Of a stretch of 43,119 nt of DNA, positions 1 through 43,119 are shown in pieces. A program made the position numbers and the translations under genes. Source of the stretch: a virus. The number at the start of each line of letters is the position of its first letter. The stretch's first letter is position 1. Under the pieces are notes generated by a model. The model saw nothing but the letters and a program-made list of their open reading frames with translations. It did not search any database and had not been told where the DNA came from. The DNA is taken from positions 1 through 43,119 of the IMG/VR virus record IMGVR_UViG_3300010287_000001. One strand, 5' to 3'.

Positions 1-34
1 AGTAACTACCTGATTTTCGACTGAGAGCAAGAGA

Positions 35-70
35 AGAGGACCGGTCAATACCGGTCCTCTCTGGTCTTTT
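35..70. terminator. Stem-loop (10-bp stem AGAGGACCGG/CCGGTCCTCT, loop TCAATA) with a weak T-rich tail
   Basis: Perfect inverted repeat 35-44 / 51-60, followed by ctggtctttt on the plus strand and tctcttgctctc on the minus strand. Lies just downstream of the tRNA 3' end. Confidence 0.55.
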
Positions 71-74
71 GGTC

Positions 75-123
75 TGGTACGCCCGGAGGGACTTGAACCC
101 CCGACCTTCTGATCCGTAGTCAG
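75..123 (-). tRNA. 3' fragment of tRNA-Arg(ACG), anticodon stem to CCA; not an intact gene in this copy
   Basis: The reverse complement reads CTGA-CTACGGA-TCAGA-AGGTC-GGGGG-TTCAAGT-CCCTC-CGGGCGT-A-CCA. This gives an anticodon loop with ACG, a T arm GGGGG/CCCTC with loop TTCAAGT, an acceptor 3' strand and CCA. Sequence beyond 123 has no D arm and no ACGCCCG acceptor 5' strand. Confidence 0.8.
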
Positions 124-236
124 GTGCTTCGTTACCCAAAATCAATGCCCTGAGCTGGGATGTTGTTCTCAGAGTAACACAATTGCCAGTATTATGAAAC
201 GAGCTTGAGCGGGCATTTAGTCAGAAGTGGTCACAA

Positions 237-256
237 GTTTTGCCCAGTTTTGCCCA
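237..256. repeat. Tandem GTTTTGCCCA x2, candidate integrase arm-type site (P' arm)
   Basis: The 19-mer TTTGCCCAGTTTTGCCCAA (239-257) recurs exactly at 42979-42997, on the other side of the tRNA-containing core. Confidence 0.5.
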
Positions 257-444
257 ACTCGCGGATATGAGAGGACCCCGGCGCCGAACCGCCGGGGCCG
301 AGAGGAGGCACCGGGTGGCCTCATTGTACCACGCGACCGCGAACCTGGCGAGGATGATTTTGCCGTGAGCCGGCCGCACGGTTTGGCGCAGGCGAGGCGA
401 TCGGGCATGTCCTAGGGCATGGAGTATAGCCTGCGAGAAAACGG

Positions 445-463
445 CTCCTGGAGCCTCCTGGAG
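445..463. repeat. Tandem quasi-palindromic CTCCTGGAG x2 with 10-bp period
   Basis: The sequence reads ggCTCCTGGAGcCTCCTGGAGgcc, inside the 580-bp non-coding region. Confidence 0.6.
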
Positions 464-598
464 GCCTCTGGTGCGGTCCGAGCGTTGTAGCTGGGAGCTT
501 TGTGGGGCAATACCCTATACTATCGCTGGATAAACGATGTTGATAATTCAAGACATTGGCCAAGCTCGGCAGGAAAACCGAGGTATCAACACATAATC

Positions 599-628
599 GC
601 CCTAAATAGCCCTAAATCGTCCTATATC
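599..628. repeat. Three helically phased 10-bp units (GCCCTAAATA / GCCCTAAATC / GTCCTATATC)
   Basis: Direct tandem units lying immediately upstream of an extended -10 element. Confidence 0.6.
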
Positions 629-633
629 GGGTT

Positions 634-642
634 TGGTATAAT
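634..642 (+). promoter_or_regulatory. Extended -10 promoter element TGGTATAAT for the 707-2656 operon
   Basis: TGn + TATAAT consensus lies 65 nt upstream of the first ATG. No good -35 is present. Confidence 0.4.
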
Positions 643-706
643 AAGCGATGTCGGTTATACTAAGAGTGTAATAAACGACGGCGGAAATACGAGGGAGGCG
701 GCCAGG

Positions 707-1051
707 ATGACATTCGAGACGATCTCAATCGACCGGATTAGACCCTTCCACGAGGTTCGAGACTCCGAGAAGCTCGCCGCTCTGATCGCCAGCATGACGG
801 AGCGAGGCTGGGACGGCAGACCGCTAGTAGTCATCGACTGCGGCGACTACTACCAAGCGATCACCGGCAGCCACAGATGGGCAGCGGCTAATGAGGTTGG
901 CCTCGACGAGATCCCGATCGCCATCTGCGAGACTGGCACCCTCTGGGAGGACTACGACATGATAATCGACGACATCAGGGACCCAGAGAATTTCGTAGAC
1001 ATCCTATCCGAGTATGACCCCGAAGCAGCCGAGCTGCTCAAGCAGAACTAG
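707..1051 (+). CDS. Small ParB/Srx-like N-terminal domain protein (114 aa)
   Basis: ATG at 707 is preceded by GAGGGAGG. The sequence ISIDRIRPFHEV...PLVVIDCGDYYQAITGSHRWAAANEVGLDEIP matches the ParB N-domain pattern. Confidence 0.65.
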   Translation: MTFETISIDRIRPFHEVRDSEKLAALIASMTERGWDGRPLVVIDCGDYYQAITGSHRWAAANEVGLDEIPIAICETGTLWEDYDMIIDDIRDPENFVDILSEYDPEAAELLKQN

Positions 1052-1091
1052 AGAGAAAAGGGCATAACCGATAATCTGAGGAGGCGAGGAA

Positions 1092-1553
1092 ATGAACAGA
1101 GTCAACATTTATGATCGAGAGACGCAGAAATTGGTCGGATGGTTCGACATCGACGCAGCCGAGAAGTTCAGCGAGGATACATGGTTCGACGGGTCGAACC
1201 AGATCAGCAAGGCCACAGGCAGCCAGTGGGCGCACGAGGCCCTATACCGCACCAAGGGGGGCAGGTGGGTCTTGAACCGCTGGTCGCAGTGGCAGGGCTC
1301 CAGGGAGACCTGGGAGTTCATCAGCGAGACCGAGGCCAGGGAGTGGCTCCTCGCCCAGGGCCACGATGAGGCGGCCAAGCGCTACTTCGGCCCGATCGAG
1401 GAGGAGCGTGGTCCTGGCCGCCCCGAGATCGGCCCGGCGATCCAGGTCCGGTTGCCCGAGGACCTTCTGGCGGCGGTGGACGCCCGAGCCGACGCTGAGG
1501 GCGTGTCGAGGGCTGAGATGGTGCGGATGCTGCTGGCCGAGGCACTGGGGTAG
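1092..1553 (+). CDS. Hypothetical protein with a C-terminal ribbon-helix-helix (CopG-like) domain
   Basis: SD GAGGAGG precedes the start. The C-terminus IQVRLPEDLLAAVDARADAEGVSRAEMVRMLLAEAL fits the RHH pattern. Confidence 0.6.
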   Translation: MNRVNIYDRETQKLVGWFDIDAAEKFSEDTWFDGSNQISKATGSQWAHEALYRTKGGRWVLNRWSQWQGSRETWEFISETEAREWLLAQGHDEAAKRYFGPIEEERGPGRPEIGPAIQVRLPEDLLAAVDARADAEGVSRAEMVRMLLAEALG

Positions 1554-1632
1554 CAGACGCAGAGTGACAGGGCCTAGTGCCCTGGTAATGCGCAGCCCGG
1601 CCACAAGTCCGGGCCCCTGAGGAGGAGAGACA

Positions 1633-2172
1633 ATGGAGAATACTTTGAGAAGTTCACTCCCAGACCGCATGGGCGGTCGCACCTGTATAGTTTCAGAAAA
1701 CGCCTTGAGCATTGCTGAGGCTATGGCTCGCGAGGCGGCCTGCTATCACCCTATCCTGATTATGTGGAGAGATGCAGTCCTTTTCGATGGCTGCAATCTG
1801 ACCATCGACGAGTTTGCCGCCGCCACCGACAAGGCAACCCTCGACGCTTGCCGCCAGGAGGGATGGGCCATCGAACCGAACCCTGGAGGAACTATTGGAT
1901 CTGACAGCATCGATAATGGCATCAGGAACCATGTGAATCGGACGATGTATCGGCGATTGTTGGATTCTCGCCTTGACAGGGCGGTGTTTGAGTTGCTGTG
2001 TGCCATAGTCATGCACCGGCGCGGTTTGGGCGACCGTTCCTTGGGACTGGAGATCATAGAATTCCATTCCGCTGTTATCAATGCTCTATATACGCACATC
2101 AGAATCGATAGCAAGAGAGAGGGATCGACCAATGAACATAACCGAGATCGGCAAGCTGTTCTTCCCGGGTAG
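1633..2172 (+). CDS. Hypothetical protein (179 aa)
   Basis: ATG is preceded by GAGGAGGAG. No motif recognised. Confidence 0.5.
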   Translation: MENTLRSSLPDRMGGRTCIVSENALSIAEAMAREAACYHPILIMWRDAVLFDGCNLTIDEFAAATDKATLDACRQEGWAIEPNPGGTIGSDSIDNGIRNHVNRTMYRRLLDSRLDRAVFELLCAIVMHRRGLGDRSLGLEIIEFHSAVINALYTHIRIDSKREGSTNEHNRDRQAVLPG

Positions 2173-2656
2173 GACGCATTGGCGTGAGGGCGTGTGGTTT
2201 GACTACACAGCCATAGGCCCCGTGCTCGTGTTTGCCTTCAAAAACCCGTCTGACGAGGAAATCCTTGCTGCACGCAAGGGCAAGGTCGAGCTGGCACTAT
2301 ACGATGATCCTCCTGTTCTGTTCATCCTGCACCGTATCGAGGGTCTCGAGGATTGGTCGGACTGCCCCTTCTCGATCCGGATCTACGCCGAGCCTCCGCC
2401 GATGCCCGAGCAGGTGCCTGACGGCTCAGGCCTGGGTCTCTACATCGCACTGGTCGATGCGAACACTGGCATACTCCACGCGCAGAGGCTCGTGGGCACC
2501 TCGACCGAGTTCGCCAGGGAACTGCTCGCCGCGATCCACAGGCAGCTGGAGGCGCCGTTTTCTGAGGCAGCCTACCACGAACGAATCAACCACGTGTATC
2601 AGACTCAGACCACTGAACAGCTCTTGGAGAAAGCTGTTGCGAGACACAGGATATAG
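2132..2656 (+). CDS. Hypothetical protein (174 aa)
   Basis: The internal ATG at 2132 (MNITEIG) has SD GAGAGGGA. It overlaps the previous gene by 41 nt. Confidence 0.5.
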   Translation: MNITEIGKLFFPGRTHWREGVWFDYTAIGPVLVFAFKNPSDEEILAARKGKVELALYDDPPVLFILHRIEGLEDWSDCPFSIRIYAEPPPMPEQVPDGSGLGLYIALVDANTGILHAQRLVGTSTEFARELLAAIHRQLEAPFSEAAYHERINHVYQTQTTEQLLEKAVARHRI

Positions 2657-2666
2657 ATGTACATAG

Positions 2667-2693
2667 AAAAAAAGCCCGGCGCGATGCCGGGCT
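2667..2693. terminator. Bidirectional rho-independent terminator, strong on the minus strand
   Basis: A7 run + AGCCCGGC-gcgat-GCCGGGCT. On the minus strand the hairpin is followed by T7. It sits between convergent genes ending at 2656 (+) and 2703 (-). Confidence 0.8.
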
Positions 2694-2702
2694 CTTCACA
2701 TC

Positions 2703-3110
2703 TCATTCCTTCCCCCACCATTCCCAAAACCCCAGCCACTTCGGGATTGACACCGTCCACGGCGTCGAGAACTCCACGAACACCTGCGGAGCCTTTTCTG
2801 TCCTCACAGCCCCGCCGATGCTGACACACCAACCTCGCAGGAATAGCCAGTCCGGATACCAGTTGACCGACAGCTCGTAGCGACTCAGTGGCCTGGACAC
2901 CTTACTATACCTCGTCTGCATATCGAGGGTCAGGTATAGGTTGCTCGCCAGCTCGTAGTCGAGCGTCGAACCCGTCCGGATCTCGAGTACGCCCGCGTCG
3001 ACCATCACGCCGTAGTTGCGGGAGCCGGTGAGGTTGGCGGCCGACACCGAGGAGACACTAGCCATTAAAATGGCTACAAATAGGATACATGTTGCGGTCA
3101 AGCGTTTCAT
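2703..3110 (-). CDS. Secreted / envelope protein with a cleavable-type signal peptide, beta-rich, Trp-rich C-terminus
   Basis: N-terminus is MKRLTATCILFVAILMASVSSVSA|ANL. The start overlaps the upstream stop as ATGA. Confidence 0.6.
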   Translation of the reverse strand: MKRLTATCILFVAILMASVSSVSAANLTGSRNYGVMVDAGVLEIRTGSTLDYELASNLYLTLDMQTRYSKVSRPLSRYELSVNWYPDWLFLRGWCVSIGGAVRTEKAPQVFVEFSTPWTVSIPKWLGFWEWWGKE

Positions 3111-3454
3111 GCTTCAGCACCCCACCACTCCGCCCGCCTCTCTAAACTCCCGTCTGCTTCCGTCGCACAAGCCATCATCAATCGGCAGAACGCGTGGCCA
3201 AGGTGGTCGTCCTGTGTGTCGCCAGCGAAGGCCGCGAAGATGTGAGCCAGTGCGTGGTTCAGGTGATCCTCGCACGGGATCTTCCGCCAGTTGTCACGCC
3301 CGTAACGAGAGGCGCCATATTGAAGCACCTTGCCTAAGCGAATCATCGTCGGGGCGTCCAAGAGGTGGAATGCTGCCACAGCCTTGCTTTGCTTGCCACC
3401 CTGCTCGTTCTCGATTATTTCTGCGTCAGGACCTATGCCCTTGATCTCAGCCAT
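3107..3454 (-). CDS. DUF5664 / dATP-dGTP diphosphohydrolase N-domain-like protein
   Basis: GGKQSK..F.LLD...LGKVLQYGASRYGRDNWRKI...HLNHALAHI...GDTQDDHLGHAFCRLMMA matches that phage family pattern by eye. ATG at 3454 with a GGAGG SD is preferred over the ORF-track start. Confidence 0.6.
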   Translation of the reverse strand: MAEIKGIGPDAEIIENEQGGKQSKAVAAFHLLDAPTMIRLGKVLQYGASRYGRDNWRKIPCEDHLNHALAHIFAAFAGDTQDDHLGHAFCRLMMACATEADGSLERRAEWWGAEA

Positions 3455-3798
3455 TCCCTCGCCTCCATCCACAGAATCTTCAGCCATATGAAAGGCCAGA
3501 ACACCCATCCAGCTCTATCGTCGATGTATAGGTCAGCACTGATCTTGCGGCAGTCACCGCCATATTGCCGAATCCGCTCGGGTATGTTGTGATTGCAGGC
3601 GTCGAAACATATACCGTGCGACCACAGGAACCGCTTGGCGTGTCCCAGGGCTTGCCCTTCTCTACACGTCCATAGAATGAGGATATGGCTGCGCGATTGG
3701 AGCCACCGAAGCACAGGCTTTGCTGCGAAACGAAAAGGCCCGATGTCGGGCCAGCGGTTTTTGACTATCGTGCCGTCGAAGTCAACAGCGATTATCAC
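3433..3798 (-). CDS. HAD-superfamily phosphatase / nucleotidase-like protein
   Basis: N-terminal IIAVDFDGTIV (DxDGT motif I) and C-terminal YIDDR. GTG start with SD GGGGAGAGAGG. Confidence 0.6.
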   Translation of the reverse strand: MIIAVDFDGTIVKNRWPDIGPFRFAAKPVLRWLQSRSHILILWTCREGQALGHAKRFLWSHGICFDACNHNIPERIRQYGGDCRKISADLYIDDRAGWVFWPFIWLKILWMEAREWLRSRA

Positions 3799-3815
3799 CT
3801 TAAGCCTCTCTCCCC

Positions 3816-4934
3816 TTAATAGTCATGCTCGATCACCCTGTAATACGGAATGAACGTGTTGTCGCACCGTTCGATTGTGCCCTCTCGGTCAACTGTCACC
3901 TGGACGATCCAGCCGCCCATGTGCGCAGCAAGTCGCTTTCCCTTCATCCAGCTCGACTGCGCCTGGAACGTGCCCGCCTCGAACGCATGGACGTTGCGAT
4001 AGAACAGATACATCGCCTTGTGATGGTGCCCGTTGAGCAGGATGTTCGGCTTCGTGCCGCCCTGCATGGACTCGATGTATTTCTGCAGGCTATAGCTGAG
4101 GGCGTATGCGGCGCCGTCAAGCGGATGATTCAGCTCCAAGATGCAGTTAGGCGTAAGGTAAACACGAGCGTTGAGCTGACCGAGATACTCCATGTCCTCC
4201 CGGGCGATATGGATCGCTTTCCCGATGTCATGCCCCGAGTTTTGAATGTGCGTGGCGTCATGATTGCCCAGGATGAAACGGGTCCGGATGCCCTTGCGCC
4301 GAGGCCAGCGGTCAATAATGTATTGCTCCTCCTCGTCCGCTGAGTGGAGAAACCGCTCATGTATGTGGCCTGGCCTACGAGAGTATATGCCCTCTGAGAG
4401 GTCACCTGGCACATAGACCGTTGGAACGCTCTCCCGCTCGCAGATGTCATAGAAGTGGCTGAGGTGGGTTGCTTGTTGGTATTTGCTTCCCCAGTGCGTG
4501 TCCGAAGCGACACCGAAACGGATCACTCGCCGCCCGTCCCAATCGTCGGTGTGCTCGCTGGTGGTAGGCTCCACAGTCGTAACGAGGAGCAGGACGCCTC
4601 CGGCCTCGGTGATGGTGTATCCCTGATCGGAGAGGTCTTGAGCCACGGCCATGAGGACACGCCTGGAGACTCCAAGCGTGTCAGTCAGCTCGTCTAGTCC
4701 GATGCCCATGCGCCTGCGCTTGGTCAACAGAGAGATGAGGCGGTCAGGCAAGGGCCGCTGGTCGACTGTCTCTCGCGTCTCCTGCTTGCCGAGCTTTCGC
4801 CTATACCGATACAGCTTGCTGTTGATCTGGGTGTAGGTCAGCCCTGTGCGCTCCTGGATCTGATCATATGACAGGCCCTGATCCCTCAGGGCCTGTAACT
4901 GCTCGCCACTCCAGTTGTCCGATGCTCGTGCCAC
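3816..4934 (-). CDS. Metallophosphoesterase (calcineurin-like) with N-terminal HTH / winged-helix domains
   Basis: Motifs FGVASDTHWG, VPGDLSEG, ILGNHDATH and LLNGHHHKA. The N-terminal ~120 aa carry two HTH-like segments. Confidence 0.75.
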   Translation of the reverse strand: MARASDNWSGEQLQALRDQGLSYDQIQERTGLTYTQINSKLYRYRRKLGKQETRETVDQRPLPDRLISLLTKRRRMGIGLDELTDTLGVSRRVLMAVAQDLSDQGYTITEAGGVLLLVTTVEPTTSEHTDDWDGRRVIRFGVASDTHWGSKYQQATHLSHFYDICERESVPTVYVPGDLSEGIYSRRPGHIHERFLHSADEEEQYIIDRWPRRKGIRTRFILGNHDATHIQNSGHDIGKAIHIAREDMEYLGQLNARVYLTPNCILELNHPLDGAAYALSYSLQKYIESMQGGTKPNILLNGHHHKAMYLFYRNVHAFEAGTFQAQSSWMKGKRLAAHMGGWIVQVTVDREGTIERCDNTFIPYYRVIEHDY

Positions 4935-5013
4935 CTCGCCTCACCCTCTCCTGCGTCTGGATGCCGCCTGCCGGATATGCTGTTGGCTGTGGTCCATCTT
5001 CTTCACGTCTACG

Positions 5014-5022
5014 TCTATACCA
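5014..5022 (-). promoter_or_regulatory. Extended -10-like element TGGTATAGA upstream of the 4934-2703 operon
   Basis: The minus strand reads gtgTGGTATAGAcg. It lies 17 nt after the upstream stop and about 80 nt before the GTG at 4934. Confidence 0.3.
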
Positions 5023-5038
5023 CACACCGCCAGCAGGG

Positions 5039-5452
5039 TTAGGACGAGCTCTGCGAGTTTCCCGAGGAGACGACGCCCGCCTTCTTCAATGCCTCGAACT
5101 CACCGGACGCAGCGAATACGGCGATCAGCGCCTGCACAGCCGCAGCAAGAAGCGGCGTACCGCCCTGTGTAGCAGCGATAATCAGGCCTACTACGCCCAG
5201 CATCGCATTAACAAGCCAGATCAGACCAGAGTTGTTGAGCAGGGGCTCATCGCCAACCTTTATACTCTTTAGGAGCTGCAACAGCGCCATCTGGACGCCT
5301 GACCAAGCCAGGGTCACGCCGCCAAACGTGACCAACACCCCTTGCCACGGATCGTCCGCTTCGCCCTCAGCGGCCAGCACGACGAACGTCGCCAGCGACA
5401 ACAGAGCTGCCAAGACAACCAACACATAGACAATGCCACGATACTGTCTCAT
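5039..5452 (-). CDS. Multi-pass membrane protein, holin candidate
   Basis: Three to four hydrophobic spans. Lies directly downstream of the endolysin. SD GGGAGG. Confidence 0.5.
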   Translation of the reverse strand: MRQYRGIVYVLVVLAALLSLATFVVLAAEGEADDPWQGVLVTFGGVTLAWSGVQMALLQLLKSIKVGDEPLLNNSGLIWLVNAMLGVVGLIIAATQGGTPLLAAAVQALIAVFAASGEFEALKKAGVVSSGNSQSSS

Positions 5453-5497
5453 CTGTTTGACCTCCCGTACATGAAATAAGGCCCTTTGGCCTCACAC

Positions 5498-5911
5498 CTA
5501 ATAATCCTGTCCCGTCCTCATCATCCGCTCCAACCTCCGCCCTCTTTCACCCACCTGCCGATACCACCGACTGTTGACCATCTCGTCCGCAGCTGCCTCG
5601 TAGTCAGCTCGCTTCAATGCCTCGATCATCTTCCGGAACTTCGACAACCCTTGAACGCCGAGGTTAAACGCCATGTCGACAAGCACCTTTCTCCTGACCG
5701 GTCCTAACGCCCGGAACCAGTCGAACTGCTCCAATTGCGATGTAACCTCTGCGATGTCGTTGCGGAGGAGCATCATGGCCTCGTGGTGCGAGATCCCTTT
5801 GTCCTCCAGATTCCTGCCGACGCCGATCGTGAGCTTGCCCGCCGTGCAGCGGTATGGTCTCAGCCTCATCCCCTCATGGAGGATGAGCTGATCCTCGATC
5901 GAGTGCATCAT
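5498..5911 (-). CDS. Endolysin, T4-lysozyme-like (GH24) muramidase
   Basis: HEGMRLRPYRCTAGKLTIGVGRN fits the catalytic E-x8-(D/C)-x5-T signature. Start ATG 5911 overlaps the upstream stop (ATGA) and has SD GGAGGTGG. Confidence 0.85.
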   Translation of the reverse strand: MMHSIEDQLILHEGMRLRPYRCTAGKLTIGVGRNLEDKGISHHEAMMLLRNDIAEVTSQLEQFDWFRALGPVRRKVLVDMAFNLGVQGLSKFRKMIEALKRADYEAAADEMVNSRWYRQVGERGRRLERMMRTGQDY

Positions 5912-6132
5912 TGCCACCTCCGAGCGACAACACCAACGACCGCTGCCCATACGACCTGGAGGAAGGCGCCAACAGCCTCGATTCTGCTGACTCTGCTCTC
6001 GACCTTGTTGATGCGGCTGTGAACCGCCCCGAAGTCGTCGTTGGTGTCATCGACCAGCTTGTCCAGCTTGTATTCGATCCTGTCCAGTTGTTTGGCTATG
6101 AGATCCACTCGCCCGTTTTCCGTCACGTCCAC
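5908..6132 (-). CDS. XhlA-like lysis-associated membrane protein (coiled coil + C-terminal TM)
   Basis: 74 aa with an N-terminal heptad-like region and a C-terminal hydrophobic segment AVGAFLQVVWAAVVGVV. Sits at the head of the lysis cassette. Confidence 0.5.
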   Translation of the reverse strand: MDVTENGRVDLIAKQLDRIEYKLDKLVDDTNDDFGAVHSRINKVESRVSRIEAVGAFLQVVWAAVVGVVARRWQ

Positions 6133-6217
6133 CGCCCCCTGCCTGCGTCAATCAGTACACAACTAAGCCGCCCCGTGTGGAGCGGCTCTAGCACTTGTCT
6201 TGTTCTGTATCTATGAT

Positions 6218-6406
6218 TTAGTCAGCCCAACCCTCAGTGAGCGCAGCTTCTCTTCGGGTGACATCTCCCTGAGTGTGTTCAAATCTATCATCGTCCACAA
6301 CACTCTCCCAATCGTGATTGTGCTTGTCGGGTCGGTCTAAATCCAAACTAAGCTGCTGACTATGTGCAATCCCACCACCAAACGTGTGCACATGATTCGA
6401 ACGCAC
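6218..6406 (-). CDS. Hypothetical small acidic protein (62 aa)
   Basis: GTG start lies 6 nt after SD GAGGTGA. Follows the fibre paralogue with an 11-nt gap. Confidence 0.4.
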   Translation of the reverse strand: MRSNHVHTFGGGIAHSQQLSLDLDRPDKHNHDWESVVDDDRFEHTQGDVTRREAALTEGWAD

Positions 6407-6417
6407 GGCGCTTCACC

Positions 6418-7251
6418 TCACTCCTCCGACAACCATGAATTTTGGAACCCTCTGATCACCACATGCACCGAAGCCCGACCTTTTGTGGTTGTCGTAAATC
6501 GAATCCACTTCCACCCGGACCCAGTAGCTAAAAGAGTCACGTCCTTGCACAACTCGAACTCGTCAACGCCCGCCGGTGGCTCAGCCAAATCGGCAATCTT
6601 CACATAGGTACTCCGGTCATCCGAGTCGCTGAACCATAGATCAACACCCTTCGGCAGCCCATCTGCACTGATGTCGTCATAGATCCCATAGATCAATCCA
6701 TGAGAGTGTAGCAGCTCTTCCGAGGTAGTCGCGTGGCAACCACCACCCACCGCGGTCATTGTGTACGGGTACAGATACTCGAAATAGTGCCTGTGCTGTG
6801 GATCAGTCACAACGTGGTGGATCGATTCGCCCGTCTCTTCAGACTCCAGCATCCAGTGATTGCTGATAGAAATGTTGGTCAAGGCACTATCAGTGAATGT
6901 TCCCTGAAGAGCACCCCCAAGCTCATGCTTGTGATGAGGCAGATCAACGCCGTGGTAATGACTACAGTCAGCGGTATCCACTGCCGCATACGCTCTGTAT
7001 CGCATCCCCCTGACTGTCACTCTGATGTCGTGTAGCGTCATCCCCTCATCTATATAGACAGGGATCTCCAGCGGATGAGCTGAGTCGAACGTATCTACAA
7101 CGTTATAGGTGTCAACGACCGGGACCTTGTTCGCCGCTGCCTGCCCATAGCAACACACGGATAGCGCCAAGGTCACGCAAACCAGCAGGGCCATCAGTGT
7201 CAACCGCCTCACACAACCACCTCCCGCTTCTGCAGGAAGATTTCTACACAT
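6418..7251 (-). CDS. Signal-peptide/anchor-bearing paralogue of the tail-fibre distal (HxH-rich) domain
   Basis: Residues after AANK align with the last 277 aa of the 7750-11631 product. The N-terminus MCRNLPAEAGGGCVRRLTLMALLVCVTLALSVCCYGQA is signal-like. The start is uncertain (7299 GTG, 7251 ATG or 7194 ATG). Confidence 0.7.
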   Translation of the reverse strand: MCRNLPAEAGGGCVRRLTLMALLVCVTLALSVCCYGQAAANKVPVVDTYNVVDTFDSAHPLEIPVYIDEGMTLHDIRVTVRGMRYRAYAAVDTADCSHYHGVDLPHHKHELGGALQGTFTDSALTNISISNHWMLESEETGESIHHVVTDPQHRHYFEYLYPYTMTAVGGGCHATTSEELLHSHGLIYGIYDDISADGLPKGVDLWFSDSDDRSTYVKIADLAEPPAGVDEFELCKDVTLLATGSGWKWIRFTTTTKGRASVHVVIRGFQNSWLSEE

Positions 7252-7495
7252 CGGAAGGCGTTCCTGCTTCTGATCCGCCCTTTTGACCAAGTTCCTCACC
7301 CAATGCCTCGTAGAGTATCTGCTGATACCTCACTCTCTTGGCGGCCCACTCGTCCGCTTTGGCTCGATACATCTCCTCGTGTCGTTTGCACTGTTCAATG
7401 TGTGCATGGAGATCGTTAATGCTTAGGCTCTCCTCCACCTCTTGAGTTTCCTTGATCACAACCTGAGACCCCTGCCGCGAAACTTGTATACTCAT
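7244..7495 (-). CDS. Hypothetical protein (83 aa)
   Basis: ATGA overlap with the upstream gene. Helical, charged sequence. Confidence 0.5.
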   Translation of the reverse strand: MSIQVSRQGSQVVIKETQEVEESLSINDLHAHIEQCKRHEEMYRAKADEWAAKRVRYQQILYEALGEELGQKGGSEAGTPSDV

Positions 7496-7737
7496 CTGGT
7501 ATCAACCTCCTTGATTTGCTTCCGAATATGCGCTCTGAAGTGCTCGTCCAAAGCCACAGCGGTATCAGCAACCGCTCTCCTGGCTTCGTAGCCCGTAGAA
7601 TTGAAGGTGAAACTGCTTGTGCCATTCCGGTCGTGGACAATGATCACCGCACTCATGCCCTGTTCGATGGCCTCGGCTAGTCGATGTAACTTCTCAGCTG
7701 AACCCAATTCCCTTATTTCGTTAAGATCAACTTCCAT
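7492..7737 (-). CDS. Hypothetical protein (81 aa)
   Basis: ATG at 7737 lies 8 nt after SD AAGGAG and directly follows the fibre gene stop. Confidence 0.5.
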   Translation of the reverse strand: MEVDLNEIRELGSAEKLHRLAEAIEQGMSAVIIVHDRNGTSSFTFNSTGYEARRAVADTAVALDEHFRAHIRKQIKEVDTR

Positions 7738-7749
7738 ATTCCTCACTCC

Positions 7750-10700
7750 TTACGCAACCCAAGAATCTTGGAATCCCCGAATGACGATATGCACTGATAC
7801 ACGCCCTTTCGTCGTCGTGGTGAATTTCACCCACTTCCAACCTGTTTCTGGTTCGTCTACAGGGAGTGCCAGTTCTTTACACAATTGAAACTCGTCAACA
7901 CCTGCCCCTGGTTCCGAGAGATCGGCGACCTTTGTGTAACTACGACTCTCTGCGTTGGAAAACCAGAGATCAACGCCCTTGGGGACACCATCCGCACTCG
8001 TGTCGTCGAATATACCATAGATCAAATTGTGCGCGTGTGATCCATCGCTTGTGGTTGTCGGAATTGATCCCCCACCAGACCCGGTCACTGAATATGGGTG
8101 CAGATAGTCGAAATCATGGTAGTGTTGAGGGTCAGTCACTGAGTGATATGTTGGCCCGCCCTCTGAAGTTGTGCCACTAATACTAGCACTTCCGCTGCCG
8201 CTTGCTGACACTGAGTGTCCGTGATACCAGCCAGTTCCCCCAACTTGATCAGTGCTACCGGATACACTTACGTAGACTGTATCACTGCCAGAGAAGTCGT
8301 GTTCGTGGGGCCAGTGATTACCGATAGAAATGTTAGTTAAGGCCGAGTAAGTGTTTGTCCCTTGCAGGCTAGAACCTAACTGGTGCGTATGATTCGGTAT
8401 CACCACATCATGACTATGGCTCCCTGTTGCGACAGCCCCCGACGCGTACGCTCGATACCTCATACCCCTGGCCGTGATCCGCACATCGTGGATGGTCATG
8501 CCCTCGTCAATATAGATCGGGATTTCCAGCGGGTGCGACGAGTCGAAGCTGTCCATCACGTTGTAGGTGTCCACCACAGGCACCTGCTTGTAGTCGTCGG
8601 CCTCTATGACCTTTGCGCCCAGTTGTCCCGCATACTCCGCATCGCCCGTATTTGCGTCGAACCGAAACACGACCTTGCCGTCCGATTTTCGAGTCCACGT
8701 TTCCCCTTGGTCGTTGATTAGGAGCCGCCCACCTGTACCGTCGACCACCACCGGTGCGACACCTGCATTATACTGGCTACTTTCATTGAACAGAGGCGTG
8801 TCGACGCCAACAACGATCTGCTCAGTCTTGACTGACTCAATCTGCGCCGCCTGGATCTTGGCCTCATCCGTTGAGATCTTATTGGCCTCAAGCTTGATGA
8901 TGTGAGCCGAGTCGATAAAAGCCTCTTGCACTGCCGCAACGTACGCCTCGATTGACCCCGCTGCAAAATGATCGGCGAGAATGGCTTTAGATGCGATCTC
9001 TTGCGCTCCGACTGCCCCTGCCTCGATCATGCCAGCTTTGATCTTGCCTACGATCTGCTCGACGTCAACTGACGCGTCCCACTCGGTACCCGTACAGCGA
9101 TACAACACATGGTCGGTCGTGAGGACAACGAGGCTGCCTTCCGGGTAGTCAGGATTGGGCAGTGCGGGCAGGCTACTGAGTATGCGTGGAGGCGTCAGGC
9201 CCTGTGCAAACTCGGCCACACCTTCGATCTTGCGCGTACGAGCATAGACCGGCGTGGACTTCGAGCCCTCGCCGAGAGCGTCTGCCGCACTGACCTCAAT
9301 GCGGTAGCGAGTGCCGGGCGTGGCGTTCCAGGTGACGCGGCCAGCCGGATACGGCGCCTTTTGCGTCGCGCCAGTGGGATTGCCGCTATCGTCCACTGGC
9401 GTCATGTGCAAGTAGTAGGTCTCAATGTCGTTGTCTGCGACAGGCTGGATGTTGATCAAGAGGCATGAGAAGAACTCCGTCACTGCTGGCTGCGGCGGCG
9501 TGCTGGGTGTCGCGTTAGTCAGCGTTATGGGTGCGGCGTCCAGACTATAGACGCCCGCAGCCGAAATAGCCCTGATGTAGTATGTGTGGCTGCGTTTCGT
9601 AGGTGCCAGAGTCACGGTCGTCGCGTTGCCTCGCCATATCCGCCCCGCGGCCTCACCCCAGCCAGAATCAGACTCTCGAATCTCATACTCCGCAGCTCTG
9701 GCTGCCGGATGCCAGCGCAGGACGATCTCCCGCACGAATTCACAAGTATTCCAAACAGGTGTATCAGGAGGTGCCTGGTCGAGGTCCTCCGTGCGAATAT
9801 ACTGAGTTACCGCCGAAACCTCACGACTAGGCTCGGATCGCCTGCCGTCGGTGTCCACGTGGATCAGACGCGCGTAGTACCTCACGCCTGGTGCAAGGTT
9901 TGGAACGTCAAAACGCGTCCGTTTGCCTGAATCTACGAGCGTCGCACTACCAGGCTCAAAGCCCTTCGCCGTGCTGATGTGGCACTCTGTCACAGACCAG
10001 TTGGCGAGCTTCGGCGCGCTGCACCCGACCACCAGCCCCTTATACACGCCGCGGGCATACACGCCCACTGGCGTCAGCGGATCAACCGGCTTCGGCAATC
10101 GCCCTCGCCCATCCAGCACGCTCTGCAAATTGAGCCTGGCTCGTCCCAGGTCGAGGCGTACGGTCAAACCACCGGCGCTGTACTCTCGGCTCTCGGTCAT
10201 GATCCTAGTGGTGGTGATGATGCCTGTGTCAGGGTCAGCCACCCTCACCACGTCGCCCAGGCCATACTGAGGCTCGTTCTCGCAGTCAAACGCGGCCCGC
10301 ACCGAGAAGTGCGTCTTGGGCGTGTTGTGCGTGTCGAGGTAGTCCTGGGCTGCAGCCTCCAGCTCGGTCAAAGTCGAGGCGTCGAACTCTACGGCCTGCG
10401 GGTAGTCGCCATACGCACCTATGCTCTCGTCGTCCCTCAGCGTGACCTCCAGGCGATTGATCCCCTGACCAGGTCCTGTCGCAGTCAGGATATTGCACAG
10501 TTCCGAGTCATCGTCGCCTAGAGAGGTGACCTCGATGTTGGTGCCGGTCCTCAGCACGAACTCAGCCACGCGGTTGACACCCAGACTCTCGGCGATACTC
10601 AGCGCGCCGTTCCAGACTGCGAACTCCCAGCCATTCTGCTCGCAGGCGTCGATCAGCACCTGGAGTGCGTTGGCATGGTCAGCATCGAGGCCCTTGACAG

Positions 10701-11631
10701 TCACACCTGCCGAGGCGGGGATGTTACCGGCTACGAGGTGGCCCTGCGTTCGTCCGATCAGCTCTACGGCAAACACATACGGAGTCACGCCCACTGGTTG
10801 TCCGTTCGGGTCCTCCGACTCAGTATCGATCGTGTGGAGGTTGATCCGCACATATACCTGAGACTGGGTACCACCGAGGTAATACCCGATCTCCTCTGGC
10901 AAACCGCCGTCGATCTCGCTGGACCAGTTGCTGCCGTCATAGCTCACCTGGATCGAGGTCTGCACCACATCGTTGCTGTCGGCGGACCAGCGGACACGGT
11001 CCCAGCGCACGAAGTCCTTGATCTCGCCGCTGTCGAATCGAAGCGTGATGTGGCCGCTCTCATAGTAGCGACCATCAGCCTGCTTGGCCAACATAACCAC
11101 GCCTGGCTCAGTCGTGAGGTCGATATGCGAGCTGTCCACCATGTAGCTCTGCCACTGGCTCTGCGCCTTGACCCTGATCGTCTGCCAGCCGTCGAGGAGG
11201 TCACGAGCCACGTCTGCCAGATCCCAGCCGTCCCATACGCGGCCGTATTGTGCGGGTGTGATGTTGGACTCCAGTAGTATCTCCTCAGTCATCGCCTTGA
11301 TTGTGATGATCTGCCCTATCTCCCGGCCTGTGATGCAACCACTCGCCTTGAGCTGAGTGCCCTGGTAGACCTGCACAAACGCGGCGATCTGAGCATGTTG
11401 TGCCTTGTCGGGCCTGGTCGATACCGGCGCGGCTCCGACGGCGATCGGTTGCGTTGGCGAGAAGAACCCAAACAGCACATGCTCGGGCGTAATATACTCG
11501 CCCACAGTCTCACGAGGTATCTGGATGGTGATCTCCGTGGCCTGATTGATGCGCCGGGTGTAGCTCCACTGCACGTCAGGGAGGATCGCCTGTATCTGCC
11601 TATCTCTATCGAGTATGCGGATGTGATACAC
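7750..11631 (-). CDS. Tail tip / tail fibre protein (Tal-type N-terminus, FN3-like repeats, HxH-rich distal domain), 1293 aa
   Basis: The N-terminus MYHIRILDRDRQIQAILPDVQWSYTRRINQ resembles the siphovirus prophage-tail (ReqiPepy6 gp37-like) family. The central part has FN3-like segments. The C-terminal 277 aa carry six HxH motifs. GTG start with SD GGGAGGTG. Confidence 0.85.
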   Translation of the reverse strand: MYHIRILDRDRQIQAILPDVQWSYTRRINQATEITIQIPRETVGEYITPEHVLFGFFSPTQPIAVGAAPVSTRPDKAQHAQIAAFVQVYQGTQLKASGCITGREIGQIITIKAMTEEILLESNITPAQYGRVWDGWDLADVARDLLDGWQTIRVKAQSQWQSYMVDSSHIDLTTEPGVVMLAKQADGRYYESGHITLRFDSGEIKDFVRWDRVRWSADSNDVVQTSIQVSYDGSNWSSEIDGGLPEEIGYYLGGTQSQVYVRINLHTIDTESEDPNGQPVGVTPYVFAVELIGRTQGHLVAGNIPASAGVTVKGLDADHANALQVLIDACEQNGWEFAVWNGALSIAESLGVNRVAEFVLRTGTNIEVTSLGDDDSELCNILTATGPGQGINRLEVTLRDDESIGAYGDYPQAVEFDASTLTELEAAAQDYLDTHNTPKTHFSVRAAFDCENEPQYGLGDVVRVADPDTGIITTTRIMTESREYSAGGLTVRLDLGRARLNLQSVLDGRGRLPKPVDPLTPVGVYARGVYKGLVVGCSAPKLANWSVTECHISTAKGFEPGSATLVDSGKRTRFDVPNLAPGVRYYARLIHVDTDGRRSEPSREVSAVTQYIRTEDLDQAPPDTPVWNTCEFVREIVLRWHPAARAAEYEIRESDSGWGEAAGRIWRGNATTVTLAPTKRSHTYYIRAISAAGVYSLDAAPITLTNATPSTPPQPAVTEFFSCLLINIQPVADNDIETYYLHMTPVDDSGNPTGATQKAPYPAGRVTWNATPGTRYRIEVSAADALGEGSKSTPVYARTRKIEGVAEFAQGLTPPRILSSLPALPNPDYPEGSLVVLTTDHVLYRCTGTEWDASVDVEQIVGKIKAGMIEAGAVGAQEIASKAILADHFAAGSIEAYVAAVQEAFIDSAHIIKLEANKISTDEAKIQAAQIESVKTEQIVVGVDTPLFNESSQYNAGVAPVVVDGTGGRLLINDQGETWTRKSDGKVVFRFDANTGDAEYAGQLGAKVIEADDYKQVPVVDTYNVMDSFDSSHPLEIPIYIDEGMTIHDVRITARGMRYRAYASGAVATGSHSHDVVIPNHTHQLGSSLQGTNTYSALTNISIGNHWPHEHDFSGSDTVYVSVSGSTDQVGGTGWYHGHSVSASGSGSASISGTTSEGGPTYHSVTDPQHYHDFDYLHPYSVTGSGGGSIPTTTSDGSHAHNLIYGIFDDTSADGVPKGVDLWFSNAESRSYTKVADLSEPGAGVDEFQLCKELALPVDEPETGWKWVKFTTTTKGRVSVHIVIRGFQDSWVA

Positions 11632-11646
11632 GATGACACCTCCCGT

Positions 11647-11677
11647 ACAAAGAAAACCGCCTCCACGCTAGAGGCGG
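11647..11677 (-). terminator. Rho-independent terminator inside the tail module
   Basis: The minus strand reads CCGCCTC-tagcgtg-GAGGCGG followed by TTTTCTTTG. It lies between the 79-aa gene and the Tal gene SD. Confidence 0.55.
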
Positions 11678-11728
11678 CCAAACCCCAGCTTAATCTCTCT
11701 ATTGTGGAACTTTATTCCCGTCATCCAT

Positions 11729-11968
11729 TTACGCCATTATCCTCTTAGCAACCGCTTCTGCCAGTATATCCACAAAAGACTTGCTGGTCTTAGGCAATGG
11801 CTCAACGGTGTATCGGACGTAGATTTTCCCGCCCTCAACCTCATAGCGAGACACAGACGCTACTTCCCCTTCGGCGGTGGCGGGTCTTTCGTCAACAATC
11901 TCCATCGCTCCCTCATGTTCTTGGTCAACCATTTGTAGTCCTTCGTCGGTTATAATTCCATAACCCAT
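11729..11968 (-). CDS. Hypothetical protein (79 aa)
   Basis: ATG with SD GAGGGGG. Acidic protein. Confidence 0.5.
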   Translation of the reverse strand: MGYGIITDEGLQMVDQEHEGAMEIVDERPATAEGEVASVSRYEVEGGKIYVRYTVEPLPKTSKSFVDILAEAVAKRIMA

Positions 11969-12059
11969 ATCGGCTAAACCCCCTCTCTAAGACTAGTTTT
12001 TCCATATGTCACCTCGGCTCCGCCTCGGTGAAAAGAGCCAGAGGGCGGAGAATCAGAAA

Positions 12060-13265
12060 TCAGAGCTCAAGAACAAGGACGGGCCGCCACACGAAAGGCA
12101 CAAGCGTACTCGACGCGGCCTCGTAATACCAGAACCGGGCGGAACGGCCGCCACGGAGAGCGCGCCTGGCGGCATCGTCAATAAGCGTTTCTTGGCACCA
12201 TGTATATGTTGCGTTCCAGTGCCACGCCTGGTTATGCTTGCGCCGCCTCGCAGTGTTATTCAAATACTGTGAACCGCTTTGGTAGTCTTCGCTTTCGGGT
12301 TCTGGTGCGCCAATGAAAAACGGTCCGTCTTGGTCAACTCCGTTCATGACGTATCTGTCCCACTCGTTGGGCAACAGACCGCCGTCATAAACTTCACTTG
12401 AACCACCCAGCCTATTGGCTGGCCCTCCAGTTAGCACCCGGCACAGGTAGTTTTGCCCGTCTATAGTCTGTGTTTTGCCAAAGACAAAGCCACTGTTGTC
12501 AATGTGATTCCAGCTAAGATTTGCGACTAGCCCTCTGTCGGAAATCAGTATCAAGCTGGGTTTACCGTTGATTAGGTCGTAAAACATGTGCCACTGCAAT
12601 ACGTTTTCTGGGTTGCTGGAGGTATCGGTAATTGAGTAGCCGTCAAGATTTGTGCCTTGTCTGTGCGGTATATCCCCTGCGGCGGTCACAGATACACTTG
12701 CACCTGCTTCTTCAGTGACTAGCGTCTCCGAGACGGTCAAGGTTGTGCTTGTCCTGTTGATTAGTGTGTACGTGCCATCATTGCTATTACTACCACTAAC
12801 AGTGATTTGGTCGCCAACCCTAAGTATTTCTACGTCCCACAATACGTCTGTGATGGAGATTTGGTTGCCCTCGAAACTTACAGTTGTTCTCGTGGTTGCG
12901 TCATTTCGGAAAACAGGGAAAGACACGTCTCTGCGCCATGGTCTAAGCGGTCTCGGCAGTTCTGCGCCGTTGTAGGTTAGAGTACCAATCTTGACTAAAC
13001 CGCCGTATAGCGGAGCGGTAGCCATAGCAATTTCCCGCAATCTTGACCTGCTTTCTTCCGCTATACTTCCGTTAAGCTGAACTGGCCACGGGTTGCCACT
13101 GCTGATCGGATTCCCGTCAGCCCCCAAAATTACGCTATACACGCCGCCGTCCTGCCCCCGGACGCGTTCAAAAGTGCCATCGGCCTTCTGATACTGTGGC
13201 ACCGGGCAAGCTAGTTGCCCCGACGGTGGGTCGCCCTCGCGAATCAGTCTATCAGTCATGTTCAT
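12060..13265 (-). CDS. Putative receptor-binding / tail accessory protein (401 aa)
   Basis: ATG at 13265 (MNMTDRL) with SD AGGAGA. Located between Dit and Tal. The C-terminal ~150 aa (LCRVLTGG...NEWDRYV...FWYYEAASSTLVPFVWRPVLV) are vaguely C-type-lectin/DUF1566-like. Lower GC than neighbours by eye. Confidence 0.5.
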   Translation of the reverse strand: MNMTDRLIREGDPPSGQLACPVPQYQKADGTFERVRGQDGGVYSVILGADGNPISSGNPWPVQLNGSIAEESRSRLREIAMATAPLYGGLVKIGTLTYNGAELPRPLRPWRRDVSFPVFRNDATTRTTVSFEGNQISITDVLWDVEILRVGDQITVSGSNSNDGTYTLINRTSTTLTVSETLVTEEAGASVSVTAAGDIPHRQGTNLDGYSITDTSSNPENVLQWHMFYDLINGKPSLILISDRGLVANLSWNHIDNSGFVFGKTQTIDGQNYLCRVLTGGPANRLGGSSEVYDGGLLPNEWDRYVMNGVDQDGPFFIGAPEPESEDYQSGSQYLNNTARRRKHNQAWHWNATYTWCQETLIDDAARRALRGGRSARFWYYEAASSTLVPFVWRPVLVLEL

Positions 13266-13284
13266 CACGTCTCCTGTTCGTGAA

Positions 13285-13998
13285 CTAATACCACCTGGGC
13301 CTATACACGATCTCAATAGCTGCGGTCGTCGTAATCTCATTTTCACCCGGTCGCAGCTCAAAACCGTCTGCAAACCAGCTCTCATCTACGGCATCGAGCC
13401 TGTTCGCACCACCGACTGTGCAGGTGTAATGCGCGCAGTCCAGCTCGATGATGCCTGCCACACTCAGACCTGTGATGACGATGCTCTGCCCTGTTGTTGC
13501 GTTTGCCACGGCCAGGCCCGACACGCTACCGACGGTCCGGATCACAGGAAACGCCGACGCACTCCCCTCGACTGTGACAGTCTGCGTGTCGGTGACTGTC
13601 ACCGTGACCTCTGGCCCATACCAATAGGGGTCGAGGGCCACTAGCGGCACGTTCAACGCCAACTCCGCACCGTGGTCAATCCAGTCCTGCGGCGCACCCT
13701 GGGGATGGACTACCAGGAATCGGTCGTGTTCACTGCGCCGGTAGACCTGGAGTGGAGCACACATCAGGAACGCCATGAGCGAGTCGAACTCCTGCTCGAT
13801 CTGCGCTCTGTCGGGGTAGTAGATGCGTCCTTCCAGGCTGAACCGCCTAGCGGCAAGCGTCGATCTGCCCGTCCTGATCTCTCCAGGTGCGCCAACAAGA
13901 GCCTGGCTCGGAACTACGATATCGAGCGGCACGCGTTTGAGTGCAATGGTCGGTGGTAGTATCTTCTCAGTTCCCAGAGCGTTCACCAGTTTGACCAT
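13285..13998 (-). CDS. Distal tail protein (Dit, siphovirus tail family)
   Basis: Immediately follows the TMP gene (TGATG overlap). About 237 aa, ending ...IEIVYRPRWY as is typical of Sipho_tail proteins. Confidence 0.75.
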   Translation of the reverse strand: MVKLVNALGTEKILPPTIALKRVPLDIVVPSQALVGAPGEIRTGRSTLAARRFSLEGRIYYPDRAQIEQEFDSLMAFLMCAPLQVYRRSEHDRFLVVHPQGAPQDWIDHGAELALNVPLVALDPYWYGPEVTVTVTDTQTVTVEGSASAFPVIRTVGSVSGLAVANATTGQSIVITGLSVAGIIELDCAHYTCTVGGANRLDAVDESWFADGFELRPGENEITTTAAIEIVYRPRWY

Positions 13999-16900
13999 CA
14001 CGCACCCCTCCCTCTGCGGCCTCCGCCCAGCCTCTCGGCGAGTCTGCTCTCTATCGCATCCATCATCTCGTTACCCAACTCATAGCCGCCGGTGGCTGTC
14101 GAATGTATGACGATGGCACCGGCCTCGAATACGATGTTGCCTCCACCCGCACCCACAGCGGCAAATTGCATGGTGTTGAAGTTAGGCAGCCTGGCGTCGA
14201 GAATCGAGCGGATGTCCTGAATCGGAGCGACGATAGCATTCAGGTTCGCCAGCGGCGCCATGAGGTCGGTGAGGATGTCCCGTGTCGGGCCAGTGATCTC
14301 ACTGACCTGGCGACCGCTGCCAGACGGCCTTGATGGAGCTGCCCCGCCTCCCGTGCCTCCTGATGGAGGTGTAGCCACGCCGCCAATACCGCCGAGTTTC
14401 TGTTGCAGCTCGTTTTGGACCGCCGCTAGTGCGATCAGGAGGCCTCCGATGACTATCCAGCCCAGCGGGTTCCACATGTTGGCGATGGCTTGGCTCACTA
14501 ACTCCGCGATACCCATCGCAGCGACGGCTGCGGTTAGGATATGGTTGATCGCGGTGCGGACGAACTGGAGTAAAATCTCCTCCCAGCTGCCAGTCCCAGT
14601 TAGCCACATCTCACCCATGGCTACGGCCATCTTCTCGAACGCTTCACCGATGCTCTGAGCGGCTTTCATCCACTTGTCACGCAGCCGGTCGGCCTGATCC
14701 AATGCCCTCTCCGTCACAGTTGCCACTGTGTGAGCCGCGAACTCCACCGCGGGGATGCCCTGTATGATGCCCTCGGTCCATGCCTCGACGACTCGCCGGC
14801 CGCCCTCGTCGATGTCGGAGAGTGGGCCTTTTGGCGGCGGCGACTGGCCGACAAGATAATCGGCCATCCCCTGAGCGAGGGTCTCCGCCATCTCGCGGAC
14901 ATCGCCTTCGCTGTCATAACCGGCCTGAATCCACGAATCGACGGTGGCGGTCATACCGTCGTACATGGCCTGTATCTGTCGGTTGATCTCGTCGTTGAGG
15001 ATATCGGTCCGCAGAGCCGACTGATCGGCGATGATGGCTGTCTGCTGTGCCTGTGCTTGCTCGATAGCGGCTGTCTGGCCCGTGATGGCACTGATGACAC
15101 CCTTCACGTCGTCGGCAACCTTGGTACCGAGGTCGCCAAACGCGACCTTGGTACCCTCGAGGGCGACCTGAATTCGCTTGGAGTTCTCCTCCAGCGCTTG
15201 TTGCAGCTCAGCTACACGAGCCTCGGATGCATCGGCGCTCTCTGCGATGCTGTCCCTGAGCCCCTTGAACTTGTCACCCAGGCCGAACGGCAACTTCTCG
15301 AGAATGCCGAGCTTCTCGATCATCGCGTTGACGGCGTTCAGGACGACGGATTTCATCTCCTCGAACGCGATGGAGATGTATAGACCTAGCTGCGTAACGT
15401 TTGCCTTGAGCAGCTCCCATGTGGCGACCAGGGCCGCTTTTACCTCATCCCAGGCCCGATACACCTCGTACGCAACCGCCGCCAGACCGACGATCGCACC
15501 GATGGTCGCGAGCGCCGGTGCGGATATGCCGGCTATCGCGGGAATGAGTGTTTTCATCACGAATCCACCGAGAGTAGCTAGGAACGGGAGCAAGACACCG
15601 ACTGCGGATGTAACCTTGCCGATTATGAGCGCTACCGGCCCGATGGCCGCCGCGAGAGCAGCCACGATGACTATCGTCCGCTGCGTCTCGGGATTGAGGC
15701 TGCCTAGCCAGTCAGCGAATTTCCCGATCTCCTTCACAACCGAGGTTATGGCCGGCAGGAGGATCTCGCCGAACGTGATTGCCACGTCAGTGAGCGAGTT
15801 TTTCATCATCTGGAGCTGGGACTCAGTCGTCGCATACCGCTGCTCTGCCTCTTTGGTTAGTGCTATGTTTTCGTTCCAGGCCTCCGTGCCTATGACGACG
15901 GCGTTCGCAAACACCTCTTGCGCACCGGCGGCTCGGAGCAGCGAGTCGCGGAGCCGAATCTCGGTGATGCCCATCTCCTCCAGGACGGCTATCGCCGAGA
16001 CGCCGCGCTCCTCCGCCGTGGCGAGACCTTCGATGAACGAGCCAATGGTGGCTACGGCGTCCTCCTTGAACGCCTCGCTGAACTCCTCTGCGCTCTGCCC
16101 AGTGACCGCAGCGAACTGCTCGAGGTCGCGGGCTGCGGTCACGTAGTCCTTGAGCTCAGTGCCGGTTAGGCCGATCGAGGCGGCCACTTCCTTGAAGGCT
16201 TTGGCGTCCTCGTTGGACAGAATCTCGAGGTCACGCAGGCTCCTGCCGGTCTGAGCAATAATCTCATTCGCTCTGGGGCCGATCTCAGACGCGAGCTGCA
16301 TCTGCATCATGAGCTTACTGAACGCCGAACCGCCGGCCTCGGCCCTGATTCCTACCGAGCTGAGTGCACCAGACAGGGCCATGATCTCGGCCTCTGCCAG
16401 TCCGACCTGAGCACCGGCACCAGCGAGCCTCAGACCCATCTCGACTATCTCAGCTTCGGTGGTGGCAAGGTTGTTGCCGAGAGCCACGACGGTCGCACCC
16501 AGACGGTCAAACTGGTCCTGTGGCATCTGCACGATGTTGGCGAACCGTGCCAGGTTGGTCGCGGCTTCCTCGGCTGTCAGGTTGGTGGCAACGCCGAGGT
16601 CGGTCATTGTGCGAGTGAAGCTCAGAATATGAGGAACAGCTATGCCAAGCTGACCAGCAGCTTCAGCGACGCCGGCGATCTCGGTGGCCGCTGCAGGGAT
16701 TTCCTTCGCCATGTCACGGATGCCCTGCTCGAGAGTGGCGAACTCTTCTTCGGACGCGTCGACGGTTTTCCTCACGCCGGCAAATGCCGACTCGAAATCA
16801 ATGGCACTCTTCCCAGCCGCAAAACCCAGTGCCGTGAGCGGAGCGGTCACGTTCATGGACCACTTCTTACCCACGTCGGTCAATTTCTTCCCGAGACCCT

Positions 16901-17324
16901 CGAGCTTCTGGCCTATTTCCGCACTCTTGGCTGCGAACTCGCTGTTTTGCAGATTGACCTGTTTGAGTTGCCCCTCGTACGACCTGAGCTGGTCCTCGGT
17001 CTTGACGAGCTCGCGCTGAAACGCCCGATACTGTTCCTGGGATATTTCACCCTTTCGGAACTGCTCATTCACCTGTTCCTGGGCGATTTTAAGGGTGTCG
17101 AGTTTCTTTCGGGTGTTCTCAACCTGGTCAGCAAGCAGCTGCTGCTTCTGCGCCAAAAGCTCGGTATCGTGCGGGTTGAATTTGAGGAGCTTCTCGACTT
17201 GGCGCAGCTCGCTCTGGATGTCACGAGCGAGCTTGTTGATGTCGGACAGGGCTGTCGCCAGCCCTGTCGTATCCGATCCAATCTGTATGGTGATGCCCTT
17301 GATCGTGGCAGCCACAGCCGTCAC
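13998..17324 (-). CDS. Tail tape measure protein (TP901-type core)
   Basis: 1108 aa, coiled-coil rich. Conserved core GVRKTVDASEEEFATLEQGIRDMAKEIPAAATEIAGVAEAAGQLGI. Hydrophobic glycine-rich central segments. Confidence 0.9.
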   Translation of the reverse strand: MTAVAATIKGITIQIGSDTTGLATALSDINKLARDIQSELRQVEKLLKFNPHDTELLAQKQQLLADQVENTRKKLDTLKIAQEQVNEQFRKGEISQEQYRAFQRELVKTEDQLRSYEGQLKQVNLQNSEFAAKSAEIGQKLEGLGKKLTDVGKKWSMNVTAPLTALGFAAGKSAIDFESAFAGVRKTVDASEEEFATLEQGIRDMAKEIPAAATEIAGVAEAAGQLGIAVPHILSFTRTMTDLGVATNLTAEEAATNLARFANIVQMPQDQFDRLGATVVALGNNLATTEAEIVEMGLRLAGAGAQVGLAEAEIMALSGALSSVGIRAEAGGSAFSKLMMQMQLASEIGPRANEIIAQTGRSLRDLEILSNEDAKAFKEVAASIGLTGTELKDYVTAARDLEQFAAVTGQSAEEFSEAFKEDAVATIGSFIEGLATAEERGVSAIAVLEEMGITEIRLRDSLLRAAGAQEVFANAVVIGTEAWNENIALTKEAEQRYATTESQLQMMKNSLTDVAITFGEILLPAITSVVKEIGKFADWLGSLNPETQRTIVIVAALAAAIGPVALIIGKVTSAVGVLLPFLATLGGFVMKTLIPAIAGISAPALATIGAIVGLAAVAYEVYRAWDEVKAALVATWELLKANVTQLGLYISIAFEEMKSVVLNAVNAMIEKLGILEKLPFGLGDKFKGLRDSIAESADASEARVAELQQALEENSKRIQVALEGTKVAFGDLGTKVADDVKGVISAITGQTAAIEQAQAQQTAIIADQSALRTDILNDEINRQIQAMYDGMTATVDSWIQAGYDSEGDVREMAETLAQGMADYLVGQSPPPKGPLSDIDEGGRRVVEAWTEGIIQGIPAVEFAAHTVATVTERALDQADRLRDKWMKAAQSIGEAFEKMAVAMGEMWLTGTGSWEEILLQFVRTAINHILTAAVAAMGIAELVSQAIANMWNPLGWIVIGGLLIALAAVQNELQQKLGGIGGVATPPSGGTGGGAAPSRPSGSGRQVSEITGPTRDILTDLMAPLANLNAIVAPIQDIRSILDARLPNFNTMQFAAVGAGGGNIVFEAGAIVIHSTATGGYELGNEMMDAIESRLAERLGGGRRGRGA

Positions 17325-17353
17325 CTGCCTCTATCGCAGGCAGGCATGGCTCG

Positions 17354-17494
17354 CTACTTACTGTGCGGCTCGCTCTGTCCTTCCACTTTCACTTCCACAA
17401 TCCGTTTGCACCTGGGACACTTGATCTCGATCTCAGCCGTCCCCCGGGCCATGAACAATAGCCAGTTGCAGTGAGGGCACCGTGCCTCTTTCAT
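17354..17494 (-). CDS. com: Com-family zinc-finger protein (46 aa), not in the ORF track
   Basis: Hand translation gives MKEARCPHCNWLLFMARGTAEIEIKCPRCKRIVEVKVEGQSEPHSK. Compare Mu Com MKSIRCKNCNKLLFKA...HIEIRCPRCKR. SD GAGGGGGTG lies 6 nt upstream. Confidence 0.65.
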   Translation of the reverse strand: MKEARCPHCNWLLFMARGTAEIEIKCPRCKRIVEVKVEGQSEPHSK

Positions 17495-17506
17495 TTCGGC
17501 ACCCCC

Positions 17507-17758
17507 TCAATTCAGCAATGCGTCTATATCCGCCTGTGTGGCGGTGCGGGTAGCGCCCTCGCCATCGCAGTAGATCTCGGTGAACTCGAGGAAGTCCCTC
17601 ACCCTGAACAGGTTGAGCTCAAACAAGGATAAACCCATCTTCTTTGCATTACTGAGAAGCAACAGGTCCGTTCGTTCTACCGGTTCACTTCTTCTTGGAC
17701 TTCGTTGCTGGTGGGCTTGCAGCTCTGGCGGAACGAAAAAAGCCATCAATGGCCTCAT
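17507..17758 (-). CDS. Frameshift-extension ORF of the tail chaperone (gpT-like part)
   Basis: Overlaps the chaperone gene by 74 nt in the +1 (= -2) frame. No convincing SD of its own. Confidence 0.5.
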   Translation of the reverse strand: MRPLMAFFVPPELQAHQQRSPRRSEPVERTDLLLLSNAKKMGLSLFELNLFRVRDFLEFTEIYCDGEGATRTATQADIDALLN

Positions 17759-18065
17759 CCGCCACCGCTAGAAGCCACTCACCGTCGCCGAAGTCGATGC
17801 CCTCCAGCTCCGACAGCCACTGCTCAAAGCTCGGGAAGCTCTTCTCCGGTTTGGCCGCTCGATTCATCGCATACGCGATCTGGAGCAGTAGGACCGAGTC
17901 GAGACCGCTAAGGTCGCCTTCTGCGAGACCTTGCAGCGACCGCAGCCCTACGAGGTCGGCAATTAGATCCTTGTTGAACGCCTGTCGGTAAAACAAGAGG
18001 GCCAGCGGACTGGCCCTCAGCTCGAGTTCCTTGTTACCCAGCCTAACTTTTCTCATGTCACTCAC
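17685..18065 (-). CDS. Tail assembly chaperone (gpG-like)
   Basis: Lies between the major tail and TMP genes. 126 aa. Overlaps a downstream ORF in another frame at a T6 run. Confidence 0.7.
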   Translation of the reverse strand: MSDMRKVRLGNKELELRASPLALLFYRQAFNKDLIADLVGLRSLQGLAEGDLSGLDSVLLLQIAYAMNRAAKPEKSFPSFEQWLSELEGIDFGDGEWLLAVADEAIDGFFRSARAASPPATKSKKK

Positions 18066-18633
18066 CTCCGGCTGGCAGGGTTACCGCGTCGAAGAACGCG
18101 TCGTACGCCGCCTGATTGGTCTCGCTCAGCTCGATGACGGCCTTGACGACCCGTTTGCCGCCAACTTCCAGCGGCAGTATCGTCAAGCTCAGTTTCTCGG
18201 TCGTCGGAGTGATAGAGTCAGTCGTGGTGGCGCTAGCCTGGGCCGGCCTACTCGCCGCGCAGCGGTAGTAGACGAAACGGCGGTTCTTCGCGTCGCCCTG
18301 AACCTGTGCCATCAACGCAAACTCCTTCGGCACGGCCTCCGCGTCCTCGATCAGCATCCCATTGCTGTCAATCTCCCAGCCCAGCATCTCCGCCAGAACC
18401 TCATCCGGTACCAACGCCATCTCAAGCTCGGCAGTGTAGCCGTTGTTCGTCCGGCGCACATAGTACTTCGTGTTATCCGCGTAAAACGTACTCTCACCGC
18501 CATCGGGATTCGCGGAGAAGTTGACTGCGCCCGGAATCGCCACCGGCGTGTCCCAGGACGGTCTCCCGTCTACATCCTCACCGCGGAAGGCGATGTGGAC
18601 CTGCTCCAAACCAAAACGAACTTTGTTCGCCAT
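18058..18633 (-). CDS. Major tail protein (phi13-type)
   Basis: MANKVRFGLEQVHIA...TFYADN...YTAELEMALVPDEVLAEMLG fits the pattern of phi13-family major tail proteins. Position is also consistent. Confidence 0.8.
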   Translation of the reverse strand: MANKVRFGLEQVHIAFRGEDVDGRPSWDTPVAIPGAVNFSANPDGGESTFYADNTKYYVRRTNNGYTAELEMALVPDEVLAEMLGWEIDSNGMLIEDAEAVPKEFALMAQVQGDAKNRRFVYYRCAASRPAQASATTTDSITPTTEKLSLTILPLEVGGKRVVKAVIELSETNQAAYDAFFDAVTLPAGGE

Positions 18634-18634
18634 T

Positions 18635-18958
18635 TCAGTTTCCTCCTAGTAATCGAACTTGATAGATGATCTGGTAGAGTCCCTCGCTCTCGAGGTAGGT
18701 CTCGACCTTCTGATACGGTATTCTCAGCTCCCGGAGCTTGTCCTCGATCAGCTTCTCACTCGGTGGGTGCTTGATTGTGTGGTAGAGCTCTAGCTGGTAG
18801 TTGCCTACCTCAGCGTAATTCTGGTTATCGGCCTGGATGTCTGACCCGTAGCTGTGCAGCACGATGGTGTACGGCGGAGCCGGCGGTGTGGCAAAATGGT
18901 GGTAGGTGCAAGGGAATCCCAGGTCCTTCATTGCCTGGATCAAGCCCATGTAGGTCAT
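18635..18958 (-). CDS. Tail completion / terminator-position protein
   Basis: Assigned by position between the gp10-like and major tail genes. ATGA coupling. Confidence 0.45.
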   Translation of the reverse strand: MTYMGLIQAMKDLGFPCTYHHFATPPAPPYTIVLHSYGSDIQADNQNYAEVGNYQLELYHTIKHPPSEKLIEDKLRELRIPYQKVETYLESEGLYQIIYQVRLLGGN

Positions 18959-19344
18959 ACTGCACCACCCCGCTCGATGATCTGTTTAATCCGCTGCTCC
19001 ATCGCAGGGATGTGACGATCAACAGCTGGGCGGATATGGGGGCGCCCCTCCACTCTGCCGCCGCCCTTCTTTGCATGGCCATGCTCAAGGAGGTGAGCGA
19101 GCTGAGGCCGCTTGGTGTTGTGGATTATGTGGGTCACCTGGTGGCTCGACTTGCTCTTGCGCCGAGACCAGCCCTTGGCGTACTCGCCTGTGCGCTTGGG
19201 TGCGTTGGCTTTGATGTCCTCAAGGACGGCATTGGCCGTAGCCTCGACCTCCACCTCGATCGCCTGTACGACGTCATCGGTATAGTCGGCGATTGCCTGC
19301 GTGATCTCAGCCGCGAGCTGCTCGATAGTCACCGCTTTAGCCAT
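18955..19344 (-). CDS. HK97 gp10-family tail-component (neck) protein
   Basis: APKRTGEYAKGWS...LAHLLEHGHA...GRPHIRPA fits the HK97 gp10 family pattern. Confidence 0.7.
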   Translation of the reverse strand: MAKAVTIEQLAAEITQAIADYTDDVVQAIEVEVEATANAVLEDIKANAPKRTGEYAKGWSRRKSKSSHQVTHIIHNTKRPQLAHLLEHGHAKKGGGRVEGRPHIRPAVDRHIPAMEQRIKQIIERGGAV

Positions 19345-19681
19345 TCACACCAGCCTCCAGACACCTGAGTTTCACCCACATGCCGTCATCCTTGAGATGG
19401 TCGATGTGCTTGATGTCGTACGCCCGGCCCTCGTAGACGACTCGGTACTCCGTCGTGTTCAGTTGCTCGACGAACGGTGCGTGCCGGATGACAAACCCGA
19501 CTGTGTTTTGCTCGCCAACCGCTCGGGCGGCAAAATACTCCTGGCCCCACAGTTCACTGCGCTCGGCCCAGACGGTCTGCCAGTCGACCCAGCTCGTCGT
19601 TTGGTTGCCCCACTCGTCCTCACCCTCGGTGAGCTTCTGGATCGTAATCAGGCGCCGCAGGACCCGTCGCAGATCGCGCAT
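19337..19681 (-). CDS. Head-closure / head-tail adaptor protein (SPP1 gp16-like)
   Basis: ITIQKLTEGEDEWGNQTTSWVDWQTVWAE...FVIRH...YRVVYEGRAYDIKHI fits the family pattern. ATG 19681 chosen over the TTG at 19717. Confidence 0.7.
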   Translation of the reverse strand: MRDLRRVLRRLITIQKLTEGEDEWGNQTTSWVDWQTVWAERSELWGQEYFAARAVGEQNTVGFVIRHAPFVEQLNTTEYRVVYEGRAYDIKHIDHLKDDGMWVKLRCLEAGVNG

Positions 19682-19691
19682 CTTGTCCTGC

Positions 19692-19973
19692 CTATCCTGT
19701 TGTCTCCTCCACTCCAAGTTCGCTCACCCCCACCTGCAGCTGCAACCGCAGTAAGTCCCGAGCGAAGTTGCTCTCGAAATACTCGCTGGCGTTATTGTAA
19801 CTATAGCGGCAGTAGTCCAGGAGCAACGATCGAGGAGGCCCAGCAGCGTCGAAGTCGAGCTCAGCGCCAGCCAGGTCGTTGAGGTATGCCTTACCGCGCT
19901 CGATTATTGCCTGCAGCAAGGCGTCCTCGTCGTCCCAGGTGATTTTGAGATAATCCTTAACGGCGTTGAGCAT
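19692..19973 (-). CDS. Head-tail connector protein (gp6-like)
   Basis: MLNAVKDYLKITWDDEDALLQAIIERGKAYL fits the gp6-like pattern. SD GAGGTGA. Confidence 0.7.
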   Translation of the reverse strand: MLNAVKDYLKITWDDEDALLQAIIERGKAYLNDLAGAELDFDAAGPPRSLLLDYCRYSYNNASEYFESNFARDLLRLQLQVGVSELGVEETTG

Positions 19974-19977
19974 GGAC

Positions 19978-20148
19978 TCACCTCGCTTCCTCGTCCCCCG
20001 CCAGCTCCACCAGCCTGCCATACCCAGCAGAGTTGATCTCTTCCATCCGCTTGAGCGAGATAGCGAGCAAGTCCCCCGCTTTGTGGAGGGACTTGCTGTA
20101 CTTGTTCCTAAACGTGCGGATTACCCGCACCTTCACCTTGCCAGGCAT
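19978..20148 (-). CDS. Small basic protein (56 aa), not in the ORF track
   Basis: MPGKVKVRVIRTFRNKYSKSLHKAGDLLAISLKRMEEINSAGYGRLVELAGDEEAR. Fills the MCP-connector gap, with a 12-nt gap upstream and a 4-nt gap downstream. Confidence 0.45.
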   Translation of the reverse strand: MPGKVKVRVIRTFRNKYSKSLHKAGDLLAISLKRMEEINSAGYGRLVELAGDEEAR

Positions 20149-20160
20149 TGGATCAGCCCC

Positions 20161-21363
20161 TTATGCCTCTGGAGTCTCTTCAACAAGCTTCACCTTCGGC
20201 AACAAGGGCTCCAACTGGGAGATATCCAGCACGAGGAAGGACGTGTTGTCCTTCGGCTGGCCGGTACCATAGAGCTTGGTCAAGTAAACCCGCTCGTCCT
20301 CGAGGAACCGGTACTCGTCGGAGTATTCCACTCGGCCGCCCTTGCTGGTGCCCAGCCCGGCGAAGTAACGCTTGCCGATGCCCAAGACGGCCTTCCCCTC
20401 CGCCACGTACGCCGACTGCACCACCCGAGTCGGGAACGGGAACACGTTGTTGCGATAGGTTCCGTCAGGCAACAGGTACGTGGTCGCCGGCATGACCTTT
20501 TGGAAGTAGTCGACCGGGTTGACCGCAAGCAACACCTCGGTCACCTTGCGGTTCAAGCCGTTTCGATTTTTGCTCAGCGACGCGATCAACTCACCATAGG
20601 TTGCTGGGTCAAACGACGTCACCGGCATAGCCGTCTTTTCCGGATACCCAACACCGGGCGTGATGGCCCCGTCGAGGTCGCGGATCATTCCGATCGGCTC
20701 CTTGGCCTCGGCGCCGGCGCCGTTGATGACACCGTACTCCAATCCGTTGGCAATCGCTTCGGACAAGATCAGACGGATATAGCGATCGAGCCATACAGGG
20801 CCAAGGTCCAGCATCGCCTTAGCGATCGGGATGAACGCCGAGAGCTTCAGCTGCGTCAAGCTGACCTTGACAAAGCCCGCGGTCAGTTCCTTAACGATCT
20901 CGTCCGTCAAGTCACCCCACTGTGCCAAATGGCGCCCCTCTTGCGTCGAGAAGATCATCTCGATGAGAGCCGCCGTGGGCACAAAGTCGATGGCACTCAG
21001 CAGCGGGTGCTCCTCCTGGATGTCCTCGAACACTGCGTCAATGACGGTAGTAGGTAGCACCACGTCGAAGTCCGCCAGTGCCTGCTTGGGATTGCTCGAC
21101 TTCATGGCTTCGATCAGACCTTGATAGTACTTGTTCTCCTCGCTGGTCAGGACGCGAACACCACGACCCGCCAGAATCTGATTGTCAGTCGCCTGCACGA
21201 GGCCCCGGGCCTCAGCAATTACGGCTTCCTGCAAGGCGTTCGTGTACTCGACAAATGCCGACGCAAAAGCCGCTTCGTCGCCACTCTTCACTGCCTCCTG
21301 GATCTTGGCCGTCCATTCGGCCTTCTGTTGCTTCAAAAGGTCCAGATTCTTCAATTCATTCAT
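20161..21363 (-). CDS. Major capsid protein, HK97 family
   Basis: 400 aa with an N-terminal delta-like helical region. Follows the protease gene. Typical family length and composition. Confidence 0.9.
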   Translation of the reverse strand: MNELKNLDLLKQQKAEWTAKIQEAVKSGDEAAFASAFVEYTNALQEAVIAEARGLVQATDNQILAGRGVRVLTSEENKYYQGLIEAMKSSNPKQALADFDVVLPTTVIDAVFEDIQEEHPLLSAIDFVPTAALIEMIFSTQEGRHLAQWGDLTDEIVKELTAGFVKVSLTQLKLSAFIPIAKAMLDLGPVWLDRYIRLILSEAIANGLEYGVINGAGAEAKEPIGMIRDLDGAITPGVGYPEKTAMPVTSFDPATYGELIASLSKNRNGLNRKVTEVLLAVNPVDYFQKVMPATTYLLPDGTYRNNVFPFPTRVVQSAYVAEGKAVLGIGKRYFAGLGTSKGGRVEYSDEYRFLEDERVYLTKLYGTGQPKDNTSFLVLDISQLEPLLPKVKLVEETPEA

Positions 21364-22135
21364 CTCCTTCTAGTCTAGCGGCCAAAGCCGCCATGAAATT
21401 AAACAAGCCCTTGCTCTGCGGCTCGGGCTCGGGTTCCGGCTCGGGTTTCTCCTGCGCCATCAACTCCTTCAACCGAGCAGCCAATGCGTCAACATCCAGC
21501 GAGCTGCGCTGAGACTGCCGACTCAAGATCGCGTCTCGTATCTGCTGACGCTGACGCAGGCTTGCCGCAGCCTTGTCCGTGGTGGCCGGGTTCACCACAG
21601 CCGTCGCAAACCCCATCTCAAGCGCATCCGCAGCGGAGATCCATGTCTCAGCGTCCATCATCTCCCTGAGCTTGTCCTCTGAGATGTTGACGTGGTTGAG
21701 GTATGCCTGGATAGTGGCTGCATTAATCACCTCGAGATCATCGGCATTCTTGCGGAGATCATTCTGGTCGCCCACGGCGAGCATCCACGCGTTGTGAATC
21801 ATCAGGAGCGAGGCGTTAGACATGACCCGCTCGTCTCCAGCCATGAACACCACGCTGGCAGCGGAGCAAGCAAAGCCGTCGCAGTATGTCCTGACTTTAG
21901 CCTTGTGCCGCCTTAGCGCGTTGTAGATGGCCAATCCTTCGGCCACCTCGCCGCCGTAGCTGTTGATGTGGACGCTGATGGTGTCTGTCTCTAACCCCTG
22001 AATCTCCTGGGCTAGGTTGTAGCTGCTGACGTCGTTTTCGAGCACTGGCCAGCTCGTGATGTCACCGTAGATGTAGATGTCAGCTCGTTTCTCGTCCTGG
22101 TTGACCACCAAGGAGTAGTACCGCTTTTTGTCCAT
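21356..22135 (-). CDS. Prohead maturation protease, ClpP-like (S14)
   Basis: INSYGGEV...GFACSAASVVFMAG...LMIHNAW contains the Ser/His catalytic context. The C-terminal scaffold-like tail includes (EP)5. Confidence 0.9.
   Translation of the reverse strand: MDKKRYYSLVVNQDEKRADIYIYGDITSWPVLENDVSSYNLAQEIQGLETDTISVHINSYGGEVAEGLAIYNALRRHKAKVRTYCDGFACSAASVVFMAGDERVMSNASLLMIHNAWMLAVGDQNDLRKNADDLEVINAATIQAYLNHVNISEDKLREMMDAETWISAADALEMGFATAVVNPATTDKAAASLRQRQQIRDAILSRQSQRSSLDVDALAARLKELMAQEKPEPEPEPEPQSKGLFNFMAALAARLEGDE
21420..21449. repeat. Imperfect hexanucleotide tandem repeat (GGCTCG-like x5) encoding EPEPEPEPEP
   Basis: The sequence is ggctcgggctcgggttccggctcgggtttc, inside the 3' part of the protease gene. 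Confidence 0.7.
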
Positions 22136-23290
22136 CTATTCACCTCCTCCCGCCACCACCTCGTCAATGGGCTGGTAGTTCTTGGTCACGAATCGCTGTT
22201 GCCCAATTTCCCCGCCAATCGGCTCCATACCGAGATGGACTAGGCAGTCATCGACGGTGTAGGCACCGATGCGGAAGAGGATGTCGAGGGCACCAGCAAC
22301 ATCCTTGATGTCAACAGCCCTGATATGCGTCGTGTCGAGTTTGACGTACGTGCGCTGCAAGTAGTTCTCTTTGCCATACATCTTGCGGTTGATCTCGTCG
22401 CAAATCAGCTTGGCCAGTGGGTTGATACAGGTAGTTAGGAACACCTTAAACGCGTCATCCGTCTGCGCTACGTCGCCCTTGAGCAGCTTGGGCGGGATCT
22501 GGAAGGCGATCGCGACCATGTCGAATACGTCGTCGATGAAGGCCCTGATGTCCCGGCCCTCCATGCTGCCCTTTGTGGTGGCTGCGCCGTGCTCGATCTC
22601 GCTGTAGGTGATGCCGTTTGTCAGTGGTATGACTGCGTCGGACTCAGCCTCGAAGAACGTCTTGAACCGCTTCTCCAGCAGTTCCCGCAGCTCCGTTTGC
22701 GCCTTTTCTGTCTGCGGGTAGTTAGTCGGGATCGTGAGCGATCCTTTACGCGACGCATTTCTCTTGTAGTGCTTTTGGGCGGCGGCGATCAGCTTCCCAT
22801 ACGAGAGATAGAGACCGTCGATGGTGTCCCGAATCCTCTCATTGTGCAACTCAAGATGGAGCACTTCAGACTCGCGATGCTTCGTCGTCAAATTCAAATC
22901 GCCAATCCGGATGTCCGTGTATAGGTTCTCGATGAACGTCCCAGACACAACGTTGTACGAGTCAGCAAGGTAGAGATGCTCTCCTTGCATGATAACCAGA
23001 CACTCGTTGTCGTGGACCAGTCGGTAAACCACGTCACGCCAGAACTTGCTTGCACTCCTGTTGGGGTTCGGCTCGACGTTGAAGAGGTAGTAGTTGTCTC
23101 CCCGATGCTCCTGGCCCTTGGCGTAGGTGCGAAACTCCGCCCTGGCGACGGTATTGGCTATCAGGTTGATGCAGGCCTGGATCGCCAGGTTCCGGAAATA
23201 GACCTCGGTGGCGAGCGCAGCCACATGAGTGCTGAGGTCGAGGCGTCCATCTCTATCGAACCAGCTCAAAAAGGTTTGCCATAGCCCCAA
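22136..23290 (-). CDS. Portal protein (HK97 family)
   Basis: 384 aa, between TerL and the protease. The only in-frame start near the SD GAGGGGGTGA is a TTG. Confidence 0.88.
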   Translation of the reverse strand: MGLWQTFLSWFDRDGRLDLSTHVAALATEVYFRNLAIQACINLIANTVARAEFRTYAKGQEHRGDNYYLFNVEPNPNRSASKFWRDVVYRLVHDNECLVIMQGEHLYLADSYNVVSGTFIENLYTDIRIGDLNLTTKHRESEVLHLELHNERIRDTIDGLYLSYGKLIAAAQKHYKRNASRKGSLTIPTNYPQTEKAQTELRELLEKRFKTFFEAESDAVIPLTNGITYSEIEHGAATTKGSMEGRDIRAFIDDVFDMVAIAFQIPPKLLKGDVAQTDDAFKVFLTTCINPLAKLICDEINRKMYGKENYLQRTYVKLDTTHIRAVDIKDVAGALDILFRIGAYTVDDCLVHLGMEPIGGEIGQQRFVTKNYQPIDEVVAGGGE

Positions 23291-23308
23291 GGGCTCACCC
23301 CCTCTCGG

Positions 23309-24955
23309 TCAGTACGTGTAGACTGGCAGTGACATCACATCGCCGTCTGTCTCCTGCAGCTCTCCATCGTGCGTGAGCGCATGGATCAGGGCGAAGAAAC
23401 CGTCAGTCTTTCTGGTATGAGGCTCAATCTTCTTGTAGGTCGTATTGCCCTTCGGATCTAGTTCCTGGTAGGTGTTGCCGACATACCAGCGCATGACCGG
23501 GTTATCACCGAACACGAATCGCTCCTCGGCGAAGCCCGACTCAATGATCGGCGCCACCCGGGCATGCGTGACAGGACCGCTAGGCACGTCTTTCAACGGT
23601 AGCCCCGCCTTCTGAAACTCATCACGCAGGAACTCCACCCGGTACCGGTCACTCAAGATGTTGATGATGTTGTACCGCTTGCCTTGCTCCACAAACCACT
23701 GCGCCACGTCCGCTGCCGTGATGCTGTCTCGATGGACAATCGTAAGCAGCCCCTGTTCGGCCCACTCTCGTATCGGGGCCTTGATTCTGCGCGACTCGAT
23801 CTTCAGTGCTTTGTGGCAGACGAAAGAGTGTTCCAGCCAGTAGCGTTTGCCTCGATACTTGAACAGCAGCCCGCAACTGGCGAAGTCGGTGACCTGCGCG
23901 TAGTCGATTGCCCCGATGCAGGGCATCCCCTCCAGCTCGTCGTAGGGGATCGGCTGATTGGTCGCCAGCACCTGTTCCCACGGTGCGACGACGGTGTACG
24001 CATCTTCCCGGGGCAGGTTCATCCTCTTGGTAAGGACGTCAATCGCCTTGTGCGGCTGGTGCTGCGCCTTTACAACATCCGCCTCGATCGCTTTGCGGAG
24101 CTCCGGGAAATACGGCAGCGACGGATTCGCTTTGACCCACATCCGCGGGTCCTTGAGTTCTTCCTCGTCATCGAGCTTGTAGATCAGTGGGAGCAGCCCG
24201 AGGTCTGTAATCTCGCCTGACAGCACCTTTTCGGCGAGTTCTTTGAGCTCGTCTAGGACACCGCCCCGCACGTAGCCGTCGGTTGTGATGTAGAACGTCC
24301 TTGAGTGCTTGCGCTTACCGAACCCGCTCTGGAACACCTTGATCGTGTCCCAGGTCTCATACTCATGGATCTCATCGAACACCAGGCAGGCTGACCGCTT
24401 GCCGTCCTTGGTCCGGGCGTTCGAGGTGTTAAACCTGATGTAGCTCTTGGTGCGGAGGTTCAGGATCAACTCTTTTGACCAGTAGAAGAACTTGCGGAGC
24501 TTCGATTTGTGCCGCTCAAGTACCTCGTGGTTATCGTTGAAGCTCGTCTTGGCCTGCTCTTCGTTGTTTGCGATGATGTCGATGTTGTAGCCCCTGATGC
24601 CGTGGTAGTGGGTGCTCAGGTAGAATACCAGCGCCGAGATGAACCCGTTCTTGCCGTTGCCTCGGCCCATCACAGTGAGGTACTCGTCAAACACCACGGT
24701 GTCGGTTGGCCGATGATAGGCATGGACCAGGGCCAAAATGAAAAGTTCCCAGTCCAGGAGCTTGAACTCATGATACTTCTCTATGACCCCGACGGCTTTG
24801 GCGATCCGCTCGCCGTCGATGTAGACACCGGGCTGGCTCAACTTGCGCTCAACGAGGTCGCAGGCCAACTTAATCTCCCGGCTTGCTGGGATTGCGCCTG
24901 ACCGGATGTCGTCGATATACCGGTCGATGTACGGATGATAGTCCCTCCTGCGCAT
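23309..24955 (-). CDS. terL: Terminase large subunit
   Basis: 548 aa with a Walker A-like MGRGNGKNGF, Walker B LVFDEIHE and a C-terminal nuclease region. Confidence 0.92.
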   Translation of the reverse strand: MRRRDYHPYIDRYIDDIRSGAIPASREIKLACDLVERKLSQPGVYIDGERIAKAVGVIEKYHEFKLLDWELFILALVHAYHRPTDTVVFDEYLTVMGRGNGKNGFISALVFYLSTHYHGIRGYNIDIIANNEEQAKTSFNDNHEVLERHKSKLRKFFYWSKELILNLRTKSYIRFNTSNARTKDGKRSACLVFDEIHEYETWDTIKVFQSGFGKRKHSRTFYITTDGYVRGGVLDELKELAEKVLSGEITDLGLLPLIYKLDDEEELKDPRMWVKANPSLPYFPELRKAIEADVVKAQHQPHKAIDVLTKRMNLPREDAYTVVAPWEQVLATNQPIPYDELEGMPCIGAIDYAQVTDFASCGLLFKYRGKRYWLEHSFVCHKALKIESRRIKAPIREWAEQGLLTIVHRDSITAADVAQWFVEQGKRYNIINILSDRYRVEFLRDEFQKAGLPLKDVPSGPVTHARVAPIIESGFAEERFVFGDNPVMRWYVGNTYQELDPKGNTTYKKIEPHTRKTDGFFALIHALTHDGELQETDGDVMSLPVYTY

Positions 24956-24991
24956 TTACATGGTCACCACCTCCGACATCGCCAGGTCTAG

Positions 24992-25339
24992 TCACATTTC
25001 ATCGTCATCAGACAGGTCATCCAAGCTGATGTCTCCCAGCTTAGTGATGATTTTCATGAGTGTGCTGGCAGTCCTATTGGCGCTGTCGGCGGTTTTGTTG
25101 TACGCGTTGATCGCCGGGTGGCTATACAGGTTTTGCCGCCCCTTGACATACTCCTTAGTAATGAGCAGGCCGCTTTCGTTTAGCTCTTTTTCGAGATCAG
25201 ACAGTATTTTGAGCTGAACTTGGTAGCGCTTGAACGTAGTCAAAAACAAGAAATTCTGCTCGACACCAATCTTTTGTGCCGCTTCAACGATCTTCTGCGC
25301 TTGTCTATTCAGATCGACTATCACCCGAGCTGTCGCCAC
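24992..25339 (-). CDS. terS: Terminase small subunit (P27-type)
   Basis: 115 aa helical protein directly upstream of TerL. GTG start with SD AAGGAGGG. Acidic C-terminus. Confidence 0.7.
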   Translation of the reverse strand: MATARVIVDLNRQAQKIVEAAQKIGVEQNFLFLTTFKRYQVQLKILSDLEKELNESGLLITKEYVKGRQNLYSHPAINAYNKTADSANRTASTLMKIITKLGDISLDDLSDDDEM

Positions 25340-26561
25340 AGATGGCCCTCCTTGCTATTGACTCGGCCAACTTCTTGGCCGCCGCCTTGTAGGGATAGTT
25401 GACCCGGTCATTTGGGCCCCAATTGCCGCCCTCGCGGAGTTGTTTCTCCGTCAGGCCCATTGCAGCAATGGCTTTGGCGAGCCGCGCCTTTGGCTGCTGC
25501 GGTGACATCAGTTTGACACGGTTGCTCCAACCAATGCCGCCAAAAAACCACTCCTTAAACGTCAAGAAGTTCTCCCAGTAGTCATCTCGAAGCGGCATGA
25601 TTGCCAGCGGCGTCGCCGGATCCGGGCACCATGCGGTAAAGCTGAGTGCCAGGACGCCTTTTGGTGTTATCTCCTTCCATCTCGTCACCGCGGCCTTGAG
25701 CTCTTCCCAATCGTCCGCCGTCTCCCCTGGCAGACCAGCGATCAAGAACCAGCGGACACTCCTACCATTGGCATTGAGCCATGCGGTGCACTTTACTAGA
25801 TCATCATGACTGATCGGTTTGTTGACCAGGTTCCTAAGTCGCTCAGACACACCCTCGATACCCAGTCTGACCTGTCTGGCTGGCGGCAGGCCATACTCTC
25901 TGAGATACTTTACCGAGTAGCTGCCGTGCTCCGCTGGTGGCAGTCGCTTAAAGAACGAGTGCTGTGCAAGATCGTTGCTCAGATAGTTGACCTTTTGTCC
26001 AGCGGCTCGCAGCCGTCTGATCTGCGTTAACAGTCTTTCCGGGTCCGGATTTTCTGCGTAGGTATGTGCCCAGCCAGTCTGGCAAAACGCACATTTGTTC
26101 TTGCAGCCTCGCCCGCACCATACCCGCACCGCTCCATCCTCGGCCATAATGGGAGGGCAGTCCCACGGAAACCCCTGATCGATCTCCACTGGTCTCGTCT
26201 CCCCGTGCACCCATGCATTTGGCAGCGCTCTTGCCGCCTCCAACCCCTCATGGATCAGGATCCGCATAAATATCTGCCCGTCGCCCACGCATACAACGTC
26301 GCCGTGGAGCCCGAGAGAGTATGGGCTTGTGCTTCCCGCGCCTCCGACGACGATCGCCTTGTGCGGGTACTTGGTCTTGATTCGCCTGACATAGTCGCAG
26401 TCGATAGGCGACGTGCAGGTAATCAGTATAGCATCAGCCTCGGCCGGCGGGTATTCTCGAGTGCCGTTCCTGCGCAACTCCCAGGCCAGATACTCGGCAG
26501 CCATGCCTCTCCCGGCCTGTTTGTGGACCGGAAAACACGCATCAAGAATAGCGAAGCGCAT
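25305..26561 (-). CDS. Radical SAM protein with an N-terminal B12-binding-like Rossmann domain (418 aa)
   Basis: CGRGCKNKCAFCQ contains CxxxCxxC. GIEGVSERLRNLVNKPIS is present. The N-terminus ILITCTSPIDCDYVRRIKTKYPHKAIVVGGAG resembles the cobalamin-binding domain of class B rSAM enzymes. Confidence 0.85.
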   Translation of the reverse strand: MRFAILDACFPVHKQAGRGMAAEYLAWELRRNGTREYPPAEADAILITCTSPIDCDYVRRIKTKYPHKAIVVGGAGSTSPYSLGLHGDVVCVGDGQIFMRILIHEGLEAARALPNAWVHGETRPVEIDQGFPWDCPPIMAEDGAVRVWCGRGCKNKCAFCQTGWAHTYAENPDPERLLTQIRRLRAAGQKVNYLSNDLAQHSFFKRLPPAEHGSYSVKYLREYGLPPARQVRLGIEGVSERLRNLVNKPISHDDLVKCTAWLNANGRSVRWFLIAGLPGETADDWEELKAAVTRWKEITPKGVLALSFTAWCPDPATPLAIMPLRDDYWENFLTFKEWFFGGIGWSNRVKLMSPQQPKARLAKAIAAMGLTEKQLREGGNWGPNDRVNYPYKAAAKKLAESIARRAICGDSSGDSRSE

Positions 26562-27132
26562 TGCGTATTACCTCCGAGACCCACTCCGATACGTTTGCGT
26601 CTGGTGCGCGGTTTAAAAAATCCTCATATACGCTCCGGTCCACCTTGCAGGCAATGGCACCAAAGCTGAAGAGCACACCATCATCGCCCTCGTCGCCCAT
26701 GCGTTCCCAAGGGGAGGCACCGGCTCTGTCAGCATCCTCTTCGTGGTCGATGAAGAGGTCATCAAAACCAAACGGTGACATGTCAAAGTCGAGAGTCTCT
26801 AATTCCTCCAGCTCTAGCGTCAGCAACTCATAATCCCACGTTGAGAGCTCGGCGGTCTTATTGTCTGCCAGCCGAAATGCTTTGATCTGCGCTTCGGTCA
26901 GATCATCAGCAACGATGCACGGGACCTTGGTCATACCTAGTTGTTTGGCGGCCTTGAGTCGGGTATGGCCTGCAATTATCCCGCCTTTGCCGTCGATGAT
27001 AATCGGCACGCGAAAGCCGAACTCCTTGATGCTCGCGGCCACGGCATCAACAGCAGCATCGTTATGCCTTGGGTTGCGCTCATATGGTGTCAGCTCGCTG
27101 ATGTCCTTATAGACGATCTTGAGGACCGCCAT
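26542..27132 (-). CDS. ParB/Srx-like N-terminal domain protein
   Basis: ISELTPYERNPRHNDAAVDAVAASIKEFGFRVPIIID..GGIIAGHTRLKAAKQLG fits the ParB N-domain. The stop overlaps the rSAM start by 20 nt. Confidence 0.8.
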   Translation of the reverse strand: MAVLKIVYKDISELTPYERNPRHNDAAVDAVAASIKEFGFRVPIIIDGKGGIIAGHTRLKAAKQLGMTKVPCIVADDLTEAQIKAFRLADNKTAELSTWDYELLTLELEELETLDFDMSPFGFDDLFIDHEEDADRAGASPWERMGDEGDDGVLFSFGAIACKVDRSVYEDFLNRAPDANVSEWVSEVIRNALRYS

Positions 27133-27247
27133 GCCCAACCCCTCCAAAAAACCTCATGGTTGTGCGATTCCCCGTTTTGGATGGCCCGCCCCGCCGGTCC
27201 CCCGTCGCCCGCGGAAACTCGTTTTCTCGACCGGGGGTCTACCAGCG

Positions 27248-27565
27248 CTACCAGCGCTCGGGAAAGATTCTCGTCTTCGCGTTCTCACTCGGTTCGATGA
27301 ACTTCTCGGGATGCTCACGGTTGTGGCAGTCAGCGCACAGACTCTCCAGGTTGTCGTTGTCGAGTGCGAGGTCGGGTCGCTGGCCGAGGTGCTTGACGTG
27401 GTGCACTGTGTTCGCCGGAGCGAATCGTCCTTCCCGCTTGCACCGCTGGCACTCGTGGTTGTCTCGCTCGAGGATCTCTCGCCGCTTGCGCTCCCACTCG
27501 CCGGAGTGGTAGAACCTGTCTCGCTCGACGAGCTTCCTGATCCTCACCAGCAGCCGCTCATCCAT
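27248..27565 (-). CDS. HNH endonuclease (terminase-associated type)
   Basis: CQRC...VHHVKH...NLESLCADCHNREH motif, in the packaging operon. Confidence 0.9.
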   Translation of the reverse strand: MDERLLVRIRKLVERDRFYHSGEWERKRREILERDNHECQRCKREGRFAPANTVHHVKHLGQRPDLALDNDNLESLCADCHNREHPEKFIEPSENAKTRIFPERW

Positions 27566-27857
27566 GCCTGACCTGCCTCACTCGCCCGCCAACCCTGCGG
27601 TAAGCATCGTGCCGCTCGACCATCGCCTTTGTGGTGTCGAACCTCTCAGCCTCGATCTCTCGCTCTCGCTTGTCCACCAACTGGCTGAACGACTCGAACT
27701 CACGACTGCAACACAAGCACTTAGCTCCGCTGTCGGCCTGGCCTGACCACGCCAGCGTTCGCTGCTCGCAGTAGGGACACGGGAATAGCGTCACTGCAAT
27801 CGGCTTGCCCAGTATCCGACGTGCTCTCGTCCACAGCTCGTGGTCAATCCCTCTCAT
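27558..27857 (-). CDS. Zinc-ribbon protein (CPYC...CLCC), first gene of the late operon
   Basis: ATG with SD GAGGTGA. Four-Cys motif. Confidence 0.5.
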   Translation of the reverse strand: MRGIDHELWTRARRILGKPIAVTLFPCPYCEQRTLAWSGQADSGAKCLCCSREFESFSQLVDKREREIEAERFDTTKAMVERHDAYRRVGGRVRQVRHG

Positions 27858-28006
27858 CGGCCATCACCTCACAGCCTCCACCTCGGTACAACGAAGCAGG
27901 ACGAGCTGTTCTGCCCGCCCTGCGCTGGAGTGAGACTGTGTGCGACTATGCCTGAGGGAGACACCTCTACTCTGTTGTCAAGTATACGGGCTTGGCGGCC
28001 ACGATT

Positions 28007-28420
28007 TCAAGCCCCCAAGCGGCCAAAAAGCGGCCAAAAAGCGGCCAACTTTTCGGCTCCTAGCCCAGCTAAAGCGGCAGATACGCGTTTTCGGACAATA
28101 TGCACTCTGCGGCGCACCGTTCTCTCGGAATAGTGGAGGAGCGAGGCGATCCGTTTGTGCGTCGCCCCGTCGTCCCACTTGAGGGCTGCAACCTGTCGAT
28201 ACTCCCTCCGCAAGCCCCTCAACGCTCGATCGACGGTATCAAGGACATAGAGGATAGTCACTCGATCGACGACGACCCGTCCGACAGGATCGCCCGCTGC
28301 GCTGGAGACAGGCAGCGTCACCACGCTCGTCGATGTGCGGGGTTCCAGTGCCTCGACCTGCCTGCGCCACGCTCTGCGGTTGTAGAGGATCAGGTCTATC
28401 AATCGAGTGTTGTCAATCAC
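28007..28420 (-). CDS. Late-gene transcriptional activator, RinA/ArpU (sigma-70 region 4-like) family
   Basis: THKRIASLLHYSERTVRRRVHIVRKRV is an HTH. Sits immediately upstream of the packaging/late operon. GTG start with SD GGGGAGGGG. Confidence 0.6.
   Translation of the reverse strand: MIDNTRLIDLILYNRRAWRRQVEALEPRTSTSVVTLPVSSAAGDPVGRVVVDRVTILYVLDTVDRALRGLRREYRQVAALKWDDGATHKRIASLLHYSERTVRRRVHIVRKRVSAALAGLGAEKLAAFWPLFGRLGA
28017..28049. repeat. Three tandem 11-bp units (minus strand TTGGCCGCTTT x2 + GTTGGCCGCTT); candidate activator binding sites
   Basis: The plus strand reads aagcggccaaa aagcggccaaa aagcggccaac. A fourth TGGCCGC lies at 27994-28000. The units lie at the 3' end of the activator gene, just upstream of a TTGACA box (27976-27981, minus strand). 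Confidence 0.6.
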
Positions 28421-28435
28421 ACATACCCCTCCCCG

Positions 28436-28582
28436 TCAATTGACCCCCGTCTGTGATCGAAGTGCCGCCCTAACTCGCCTCCAGGCCTTTCGACGCAGCT
28501 CCCTGGCCTTCTCGGGCTTGCCCTGCTTATCCAACTCAGCGGCACGCTTGAGCAGGCCCTGCAGTGACTCTCGCCTCGACAT
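28436..28582 (-). CDS. Small basic helical protein (48 aa), not in the ORF track
   Basis: MSRRESLQGLLKRAAELDKQGKPEKARELRRKAWRRVRAALRSQTGVN. SD GGGAGG lies 9 nt upstream. Overlaps the 3' end of the resolvase ORF by 47 nt. Confidence 0.35.
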   Translation of the reverse strand: MSRRESLQGLLKRAAELDKQGKPEKARELRRKAWRRVRAALRSQTGVN

Positions 28583-28907
28583 CTCGACCCGCCTCCCACT
28601 CCCGATAGATCGTAAACCAGTCCTCCGCCCTCATAATGACCAGCCAGTCGCAGTGGTTCCGGCGATGTGCGACTATTGGGATCTTTCCGTCCTTCGCATC
28701 TCGCCGGGCCTGGTCGATGGCGTCGTAGAGGCTCAGGCGCTCGGTGCGCTTTACCTCACAGTGGATGCCTGGTAGGCCGACCACGTCCTCGCCTTCAATT
28801 CCTGAAAACTGCTGGCCTCGGCGAGCGTCGGAATAGCCTTGATCCCGGCAGAACGCTGCCCATTCCCTTTCGCCCCTTTTGCCCTTCTCACGACTCCGCT
28901 TACTCAT
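28536..28907 (-). CDS. PD-(D/E)XK nuclease, putative Holliday-junction resolvase
   Basis: KGKRGEREW...GEDVVGLPGIHCEVKRTE contains a D...EVK motif. ATG 28907 chosen. Confidence 0.55.
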   Translation of the reverse strand: MSKRSREKGKRGEREWAAFCRDQGYSDARRGQQFSGIEGEDVVGLPGIHCEVKRTERLSLYDAIDQARRDAKDGKIPIVAHRRNHCDWLVIMRAEDWFTIYREWEAGRDVEARVTAGPAQACR

Positions 28908-29328
28908 GCGATCCCCCCAGCAGCTCGGGGTTGTCGTGAATGTTACCAATGACTTCAACCCTGGGGAATCGGTCACGAAGGACGATCCACAGGACATCTT
29001 CCGCCCAGCGAGTCGCATTGAACAGTCTCACTTGCCATTCGCCTGACCCATTCCTACACACTCGTCCGGTCCAATACGATGTGTCAGACTCCCAAGCCCG
29101 CAGTATGTCGTCCTCATAGATGTCGCAACTGTTTGTATCCTGAAACCCAGTCCACCGGCCGACGGTTTCTTGATCAACGAGCCACGCCGACGGTTTGCTG
29201 CCAATCAGCCAGGGGCTAGCAATATAGACTTGACCATCGCGATCAAGTAGATAACCGCCATAAGCCCATTTGTCGTTGTCAATCCGCTTGCCGCGGAATC
29301 TAATCCGCCTGCCACATAATATTTTCAC
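28900..29328 (-). CDS. YopX-family protein
   Basis: FRGKRIDNDKWAYGGYL...GNIHDNPELL is the YopX signature. Confidence 0.8.
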   Translation of the reverse strand: MKILCGRRIRFRGKRIDNDKWAYGGYLLDRDGQVYIASPWLIGSKPSAWLVDQETVGRWTGFQDTNSCDIYEDDILRAWESDTSYWTGRVCRNGSGEWQVRLFNATRWAEDVLWIVLRDRFPRVEVIGNIHDNPELLGGSHE

Positions 29329-29489
29329 TCTCGCACCTCCTCAGAACAGCGTCGCTCCTCCAGGTCCCTCTCCATCTGCCTGTCTGCGTCGCCCGCGACC
29401 ACGCACAGGCTTAGGATCATCACCCCGAACGTCCCGCCCAGCACGAACGCTATTATCACCGCCGCCCAGAACACGGACCAACTCAGCAT
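29325..29489 (-). CDS. Small single-pass membrane protein (54 aa), not in the ORF track
   Basis: MLSWSVFWAAVIIAFVLGGTFGVMILSLCVVAGDADRQMERDLEERRCSEEVRE. SD GAGGAG. The stop overlaps the YopX GTG (GTGA). Confidence 0.5.
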   Translation of the reverse strand: MLSWSVFWAAVIIAFVLGGTFGVMILSLCVVAGDADRQMERDLEERRCSEEVRE

Positions 29490-29569
29490 CAGGATCAACT
29501 CCTCTCTGTTTCAGCCAACTCTCGGTCGCCATTCTCCGCTTGCCCTGCTCATCCTCAAACTCGAAGAGT

Positions 29570-29767
29570 CTAAAAACCCCTGATATCGGGCCGCACTCGC
29601 GAATGATTTTCACGCCAACAGCTCCCCTCGTATGCACTCACAAGCCCGTCCCGCACCGCATCCATAGCTTGCTTCACAGCCTTGCCTCCCGCTCGCCCCT
29701 CGCGCCGCATCAGACCGAGGAGCCACACCAATGCCCGCATTTGGTCTGTCCAGGGACGCTCTGACAT
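29570..29767 (-). CDS. Hypothetical protein (65 aa)
   Basis: The ATG overlaps the methyltransferase stop (TAATG). Confidence 0.45.
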   Translation of the reverse strand: MSERPWTDQMRALVWLLGLMRREGRAGGKAVKQAMDAVRDGLVSAYEGSCWRENHSRVRPDIRGF

Positions 29768-30438
29768 TACGGCCTCACCTTCTGGAACACCAGAATCCAT
29801 TCCGCCGACACTCTCACATCGCTATTAGCCCCGAACCTGAGTCGAGGTGTCTCCACAGGTATCTTGTCGATCAACAACAACCCAATGCCCGTAATAGCCT
29901 TCACATGCCAATCAACGACCCGCACTACCTGCCCCTTGCGTATATGGTCAGACACGTTCACAATCATCAGTCCGTCCGGCCTCAACACCCGCTCGCACTC
30001 CATCCAAATACGTGTGTGCTTTTGTCGATACTCCTCTCCCCACTGCATCATGCCGGTATTGCCGGATGTGAGCGGGCGGCCAAGGGTGTGTCTGTAGGTG
30101 TTCCGCCTGCTTCCGTCACGGGCGTTGTGATGGTCTGCCATTCTGTTGCCATACGTCGGTGACGTGCAGATTGCACAAAACTGCCCGTCCAAGGCCCAGT
30201 CCATGTGTTCCGCATCCCCAATATGCACTTCGTCTACACCGGGAGGAGTAGGTGTGATCCACTCCGGCTCCAGCTCGTTACACACAACGTAACCCTTATA
30301 CCCATGTTCCTTGATCTGTCCGATCTTCCCCGTGCCCGCCATTGGGTCAAGCACATTCGGGCAGTCTCGGAGGAGATCAACGAAGATTGGTATCAGTGTG
30401 TCCGTATATTTGGCTGGGTGTTTGACTGATGTCACCAT
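29767..30438 (-). CDS. DNA methyltransferase (N6-A / N4-C type)
   Basis: Motif I-like LDPMAGTGK and motif IV-like TSPTYGN. 223 aa. Confidence 0.65.
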   Translation of the reverse strand: MVTSVKHPAKYTDTLIPIFVDLLRDCPNVLDPMAGTGKIGQIKEHGYKGYVVCNELEPEWITPTPPGVDEVHIGDAEHMDWALDGQFCAICTSPTYGNRMADHHNARDGSRRNTYRHTLGRPLTSGNTGMMQWGEEYRQKHTRIWMECERVLRPDGLMIVNVSDHIRKGQVVRVVDWHVKAITGIGLLLIDKIPVETPRLRFGANSDVRVSAEWILVFQKVRP

Positions 30439-31301
30439 TACCGCTCCCTCCGCTCCTTGGCCCTTGCCTCCGCAATCTCCCTCCGGTAGCTAGAGGCCCG
30501 CATCAAGTGAATCGCACACATCTCGACTAACCTGTCCATGATCCGGGTGCCGACGGCCTGACCCAGCGCCGCCGGCGTCAGGTTGCTCGTCACGATCACA
30601 GGCCGCTCCATCCGGTATCGCTGGTCGATGATCGTGTAAAGTGTCGCCTCAGTCCACTCGGTGGGTTTCTCAGAGCCGAGGTCATCGAGGACGAGTAAGT
30701 CGCACCGCACCAGCTCCGAGATGAGCGCCTCCTCTGTGGTGTCGGCCTGTCGATTGTATGTCGCTCGCAGGCGCATCAGCAGTTCGGGCACGCTCTGGAA
30801 TATGACCGTGTGCCCCCGGCTCAGCAGCTCGTTGGCGACCGCTGCGGCCAGGTGCGTTTTTCCGCATCCCGTCGGGCCGCTGAACAGGAGTCCGAGGCCT
30901 CGATCTGGAGGCCATTGCTCGACGAACCTCTTGGCCGCCTGGTGTGCTGACTCGGTGCCGGGCCGCTCGACCCAGGCATCAAACGTGCTGCGTCGGAACC
31001 GTGGCCCCAGTCTAGACTGTCGGAATAGATCGTCGATCCGCTGCTGCCTTTGCCGAGCTTCGAATCGTCGCTGTTCCTCGTCCATCTGCTCTTTAGCCTG
31101 TTTTCGCCTGCCCGCACACTCAGGGCACCAGGCCGACCATATGCGCTTGCCGTTTGGGGACTCGGCCAGCAGCTTGATCTCGACACCGTCGGTCGTCCCA
31201 CACCCCATGCACTCTCTAGGAGCGTCGGGCGAGCTTGTCCCAGTCGTAGCCGTCATCCTCGGTATACGGTTGATGGCCTCTGTGAGCATTCCCACTGCCA
31301 T
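30438..31301 (-). CDS. DnaC/IstB-like AAA+ helicase loader with an N-terminal CxxC...CxxC zinc finger
   Basis: Walker A GPTGCGKTHLA and Walker B LLVLDDLG. ATG 31301 with SD AGGAGGTGA keeps the first Cys of the finger. Confidence 0.85.
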   Translation of the reverse strand: MAVGMLTEAINRIPRMTATTGTSSPDAPRECMGCGTTDGVEIKLLAESPNGKRIWSAWCPECAGRRKQAKEQMDEEQRRFEARQRQQRIDDLFRQSRLGPRFRRSTFDAWVERPGTESAHQAAKRFVEQWPPDRGLGLLFSGPTGCGKTHLAAAVANELLSRGHTVIFQSVPELLMRLRATYNRQADTTEEALISELVRCDLLVLDDLGSEKPTEWTEATLYTIIDQRYRMERPVIVTSNLTPAALGQAVGTRIMDRLVEMCAIHLMRASSYRREIAEARAKERRER

Positions 31302-32094
31302 TCACCTCCTGGTAATCATCCTCCCAGCCCTTCGCATTGAGCCATGTAGCCGGGTAGGGGATGTATGCGCCAGCGTCCTTGATCCAGTCCCTAGACTTCC
31401 TAGCGCGCTCCAGCCCCTCGATGATTTGCGCGAATAGTGCGTCATCTGGCGCGATCTTGACCCATGCACGCTCGGCCTGGCCCTTGCTCTTCTTACGAGG
31501 GTATTGCGCCCAGAACTGGTCGAAGAGCTGCTCCTGCCGTCGGCTTTTGAACGGCGATCGTGGCCCGCTCTTCGGTGAAGGCTTGTCCATTGGTGCGTCA
31601 TGGGTATCCTCTTGCGCGTCGTCAGGCGCGCATATAGTACTATCCTCTACTCTACTCTCCTCTACTCTACTCTGTGGGTTTTCGGGTGTAGAAACCCCGC
31701 CATCGCTAGGTTTTCGGGCGTAGAAACTCGGCTTGGATGGGATTTCTATGCCCCGATTCTTATAGACTGGAGCAACACCATTCACAAAGTTCTGACTCCA
31801 GACCACCCAATGACACTCCCACAACTCCCGATCAATGGCGTCTAGCCTAGCCAGCAGGTCGAGTATTTCACGGCATTTATCTCCGTACAGACGGGTTTTC
31901 GCCTGTAGAAACTCCCAGTCTGCCGAGTTTTCTAGGTGTAGAAAGTGGCCCTCGGTAGTCCCCAGCAACTCCAGGAGCTTAAACCAGAACGCATACCCAT
32001 CGTTGCCGTATTTCTGTTCTAGGATGAACATGGTCTTGCCGTGATTACACTGGTGCGGGAAGTAGTCTACCGTCCGCTTCTTAGGTCGCGCCAT
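31216..32094 (-). CDS. Replisome organizer / replication initiator, DUF4373 (Lin1244/Lin1753-like N-domain)
   Basis: MARPKKRTVDYFPHQCNHGKTMFILEQKYGNDGYAFWFKLLELL is the family hallmark. Contains DNA iterons. Confidence 0.8.
   Translation of the reverse strand: MARPKKRTVDYFPHQCNHGKTMFILEQKYGNDGYAFWFKLLELLGTTEGHFLHLENSADWEFLQAKTRLYGDKCREILDLLARLDAIDRELWECHWVVWSQNFVNGVAPVYKNRGIEIPSKPSFYARKPSDGGVSTPENPQSRVEESRVEDSTICAPDDAQEDTHDAPMDKPSPKSGPRSPFKSRRQEQLFDQFWAQYPRKKSKGQAERAWVKIAPDDALFAQIIEGLERARKSRDWIKDAGAYIPYPATWLNAKGWEDDYQEVNGSGNAHRGHQPYTEDDGYDWDKLARRS
31644..31673. repeat. Perfect 15-bp tandem duplication (CCTCTACTCTACTCT x2)
   Basis: Lies within the replication gene, adjacent to the iterons. 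Encodes SRVEESRVED. Confidence 0.8.
31678..31945. repeat. Four iterons (minus strand GTTTCTAC-N5-GAAAAC) in two pairs spaced 32 bp; candidate replication origin
   Basis: Copies at 31678-31695, 31710-31727, 31895-31912 and 31927-31945. They are translated in three different reading frames (VSTPEN, FYARKP, FLQAKT/FLHLEN). Confidence 0.65.
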
Positions 32095-32095
32095 C

Positions 32096-32188
32096 TTATC
32101 CCCTCCAGATACCCTCCACAATCGCCCACACCATAGCCGCCAGCATCGCAGCGGTCAGGACACGGATTAGCACGTCGAAGATTTTCAT
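32096..32188 (-). CDS. Tiny hydrophobic peptide (30 aa), not in the ORF track
   Basis: MKIFDVLIRVLTAAMLAAMVWAIVEGIWRG. ATGA overlap with the DUF5131 stop. Its own stop lies 1 nt before the next ATG. SD GGAGGT. Confidence 0.4.
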   Translation of the reverse strand: MKIFDVLIRVLTAAMLAAMVWAIVEGIWRG

Positions 32189-33078
32189 GGGGATACCTCC
32201 GGTCTCTGATCCCATATCTGCCCATCGAGGAGACGGCCTGCGGCTTTTTTGCCGACGCGCACCATCAGGGCCTCACCGGGTTTTCTAAACCCCATCATAT
32301 GGCCTACCTGTGCATATACGCTGGTTCCATCCATACCCAAGCAAAGTTCTCGCTTTCTTCCGTTGTCAGAACTCCAAGGTCGACAAGCCCACTCGCCCCA
32401 GCTTTTAAAAAAGAACGGCACACCTGCCGATTGGCATTGGTCTCGGAGACTTCGCACCCAATCAGGATGCATGGGCCGGGCATCAGGACCAGTTTCGCCG
32501 CCGCAGATTACCCAGTCAAGCCCCGGCAACCCCTTCGCAAGCCCTAATTTCACTGGTTCCAGCATAGGCTCGACTGACACAAACCGCATCGCTGCAGGGA
32601 TCTTCAAAAGGTGTAGGATGCGCTTAACAGCGTCCTGATTTTCGACGGTGACACCCAGCCCGAGGTTGGGCAGATAGTCACCGCCACCAAGGACACGTGC
32701 TCCTTTACCGCCATACAGCTTGTCCTCGATGTTTTCCGGCCGCTTTGTCAGCATCAAGAATGTGTGCTGTGGGCAAGCAGCAATGATTTCTAGCACATTG
32801 TCGATGAAGTCGGTGGGAACATTGCTGTGGAATATATCTCCCATGCTGCACACGAATACCGTGCGTGGTTTGCGCCAGCGCAACGGCTCCTCCAACCTCT
32901 CCGGCCAGCATGACACCCGAAACCCCTCGTATCGCTCTCGATGTGGCACTGCGGGGTTCTGCGATAGTCGATGGGCTATGCGCCTTGCATAACAGTTGCG
33001 GCAGCCCTCGCTGACCGGTGTGCAGCCGGTAACGGGGTTCCAGGAGTAATCAGTCCACTGTATCGAGGTCTTGCCCAC
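32185..33078 (-). CDS. Phage Gp37/Gp68-family protein (DUF5131) with a three-Cys motif
   Basis: TSIQWTDYSWNPVTGCTPVSEGCRNCYA...FVCSMGDIF. GTG 33078 lies 7 nt after SD AGGAGGTG, so the ORF-track N-terminal extension is rejected. Confidence 0.8.
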   Translation of the reverse strand: MGKTSIQWTDYSWNPVTGCTPVSEGCRNCYARRIAHRLSQNPAVPHRERYEGFRVSCWPERLEEPLRWRKPRTVFVCSMGDIFHSNVPTDFIDNVLEIIAACPQHTFLMLTKRPENIEDKLYGGKGARVLGGGDYLPNLGLGVTVENQDAVKRILHLLKIPAAMRFVSVEPMLEPVKLGLAKGLPGLDWVICGGETGPDARPMHPDWVRSLRDQCQSAGVPFFFKSWGEWACRPWSSDNGRKRELCLGMDGTSVYAQVGHMMGFRKPGEALMVRVGKKAAGRLLDGQIWDQRPEVSP

Positions 33079-33481
33079 GCCCTTGCACCTCCTCTCTGTC
33101 AAGCGCCTCGCGGAAACACTCTCCGCACGCACGCTCGGGGCAACGACTACCCAGCATCCTGGGAGGACAGCAGCTGTCGTCAAGCCAGCGCAAGATGGTC
33201 TCCTCCCGCCTCCGCAGCCTCTCGACCTCAGCCTCCGCCTTCAGAGCACGCTCGATGGCATGAGGCCAGCCCTCACGGGCTTCGGCGATAAAGTGCATGT
33301 TCTCGGTGGGCCTGTTCTCACCACGCGGACATGGATCGCCTGCGATACATATGCACCCCATCGACTCTACCTGATAGACCTCCATGCCGTCTGGACCGCA
33401 CGTCTCGGGAAGTGCGATCCACGGCCCCGGCGTCGCCTTCTTACATAGTTCTAAGTCTCTTAGCAGGTCACGCATGGTCAT
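33050..33481 (-). CDS. Ead/Ea22-like protein (ATPGPW motif)
   Basis: MTMRDLLRDLELCKKATPGPW, followed by a coiled-coil-like and Cys-rich C-terminus. Confidence 0.55.
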   Translation of the reverse strand: MTMRDLLRDLELCKKATPGPWIALPETCGPDGMEVYQVESMGCICIAGDPCPRGENRPTENMHFIAEAREGWPHAIERALKAEAEVERLRRREETILRWLDDSCCPPRMLGSRCPERACGECFREALDREEVQGRGQDLDTVD

Positions 33482-33648
33482 CACCCTCCCGCGTCTCCGC
33501 TTCATACCACTCGCCCGCATGGGTGGGCGGCTTCTGCCTAAGCCGCCCACATAGTTCCCAATCCCGTTTCAGGTCACGCATCGTCATCGAATCTCAGCCG
33601 CTCAATCCGCAGATGACACAGTTTATCGTCCCTGCGCTTCCCCTCTGT

Positions 33649-33906
33649 TTACTCTTCGTCTTTCTTCGGCCCGATACAGTAGTGGTCAGGGTGGCCAGGC
33701 CCGTCGTTGGCGTAGCAACCGGCTTCAAGCAGAGTGCAGCCGCTGCAATCCTTCCGCCTGACTCCAGCTCGACAACCGTCACTCGGCTCGCCGCACATCA
33801 TGATCTGATCTGGCTCAACGGAGCATCCGCAGCCCTCGTAGTAGAGTCCGTCGTAGCCGTGTTCTCGCAACCAATCTCGTACAATCTCCCTAATGGTCTT
33901 ACTCAT
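33649..33906 (-). CDS. Cys-rich small protein (85 aa)
   Basis: ATG start with 11 Cys residues. No family recognised. Confidence 0.5.
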   Translation of the reverse strand: MSKTIREIVRDWLREHGYDGLYYEGCGCSVEPDQIMMCGEPSDGCRAGVRRKDCSGCTLLEAGCYANDGPGHPDHYCIGPKKDEE

Positions 33907-34045
33907 GCCCTGTCACCTCCTTTCGCATCGAACTAGCACCTACCGCCTGCCCGAGGACCCACGGGCCGAGTCGCCCAAGGTCGATCCCAAGCGTCTCGCT
34001 CGACAGCCATACTTGTTTCCAGAACCACTGCCACAGTCGTTTCAC
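33899..34045 (-). CDS. Possible small protein (48 aa), not in the ORF track
   Basis: GTG start after GAGGAGGGGTGGGA. VKRLWQWFWKQVWLSSETLGIDLGRLGPWVLGQAVGASSMRKEVTGHE. Overlaps the next start by 8 nt. Confidence 0.3.
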   Translation of the reverse strand: MKRLWQWFWKQVWLSSETLGIDLGRLGPWVLGQAVGASSMRKEVTGHE

Positions 34046-34057
34046 TCCCACCCCTCC

Positions 34058-34618
34058 TCACTCTCCCCGCACCGCGCCATCTCGGTGCCACGCTATGTGG
34101 ATGGCAGGGTGCTCGATCTCGTCATTGGCCCGCTCCCAACTCTGCTCTAGGCCCCACAGCATGGCGGCCAGATTAGCGACATCTACCCAGTCACCACGCT
34201 CGGCATTGGCAAGCAGCTTCTGTCGGATCATGTCTCTGTTGGCCGGATCGTTCCATCCTGTGTATCCCTCGACCGCCTTATCGTAGAGCTTATACCGCAT
34301 TGCCGAAGCAAACCTGTGAACCAGCTCTCCCAAGGCCCTCATTTCAGCGACCAGCGTGCCATTCGGATCTGCCATCTCGGCTTCGTCGTAGGCTTTGTAG
34401 TCGAGCGGGAATAGTTCGAGCAACAGATCGCGGAGCTGCACCAGGCTCTCTTCATCGCTGAACTCGGCTATCCGGGCCACGCTCTTGCCAGGGACCCTAT
34501 CAATGATCGACAGCTTTCGAATCTTATTCTTAGGGTAGAAAGCGGGGTCGAGGTTCTTTGCCGTCGTAATGACGAGCTCTCCGGTGTTGAGCTGTGTAAT
34601 ATTCAAACCTTGGTTCAC
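34058..34618 (-). CDS. Hypothetical protein; C-terminal helical region faintly MazG-like (all-alpha NTP-PPase)
   Basis: GTG 34618 lies 5 nt after SD GGAGGAG. The C-terminus reads MRYKLYDKAVEGYTGWND...ERGDWVDVANLAAMLW. The ORF-track start (34828) is rejected as an unlikely extension. Confidence 0.5.
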   Translation of the reverse strand: MNQGLNITQLNTGELVITTAKNLDPAFYPKNKIRKLSIIDRVPGKSVARIAEFSDEESLVQLRDLLLELFPLDYKAYDEAEMADPNGTLVAEMRALGELVHRFASAMRYKLYDKAVEGYTGWNDPANRDMIRQKLLANAERGDWVDVANLAAMLWGLEQSWERANDEIEHPAIHIAWHRDGAVRGE

Positions 34619-34800
34619 ACAATCTCCTCCTCTCTGGTTTAGAAGGCGGCCCTCAGCTTTCGCTTCCTTGGGCCTAACCTGAAGGGGAATATACCCTCGG
34701 CAGCTTGTAAGGGGGGGGTCTGCCTCATCACCTCCTGCTATGTGTGTAGGACTCAACATGGACTCCCTCTCGTCTCGTCTCTCGGCTGCTGAGGGCATAA

Positions 34801-35496
34801 TCAAGCTATGTAGACAGGCACTCCACAAACCTCCTGCACCCGGCGCTTGAACAGCATCTCGTCGCTGTGGTCGTTGCTCAGGTGCAGGAGCCAGACTTCT
34901 CTGAGCCGGCCCAGGTCATTGGCCTCGAGCATCTCCAGAGCCCGCTCCAGGCTCATGTGGTTGCGGATGATCCTCGACCTCAACACCCGATCCAGCTCCC
35001 CGGCCTCGTAGCGCTGGCGCAGCAGCTCGCTGGACCAGTTGGCCTCGATCATGATCTGTGTCAGTCCCGGGAAGCGGTATTTGCAGTATGCGGTGTCGCT
35101 CAGGTAGAGGAGCTTGTCCCCTCCACTCGCCAGCAGGAAACCGGCGGGCTCAGCTGCATCATGCACGGTGTCAAATGGCACGACAGCGATGGTCCCGATC
35201 CGAAACCCGACCCTTGCGCTGATGTGTCGAAGCCTGTGTCCAGCGAGCCCCAATGCCTTGGCTGTGCCATCGGTCATGTAGACATCGACGCCTCTCCGGA
35301 GCAGGTCTGCGGCGGCCCTGGCATGGTCCATGTGCTCGTGACTGACTAGCACCCCGTGGATCTCGCTTGACCTGAACCCGAGGCCTCGTTGGATCTCCCG
35401 GAGGGGCAGACCACACTCGATGAGGATATGGGTCTGCCCGTCGCTCACTCGGTAGCAGTTGCCTGCGCTCCCACTGGCGAGCACTCGAATGTCCAT
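34801..35496 (-). CDS. MBL-fold metallo-hydrolase
   Basis: LVSHEHMDH is the HxHxDH motif. The N-terminus MDIRVLASGSAGN is typical. TGATG coupling to RecT. Confidence 0.85.
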   Translation of the reverse strand: MDIRVLASGSAGNCYRVSDGQTHILIECGLPLREIQRGLGFRSSEIHGVLVSHEHMDHARAAADLLRRGVDVYMTDGTAKALGLAGHRLRHISARVGFRIGTIAVVPFDTVHDAAEPAGFLLASGGDKLLYLSDTAYCKYRFPGLTQIMIEANWSSELLRQRYEAGELDRVLRSRIIRNHMSLERALEMLEANDLGRLREVWLLHLSNDHSDEMLFKRRVQEVCGVPVYIA

Positions 35497-36404
35497 CAGA
35501 ATCCTGGTCCTAACTCGGTCTGAGTGCCGGTGTCGTTCTCGGATCCGGCGGCCTCTTTGGCGCCTTCCTCCGTGGCCTCCTGTGCAGTCTCAGGCTCCGC
35601 AGTCACTTCCTCGGCCTCAATGTCGATTGTCTCTGCATTTGCATGCTCTGCAACCTCAGCATCCATGGCATCCTCGACGTAATCGTCGGACCTGTTCATG
35701 TGGTGGAGAAGCAGGTAATCATCGGTGCTGCTATTGATGACGGTCTTGCAGGCCCGCCTGATGACGGTCCTCAGTGCCATCTGGTCCGGGAACTCATGGT
35801 GTGGAGTCCCGCTCCCGTCCGTCTTGTACTGTGGGCTCTTCTTCCACGACTGCTGTATCTGCTGCCAGGTCATGATCTCGGTATGCGCTGGCCGGTCGTC
35901 GCCCGGCTCGATGATGCAGTAGGCAGCGACGATCTTGTCGGGTTTGACGTTCTTGATCTCCTGGACGTGCTTGGTGATGCGCTTGCGCCCCTGGGCGATC
36001 TCGTAGACGAACTCGTCGCCCTCATAGACCACGTCGTAGTAGATCTCAACCTTTGGCAGGACCCGTTTCACAATCGCCATGTCGCCGAAGTAACTGGGTT
36101 GGAAGGCGAGCCGCTTGCCGTAGGCGATGAAGTACCCCTGCTTCTTGGCCGGATTGAGGCCCAGAATCACCATGTCCAGCAGGCTGTTGGCGATGCTGTC
36201 TCTGGTGCAGACCTGCAGAACGGGTTGTTTGTCTTTGTCGGTCACACCCTGCAGGATCAGCCAGGCCGCCTTTAGCGCGTTCTCGGCGCTGTAGTCCGGC
36301 GGTAGGTGCAGTTGGTTGCTCTCGATCAGTGATCTGATTTTGGTTGAGACGACATCGACGGTGTCCTTTTTGAGCAGTGCTAGAGCATTGACGTTGTTAC
36401 TCAC
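35496..36404 (-). CDS. recT: RecT-family single-strand annealing protein
   Basis: SIANSLLDMVILGLNPAKKQGYFIAYGKRLAFQPSYFG fits the RecT core. GTG 36404 follows SD GGGAG. Confidence 0.85.
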   Translation of the reverse strand: MSNNVNALALLKKDTVDVVSTKIRSLIESNQLHLPPDYSAENALKAAWLILQGVTDKDKQPVLQVCTRDSIANSLLDMVILGLNPAKKQGYFIAYGKRLAFQPSYFGDMAIVKRVLPKVEIYYDVVYEGDEFVYEIAQGRKRITKHVQEIKNVKPDKIVAAYCIIEPGDDRPAHTEIMTWQQIQQSWKKSPQYKTDGSGTPHHEFPDQMALRTVIRRACKTVINSSTDDYLLLHHMNRSDDYVEDAMDAEVAEHANAETIDIEAEEVTAEPETAQEATEEGAKEAAGSENDTGTQTELGPGF

Positions 36405-36408
36405 AATC

Positions 36409-38337
36409 TCACTCCCTCTCAATTCTCAAAATCTTGTCATCTGGACTCACAACCAGCCGGATGAGCTGGGCGTTTTCAACTGGAAGCAGTTCGCAGACTG
36501 CCTCTGCATTGTCGATGAAAATGGGTGCGCTGGAGCCGTAGTGGCGTGACAGCGTGCGGATGATGTCGAGGCCCACGTTAATGCGGGCGGCCTTGTTCAG
36601 GTCGGCGTAGGGCACGCCGCCAAAGGTGACCTCGCAGCACGGCTCCAAGGCGCCGTTCACGAGCTTATTGAAGAGCTTGAATCGTGCGAACTCGAAGTGA
36701 CTGGCGACCTTGTCCTCCAGGAGGTTGGCTCTGGCCCGCTCGAACTGCTCGCAGAGGTAGAGTTCGGCCTCCAACTTCTCATACTCAGCAGCGAGCTCTC
36801 GCTCACGCGCCTTGAGCTCCTCGATGCGCTGCTGCCCCTGCTCCCGGAGCTTGAGTTTCTCTTCCTCGCCCCGCAGGGCTTGGAGAGCGGTTCTCATCGT
36901 GCCGAGTGACTTCTCGAGGTCTGATATGGCCTCCGACTGGTCGAGTTGGAGACCTCTGAGCTCGGTAACGAGCCTGTCGCGCTGCGCCTGCTTTTCAGCG
37001 AGTCCAGGAATCTCGACCTGAGAGCTCTTCAGCTCCTTCATCTCGGCTCGCAACTCGGCTTCCTGTTGGCGCAGTCTCTCCAGCTCGGCCTGCTGCTCCT
37101 GTTTCGCTGCTTCAGCGTTCTGCAGGCTCTTGGTGTGTTCCTCAATCTGTTTAGCCGTCTGCTTGCCCTCGTGAGTGATGTGCCCCAGCGTCTCGGCCTT
37201 GTGTCGGTTGAAGCTGGCCTTTGCCTCTTCGATCTGCTCATCGGGCAGGGCTTGTCCACAGGTTGGGCAGGTTTCGTCACCCTGCCACTGCTTGGCGTTT
37301 TCCTCATGCCACTGCTTGCGGAGTGCCTCGACCAGCATGTTTGAGGTGCGAATACCCTCGGCCAGGCTCGCGATTTGGGTGCCGATGGTGAATATGCGCT
37401 GCTCGCAGTCCGCTATAGCATCGAGGACTGTTTGGAGCTCCTTCCACTTGTTTTCGACCGCCTTGTCCAGCTCGCTGTAGGTCTCCGTTTGGAGCTTGGC
37501 GATCTCCGCGTCTAGCTCGTTGAGCTCACGCTGTTTTGCAGCGACCGCGCCGCCGGCTCTGAGCTCGGCGAGCTTCTCCTGATAGTCTTGGATCGCCTCC
37601 TCTGCCTTTCGGATGTCCTCGGCCAGGGCCTCGGGATCGTTCTCAACCCTCGGCAGCGCCCTGGTGGCCTCATCGATGCGCATGGGTATGTGCTCGAGCT
37701 CCCGGTTGATGTCGCGCATACGGGACTTGATGAGGTCCGTGTGCGCCTCGACAGATCGGCCTGCGAGGATGGCGGTCAGGCGTTTCAACCCCTCGTCCGC
37801 GGCGACGACATCCTCGGTGGACACATCGCCGCAGACCTCGAGCAGGATGCGTCTGCGGTCCTCCCAATGGAGCTGCTCACTGAAATAGGTGGGATTTGTC
37901 AGCAGTTTGAACGCGTCCTCGTCAATCAGCGAGCTGATCCGGGCCTCATACTCGGACTTTTTGATCGGGACATCGTCGATGTAGTAGTCGGTAGTATGGC
38001 CCGTGAATTCGGCTGTGGCAGAACCTCTGCGCTTCGTCCATTTTTCCTTGTAGCTCTTTTTGAGAGTGAGTTCCTGGCCGTCAACCAACAGGACCGCCTC
38101 AACCTCATGATCGAGGCCGTGGAGCGGTTCGCCGGACTCATCGAGGGTCTTGATGTTGAAATCCTTGCGATTGGTCGAGTCCTTATCGAACAGGAGCCAG
38201 AGGAAGGCGTCATAGATGGTGGTTTTGCCTGTGGCATTGGCCCCGTAGATCGAGGCGTTGCGCCCGTTCAGGCCTAACGTCAGGGACTTGATCCCCTTGA
38301 AGTTGGTGAGTATCAGCTTTTGTAGTCGTATCTCCAC
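36409..38337 (-). CDS. Rad50/SbcC-like AAA ATPase with long coiled coil and CxxC hook
   Basis: N-terminus LILTNFKGIK...IYGANATGKTTIYDA (Walker A). About 350 aa of coiled coil with a central CPTCGQAL. C-terminal signature / Walker B region. Confidence 0.85.
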   Translation of the reverse strand: MEIRLQKLILTNFKGIKSLTLGLNGRNASIYGANATGKTTIYDAFLWLLFDKDSTNRKDFNIKTLDESGEPLHGLDHEVEAVLLVDGQELTLKKSYKEKWTKRRGSATAEFTGHTTDYYIDDVPIKKSEYEARISSLIDEDAFKLLTNPTYFSEQLHWEDRRRILLEVCGDVSTEDVVAADEGLKRLTAILAGRSVEAHTDLIKSRMRDINRELEHIPMRIDEATRALPRVENDPEALAEDIRKAEEAIQDYQEKLAELRAGGAVAAKQRELNELDAEIAKLQTETYSELDKAVENKWKELQTVLDAIADCEQRIFTIGTQIASLAEGIRTSNMLVEALRKQWHEENAKQWQGDETCPTCGQALPDEQIEEAKASFNRHKAETLGHITHEGKQTAKQIEEHTKSLQNAEAAKQEQQAELERLRQQEAELRAEMKELKSSQVEIPGLAEKQAQRDRLVTELRGLQLDQSEAISDLEKSLGTMRTALQALRGEEEKLKLREQGQQRIEELKARERELAAEYEKLEAELYLCEQFERARANLLEDKVASHFEFARFKLFNKLVNGALEPCCEVTFGGVPYADLNKAARINVGLDIIRTLSRHYGSSAPIFIDNAEAVCELLPVENAQLIRLVVSPDDKILRIERE

Positions 38338-38355
38338 AGTCTCACCTCCAGTTTC

Positions 38356-38730
38356 TCACACGGTAACTCCGGCCTCGGCTTCCTCGCGAGTCAGGTAAAC
38401 GTGATTCTCGATGATGTCCGTCAGAGTATGGCCGCCCCTCAACCGCACGTCATAGTAGATGATTGCGCACCGTCCCTGTCTGCTCGTCGTCTCAATCCTG
38501 TCGATGGTGCCGGTCATGACGAGCGGCTCCCGGGCGATGATCTTGCCGGTGCCCCCGCACTCAGTGCACCGCACAGGCACGTCCTGGACAATACCGTCCT
38601 CGAACTTGAGGTCGGCTTTGAACTCGCCCACACCTTTGCAGATAGGGCAATCAACCTCTTCCTCTGCGCTGTATCGGTCAGTCTTGACATACACGGTCTG
38701 CCCGATGTCGTACTTGGTCCTGATCTCCAC
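38356..38730 (-). CDS. Zinc-ribbon protein (CPICKGVG...CTECGGTG, DnaJ-type CxxCxGxG)
   Basis: 124 aa. GTG start with SD GGGAGGTGA. Confidence 0.55.
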   Translation of the reverse strand: MEIRTKYDIGQTVYVKTDRYSAEEEVDCPICKGVGEFKADLKFEDGIVQDVPVRCTECGGTGKIIAREPLVMTGTIDRIETTSRQGRCAIIYYDVRLRGGHTLTDIIENHVYLTREEAEAGVTV

Positions 38731-38734
38731 AGTC

Positions 38735-39028
38735 TCACCTCCCTTGCCTTACTCGAATCACATCGCCCGGCCTAATCAGCGCCCCAACTCCGTTGTCCGC
38801 CTGGATCTCGGCCACGACTCTCCGCGGGTCCTCGTCAGGCCGATACCTCTGAGCGATGCTCCACAGCGTGTCGCCCATACCGACCACGTGCCCGACATAC
38901 CCAGTCCCAGCCGGCACGGCCTCCGGCGGCGGCCCGAGTCGCCAGGCGATGATCAAACACCATGCGACGATCAGGATCGCCATGAGAACCGCTGCGATGA
39001 GGGTCTCTCTGCGCTCCACGGTCCTCAC
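38735..39028 (-). CDS. Membrane-anchored LysM-domain protein
   Basis: N-terminal TM LIAAVLMAILIVAWCLIIAW, then the LysM segment HVVGMGDTLWSIAQRY...IQADNGV..LIRPGDVIRV. Confidence 0.7.
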   Translation of the reverse strand: MRTVERRETLIAAVLMAILIVAWCLIIAWRLGPPPEAVPAGTGYVGHVVGMGDTLWSIAQRYRPDEDPRRVVAEIQADNGVGALIRPGDVIRVRQGR

Positions 39029-39213
39029 CTCGTCACCTGGAGAGTCTCGCCGGCGAGGAGCGACTCCGCAGCCCTGATGTAGTCATCCTTGAGCCGTTCG
39101 ACCATCCTCTCAGTCAGAGGCCCACCGTCGGGATTCACACCTTCGTACGAGAGTGCCATCTCCAGGGCCTTTTCGAGCACCACCACACGCTTCTCCAACT
39201 CCGTCACTCTCAC
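39025..39213 (-). CDS. Hypothetical protein (62 aa)
   Basis: GTGA overlaps on both sides. Confidence 0.45.
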   Translation of the reverse strand: MRVTELEKRVVVLEKALEMALSYEGVNPDGGPLTERMVERLKDDYIRAAESLLAGETLQVTR

Positions 39214-39401
39214 CCCGCCTGCACCTCCCTTTCCCGCAGGAACTCCTCGATATGCTCGGGCCTGAAGCGCACCATCATGTAGCGGCCACCCCTACCGAGG
39301 TCCACATAGCTGATCCGGCCACTCCACACCAGCCGTCTGACAGTCTCGACGCTCACGCCGAGGAGCTTGGCGGCTTGTTTAATGGTCAGCAGCTCTCTCA
39401 T
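39210..39401 (-). CDS. Excisionase-type (MerR-like) HTH DNA-binding protein
   Basis: LLTIKQAAKLLGVSVETVRRLVWSGRI fits the pattern. 63 aa. Confidence 0.6.
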   Translation of the reverse strand: MRELLTIKQAAKLLGVSVETVRRLVWSGRISYVDLGRGGRYMMVRFRPEHIEEFLREREVQAG

Positions 39402-40108
39402 GCCGTCGCCTCCCTCTCGTAGAGCTTGAGAAGGAACTCACGGCCTAGCTGCGTCCAGCGGCGATGATAGATGACCTTGCCAGAGTCGAGGACCTCCTGC
39501 TTGATCTCGGTGTAACCGCGGTTGGCGTAGTCGCTGTAGAGCACCCAGGTCTCGTTCTGCTTGAATTGGACCCGCCGCTTAGCTAGGTCTCGGTTGAGCG
39601 CGGTGGCAGACTTGAATCCCAACTCCTTGGCTATCTCGGTGGTTGTATAGGTCTTGTTGACGTGCATCAGGATGGCGTTGGTGGCCTCGACTTCCAGACG
39701 AAGCTCTCGTTCCTCCTTAAGTCTCGTGGCGAGCCGGATCACGAAGTCAGGGTTGATGATGGCCTTCTCAATTACCTCCGGAGTCATGTATGCCCCGTGC
39801 TGTCGGATCGTCGGCAACACTTCCTCGGCGACCCAGTCGGTGAATCGCTCGGCCTCCTCCTTTCGCGAGGAGAAGATCAGCTTGTAGAGCCCCGCCTCAG
39901 AGACCACGTTCATCTGCTGCGGGCCACCGGGGGTCTGAATAATGGTAAGCCCCTTCTGAGTGTCGCTCAGCCTCTCAACCGCTCGGGTGACATTGCCTAG
40001 GCCGAGAATCTGGCAAACATCCTTTGCGACGAACCAGACCTGCCCGTCGACCACTCTCGTTCTGACCTGTTGCCCGTCGAATTCAAACACCCGCTGTAGC
40101 TCGTTCAC
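39398..40108 (-). CDS. Antirepressor (Bro-N + KilA-C/ANT domains)
   Basis: FEFDGQQVRTRVVDGQVWFVAKDVCQILGL...SEAGLYKLIFSSRKEEAERF is Bro-N. The C-terminal TTTEIAKELGFKSATALNRDL is phage antirepressor-like. Confidence 0.85.
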   Translation of the reverse strand: MNELQRVFEFDGQQVRTRVVDGQVWFVAKDVCQILGLGNVTRAVERLSDTQKGLTIIQTPGGPQQMNVVSEAGLYKLIFSSRKEEAERFTDWVAEEVLPTIRQHGAYMTPEVIEKAIINPDFVIRLATRLKEERELRLEVEATNAILMHVNKTYTTTEIAKELGFKSATALNRDLAKRRVQFKQNETWVLYSDYANRGYTEIKQEVLDSGKVIYHRRWTQLGREFLLKLYEREATA

Positions 40109-40215
40109 ACAGTCTCACTCCCTTCGATGTATAGGTCTTGAGGTATCGGCATACCATAGAATGGGGCAGTGTGGCCTCTTAGCGCCGAATGTGACTCTTT
40201 GTGTGCCATTGTGCT

Positions 40216-40233
40216 GTGAGTGCAATACGGCAC
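40216..40233. promoter_or_regulatory. 18-bp box GTGAGTGCAATACGGCAC (copy 1), candidate operator upstream of the antirepressor gene
   Basis: Exact repeat of 40683-40700. Contains GTGC-N6-GCAC dyad ends. Confidence 0.45.
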
Positions 40234-40249
40234 AAAAAAGAGAGAGGCG

Positions 40250-40471
40250 TTACGACACCAACGAGGCCACTTCCCCAAACAACTCCTCGACACTCCGGTT
40301 CAGCACTCTGGCGATCCGAAGCGCCGTGGTTAGCGACGGCCTCCGCTCCTCTCTCAGGATTTGATATACCATTGACGGGTGTTTTCCAATAGCGACTGCG
40401 AGATCAAGCACCGAGATGTTGGCATCCTCCATCGCCTTCGCCATTGTGTGGAGTTTAAAGTTCGTTTGCAT
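40250..40471 (-). CDS. Cro-like XRE-family HTH regulator
   Basis: ISVLDLAVAIGKHPSMVYQILREERRPSLTTALRIARVL. ATG 40471 with SD GGAGGGTG. Divergent from the repressor gene. Confidence 0.7.
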   Translation of the reverse strand: MQTNFKLHTMAKAMEDANISVLDLAVAIGKHPSMVYQILREERRPSLTTALRIARVLNRSVEELFGEVASLVS

Positions 40472-40492
40472 GTCATCACCCTCCGTGTCTCT

Positions 40493-40521
40493 AGTGTAGC
40501 ACTCTGAGTGCCATGAAGCAA
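40493..40521 (-). promoter_or_regulatory. Candidate early (Cro-side) promoter with a perfect 13-bp palindrome in its spacer
   Basis: The minus strand reads TTGCTT-17 nt-TACACT. The spacer contains GCACTC-T-GAGTGC (40499-40511). Confidence 0.35.
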
Positions 40522-40647
40522 CGCTTGTCACATTTCAGATCCGACGGTTTTCCGTCAAATAAGGCGGTCTTGTCCAACTAGATAGGGATATGTTCCATTG
40601 CGCTTGCACTACGAGTACTATTGCACTGTAGGTGTCATACTCGTCGA

Positions 40648-40676
40648 ATGACAAATGTTTACACCATCAGTAAAAT
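40648..40676 (+). promoter_or_regulatory. Candidate repressor-gene promoter (ATGACA-17 nt-TAAAAT)
   Basis: The -10 ends 6 nt before the second copy of the 18-bp box. Confidence 0.35.
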
Positions 40677-40682
40677 GGTACC

Positions 40683-40700
40683 GTGAGTGCAATACGGCAC
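40683..40700. promoter_or_regulatory. 18-bp box GTGAGTGCAATACGGCAC (copy 2), candidate operator at the repressor-gene start site
   Basis: Exact repeat of 40216-40233. In both copies it is followed by a purine-rich SD-like tract. Confidence 0.45.
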
Positions 40701-40717
40701 GAAAGGGAGTGTGTGCG

Positions 40718-41080
40718 GTGAATATTCTTGGGGCACGGTTGAGGACGCTTAGGCGCAGTCTGGGGAAAACGCTGAAGGAGGTGGAACGGGATACAGGCAT
40801 ATCGTGGTCGACCCTCGGGATGTACGAACGCGGAAAGCGCAAACCATCACTACCGAGACTGCGCATCCTTGCAGAGTACTATAGAGTTGCCGCCGATGAA
40901 CTGCTCGACATCGCGGCGACCGAGGAGGAGGGTCTCCGCCGTCTGCTCGACAACCCCAATGTTTCGCTCGCGGCCAGGAAGATCGGGAGTATGCCCGAGT
41001 GGAAACAACGACAGGTCCTAAGACTCATAGAGGTCATGGAGTCGGAGGCCAAAGACCGACGCGGCAACCGTGGCGACTAG
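40718..41080 (+). CDS. CI/ImmR-like XRE-family repressor
   Basis: LGARLRTLRRSLGKTLKEVERDTGISWSTLGMYERGKRKPSL is an HTH_XRE. GTG 40718 follows SD AAGGGAG. Followed by the ImmA protease gene. Confidence 0.75.
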   Translation: MNILGARLRTLRRSLGKTLKEVERDTGISWSTLGMYERGKRKPSLPRLRILAEYYRVAADELLDIAATEEEGLRRLLDNPNVSLAARKIGSMPEWKQRQVLRLIEVMESEAKDRRGNRGD

Positions 41081-41097
41081 ATGAAGGAGGTATCCCG

Positions 41098-41715
41098 ATG
41101 AATGCCTACTGCATCGCAGAACAATACACCGAGGAGTTTTCAGTGTCAGACTTACCGATCGACGTGTTTGGGTATCTCGATTGTCTTCAATCCTTGGGGT
41201 TGTTGCGGTATACGGTGCAGCATCTATCGTCCAAACTATGCGGTTGGATTGCCACAAGGAACGGTCAACGGTTCTACATCGCGGTCAACAGCCGGCATGT
41301 CGAGGTGCGTCGGCGCTTCACGGCCGCGCATGAGTTAGGACATCTGCTTCTACACCGCCGGATTCTCACCCCCGATATGTGTTTCAACTGTTCGATGCGT
41401 CCGATCCGTCTTGATGATGACGATCAGCGGGAACGAGAGGCCAACGCCTTCGCCGCGGAGTTCCTGATGCCTCGGCGATTGGTCTATGCGCTTATAGACT
41501 CAGGTCGCGTGTCGGTCACGGGATTGGCTGAGAGGTTCAGGGTTAGTGGACAAGCTATGCACTGGCGACTAGAGACGCTGAAGATTCCTCATGACATGGC
41601 GTCCGATACGATTGGAGGTGATGAGGATGTCGATACCGTCAATTGGAGCGCGGATCAGAAAAGCCGGACAACGACGCGGTCTATCGGTGAGCGAGTTGGC
41701 TGCGAAGCTGGGTAA
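41098..41715 (+). CDS. immA: ImmA/IrrE-family metallopeptidase (anti-repressor protease)
   Basis: FTAAHELGHLLLH contains HEXXH, and ...EANAFAAEFLMP follows. SD GAAGGAGG. Confidence 0.85.
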   Translation: MNAYCIAEQYTEEFSVSDLPIDVFGYLDCLQSLGLLRYTVQHLSSKLCGWIATRNGQRFYIAVNSRHVEVRRRFTAAHELGHLLLHRRILTPDMCFNCSMRPIRLDDDDQREREANAFAAEFLMPRRLVYALIDSGRVSVTGLAERFRVSGQAMHWRLETLKIPHDMASDTIGGDEDVDTVNWSADQKSRTTTRSIGERVGCEAG

Positions 41716-41848
41716 AAGCTCATCCACCGTATATCGGTATGAGAGAGGGTTGGTCGATGGTCTCGATTTGTCTGAGGTGCAGAAGCTCGGTGAGGTGCTC
41801 GGTGTCTCCCCCGCCTACCTCATGGGCTGGGCAGGTGAGGATGAATGA
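41627..41848 (+). CDS. Second XRE-family HTH protein
   Basis: IGARIRKAGQRRGLSVSELAAKLGKSSSTVYRYERG. ATG 41627 lies 6 nt after GGAGGTG. Overlaps the ImmA 3' end and the integrase start. Confidence 0.6.
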   Translation: MSIPSIGARIRKAGQRRGLSVSELAAKLGKSSSTVYRYERGLVDGLDLSEVQKLGEVLGVSPAYLMGWAGEDE

Positions 41849-42978
41849 ACACTGTCAAGATCCCCGCCGGCCTCCGTGGCACGATCTACCGCCGAGGCCG
41901 GGATAGCTACCGAGTGCAGCTCTCGATCGGGCGCGGACCGGACGGGCGGTATCAGACCAAGCGCGAGACGATCAGAGGTCGTGAGCAGGATGCCATTGAC
42001 CTCCTCACCCGTTGGAACGTGCAGTACCTCGACCATCAAATCACAACGACCAACTACGAGACCGTGCGGCAGGCGTACGATGAGTGGATTGAGCATGTGC
42101 GGACCTATCGCACCCCAAACACGCACAGATTCTATCGAGAGCGGTTTGAGAGCGATCTCCTACCCGGACTAGGGCACCGGCGGCTGAAAGACGTCACTCT
42201 GGCCGAGTTACAGCGGACCCTCGTAAAGACCGGCACAAAGGACGCCCACAACAAGCGTGCGCTCAGTGCGTTCCTCAACTGGTGCGCCGACATGGGCAAG
42301 TGTCCGCGCCTCGACCTGCGCCGACTGGAGACGCGGGCGAGGCCAAGGCAGAAGAGCGAATCGGACATCTGGAGCTTTGACCAGGTGCGGCAGGTCTATA
42401 CGACCCTGACCCTTGAGAACCTCTATGATATATTCATCGCGCTGGGCATTGAGTGTGGTCTGCGGCCCCAGGAGATACTCGCCCTAACATGGGACCGCGT
42501 GCACCCTGACTATCTGACGATCGACAGGGCAATCAAGGAAAGGACCCCAAAGCACGCTCGCATCGGTCTGACTAAGACCGAGCAGGTGCGGCGCGTGCCG
42601 ACTACTCGCTATCTCATGGACAAGCTCCGAATCCACAAGACGAATCAAGAGATCCGGGCGACCTTTACCGCCGGCTACGATCGACAGGCGAATCTTGTTG
42701 TCGCCGATACCCTAGGCCATGTCGCCGATCTACGGTACATCCGCAGATACATGATGAGCGTGGCCCGGCGCGCCGGCGTGCCCCCGATCCCGCCCAAGAA
42801 CCTTCGGAGCACCTACATATCGTTGCTCAACGACCTGGGCATACCGCTTACTCTCATTCAGCGGGCAGCCGGCCACAGCAGCCCCGAGGTCACGTCGCGG
42901 CACTACGTCCGAGTGTTCGATGCTAGCCTTCAAGCCGCTATCGACGAGCTCGACAGGCGCTTGCATGGTTCCGAGTGA
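41845..42978 (+). CDS. int: Tyrosine integrase (phage integrase family)
   Basis: C-terminal catalytic region: GLRPQEILALTWDRV, ...LRSTYISLL..., AAGHSSPEVTSRHYVRV (R...HxxR...Y). Adjacent to the att repeat. Confidence 0.92.
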   Translation: MNTVKIPAGLRGTIYRRGRDSYRVQLSIGRGPDGRYQTKRETIRGREQDAIDLLTRWNVQYLDHQITTTNYETVRQAYDEWIEHVRTYRTPNTHRFYRERFESDLLPGLGHRRLKDVTLAELQRTLVKTGTKDAHNKRALSAFLNWCADMGKCPRLDLRRLETRARPRQKSESDIWSFDQVRQVYTTLTLENLYDIFIALGIECGLRPQEILALTWDRVHPDYLTIDRAIKERTPKHARIGLTKTEQVRRVPTTRYLMDKLRIHKTNQEIRATFTAGYDRQANLVVADTLGHVADLRYIRRYMMSVARRAGVPPIPPKNLRSTYISLLNDLGIPLTLIQRAAGHSSPEVTSRHYVRVFDASLQAAIDELDRRLHGSE

Positions 42979-42997
42979 TTTGCCCAGTTTTGCCCAA
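42979..42997. repeat. TTTGCCCA-G-TTTTGCCCA, candidate integrase arm-type site (P arm)
   Basis: Exact copy of 239-257. Begins immediately after the integrase stop codon. Confidence 0.5.
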
Positions 42998-43030
42998 GTA
43001 ACTACCTGATTTTCGACTGAGAGCAAGAGA

Positions 43031-43066
43031 AGAGGACCGGTCAATACCGGTCCTCTCTGGTCTTTT
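43031..43066 (+). terminator. Same stem-loop; likely terminator of the integrase operon and of the convergent tRNA
   Basis: Copy of 35-70, located 53 nt after the integrase stop codon. Confidence 0.55.
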
Positions 43067-43070
43067 GGTC

Positions 43071-43119
43071 TGGTACGCCCGGAGGGACTTGAACCCCCGA
43101 CCTTCTGATCCGTAGTCAG
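43071..43119 (-). tRNA. 3' portion of tRNA-Arg(ACG); may continue into an intact gene beyond the window edge
   Basis: Same 49 nt as 75-123. The 5' half would lie past position 43119 and cannot be seen. Confidence 0.7.

What the first reader, a model, noticed from the sequence alone, without database searches (positions are those of the whole stretch)
6418..7251. Stand-alone, signal-peptide-bearing paralogue of the tail-fibre distal domain
Seen in sequence:
- The last 235 aa of this product align colinearly with the last 277 aa of the 1293-aa tail protein (7753-8583).
- Shared blocks include VPVVDTYNV.D.FDS.HPLEIP.YIDEGMT.HD.R.T.RGMRYRAYA, ALTNISI.NHW, VTDPQH.H, GVDLWFS and GWKW..FTTTTKGR.SVH.VIRGFQ.SW.
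- The paralogue lacks one ~40-aa segment.
- Nucleotide divergence is substantial and of all substitution types.
- In place of the ~1000-aa tail-attachment part it has 58 aa with a basic n-region (CVRR), an 18-residue hydrophobic core and YGQA/AANK. This looks like a Sec (or weakly Tat-like) signal peptide or signal anchor.

Established knowledge: virion proteins assemble in the cytoplasm.

Inference: an exported copy is unlikely to be a virion component. It could mask or occupy the receptor on the lysogen surface (superinfection exclusion by a receptor-binding-domain decoy), or otherwise remodel the envelope. I know of receptor-blocking proteins, but not ones derived from the phage's own fibre tip.
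Basis: partly seen in the sequence, partly recalled or inferred. Interest (0 to 1): 0.66.

Follow-up and report, generated by a model that had tools for sequence, protein, structure and literature searches.

The report
Exported copy of phage fibre tip
A temperate phage of an uncultured biogas-reactor Bacillota bacterium carries, between its tail and lysis genes, a second copy of its tail-fibre tip that has a secretion signal where the tail shaft should be, so it is probably sent to the cell surface rather than built into virions, perhaps to occupy phage receptors, though that function is untested.

Summary
ORF 6418-7212(-) encodes 264 aa from a GTG start. Its residues 28-262 (57-291 of the 293-aa ORF) align with the last 279 aa of the 1293-aa Tal-type tail protein (54% identity, E 5e-98). 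One 43-aa gap separates them. The divergence is old and the gene is under purifying selection.

The N-terminal leader is 25-29 aa, not 58. It is a classical Sec-type signal peptide, and it is kept in a 68%-identical homologue that has a textbook cleavage site. Alternative genes found in the same slot are lipoproteins.

The domain is a rare phage fibre tip: a beta-sandwich plus an HxH "needle". Its only relative among solved structures is the T4 gp37 tip. No other signal-bearing member was found among 1.84 billion representative proteins.

Export is well supported. Receptor masking or superinfection exclusion is plausible but untested. It is weakened for the phage's own receptor, because the paralogue differs from Tal exactly at the putative distal tip.

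Unexpected: in at least 13 independent metagenome assemblies, the segment homologous to window 5848-7553 sits between repeats of the host's type I-B CRISPR array. This segment holds o83, the paralogue and a holin-like gene. It forms a 1.4-2.4 kb "spacer" that points the same way as array transcription.

The parts
6418..7212 (-). Paralogue CDS, 264 aa from GTG 7212 (stop 6418-6420)
   Evidence: ORF list. Start supported by the Shine-Dalgarno sequence, by the ATG of P0003 at the same position, by gene callers and by the cargo boundary.
7138..7212 (-). Signal peptide, residues 1-25: MRR, then LTLMALLVCVTLALSVCC, then YGQA, with predicted cleavage before AANK
   Evidence: Kyte-Doolittle maximum of 2.71 over LMALLVCVTLALSVC. 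AF2 models a helix at residues 3-25. Conserved in P0001-P0003.
7217..7224 (-). Shine-Dalgarno sequence GGAGGTGG, 4 nt (7 nt from the GGAGG core) upstream of the GTG
   Evidence: Sequence. The same element precedes the ATG of P0003.
6982..7128 (-). N-terminal half of the beta-sandwich (residues 29-77)
   Evidence: AF2 pLDDT about 95. About 76% identical to Tal.
6694..6981 (-). HxH 'needle' segment (residues 78-173). The 43-aa deletion relative to Tal falls between residues 125 and 126 (about 6837/6838).
   Evidence: Alignment. Profile hit to the T4 gp37 tip 2xgf, E 1.9e-5. Low pLDDT as a monomer.
6439..6693 (-). C-terminal half of the beta-sandwich (residues 174-258)
   Evidence: AF2 pLDDT 85-97.
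7753..8589 (-). Tal C-terminal fibre-tip domain (residues 1015-1293), the paralogous copy built into the tail protein
   Evidence: BLASTP.
7750..11631 (-). Tal-type tail tip protein, 1293 aa (Prophage_tail/Sipho_Gp37-like N-terminal part, fn3 domains)
   Evidence: Pfam and PHROGs.
7492..7746 (-). o84, an 84-aa protein downstream of Tal, conserved in related phage L018
7244..7495 (-). o83, an 83-aa acidic protein. Its stop lies 32 nt before the paralogue start. It always precedes the cargo slot.
6218..6406 (-). o62, a 62-aa ORF after the paralogue. Seen in the two phage-type copies (window/L019 and L017), absent from the array cassettes.
5908..6132 (-). o74, a coiled-coil protein with a C-terminal TM segment (weak holin PHROG hit). 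It forms the right flank of the cargo slot.
5498..5950 (-). Endolysin (Phage_lysozyme)
5039..5452 (-). 137-aa multi-TM protein, a likely holin
5848..7553 (-). Segment whose homologues occur as kilobase 'spacers' between host CRISPR repeats

Best explanation
The gene encodes a Sec-exported, non-virion copy of the phage's trimeric fibre-tip module. The module is a beta-sandwich 'collar' plus a metal-binding HxH needle.

A signal peptide replaces the roughly 1000-aa tail-attachment part exactly at the domain boundary. After cleavage, the domain is released on the outside of the cytoplasmic membrane of its Bacillota host. There it most likely binds a cell-envelope ligand of the kind that fibres of this phage family recognise.

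The most likely consequence is receptor occupation. This would exclude related phages, or prevent loss of progeny on cell debris. It would be a phage counterpart of retroviral Env-mediated receptor interference.

Shown:
- the paralogy
- purifying selection
- a conserved signal-peptide-like leader
- the fibre-tip fold
- the position in a variable slot that otherwise holds lipoproteins

Inferred:
- actual export and cleavage
- trimerisation outside the cell
- the ligand
- the exclusion phenotype
- the time of expression; there is no sign of an own promoter, so it is probably co-transcribed with the late tail and lysis genes
For: - Paralogy: 54% identity, E 5e-98.
- Selection: dN/dS is 0.09-0.22 among paralogues, and synonymous sites are saturated against Tal. 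Changes are dominated by third codon positions.
- Leader: MRR/MKR, then 13-18 hydrophobic residues, then CYA or GQA. It is conserved across 68%-identical homologues. The P0003 leader has a helix-breaking Pro at -6 and Ala at -1.
- The mature N-terminus equals the first residue of the Tal homology.
- Alternative cargo at the same start codon is a SnoaL_3/DUF4440 lipoprotein, MRRVVLVGLVLLVCVGLAGC. Another cassette carries a 280-aa lipoprotein.
- Fold: the beta-sandwich is formed from the N- and C-terminal segments at pLDDT about 95, with the HxH segment between them.
- The only PDB relative is the T4 gp37 receptor-binding tip. The best BFVD matches are tail or minor structural proteins.
- All 28 remote relatives are C-termini of long fibre proteins or signal-less short proteins. 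The signal peptide is therefore a specific innovation.
- The gene sits directly after the tail-tip gene, like llp and cor (established knowledge).
- The phage is temperate: integrase and ImmA, and it is found integrated in a 135-kb host contig.
Against: - No signal-peptide predictor was available, so export rests on inspection and conservation.
- No promoter or terminator sets the gene apart from the late operon, so expression in the lysogen is not indicated.
- The paralogue lacks 43 aa exactly where the distal, receptor-contacting tip should be by the gp37 analogy. The tip also varies among paralogues. It may therefore not compete for the receptor of the phage's own Tal.
- An HxH needle normally needs cytoplasmic chaperones (known for T4 gp37), and folding after Sec export is unproven.
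- There is no similarity to any known exclusion or defence family.
- Only one complete phage with this arrangement is known. Related phage L018 lacks it.
Confidence: 0.42

Rival explanations
1. The exported fibre-tip module has another envelope role. It could be a lysogenic-conversion adhesin or lectin that alters aggregation or surface properties. It could also be an accessory of the adjacent lysis cassette that binds the wall.
For: The export evidence is the same as for the best explanation. The gene lies immediately upstream of the holin-like gene, the lysozyme and the multi-TM genes. The endolysin has no wall-binding domain. The tip differs from Tal.
Against: No precedent is known to me for a fibre-tip domain acting in lysis. 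The slot holds unrelated lipoproteins in other cassettes, which fits a moron or exclusion slot better than a lysis component.
Confidence: 0.2
2. It is a second, stand-alone receptor-binding protein of the virion. On this reading the hydrophobic N-terminus is a docking or oligomerisation segment, not a signal peptide.
For: Stand-alone short members of the family exist, without a leader (P0014, P0016, P0024). The gene is in the tail module and probably late-expressed. The putative fibre chaperone-like small genes o84 and o83 lie just upstream.
Against: The leader has the n-h-c layout of a signal peptide. It has a basic start, a Cys/Leu/Val-rich core and small residues at -3 and -1. It diverges in sequence but not in character. 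At 25 aa it is too short for a baseplate-attachment domain. Lipoproteins replace the protein at the same start codon.
Confidence: 0.1
3. It is a silent or reserve cassette for host-range switching. Recombination with the Tal 3' end would swap the fibre tip, and the protein product itself would be irrelevant.
For: There are two diverged copies of the same module 0.5 kb apart in the same orientation. Both have lower GC than the rest of the genome, 0.52-0.535 against 0.576, as is typical of exchanged receptor-binding modules.
Against: Nucleotide identity is only 63.6% without long identical tracts, which makes a poor recombination substrate. The copy has its own strong Shine-Dalgarno sequence, a start codon and a conserved signal peptide. 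The leader is kept under selection for hydrophobic character.
Confidence: 0.07

Closest known systems
T5 Llp, phi80/N15 Cor and Streptococcus thermophilus TP-J34 Ltp (exported phage proteins that block the receptor or entry)
   Same: They are phage-encoded and exported. Llp and Cor are encoded next to the receptor-binding or tail-tip gene. The proposed effect is to occupy or mask the entry route.
   Different: Those are small lipoproteins unrelated to the phage's own fibre. This protein has a Sec leader rather than a lipobox, and its mature part is a paralogue of the phage's own fibre tip. No sequence similarity was found. The phenotype is untested.
Retroviral receptor interference by Env-derived proteins (Fv4, Rmcf, Refrex-1-type truncated Env; soluble Env SU, PMC3265322, PMC12908037)
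   Same: A copy of the virus's own receptor-binding module, detached from the particle-anchoring part, is sent through the secretory pathway and blocks the receptor.
   Different: These are eukaryotic systems with no homology. For the phage protein, receptor binding and interference are only inferred.
T4 gp37 long-tail-fibre tip (PDB 2xgf)
   Same: Repeated HxH motifs on two antiparallel stretches, with profile match E 1.9e-5. The N- and C-terminal segments fold together at the base, and the chain reverses at the distal tip.
   Different: The base is a larger beta-sandwich, and the similarity is limited to the HxH region. gp37 is the cytoplasmically assembled end of a long fibre, whereas here one copy is stand-alone and carries a signal peptide.
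Moron or accessory-gene slots between tail and lysis modules of temperate siphoviruses
   Same: A variable gene sits between conserved flanks (o83 and o74), with exchangeable cargo.
   Different: The cargo here is derived from a structural gene of the same phage. The whole slot has also been copied into host CRISPR arrays.

Membership tests
Sec-type (SPase I) signal peptide | Positively charged n-region | tested here: met
   MRR in the window, P0001 and P0002; MKR in P0003.
Sec-type (SPase I) signal peptide | Hydrophobic h-region of about 7-20 residues | tested here: met
   LTLMALLVCVTLALSVCC (18 residues; Kyte-Doolittle 15-residue maximum 2.71) and LTLATLLVCAVLT (13) in P0003. AF2 models a helix at residues 3-25.
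Sec-type (SPase I) signal peptide | c-region with small residues at -3 and -1 | tested here: met
   G-Q-A|A in the window. S-P-V-W-C-Y-A|R in P0003, with Pro at -6. Judged by eye only.
Sec-type (SPase I) signal peptide | Positive call by a trained predictor, or experimental export | not testable with these tools
   No SignalP or DeepTMHMM was available.
Bacterial lipoprotein (SPase II) | Lipobox [LVI][ASTVI][GAS]C | tested here: not met
   L-S-V-C and S-V-C-C in the window, P-V-W-C in P0003. The lipobox is met by the alternative cargos (LAGC, LSGC).
Tat signal peptide | Invariant twin arginine with a weakly hydrophobic h-region | tested here: not met
   RR in the window but KR in P0003. The h-region is strongly hydrophobic.
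gp37-type HxH metal-binding fibre needle | Repeated HxH motifs conserved across the family | tested here: met
   H85/H87, H94/H96, H140/H142 and H169/H171 are invariant in alignment A1. H169/H171 are invariant and H140/H142 nearly so across 32 sequences.
gp37-type HxH metal-binding fibre needle | Detectable sequence relationship to a solved member | tested here: met
   The profile of alignment A2 hits only 2xgf, E 1.9e-5, over the needle.
gp37-type HxH metal-binding fibre needle | Trimer with octahedrally bound metal ions | not testable with these tools
   Only a monomer prediction was possible, and the needle region has pLDDT below 55.
Receptor-masking superinfection-exclusion proteins (Llp/Cor/Ltp kind) | Exported to the envelope | tested here: inconclusive
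   A signal peptide is inferred, with no experimental or predictor support.
Receptor-masking superinfection-exclusion proteins (Llp/Cor/Ltp kind) | Expressed from the prophage or early in infection | not testable with these tools
No promoter was predicted.
Receptor-masking superinfection-exclusion proteins (Llp/Cor/Ltp kind) | Reduces adsorption or DNA entry of the same or related phages | not testable with these tools
   This needs a bench assay.
Receptor-masking superinfection-exclusion proteins (Llp/Cor/Ltp kind) | Sequence membership in a described family | tested here: not met
   No Pfam, PHROGs or PADLOC hit.
DGR template/variable repeat pair | Adenine-specific substitutions between two near-identical repeats | tested here: not met
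   63.6% identity with all 12 substitution types.
Ordinary type I-B CRISPR spacer (for the array-borne copies) | Bounded on both sides by array repeats | tested here: met
Ordinary type I-B CRISPR spacer (for the array-borne copies) | Length within the array's 32-40 nt range | tested here: not met
   1441-2441 bp.

The most novel reading that the evidence does not exclude
The exported fibre-tip paralogue is a receptor-interference (exclusion) protein. The host has captured the o83-paralogue-holin-like cassette inside its type I-B CRISPR array, in several alleles and in the sense orientation. Read-through from the CRISPR leader would then express phage-derived receptor blockers. On this reading one locus would provide both sequence-specific immunity and surface exclusion.
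Probability: 0.08. Interest if true: 0.9.

Novelty: new variant of a known kind. Interest (0 to 1): 0.62.

Why it matters
If the exported fibre tip blocks receptors, this would be the first phage example I know of in which superinfection exclusion uses a copy of the phage's own receptor-binding module. Retroviruses and their hosts use the same logic with Env-derived proteins.

It would also give a simple rule for finding such genes: fibre-tip paralogues with signal peptides. The protein would be a ready-made soluble probe for the unknown receptor of an uncultured biogas-reactor bacterium.

The array-borne copies add a well-documented case to the scattered observations of kilobase 'spacers'. 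This case has many population variants, and it bears on how CRISPR arrays and phages exchange DNA.

Tried and rejected
- **Start codons 7299 and 7251** were rejected in favour of GTG 7212.
- **DGR or recent duplication** was rejected by the substitution spectrum.
- **Lipoprotein and Tat signals** were rejected for the paralogue.
- **Phage GenBank collection:** no hit.
- **GTDB species genomes:** no hit for the protein or for the CRISPR repeat. The host could not be named beyond 'Bacillota bacterium'.
- **Foldseek against the PDB:** nothing significant.
- **Tal homologues with a paralogue-type short tip:** none found, only 3 Tal-length relatives.
- **'Host chromosome' contexts of L001 and L012** were discarded, because roughly 100-N scaffold gaps flank the cassette there.
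- **Test of selection on array-borne copies after capture** failed. The copies are DNA-identical across samples: 10 of 10 for one type, and 8 copies with a single synonymous difference for the other.
- **Contig L016** shows a repeat and a known spacer running on into a Tal 3' end. It has 0.9x coverage and frameshifts, and could be an assembly chimera through the 36-mer. It is not used as evidence.
- **Promoter and terminator scans** gave nothing above chance, in the phage or in the array.
- **The genome search on the host loci** was not possible.

Full report
**1. What is there**

The window is a complete 43,119-bp viral record with terminal direct repeats. It is a temperate siphovirus.
- It has a tyrosine integrase (41845-42978) and an ImmA-type protease.
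- Its tail module includes a tape-measure protein, an SPP1-type Dit, and a 1293-aa Tal-like protein with Prophage_tail/Sipho_Gp37 and fn3 signatures.
- The same phage is found integrated in a 135-kb host contig (L020).

Downstream of Tal, on the minus strand, the gene order is:
- o84 (7492-7746)
- o83 (7244-7495)
- the ORF of the finding
- o62 (6218-6406)
- o74 (5908-6132), a coiled-coil protein with a C-terminal TM segment and a weak holin hit
- a lysozyme (5498-5950)
- a multi-TM protein (5039-5452)

**2.

Residues 57-291 of the 293-aa ORF align with residues 1015-1293 of Tal. Identity is 54% at E 5e-98, with one 43-aa gap.

At the DNA level the two copies are 63.6% identical. All substitution types occur, and changes are mostly at third codon positions. 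Synonymous sites are saturated between them, while dN is 0.28. The duplication or import is therefore old, and both copies are kept by selection. Both copies have lower GC (0.52-0.535) than the genome (0.576).

**3. The true start and the leader**

Four observations place the start at GTG 7212.
- A GGAGGTGG Shine-Dalgarno sequence lies just upstream.
- The 68%-identical homologue P0003 has an ATG at the same position behind the same Shine-Dalgarno sequence.
- Gene callers on identical contigs give 264 aa.
- DNA homology to cassettes with unrelated cargo ends at 7207-7212.

The leader is thus MRRLTLMALLVCVTLALSVCCYGQA|AANK. In P0003 it is MKRLTLATLLVCAVLTSPVWCYA|RVPV, a textbook Sec signal with Pro at -6 and Ala at -1. 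The leader has diverged in sequence (pN 0.35) but not in character.

The predicted mature N-terminus is the first residue that aligns with Tal. It is not a lipobox, and it is not a convincing Tat signal.

**4. What the domain is**

A search of 1.84 billion representative proteins gave only 28 relatives. Nearly all carry the domain at the C-terminus of 400-1800-aa fibre-like proteins. The few short ones have no hydrophobic leader.

AlphaFold2 gave the following (mean pLDDT 71):
- an N-terminal helix at residues 3-25
- a confident beta-sandwich built from residues 29-77 plus 174-258
- a low-confidence middle segment (78-173) that carries the conserved HxH motifs

A profile of the family hits one solved structure only: the receptor-binding tip of T4 gp37 (2xgf, E 1.9e-5), across its iron-binding HxH needle. 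BFVD fold matches are tail or minor structural proteins. PDB Foldseek gave nothing significant.

By analogy with gp37 (established structure), the chain runs out along a trimeric needle and back, so the distal tip is in the middle of the sequence. That is where the paralogue lacks 43 aa relative to Tal, and where the paralogues differ from each other. This step is inference.

**5. The slot**

In related DNA, the stretch between o83 and o74 holds different genes that start at the same start codon.
- Three alleles of the paralogue: the window type with P0001 (89% identity), P0002 (84%) and P0003 (68%).
- A SnoaL_3/DUF4440 lipoprotein (MRRVVLVGLVLLVCVGLAGC...) followed by a 124-aa protein.
- In one case, a reverse-oriented 280-aa lipoprotein.

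A related phage (L018) has Tal-o84-o83 followed instead by adaptor-like and fibre genes, with no paralogue. So this is a variable accessory slot that favours exported proteins.

**6. Mechanism proposed**

The best-supported reading is that the protein is exported and is not a virion part. It acts on the envelope through the ligand-binding capacity of a fibre tip. Receptor occupation is the most economical function, either as exclusion of related phages or as protection of progeny from debris. This reading fits three things:
- the position next to the tail-tip gene, as with llp and cor (established knowledge)
- the lipoprotein alternatives in the slot
- the retroviral precedent of Env-derived interference (PMC3265322, PMC12908037)

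Several points count against a simple self-decoy:
- the different tip
- the lack of any sign of lysogen-specific expression
- the unproven folding of an HxH needle after Sec export

I put the full explanation at 0.42. Export alone I put at about 0.8.

**7. Unexpected context**

All copies of P0001 and P0003 whose surroundings could be read lie inside a chromosomal CRISPR array, not in phages. The exceptions are L001, L012 and L015, where the surroundings are masked or missing.

The segment homologous to window 5848-7553 contains:
- the last 19 codons of o84
- o83
- the cargo
- o74
- the first 35 codons of the lysozyme

This segment is bounded on both sides by the 30-nt repeat GTTTTGGAGTTACCTATGAGGGTTTGAAAC. 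Ordinary 32-40-nt spacers sit around it.

The array belongs to a type I-B-like locus with the order cas7-cas5-cas3-cas4-cas1-cas2-leader-array. The cassettes lie near the degenerate trailer repeat, next to host AP-endonuclease and GlnS genes, more than 120 spacers from the leader. They point the same way as array transcription.

At least 13 independent assemblies show them, including k=141 contigs, in many haplotypes:
- one to three cassettes per array
- cassettes separated by zero to three ordinary spacers
- lengths of 1441-1442, 1507, 1777 and 2441 bp

Ordinary spacers of these arrays match the window phage, for example 40/40 at 30597-30636 and 35/36 at 4332-4367. Their upstream flanks are TTA, TCA, TTG or CCA. 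This is therefore the phage's host lineage.

The cassette ends are identical among cassettes while the interiors differ. This favours one capture followed by duplication and by replacement of the interior through recombination with infecting phages.

The same arrays also hold long spacers of 150 nt and 147 nt. The 150-nt one begins with the very 35 nt of the ordinary spacer next to it. This points either to spacer-guided recombination with phage DNA or to an adaptation event with a correctly set PAM-proximal end and an unset distal end. Spacer-guided recombination is a process documented in staphylococci (Varble et al. 2019, as cited in PMC8616872).

Earlier notes of this scan describe kilobase spacers in other CRISPR types. 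This case adds population-level variation.

Array-borne copies are DNA-identical across samples. Their intactness therefore says nothing about selection, and I do not count the capture as evidence for the exclusion function.

**8. Verdict**

Export is well supported. The decoy function is attractive but untested.

As a kind, this is a new variant of exported phage exclusion or moron proteins, because it derives from the phage's own fibre tip.

Noticed in passing
L002:2478-3918; L003:1137-2578; L007:1960-3401; L013:191-1697 and 1924-3700; L014:718-3158; L025:342-1848 (homologous to window 5848-7553): Kilobase phage fragments of 1441-2441 bp (o83, an exported cargo gene, the holin-like gene, and cut ends of o84 and the lysozyme) sit exactly between repeats of a chromosomal type I-B CRISPR array. 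They are in the sense orientation and near the trailer. There are one to three per array, with different cargo alleles, and they appear in at least 13 independent assemblies.
   Followed up: partly
L005 spacers 111-113 (7540-7869 and next); L006:6594-6843; L041:810; L055:3345; L045:591: The same arrays hold long spacers of 150 nt and 147 nt that contain a small hydrophobic phage ORF. The 150-nt spacer starts with the same 35 nt as the ordinary spacer next to it, and in L005 it is present twice in tandem with one SNP.
   Followed up: partly
window 30597-30636, 4332-4367, 33154-33190, 14333-14368, 3429-3465, 14074-14110: Ordinary spacers of the host arrays match this phage with 0, 1, 2, 2, 3 and 4 mismatches respectively. 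The flanks on the leader-proximal side are TTA, CTC, CCA, TTG, TCA and TTA, which looks like a type I-B PAM.
   Followed up: yes
L013:2178-2720 and L024:1668-2138: The alternative cargo at the paralogue's start codon is a SnoaL_3/DUF4440 lipoprotein (lipobox LAGC). In L013 a 124-aa protein without family hits follows it.
   Followed up: partly
L014:718-3158: The 2441-bp cassette has a different left end, inside a gene fragment rich in Cys motifs. It holds a reverse-oriented 280-aa lipoprotein. Many ordinary spacers of other array haplotypes match it with 0-2 mismatches, which would be self-targeting if both were in one cell.
   Followed up: no
L016:1-1137: A 0.9x-coverage contig has the end of a CRISPR repeat and the known spacer GTGGATGGGG...GATGGT. 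It runs straight on into a frameshifted Tal 3' end and o84. It is either a further long spacer or an assembly chimera through the 36-mer.
   Followed up: partly
window 6001-9000 and 12001-13000: GC falls to 0.52-0.535 across both fibre-tip copies and across the 441-aa gene between Dit and Tal, against 0.576 for the genome. This suggests imported modules.
   Followed up: no
L018:3178-10994: The related phage (IMG/VR 3300038957_000082) has Tal-o84-o83 followed by an SU10-adaptor-like protein, a 611-aa protein and a collar-domain fibre, and no paralogue. o84 and o83 therefore belong with Tal and not with the cargo.
   Followed up: partly
L001:9612-9708 and 10939-11033; L012:9480-9550: Runs of about 100 N flank the cassette in the two large GCA_900198705.1 records. 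The apparent host gene neighbourhoods there are scaffolding joins and should not be trusted.
   Followed up: yes

What the first reader, a model, noticed from the sequence alone, without database searches (positions are those of the whole stretch)
25305..27132. Translationally coupled ParB-domain protein + B12-type radical SAM enzyme in the late/packaging operon
Seen in sequence:
- A 196-aa ParB/Srx N-domain protein (..GGIIAGHTRLKAAKQLG..) ends 20 nt inside the start of a 418-aa protein.
- That protein has a Rossmann-like N-domain, a CKNKCAFC (CxxxCxxC) cluster motif and a GIEGVSERLRNL segment, i.e. a class-B-like radical SAM enzyme.
- Both sit between the HNH endonuclease and TerS, downstream of the RinA-like activator.

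Established knowledge: in many phages this slot holds a ParB domain fused or adjacent to a DNA methyltransferase or a PAPS-reductase-like enzyme (IbrA/IbrB-type pairs). There the ParB domain is thought to be the DNA-targeting partner.

Inference: a radical SAM enzyme has replaced the usual transferase. This suggests a radical-chemistry modification of phage DNA, or of a packaging substrate, that I do not recognise as a described system. The same genome also encodes a DUF5131 three-Cys protein, a conventional methyltransferase and dNTP-hydrolase-like proteins.
Basis: partly seen in the sequence, partly recalled or inferred. Interest (0 to 1): 0.72.

Follow-up and report, generated by a model that had tools for sequence, protein, structure and literature searches.

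The report
Phage ParB-coupled radical SAM enzyme cassette
A prophage carries, just ahead of its DNA-packaging genes, a small ParB-like protein translationally coupled to an unannotated radical SAM enzyme, and this pairing is near-universal across a large virus-only enzyme superfamily that occupies the slot where related phages keep DNA-modifying enzymes, so it probably installs an undescribed DNA modification.

Summary
On the minus strand, a 196-aa ParB_N protein (26542-27132) overlaps by 20 nt a 418-aa radical SAM (rSAM) enzyme (25305-26561). That enzyme in turn overlaps TerS by 35 nt, between HNH and TerL.

The rSAM has one CxxxCxxC cluster and an N-terminal Rossmann-like domain. Its closest folds are class-I B12 rSAMs (MgmA/QCMT, TsrM, TokK, OxsB), but also MiaB/RimO and the cobalamin-free AprD4. 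Cobalamin use is therefore undecided.

The rSAM belongs to an unnamed, essentially viral superfamily. It has no PHROG or curated NCBIfam match and is absent from about 50,700 deposited phage genomes. In 72 of 76 de-replicated loci a ParB domain lies immediately upstream, ahead of four unrelated terminase families.

The ParB C-terminal tail co-varies with the rSAM (rho 0.70), whereas the N-domain is shuffled (rho 0.27). The same N-domain pairs elsewhere with DNA methyltransferases or a TET-associated glycosyltransferase in the same slot.

Best reading (about 0.5): a two-component, post-replicative DNA-modifying enzyme. Substrate and chemistry remain unproven.

The parts
26542..27132 (-). ParB/Srx-type partner protein, 196 aa (ATG 27132; stop 26542-26544)
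   Evidence: ORF. Pfam ParB_N 31.7 bits, above the cutoff. phrog_620 E 1e-57 and phrog_498 (ParB-MTase) E 1e-47. Nearest solved sequences are the CTP-binding N-domains of Spo0J/ParB and Noc.
27141..27145 (-). Shine-Dalgarno GGAGG, 8 nt upstream of the ParB ATG
   Evidence: Read directly from the sequence.
26731..27132 (-). ParB N-domain plus helical linker (aa 1-134). Retains box I 'NPR', box II 'GHTR' (in place of GERR) and the box III Asn. No HTH.
   Evidence: Alignments. Only ParB_N is found by Pfam at E<=0.1. This module is exchangeable between cassettes.
26545..26730 (-). ParB C-terminal tail (aa 135-196): acidic linker, 'AGASPWERM', the 'DGVLFSFGAI' strand with an invariant Gly, then an amphipathic helix. 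This is the rSAM-specific module.
   Evidence: Conserved in 17 of 18 core-family loci. Analogous tails occur in all tiers. Its divergence tracks the rSAM with rho 0.70. Median pI 4.4.
26542..26561 (-). 20-nt overlap between the ParB stop and the rSAM start (translational coupling)
   Evidence: Overlaps of 20, 4, 16, 25 or 26 nt are seen in 20 of 21 related loci examined.
26571..26575 (-). Shine-Dalgarno GGAGG, 9 nt upstream of the rSAM ATG, inside the ParB coding sequence
   Evidence: Junction sequence.
25305..26561 (-). Radical SAM enzyme, 418 aa, founding member of an unnamed viral superfamily
   Evidence: Pfam PF04055 56.9 bits. No PHROG match. NCBIfam hits are all sub-threshold. More than 237 homologues, all unnamed. 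100 clusters at 50% identity score E<=1e-30. Model pLDDT 95.9.
26217..26561 (-). rSAM N-terminal Rossmann-like domain (aa 1-115), comparable to the cobalamin-binding domain of class-I B12 rSAMs
   Evidence: Secondary structure of the model. Pfam B12-binding reaches only 15.1 bits. Fold matches to MgmA/QCMT, TsrM, TokK and OxsB, but also to AprD4 and MiaB.
26082..26105 (-). CxxxCxxC motif (C153, C157, C160) that ligates the radical SAM [4Fe-4S] cluster. These are the only invariant cysteines.
   Evidence: Invariant columns in alignments A1 and A2.
25308..25631 (-). rSAM C-terminal helical domain (aa 311-418), basic, with conserved FxEWFF..GWSNR and GG.WGPN.R..YP motifs. No TRAM domain.
   Evidence: Median pI 9.4 across the family.
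24992..25339 (-). Context: probable small terminase subunit. Its GTG start, preceded by AAGGAGGG, overlaps the rSAM 3' end by 35 nt.
   Evidence: (Terminase_4, E 3e-4, sub-threshold). A 99% identical copy lies next to TerL in L025.
23309..24955 (-). Context: large terminase subunit
   Evidence: TerL_ATPase and TerL_nuclease hits.
27248..27565 (-). Context: HNH endonuclease upstream of ParB
   Evidence: Pfam HNH E 7e-13. HNH is also upstream of the pair in L006, L009 and L021.

Best explanation
The two genes form a self-contained, two-subunit enzyme module expressed with the late (packaging) genes.

Proposed mechanism. The basic rSAM enzyme cleaves SAM at its single [4Fe-4S] cluster to generate a 5'-deoxyadenosyl radical. 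It uses that radical to modify replicated phage DNA before or during packaging. The most likely reaction is a carbon methylation or similar radical substitution, possibly through cobalamin held in its Rossmann-like domain. The modification would protect progeny DNA from host restriction. The small acidic ParB/Srx-type protein docks on the rSAM through its subfamily-specific C-terminal tail. It then supplies a nucleotide-dependent gating or DNA-access function, as the ParB-like ATPase DpdB does for the DNA transglycosylase DpdA.

Shown here:
- the gene anatomy and translational coupling;
- rSAM superfamily membership and fold;
- near-obligate ParB linkage across a deep, virus-restricted superfamily;
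- tail-rSAM co-variation with N-domain shuffling;
- the same ParB N-domain paired with bona fide or predicted DNA-modifying enzymes in the same genomic slot.

Inferred:
- physical complex formation;
- DNA as the substrate;
- the type of chemistry;
- cobalamin use;
- an anti-restriction role.
For: 1. Anatomy: 20-nt and 35-nt overlaps, Shine-Dalgarno motifs at each start, and no terminator from HNH to TerL.
2. rSAM identity: PF04055 above cutoff, with C153/C157/C160 the only invariant Cys. The model has pLDDT 95.9. Best folds are MgmA/QCMT (E 2e-14), MiaB, MtaB, TsrM, AprD4, RimO, TokK and OxsB.
3. Virus-restricted: only 4 true members among 185,579 species-representative genomes, the one on a long contig lying in a prophage region. 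There are 25 core loci and over 100 outer-tier loci in IMG/VR.
4. ParB is immediately upstream on the same strand in 72 of 76 de-replicated loci, across tiers only 22-30% identical. One of the four exceptions has a weak (sub-threshold) GmrSD_N/DUF262-like hit, a domain also of the ParB superfamily.
5. The pair sits ahead of four unrelated terminase families or a portal, and nothing else co-travels.
6. Tail-versus-rSAM identity gives rho 0.70, against 0.27 for the N-domain. Clear shuffling cases exist.
7. The charges are complementary: tail about -7, rSAM about +9.
8. The same N-domain is fused to, or directly followed by, DNA methyltransferases and a TAGT glycosyltransferase in the same slot.
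9. The cassette decays as a unit in L038.
10. Precedents: DpdB/DpdA (PMC12839542) and rSAM gp53 of phage M6 acting on DNA (PMC8989533).
Against: - There is no direct evidence that DNA is the substrate.
- The nearest solved relatives act on proteins (MgmA, RimO), tRNA (MiaB, MtaB) or small molecules (TsrM, TokK, OxsB, AprD4), at TM about 0.5-0.57 and 13-18% identity.
- The ParB partner lacks any HTH and is acidic, so it does not look like a DNA-binding subunit.
- The B12-binding domain is sub-threshold by Pfam, and cobalamin-free look-alikes exist.
- No cultured or deposited phage carries any tier of the family, so no chemical data exist.
- The conserved tail could instead be the enzyme's substrate.
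- An inter-protein interface was not modelled.
Confidence: 0.5

Rival explanations
1. The rSAM modifies the ParB partner itself. The conserved C-terminal tail (strand with invariant Gly, SPW motif) would be a fused substrate or recognition peptide, analogous to MgmA acting on methyl-coenzyme M reductase or RimO on ribosomal protein S12. The modified ParB would then be the functional product.
For: - The closest folds include the protein-modifying rSAMs MgmA/QCMT and RimO.
- The tail is the best-conserved part of the partner and co-varies with the rSAM.
- Translational coupling would deliver enzyme and substrate together.
Against: - Apart from one Gly flanked by hydrophobic residues, no tail residue is invariant across tiers. 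The SPW motif becomes TTY in some core members.
- No RiPP-recognition or peptide-binding domain was detected in the rSAM.
- The tail does not match the glycyl-radical motif (sequence inspection).
- This reading does not explain why the same ParB N-domain partners with DNA methyltransferases and a glycosyltransferase in the same slot.
Confidence: 0.13
2. The pair acts on a free nucleotide or small molecule. ParB/Srx would bind an NTP in its retained pocket and the rSAM would transform it. The product could be a modified (d)NTP for incorporation, or a molecule that blocks a host defence or signalling pathway.
For: - ParB pocket motifs (NPR, GxxR, Asn) are conserved across partners.
- ParB/Srx members are NTPases or phosphotransferases (PMC10853773, PMC12839542).
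- Several fold neighbours act on small molecules (TsrM, OxsB, TokK, AprD4).
Against: - Late-operon placement next to the terminase fits a post-replicative role better than precursor synthesis.
- No dedicated polymerase or nucleotide-pathway genes co-travel.
- The rSAM's consistently basic surface suggests a polyanionic substrate.
- The analogous cassettes carry DNA-acting enzymes.
Confidence: 0.12
3. The rSAM modifies RNA (for example host or phage tRNA, as MiaB and MtaB do), or it has a direct role in packaging such as assisting terminase or pac-site recognition. DNA base modification would not be its function.
For: - MiaB and MtaB are among the top fold matches.
- The gene is embedded between HNH and TerS and overlaps TerS.
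Against: - The methylthiotransferase hallmarks are absent. There is no auxiliary-cluster cysteine triad and no TRAM domain.
- The pair occurs with four unrelated terminase families and sometimes next to a portal instead, so it is not tied to one packaging machine.
- A ParB-type partner is unexplained for tRNA modification.
Confidence: 0.08
4. The adjacency is incidental: two unrelated accessory genes that both happen to prefer the slot before the terminase, or an inactive remnant.
For: ParB-type genes and miscellaneous accessory genes are common at this position in temperate phages.
Against: - ParB linkage is found in 72 of 76 loci retrieved with rSAM-only patterns, with conserved stop/start overlaps, a partner-specific tail and joint decay in L038.
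- The catalytic motifs are invariant.
- Only about 0.6% of deposited phages have this ParB at all.
Confidence: 0.02

Closest known systems
Phage ParB-domain / DNA-methyltransferase fusions and two-gene ParB + MTase cassettes (phrog_498; PADLOC MTase_II PDLC03229; Streptococcus Javan prophage 'DNA modification methylases')
   Same: - Homologous ParB N-domain (E 1e-47 and 7e-31; up to 60-75% identity to stand-alone versions).
- Same position at the boundary of the regulatory and packaging modules.
- Same tight coupling to a downstream SAM-using enzyme.
   Different: - The catalytic partner is a radical SAM enzyme with a [4Fe-4S] cluster, not a Rossmann-fold N6/N4 methyltransferase.
- The ParB carries a distinct C-terminal tail specific to the rSAM.
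- The two kinds of cassette can coexist side by side (L006, L020).
ParB + TET-associated glycosyltransferase (TAGT, PF20691) pair of Lactobacillus phage phi jlb1
   Same: A stand-alone ParB (43% identical N-domain) overlaps the downstream enzyme gene, directly upstream of TerS/TerL.
   Different: The partner is a predicted DNA-base glycosyltransferase, and the ParB tail is unrelated to the GASPWERM module.
DpdA/DpdB of the Dpd 7-deazaguanine DNA-modification system
   Same: A ParB-like NTPase is required alongside a DNA-modifying enzyme (as summarised in PMC12839542). It is the best mechanistic analogy for a non-HTH ParB partner.
   Different: DpdA is a tRNA-guanine-transglycosylase homologue, and the system is cellular and linked to restriction. 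No TGT, preQ0 pathway or restriction genes accompany the pair here.
Class-I cobalamin-dependent radical SAM enzymes (QCMT/MgmA 9CCB, TsrM, TokK, OxsB)
   Same: Same three-part architecture: N-terminal Rossmann-like domain, rSAM barrel and C-terminal domain. Similar size to MgmA. Best PDB hits by sequence (E 2e-8) and by fold (E 2e-14, TM 0.57).
   Different: - Only 13-18% identity.
- Below every curated NCBIfam and Pfam B12 threshold.
- The known members act on proteins or small molecules, none on DNA, and none has a ParB partner.
- Cobalamin binding is untested.
Phage M6 gp53, the rSAM isomerase of thymidine hypermodification (PMC8989533)
   Same: A phage-encoded rSAM enzyme acting post-replicatively on DNA. 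Its authors describe it as the first rSAM shown to install a DNA modification.
   Different: - gp53 is spore-photoproduct-lyase-like, without an N-terminal Rossmann domain.
- It needs a multi-gene 5-hmdU/kinase/aGPT-Pplase pathway.
- The present enzyme is a different rSAM lineage in a two-gene cassette, with no such genes among the window ORFs scanned.
MiaB/MtaB/RimO methylthiotransferases
   Same: N-terminal flavodoxin-like domain plus rSAM core, shared 'GxEGxS...R' and 'GxPGET' motifs, fold E about 1e-9 to 1e-10.
   Different: No auxiliary-cluster cysteines and no TRAM domain.

Membership tests
Radical SAM superfamily (PF04055) | CxxxCxxC motif that ligates a [4Fe-4S] cluster | tested here: met
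   C153-x3-C157-x2-C160 is invariant in 82 aligned homologues.
Radical SAM superfamily (PF04055) | Profile match above the curated threshold, and a partial TIM-barrel fold | tested here: met
   56.9 bits against a cutoff of 29.5. AlphaFold model pLDDT 95.9, with 41 PDB matches at E<=1e-3, the listed ones nearly all rSAM enzymes.
Class B (cobalamin-dependent) radical SAM enzymes | Rossmann-like domain N-terminal to the rSAM core (class-I arrangement) | tested here: met
   The model has a beta-alpha N-domain over aa 1-115. Top folds are QCMT/MgmA, TsrM, TokK and OxsB.
Class B (cobalamin-dependent) radical SAM enzymes | B12-binding domain, or a curated B12-rSAM family profile, above threshold | tested here: not met
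   PF02310 scores 15.1 bits against 32.1. TIGR04013, TIGR04014, TIGR03960 and others are all far below their cutoffs.
Class B (cobalamin-dependent) radical SAM enzymes | Actual cobalamin binding and use | not testable with these tools
   No universal sequence motif exists. Look-alikes such as AprD4 do not bind cobalamin (PMC12931638).
MiaB/RimO/MtaB methylthiotransferases | Three conserved Cys in the N-terminal domain for an auxiliary [4Fe-4S] cluster | tested here: not met
   The only invariant cysteines are C153, C157 and C160. The N-domain cysteines are variable.
MiaB/RimO/MtaB methylthiotransferases | C-terminal TRAM domain | tested here: not met
   No TRAM hit in Pfam. The C-terminal domain of the model is helical.
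ParB/Srx superfamily (partner protein) | ParB_N profile above threshold, with nucleotide-pocket motifs | tested here: met
   31.7 bits against 26.3. It aligns to the Spo0J/Noc CTP-binding domains. NPR, GxxR and Asn are conserved, although GERR is replaced by GHTR.
Canonical partition ParB (ParABS) | Central HTH parS-binding domain, C-terminal dimerisation domain and a ParA partner | tested here: not met
   The protein is 196 aa with ParB_N as its only domain. TIGR00180 scores 41 bits against a 58 cutoff. No ParA was found among the window ORFs scanned.
Phage ParB-partnered DNA-modification cassettes (ParB-MTase, ParB+TAGT) | Homologous ParB N-domain tightly coupled to an enzyme gene at the head of the packaging module | tested here: met
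Phage ParB-partnered DNA-modification cassettes (ParB-MTase, ParB+TAGT) | The partner enzyme demonstrably acts on DNA | not testable with these tools
   The substrate of this rSAM family is unknown. There is no cultured phage and no annotation.
Thymidine-hypermodification rSAM (M6 gp53 type) | SPL-like rSAM fold, with neighbouring 5-hmdU kinase, aGPT-Pplase and PLP enzyme genes | tested here: not met
   Spore photoproduct lyase is absent from the 50 best PDB matches. None of those families was found in the window ORFs scanned, and none co-travels.
IbrA/IbrB-type pairs | ParB-like IbrB next to a PAPS-reductase-like IbrA | tested here: not met
   The partner is PF04055, not a PAPS reductase. No PAPS-reductase partner was seen in any of the neighbourhoods examined.

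The most novel reading that the evidence does not exclude
This is the founding example of a widespread, virus-only class of two-component DNA-modifying enzymes. In it, a class-B-like radical SAM enzyme, gated by a ParB/Srx nucleotide-binding partner, installs a chemically new post-replicative mark on phage DNA. The mark could be methylation of an unactivated or sp2 carbon of a base, sugar or backbone. It would be the first rSAM of this lineage acting directly on DNA, and an undescribed anti-restriction modification.
Probability: 0.35. Interest if true: 0.9.

Novelty: new variant of a known kind. Interest (0 to 1): 0.75.

Why it matters
Known phage DNA modifications come from methyltransferases, glycosyltransferases, transglycosylases and multi-step hypermodification pathways. 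Only one rSAM enzyme (M6 gp53) has been shown to install a DNA modification, and it belongs to a different lineage and pathway.

This work defines a large rSAM superfamily with these properties:
- it is unannotated (no PHROG, no curated NCBIfam model);
- it is restricted to viruses;
- it is almost always coupled to a ParB-type protein;
- it occupies the slot used for DNA-modifying enzymes.

If the substrate is DNA, three things follow. It would reveal new nucleic-acid chemistry. It would give a new route by which phages of anaerobes evade restriction. It could also provide tools for site- or genome-wide radical DNA alkylation.

It would also clarify what the very common phage ParB N-domain does when attached to modification enzymes. 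The data suggest an exchangeable nucleotide-binding module joined to partner-specific tails. The system is compact, two genes of about 1.8 kb, so it can be tested directly by heterologous expression.

Tried and rejected
1. Named homologues of the rSAM. PHROGs gave none. NCBIfam gave only sub-threshold B12-rSAM and MTTase hits. PADLOC gave none.
2. Deposited phages. tblastn of the rSAM and of two outer-tier representatives against 50,697 genomes gave one weak partial hit and nothing else, so no cultured model exists.
3. Natural ParB-rSAM fusions. None appeared among the 150 best representatives.
4. Searching the ParB tail alone in the 5.8-billion-protein database. The word index handles a 64-aa query poorly. 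It returned only four short proteins, but it did reveal the decayed cassette L038.
5. Linkage to DUF5131, the N6_N4 methyltransferase, YopX, RecT and other window genes. None co-travels with the pair.
6. vir335 (a virus of Methanomassiliicoccales). Its ParB lies next to an rSAM, but that rSAM is on the opposite strand and is unrelated (no hit to the family HMM at E<=10). I treated it as a separate curiosity.
7. Glycyl-radical-site reading of the invariant Gly in the tail. Rejected because the tail does not fit the RVxG[FWY] fingerprint and the enzyme is not of the PFL-activase type (established knowledge).
8. Viperin-like CTP chemistry, suggested by ParB's CTP link. Rejected because no viperin appears among the fold matches and the architecture differs.
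9. Complex prediction with a linker-fused, paired ParB+rSAM alignment. I prepared it but did not submit it.
10. A model of ParB alone. Not run, because only two admissible sequences carry the tail.
11. Literature. Seven searches and seven papers looked up (six of them held) yielded no ParB-rSAM description. Maindola et al. 2014 (ParB/Srx survey) is not held.
12. Promoter and terminator scan. The counts are not above shuffled expectation, so it supports the operon reading only weakly.


Full report
**1. Observation.** All genes in this part of the window are on the minus strand.
- The ParB ORF runs from ATG 27132 to the stop at 26542-26544 (196 aa). It contains GGIIAGHTRLKAAKQLG and passes the Pfam ParB_N threshold (31.7 bits against 26.3). 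A GGAGG motif 8 nt upstream favours this ATG over the TTG at 27147.
- The rSAM ORF (25305-26561, 418 aa) contains CKNKCAFC and GIEGVSERLRNL and passes Pfam Radical_SAM (56.9 bits against 29.5).
- The ParB stop lies 20 nt inside the rSAM ORF, whose ATG has its own GGAGG motif 9 nt upstream.
- The rSAM 3' end overlaps by 35 nt a 115-aa probable TerS, which starts at a GTG preceded by AAGGAGGG. TerL, portal, protease and capsid genes follow. HNH and a sigma-70-region-4/activator-like protein lie upstream.
- No terminator-like site lies between HNH and TerL, although the scan is not above background.
- The window as a whole is a complete temperate siphovirus-type prophage with integrase, CI/Cro-like repressors, RecT, replication genes, a late module and a lysozyme.

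**2. The enzyme.** Three cysteines (C153, C157, C160) are the only invariant cysteines in 82 homologues. There is therefore one [4Fe-4S] site and no auxiliary cluster.
- The Pfam B12-binding hit is sub-threshold (15.1 bits against 32.1).
- NCBIfam gives only far-sub-threshold hits to B12-rSAM and methylthiotransferase families.
- PHROGs and PADLOC give nothing.
- An AlphaFold model built on 82 sequences is very confident (pLDDT 95.9, pTM 0.92). It shows an N-terminal Rossmann-like domain, the rSAM barrel and a helical C-terminal domain.
- Its best PDB matches are MgmA/QCMT (9CCB, E 2e-14, TM 0.57), then MiaB, MtaB, TsrM, AprD4, RimO, TokK and OxsB, all at 13-18% identity.
- According to a 2026 review, QCMT, TsrM, TokK and OxsB form class I of the B12-dependent rSAM enzymes, while AprD4 sits in the same sequence space yet binds no cobalamin (PMC12931638).

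'Class-B-like' is a fair description of the architecture. Cobalamin dependence cannot be decided here. The methylthiotransferase hallmarks (auxiliary-cluster cysteines, TRAM domain) are absent.

**3. The family is viral, deep and unannotated.**
- The 5.8-billion-protein search found more than 237 full-length homologues of 400-424 aa. None has a real name.
- The exhaustive profile search found 100 clusters at 50% identity with E<=1e-30 and 1,393 with E<=1e-10. They fall into a core family and two further tiers, and none is a ParB fusion.
- Only 4 true members occur in 185,579 species-representative genomes. The one on a long contig (L001/L030) lies in a prophage region; the other three are 2.5-4.4 kb MAG contigs.
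- IMG/VR viral contigs yielded 25 core loci and more than 100 outer-tier loci.
- None of about 50,700 deposited phage genomes carries any tier.

**4. ParB linkage.** The loci were retrieved with rSAM-derived patterns only, so ParB presence is not an ascertainment artefact.
- After de-replication at 90% identity there are 84 rSAM clusters, of which 76 have enough upstream sequence.
- 72 of those 76 have a ParB N-domain immediately upstream on the same strand: core 18/18, core-like 15/15, tier 2 5/7, tier 3 34/36.
- Of the four exceptions, one (L122) has a weak, sub-threshold GmrSD_N/DUF262-like hit upstream, a domain that also belongs to the ParB superfamily. Two (L048, L050) are preceded by ORFs with weak RAMP-like hits.
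- The stop/start overlap is conserved: 20 nt in 12 and 4 nt in 5 of 21 related core loci examined, with the ParB stop embedded in the rSAM's conserved 'ILD' codons.
- L038 shows joint decay, with a truncated ParB followed by an 88-aa rSAM remnant in front of a terminase.
- For comparison, only 306 of 50,697 deposited phages have this ParB type at all.

**5. Position and autonomy.** Downstream of the pair lie terminases of four unrelated Pfam families (TerL_ATPase/nuclease, Terminase_6, Terminase_3, GpA) or a portal. No other window gene travels with the pair. DUF5131 appears only in L004, and the N6_N4 methyltransferase, YopX, RecT and the rest do not appear at all. The pair is a self-contained two-gene module that moves between otherwise unrelated phages and always lands at the head of the packaging module.

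**6. Anatomy of the partner.** The ParB protein has an N-domain of about 134 aa. It aligns to the CTP-binding domains of Spo0J/ParB and Noc and retains box I (NPR), a reduced box II (GHTR in place of GERR) and the box III Asn. It has no HTH.
- Residues 135-196 form a tail: an acidic linker, AGASPWERM, a hydrophobic strand with an invariant Gly (DGVLFSFGAI) and an amphipathic helix.
- This tail is present in 17 of 18 core loci and lies outside the generic phage ParB profile.
- Every tier has a tail of the same design but different sequence.
- Across 30 pairs, tail identity tracks rSAM identity (Spearman 0.70) far better than N-domain identity does (0.27).
- There are clear shuffling cases. L120 and L054 have N-domains 71% identical, tails 18% and rSAMs 40%.
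- The window's N-domain is 65-75% identical to stand-alone ParBs that lack this tail. One relative (P0292) combines a 66%-identical N-domain with a tier-3-type tail.
- The partner is acidic (N-domain median pI 5.05; tail pI 4.4, charge about -7). The rSAM is basic (median pI 9.0, charge about +9, concentrated in the core and C-terminal domains).

These data point to the tail as the rSAM-specific contact element, and to the rSAM, not ParB, as the likely polyanion binder.

**7. What the same ParB module does elsewhere.**
- Its closest relatives in annotated phages are the N-termini of 'DNA modification methylases' (phrog_498 E 1e-47; PADLOC MTase_II E 7e-31).
- The nearest stand-alone versions are followed directly by N6/N4 methyltransferases (L155, which also has a SAM synthetase; L157), or by a ParB-methyltransferase fusion ahead of the terminase (L156).
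- In Lactobacillus phage phi jlb1, a ParB with a 43%-identical N-domain and a different tail overlaps a TET-associated glycosyltransferase (PF20691, E 1e-32) directly upstream of TerS/TerL.
- In L006 and L020, a ParB-N6/N4-methyltransferase fusion lies beside the ParB-rSAM pair.

The rSAM therefore occupies the enzyme position of a recurrent 'ParB plus DNA-modifying enzyme' cassette. It coexists with methyltransferases and does not replace them.

**8. Mechanism.** My best-supported reading (about 0.5) is a two-subunit, late-expressed enzyme that modifies replicated phage DNA by radical chemistry.
- The ParB partner would dock via its tail and contribute a nucleotide-dependent gating or DNA-access step, by analogy with DpdB and DpdA (PMC12839542).
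- A phage rSAM acting on DNA has precedent in M6 gp53. That enzyme is SPL-like and embedded in a multi-gene 5-hmdU pathway that is absent here (PMC8989533).
- Complex formation, DNA as the substrate, methyl transfer, cobalamin use and an anti-restriction role are all inferences.
- Rivals: the tail is the substrate, giving protein modification as in MgmA or RimO (0.13); nucleotide or small-molecule chemistry (0.12); an RNA or packaging role (0.08); incidental adjacency (0.02).
- The main evidence against the best reading is that the nearest solved relatives act on proteins, tRNA or small molecules, and that no chemical data exist.

**9. Comparison with the literature and novelty.** Full-text searches found no description of a ParB-rSAM pair. 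The comparative-genomic papers on Dnd and BREX discuss ParB-superfamily partners (DndB, DpdB, GmrSD) but not this one.

I classify the finding as a new variant of a known kind: ParB-partnered phage nucleic-acid-modification cassettes with an unprecedented catalytic partner. If the chemistry proves to be on DNA, it would amount to a new class of DNA modification.

**10. Verdict.** It is right about the slot, the linkage and the novelty. It is wrong or unproven on replacement, on ParB as the targeting subunit and on links to DUF5131. Interest 0.75.

Noticed in passing
window 500-1051 (+): A second ParB_N-domain protein (183 aa, Pfam 33.2 bits) is encoded near the left end of the window, on the opposite strand from the late genes and far from the cassette. 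Its relation to the prophage or the host flank is unknown.
   Followed up: no
window 32185-33183 (-): A strong DUF5131 protein (311.8 bits) lies in the replication region.
   Followed up: partly
L041 4001-5576 (Lactobacillus phage phi jlb1, KF767351.1): The annotated 'hypothetical protein' jlb1_025 is a TET-associated glycosyltransferase (PF20691, E 1e-32). It is translationally coupled to a ParB and sits just upstream of TerS/TerL. This cultured phage may therefore carry glycosylated DNA bases.
   Followed up: partly
L040 6001-7843 (Caudoviricetes sp. vir335, host Methanomassiliicoccales, BK063680.1): An archaeal virus has a ParB (40% identical N-domain, no GASPWERM tail) lying convergent to, and overlapping, a 436-aa rSAM (phrog_9298, CFRGCDFC motif, no Pfam hit). 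That rSAM is unrelated to the family studied here. It may be an independent ParB-rSAM association.
   Followed up: partly
L155 4001-6037 (Roseburia sp. MAG prophage): ParB is followed by an N6/N4 DNA methyltransferase and then a phage-encoded S-adenosylmethionine synthetase fragment (PF00438). This suggests some cassettes bring their own SAM supply.
   Followed up: no
L048 2384-3992 and L050 2339-3995: In two tier-2 loci the rSAM is preceded not by ParB but by two ORFs, one of which gives weak sub-threshold RAMP-superfamily hits (E 5e-4 and 4e-3).
   Followed up: partly
L122 3316-3981: The ORF upstream of this tier-3 rSAM gives a weak GmrSD_N (DUF262) hit (E 1.4e-3, 19.2 bits against a cutoff of 33.2). 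That domain is a ParB-superfamily NTPase domain, so this 'exception' may be a divergent ParB-type partner.
   Followed up: partly
L038 2482-3089: A decayed cassette: a truncated ParB that keeps the GASPWERM tail, followed by an 88-aa remnant of the rSAM N-terminus, directly before a TerS-like gene and TerL.
   Followed up: yes
L027 5980-7306: The rSAM of this 37-kb viral contig is split over two reading frames. This is either a frameshift (pseudogene) or an assembly error. ParB is still upstream.
   Followed up: no
L032 2165-2464, L033 1733-2122, L063 4080-4472, L112 7766-8176: Several loci carry a second ParB-like ORF downstream of the rSAM, so the enzyme is flanked by ParB-type genes on both sides.
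   Followed up: no
L001 1726-2400: The Eubacteriales prophage with the cassette also encodes a second, small (224-aa) protein with a faint Radical_SAM hit, about 4 kb upstream of the pair.
   Followed up: no
window 29001-30000: The strongest local GC skew in the window (-0.33) falls on the stretch of small ORFs between the YopX-like gene and the N6_N4 methyltransferase.
   Followed up: no
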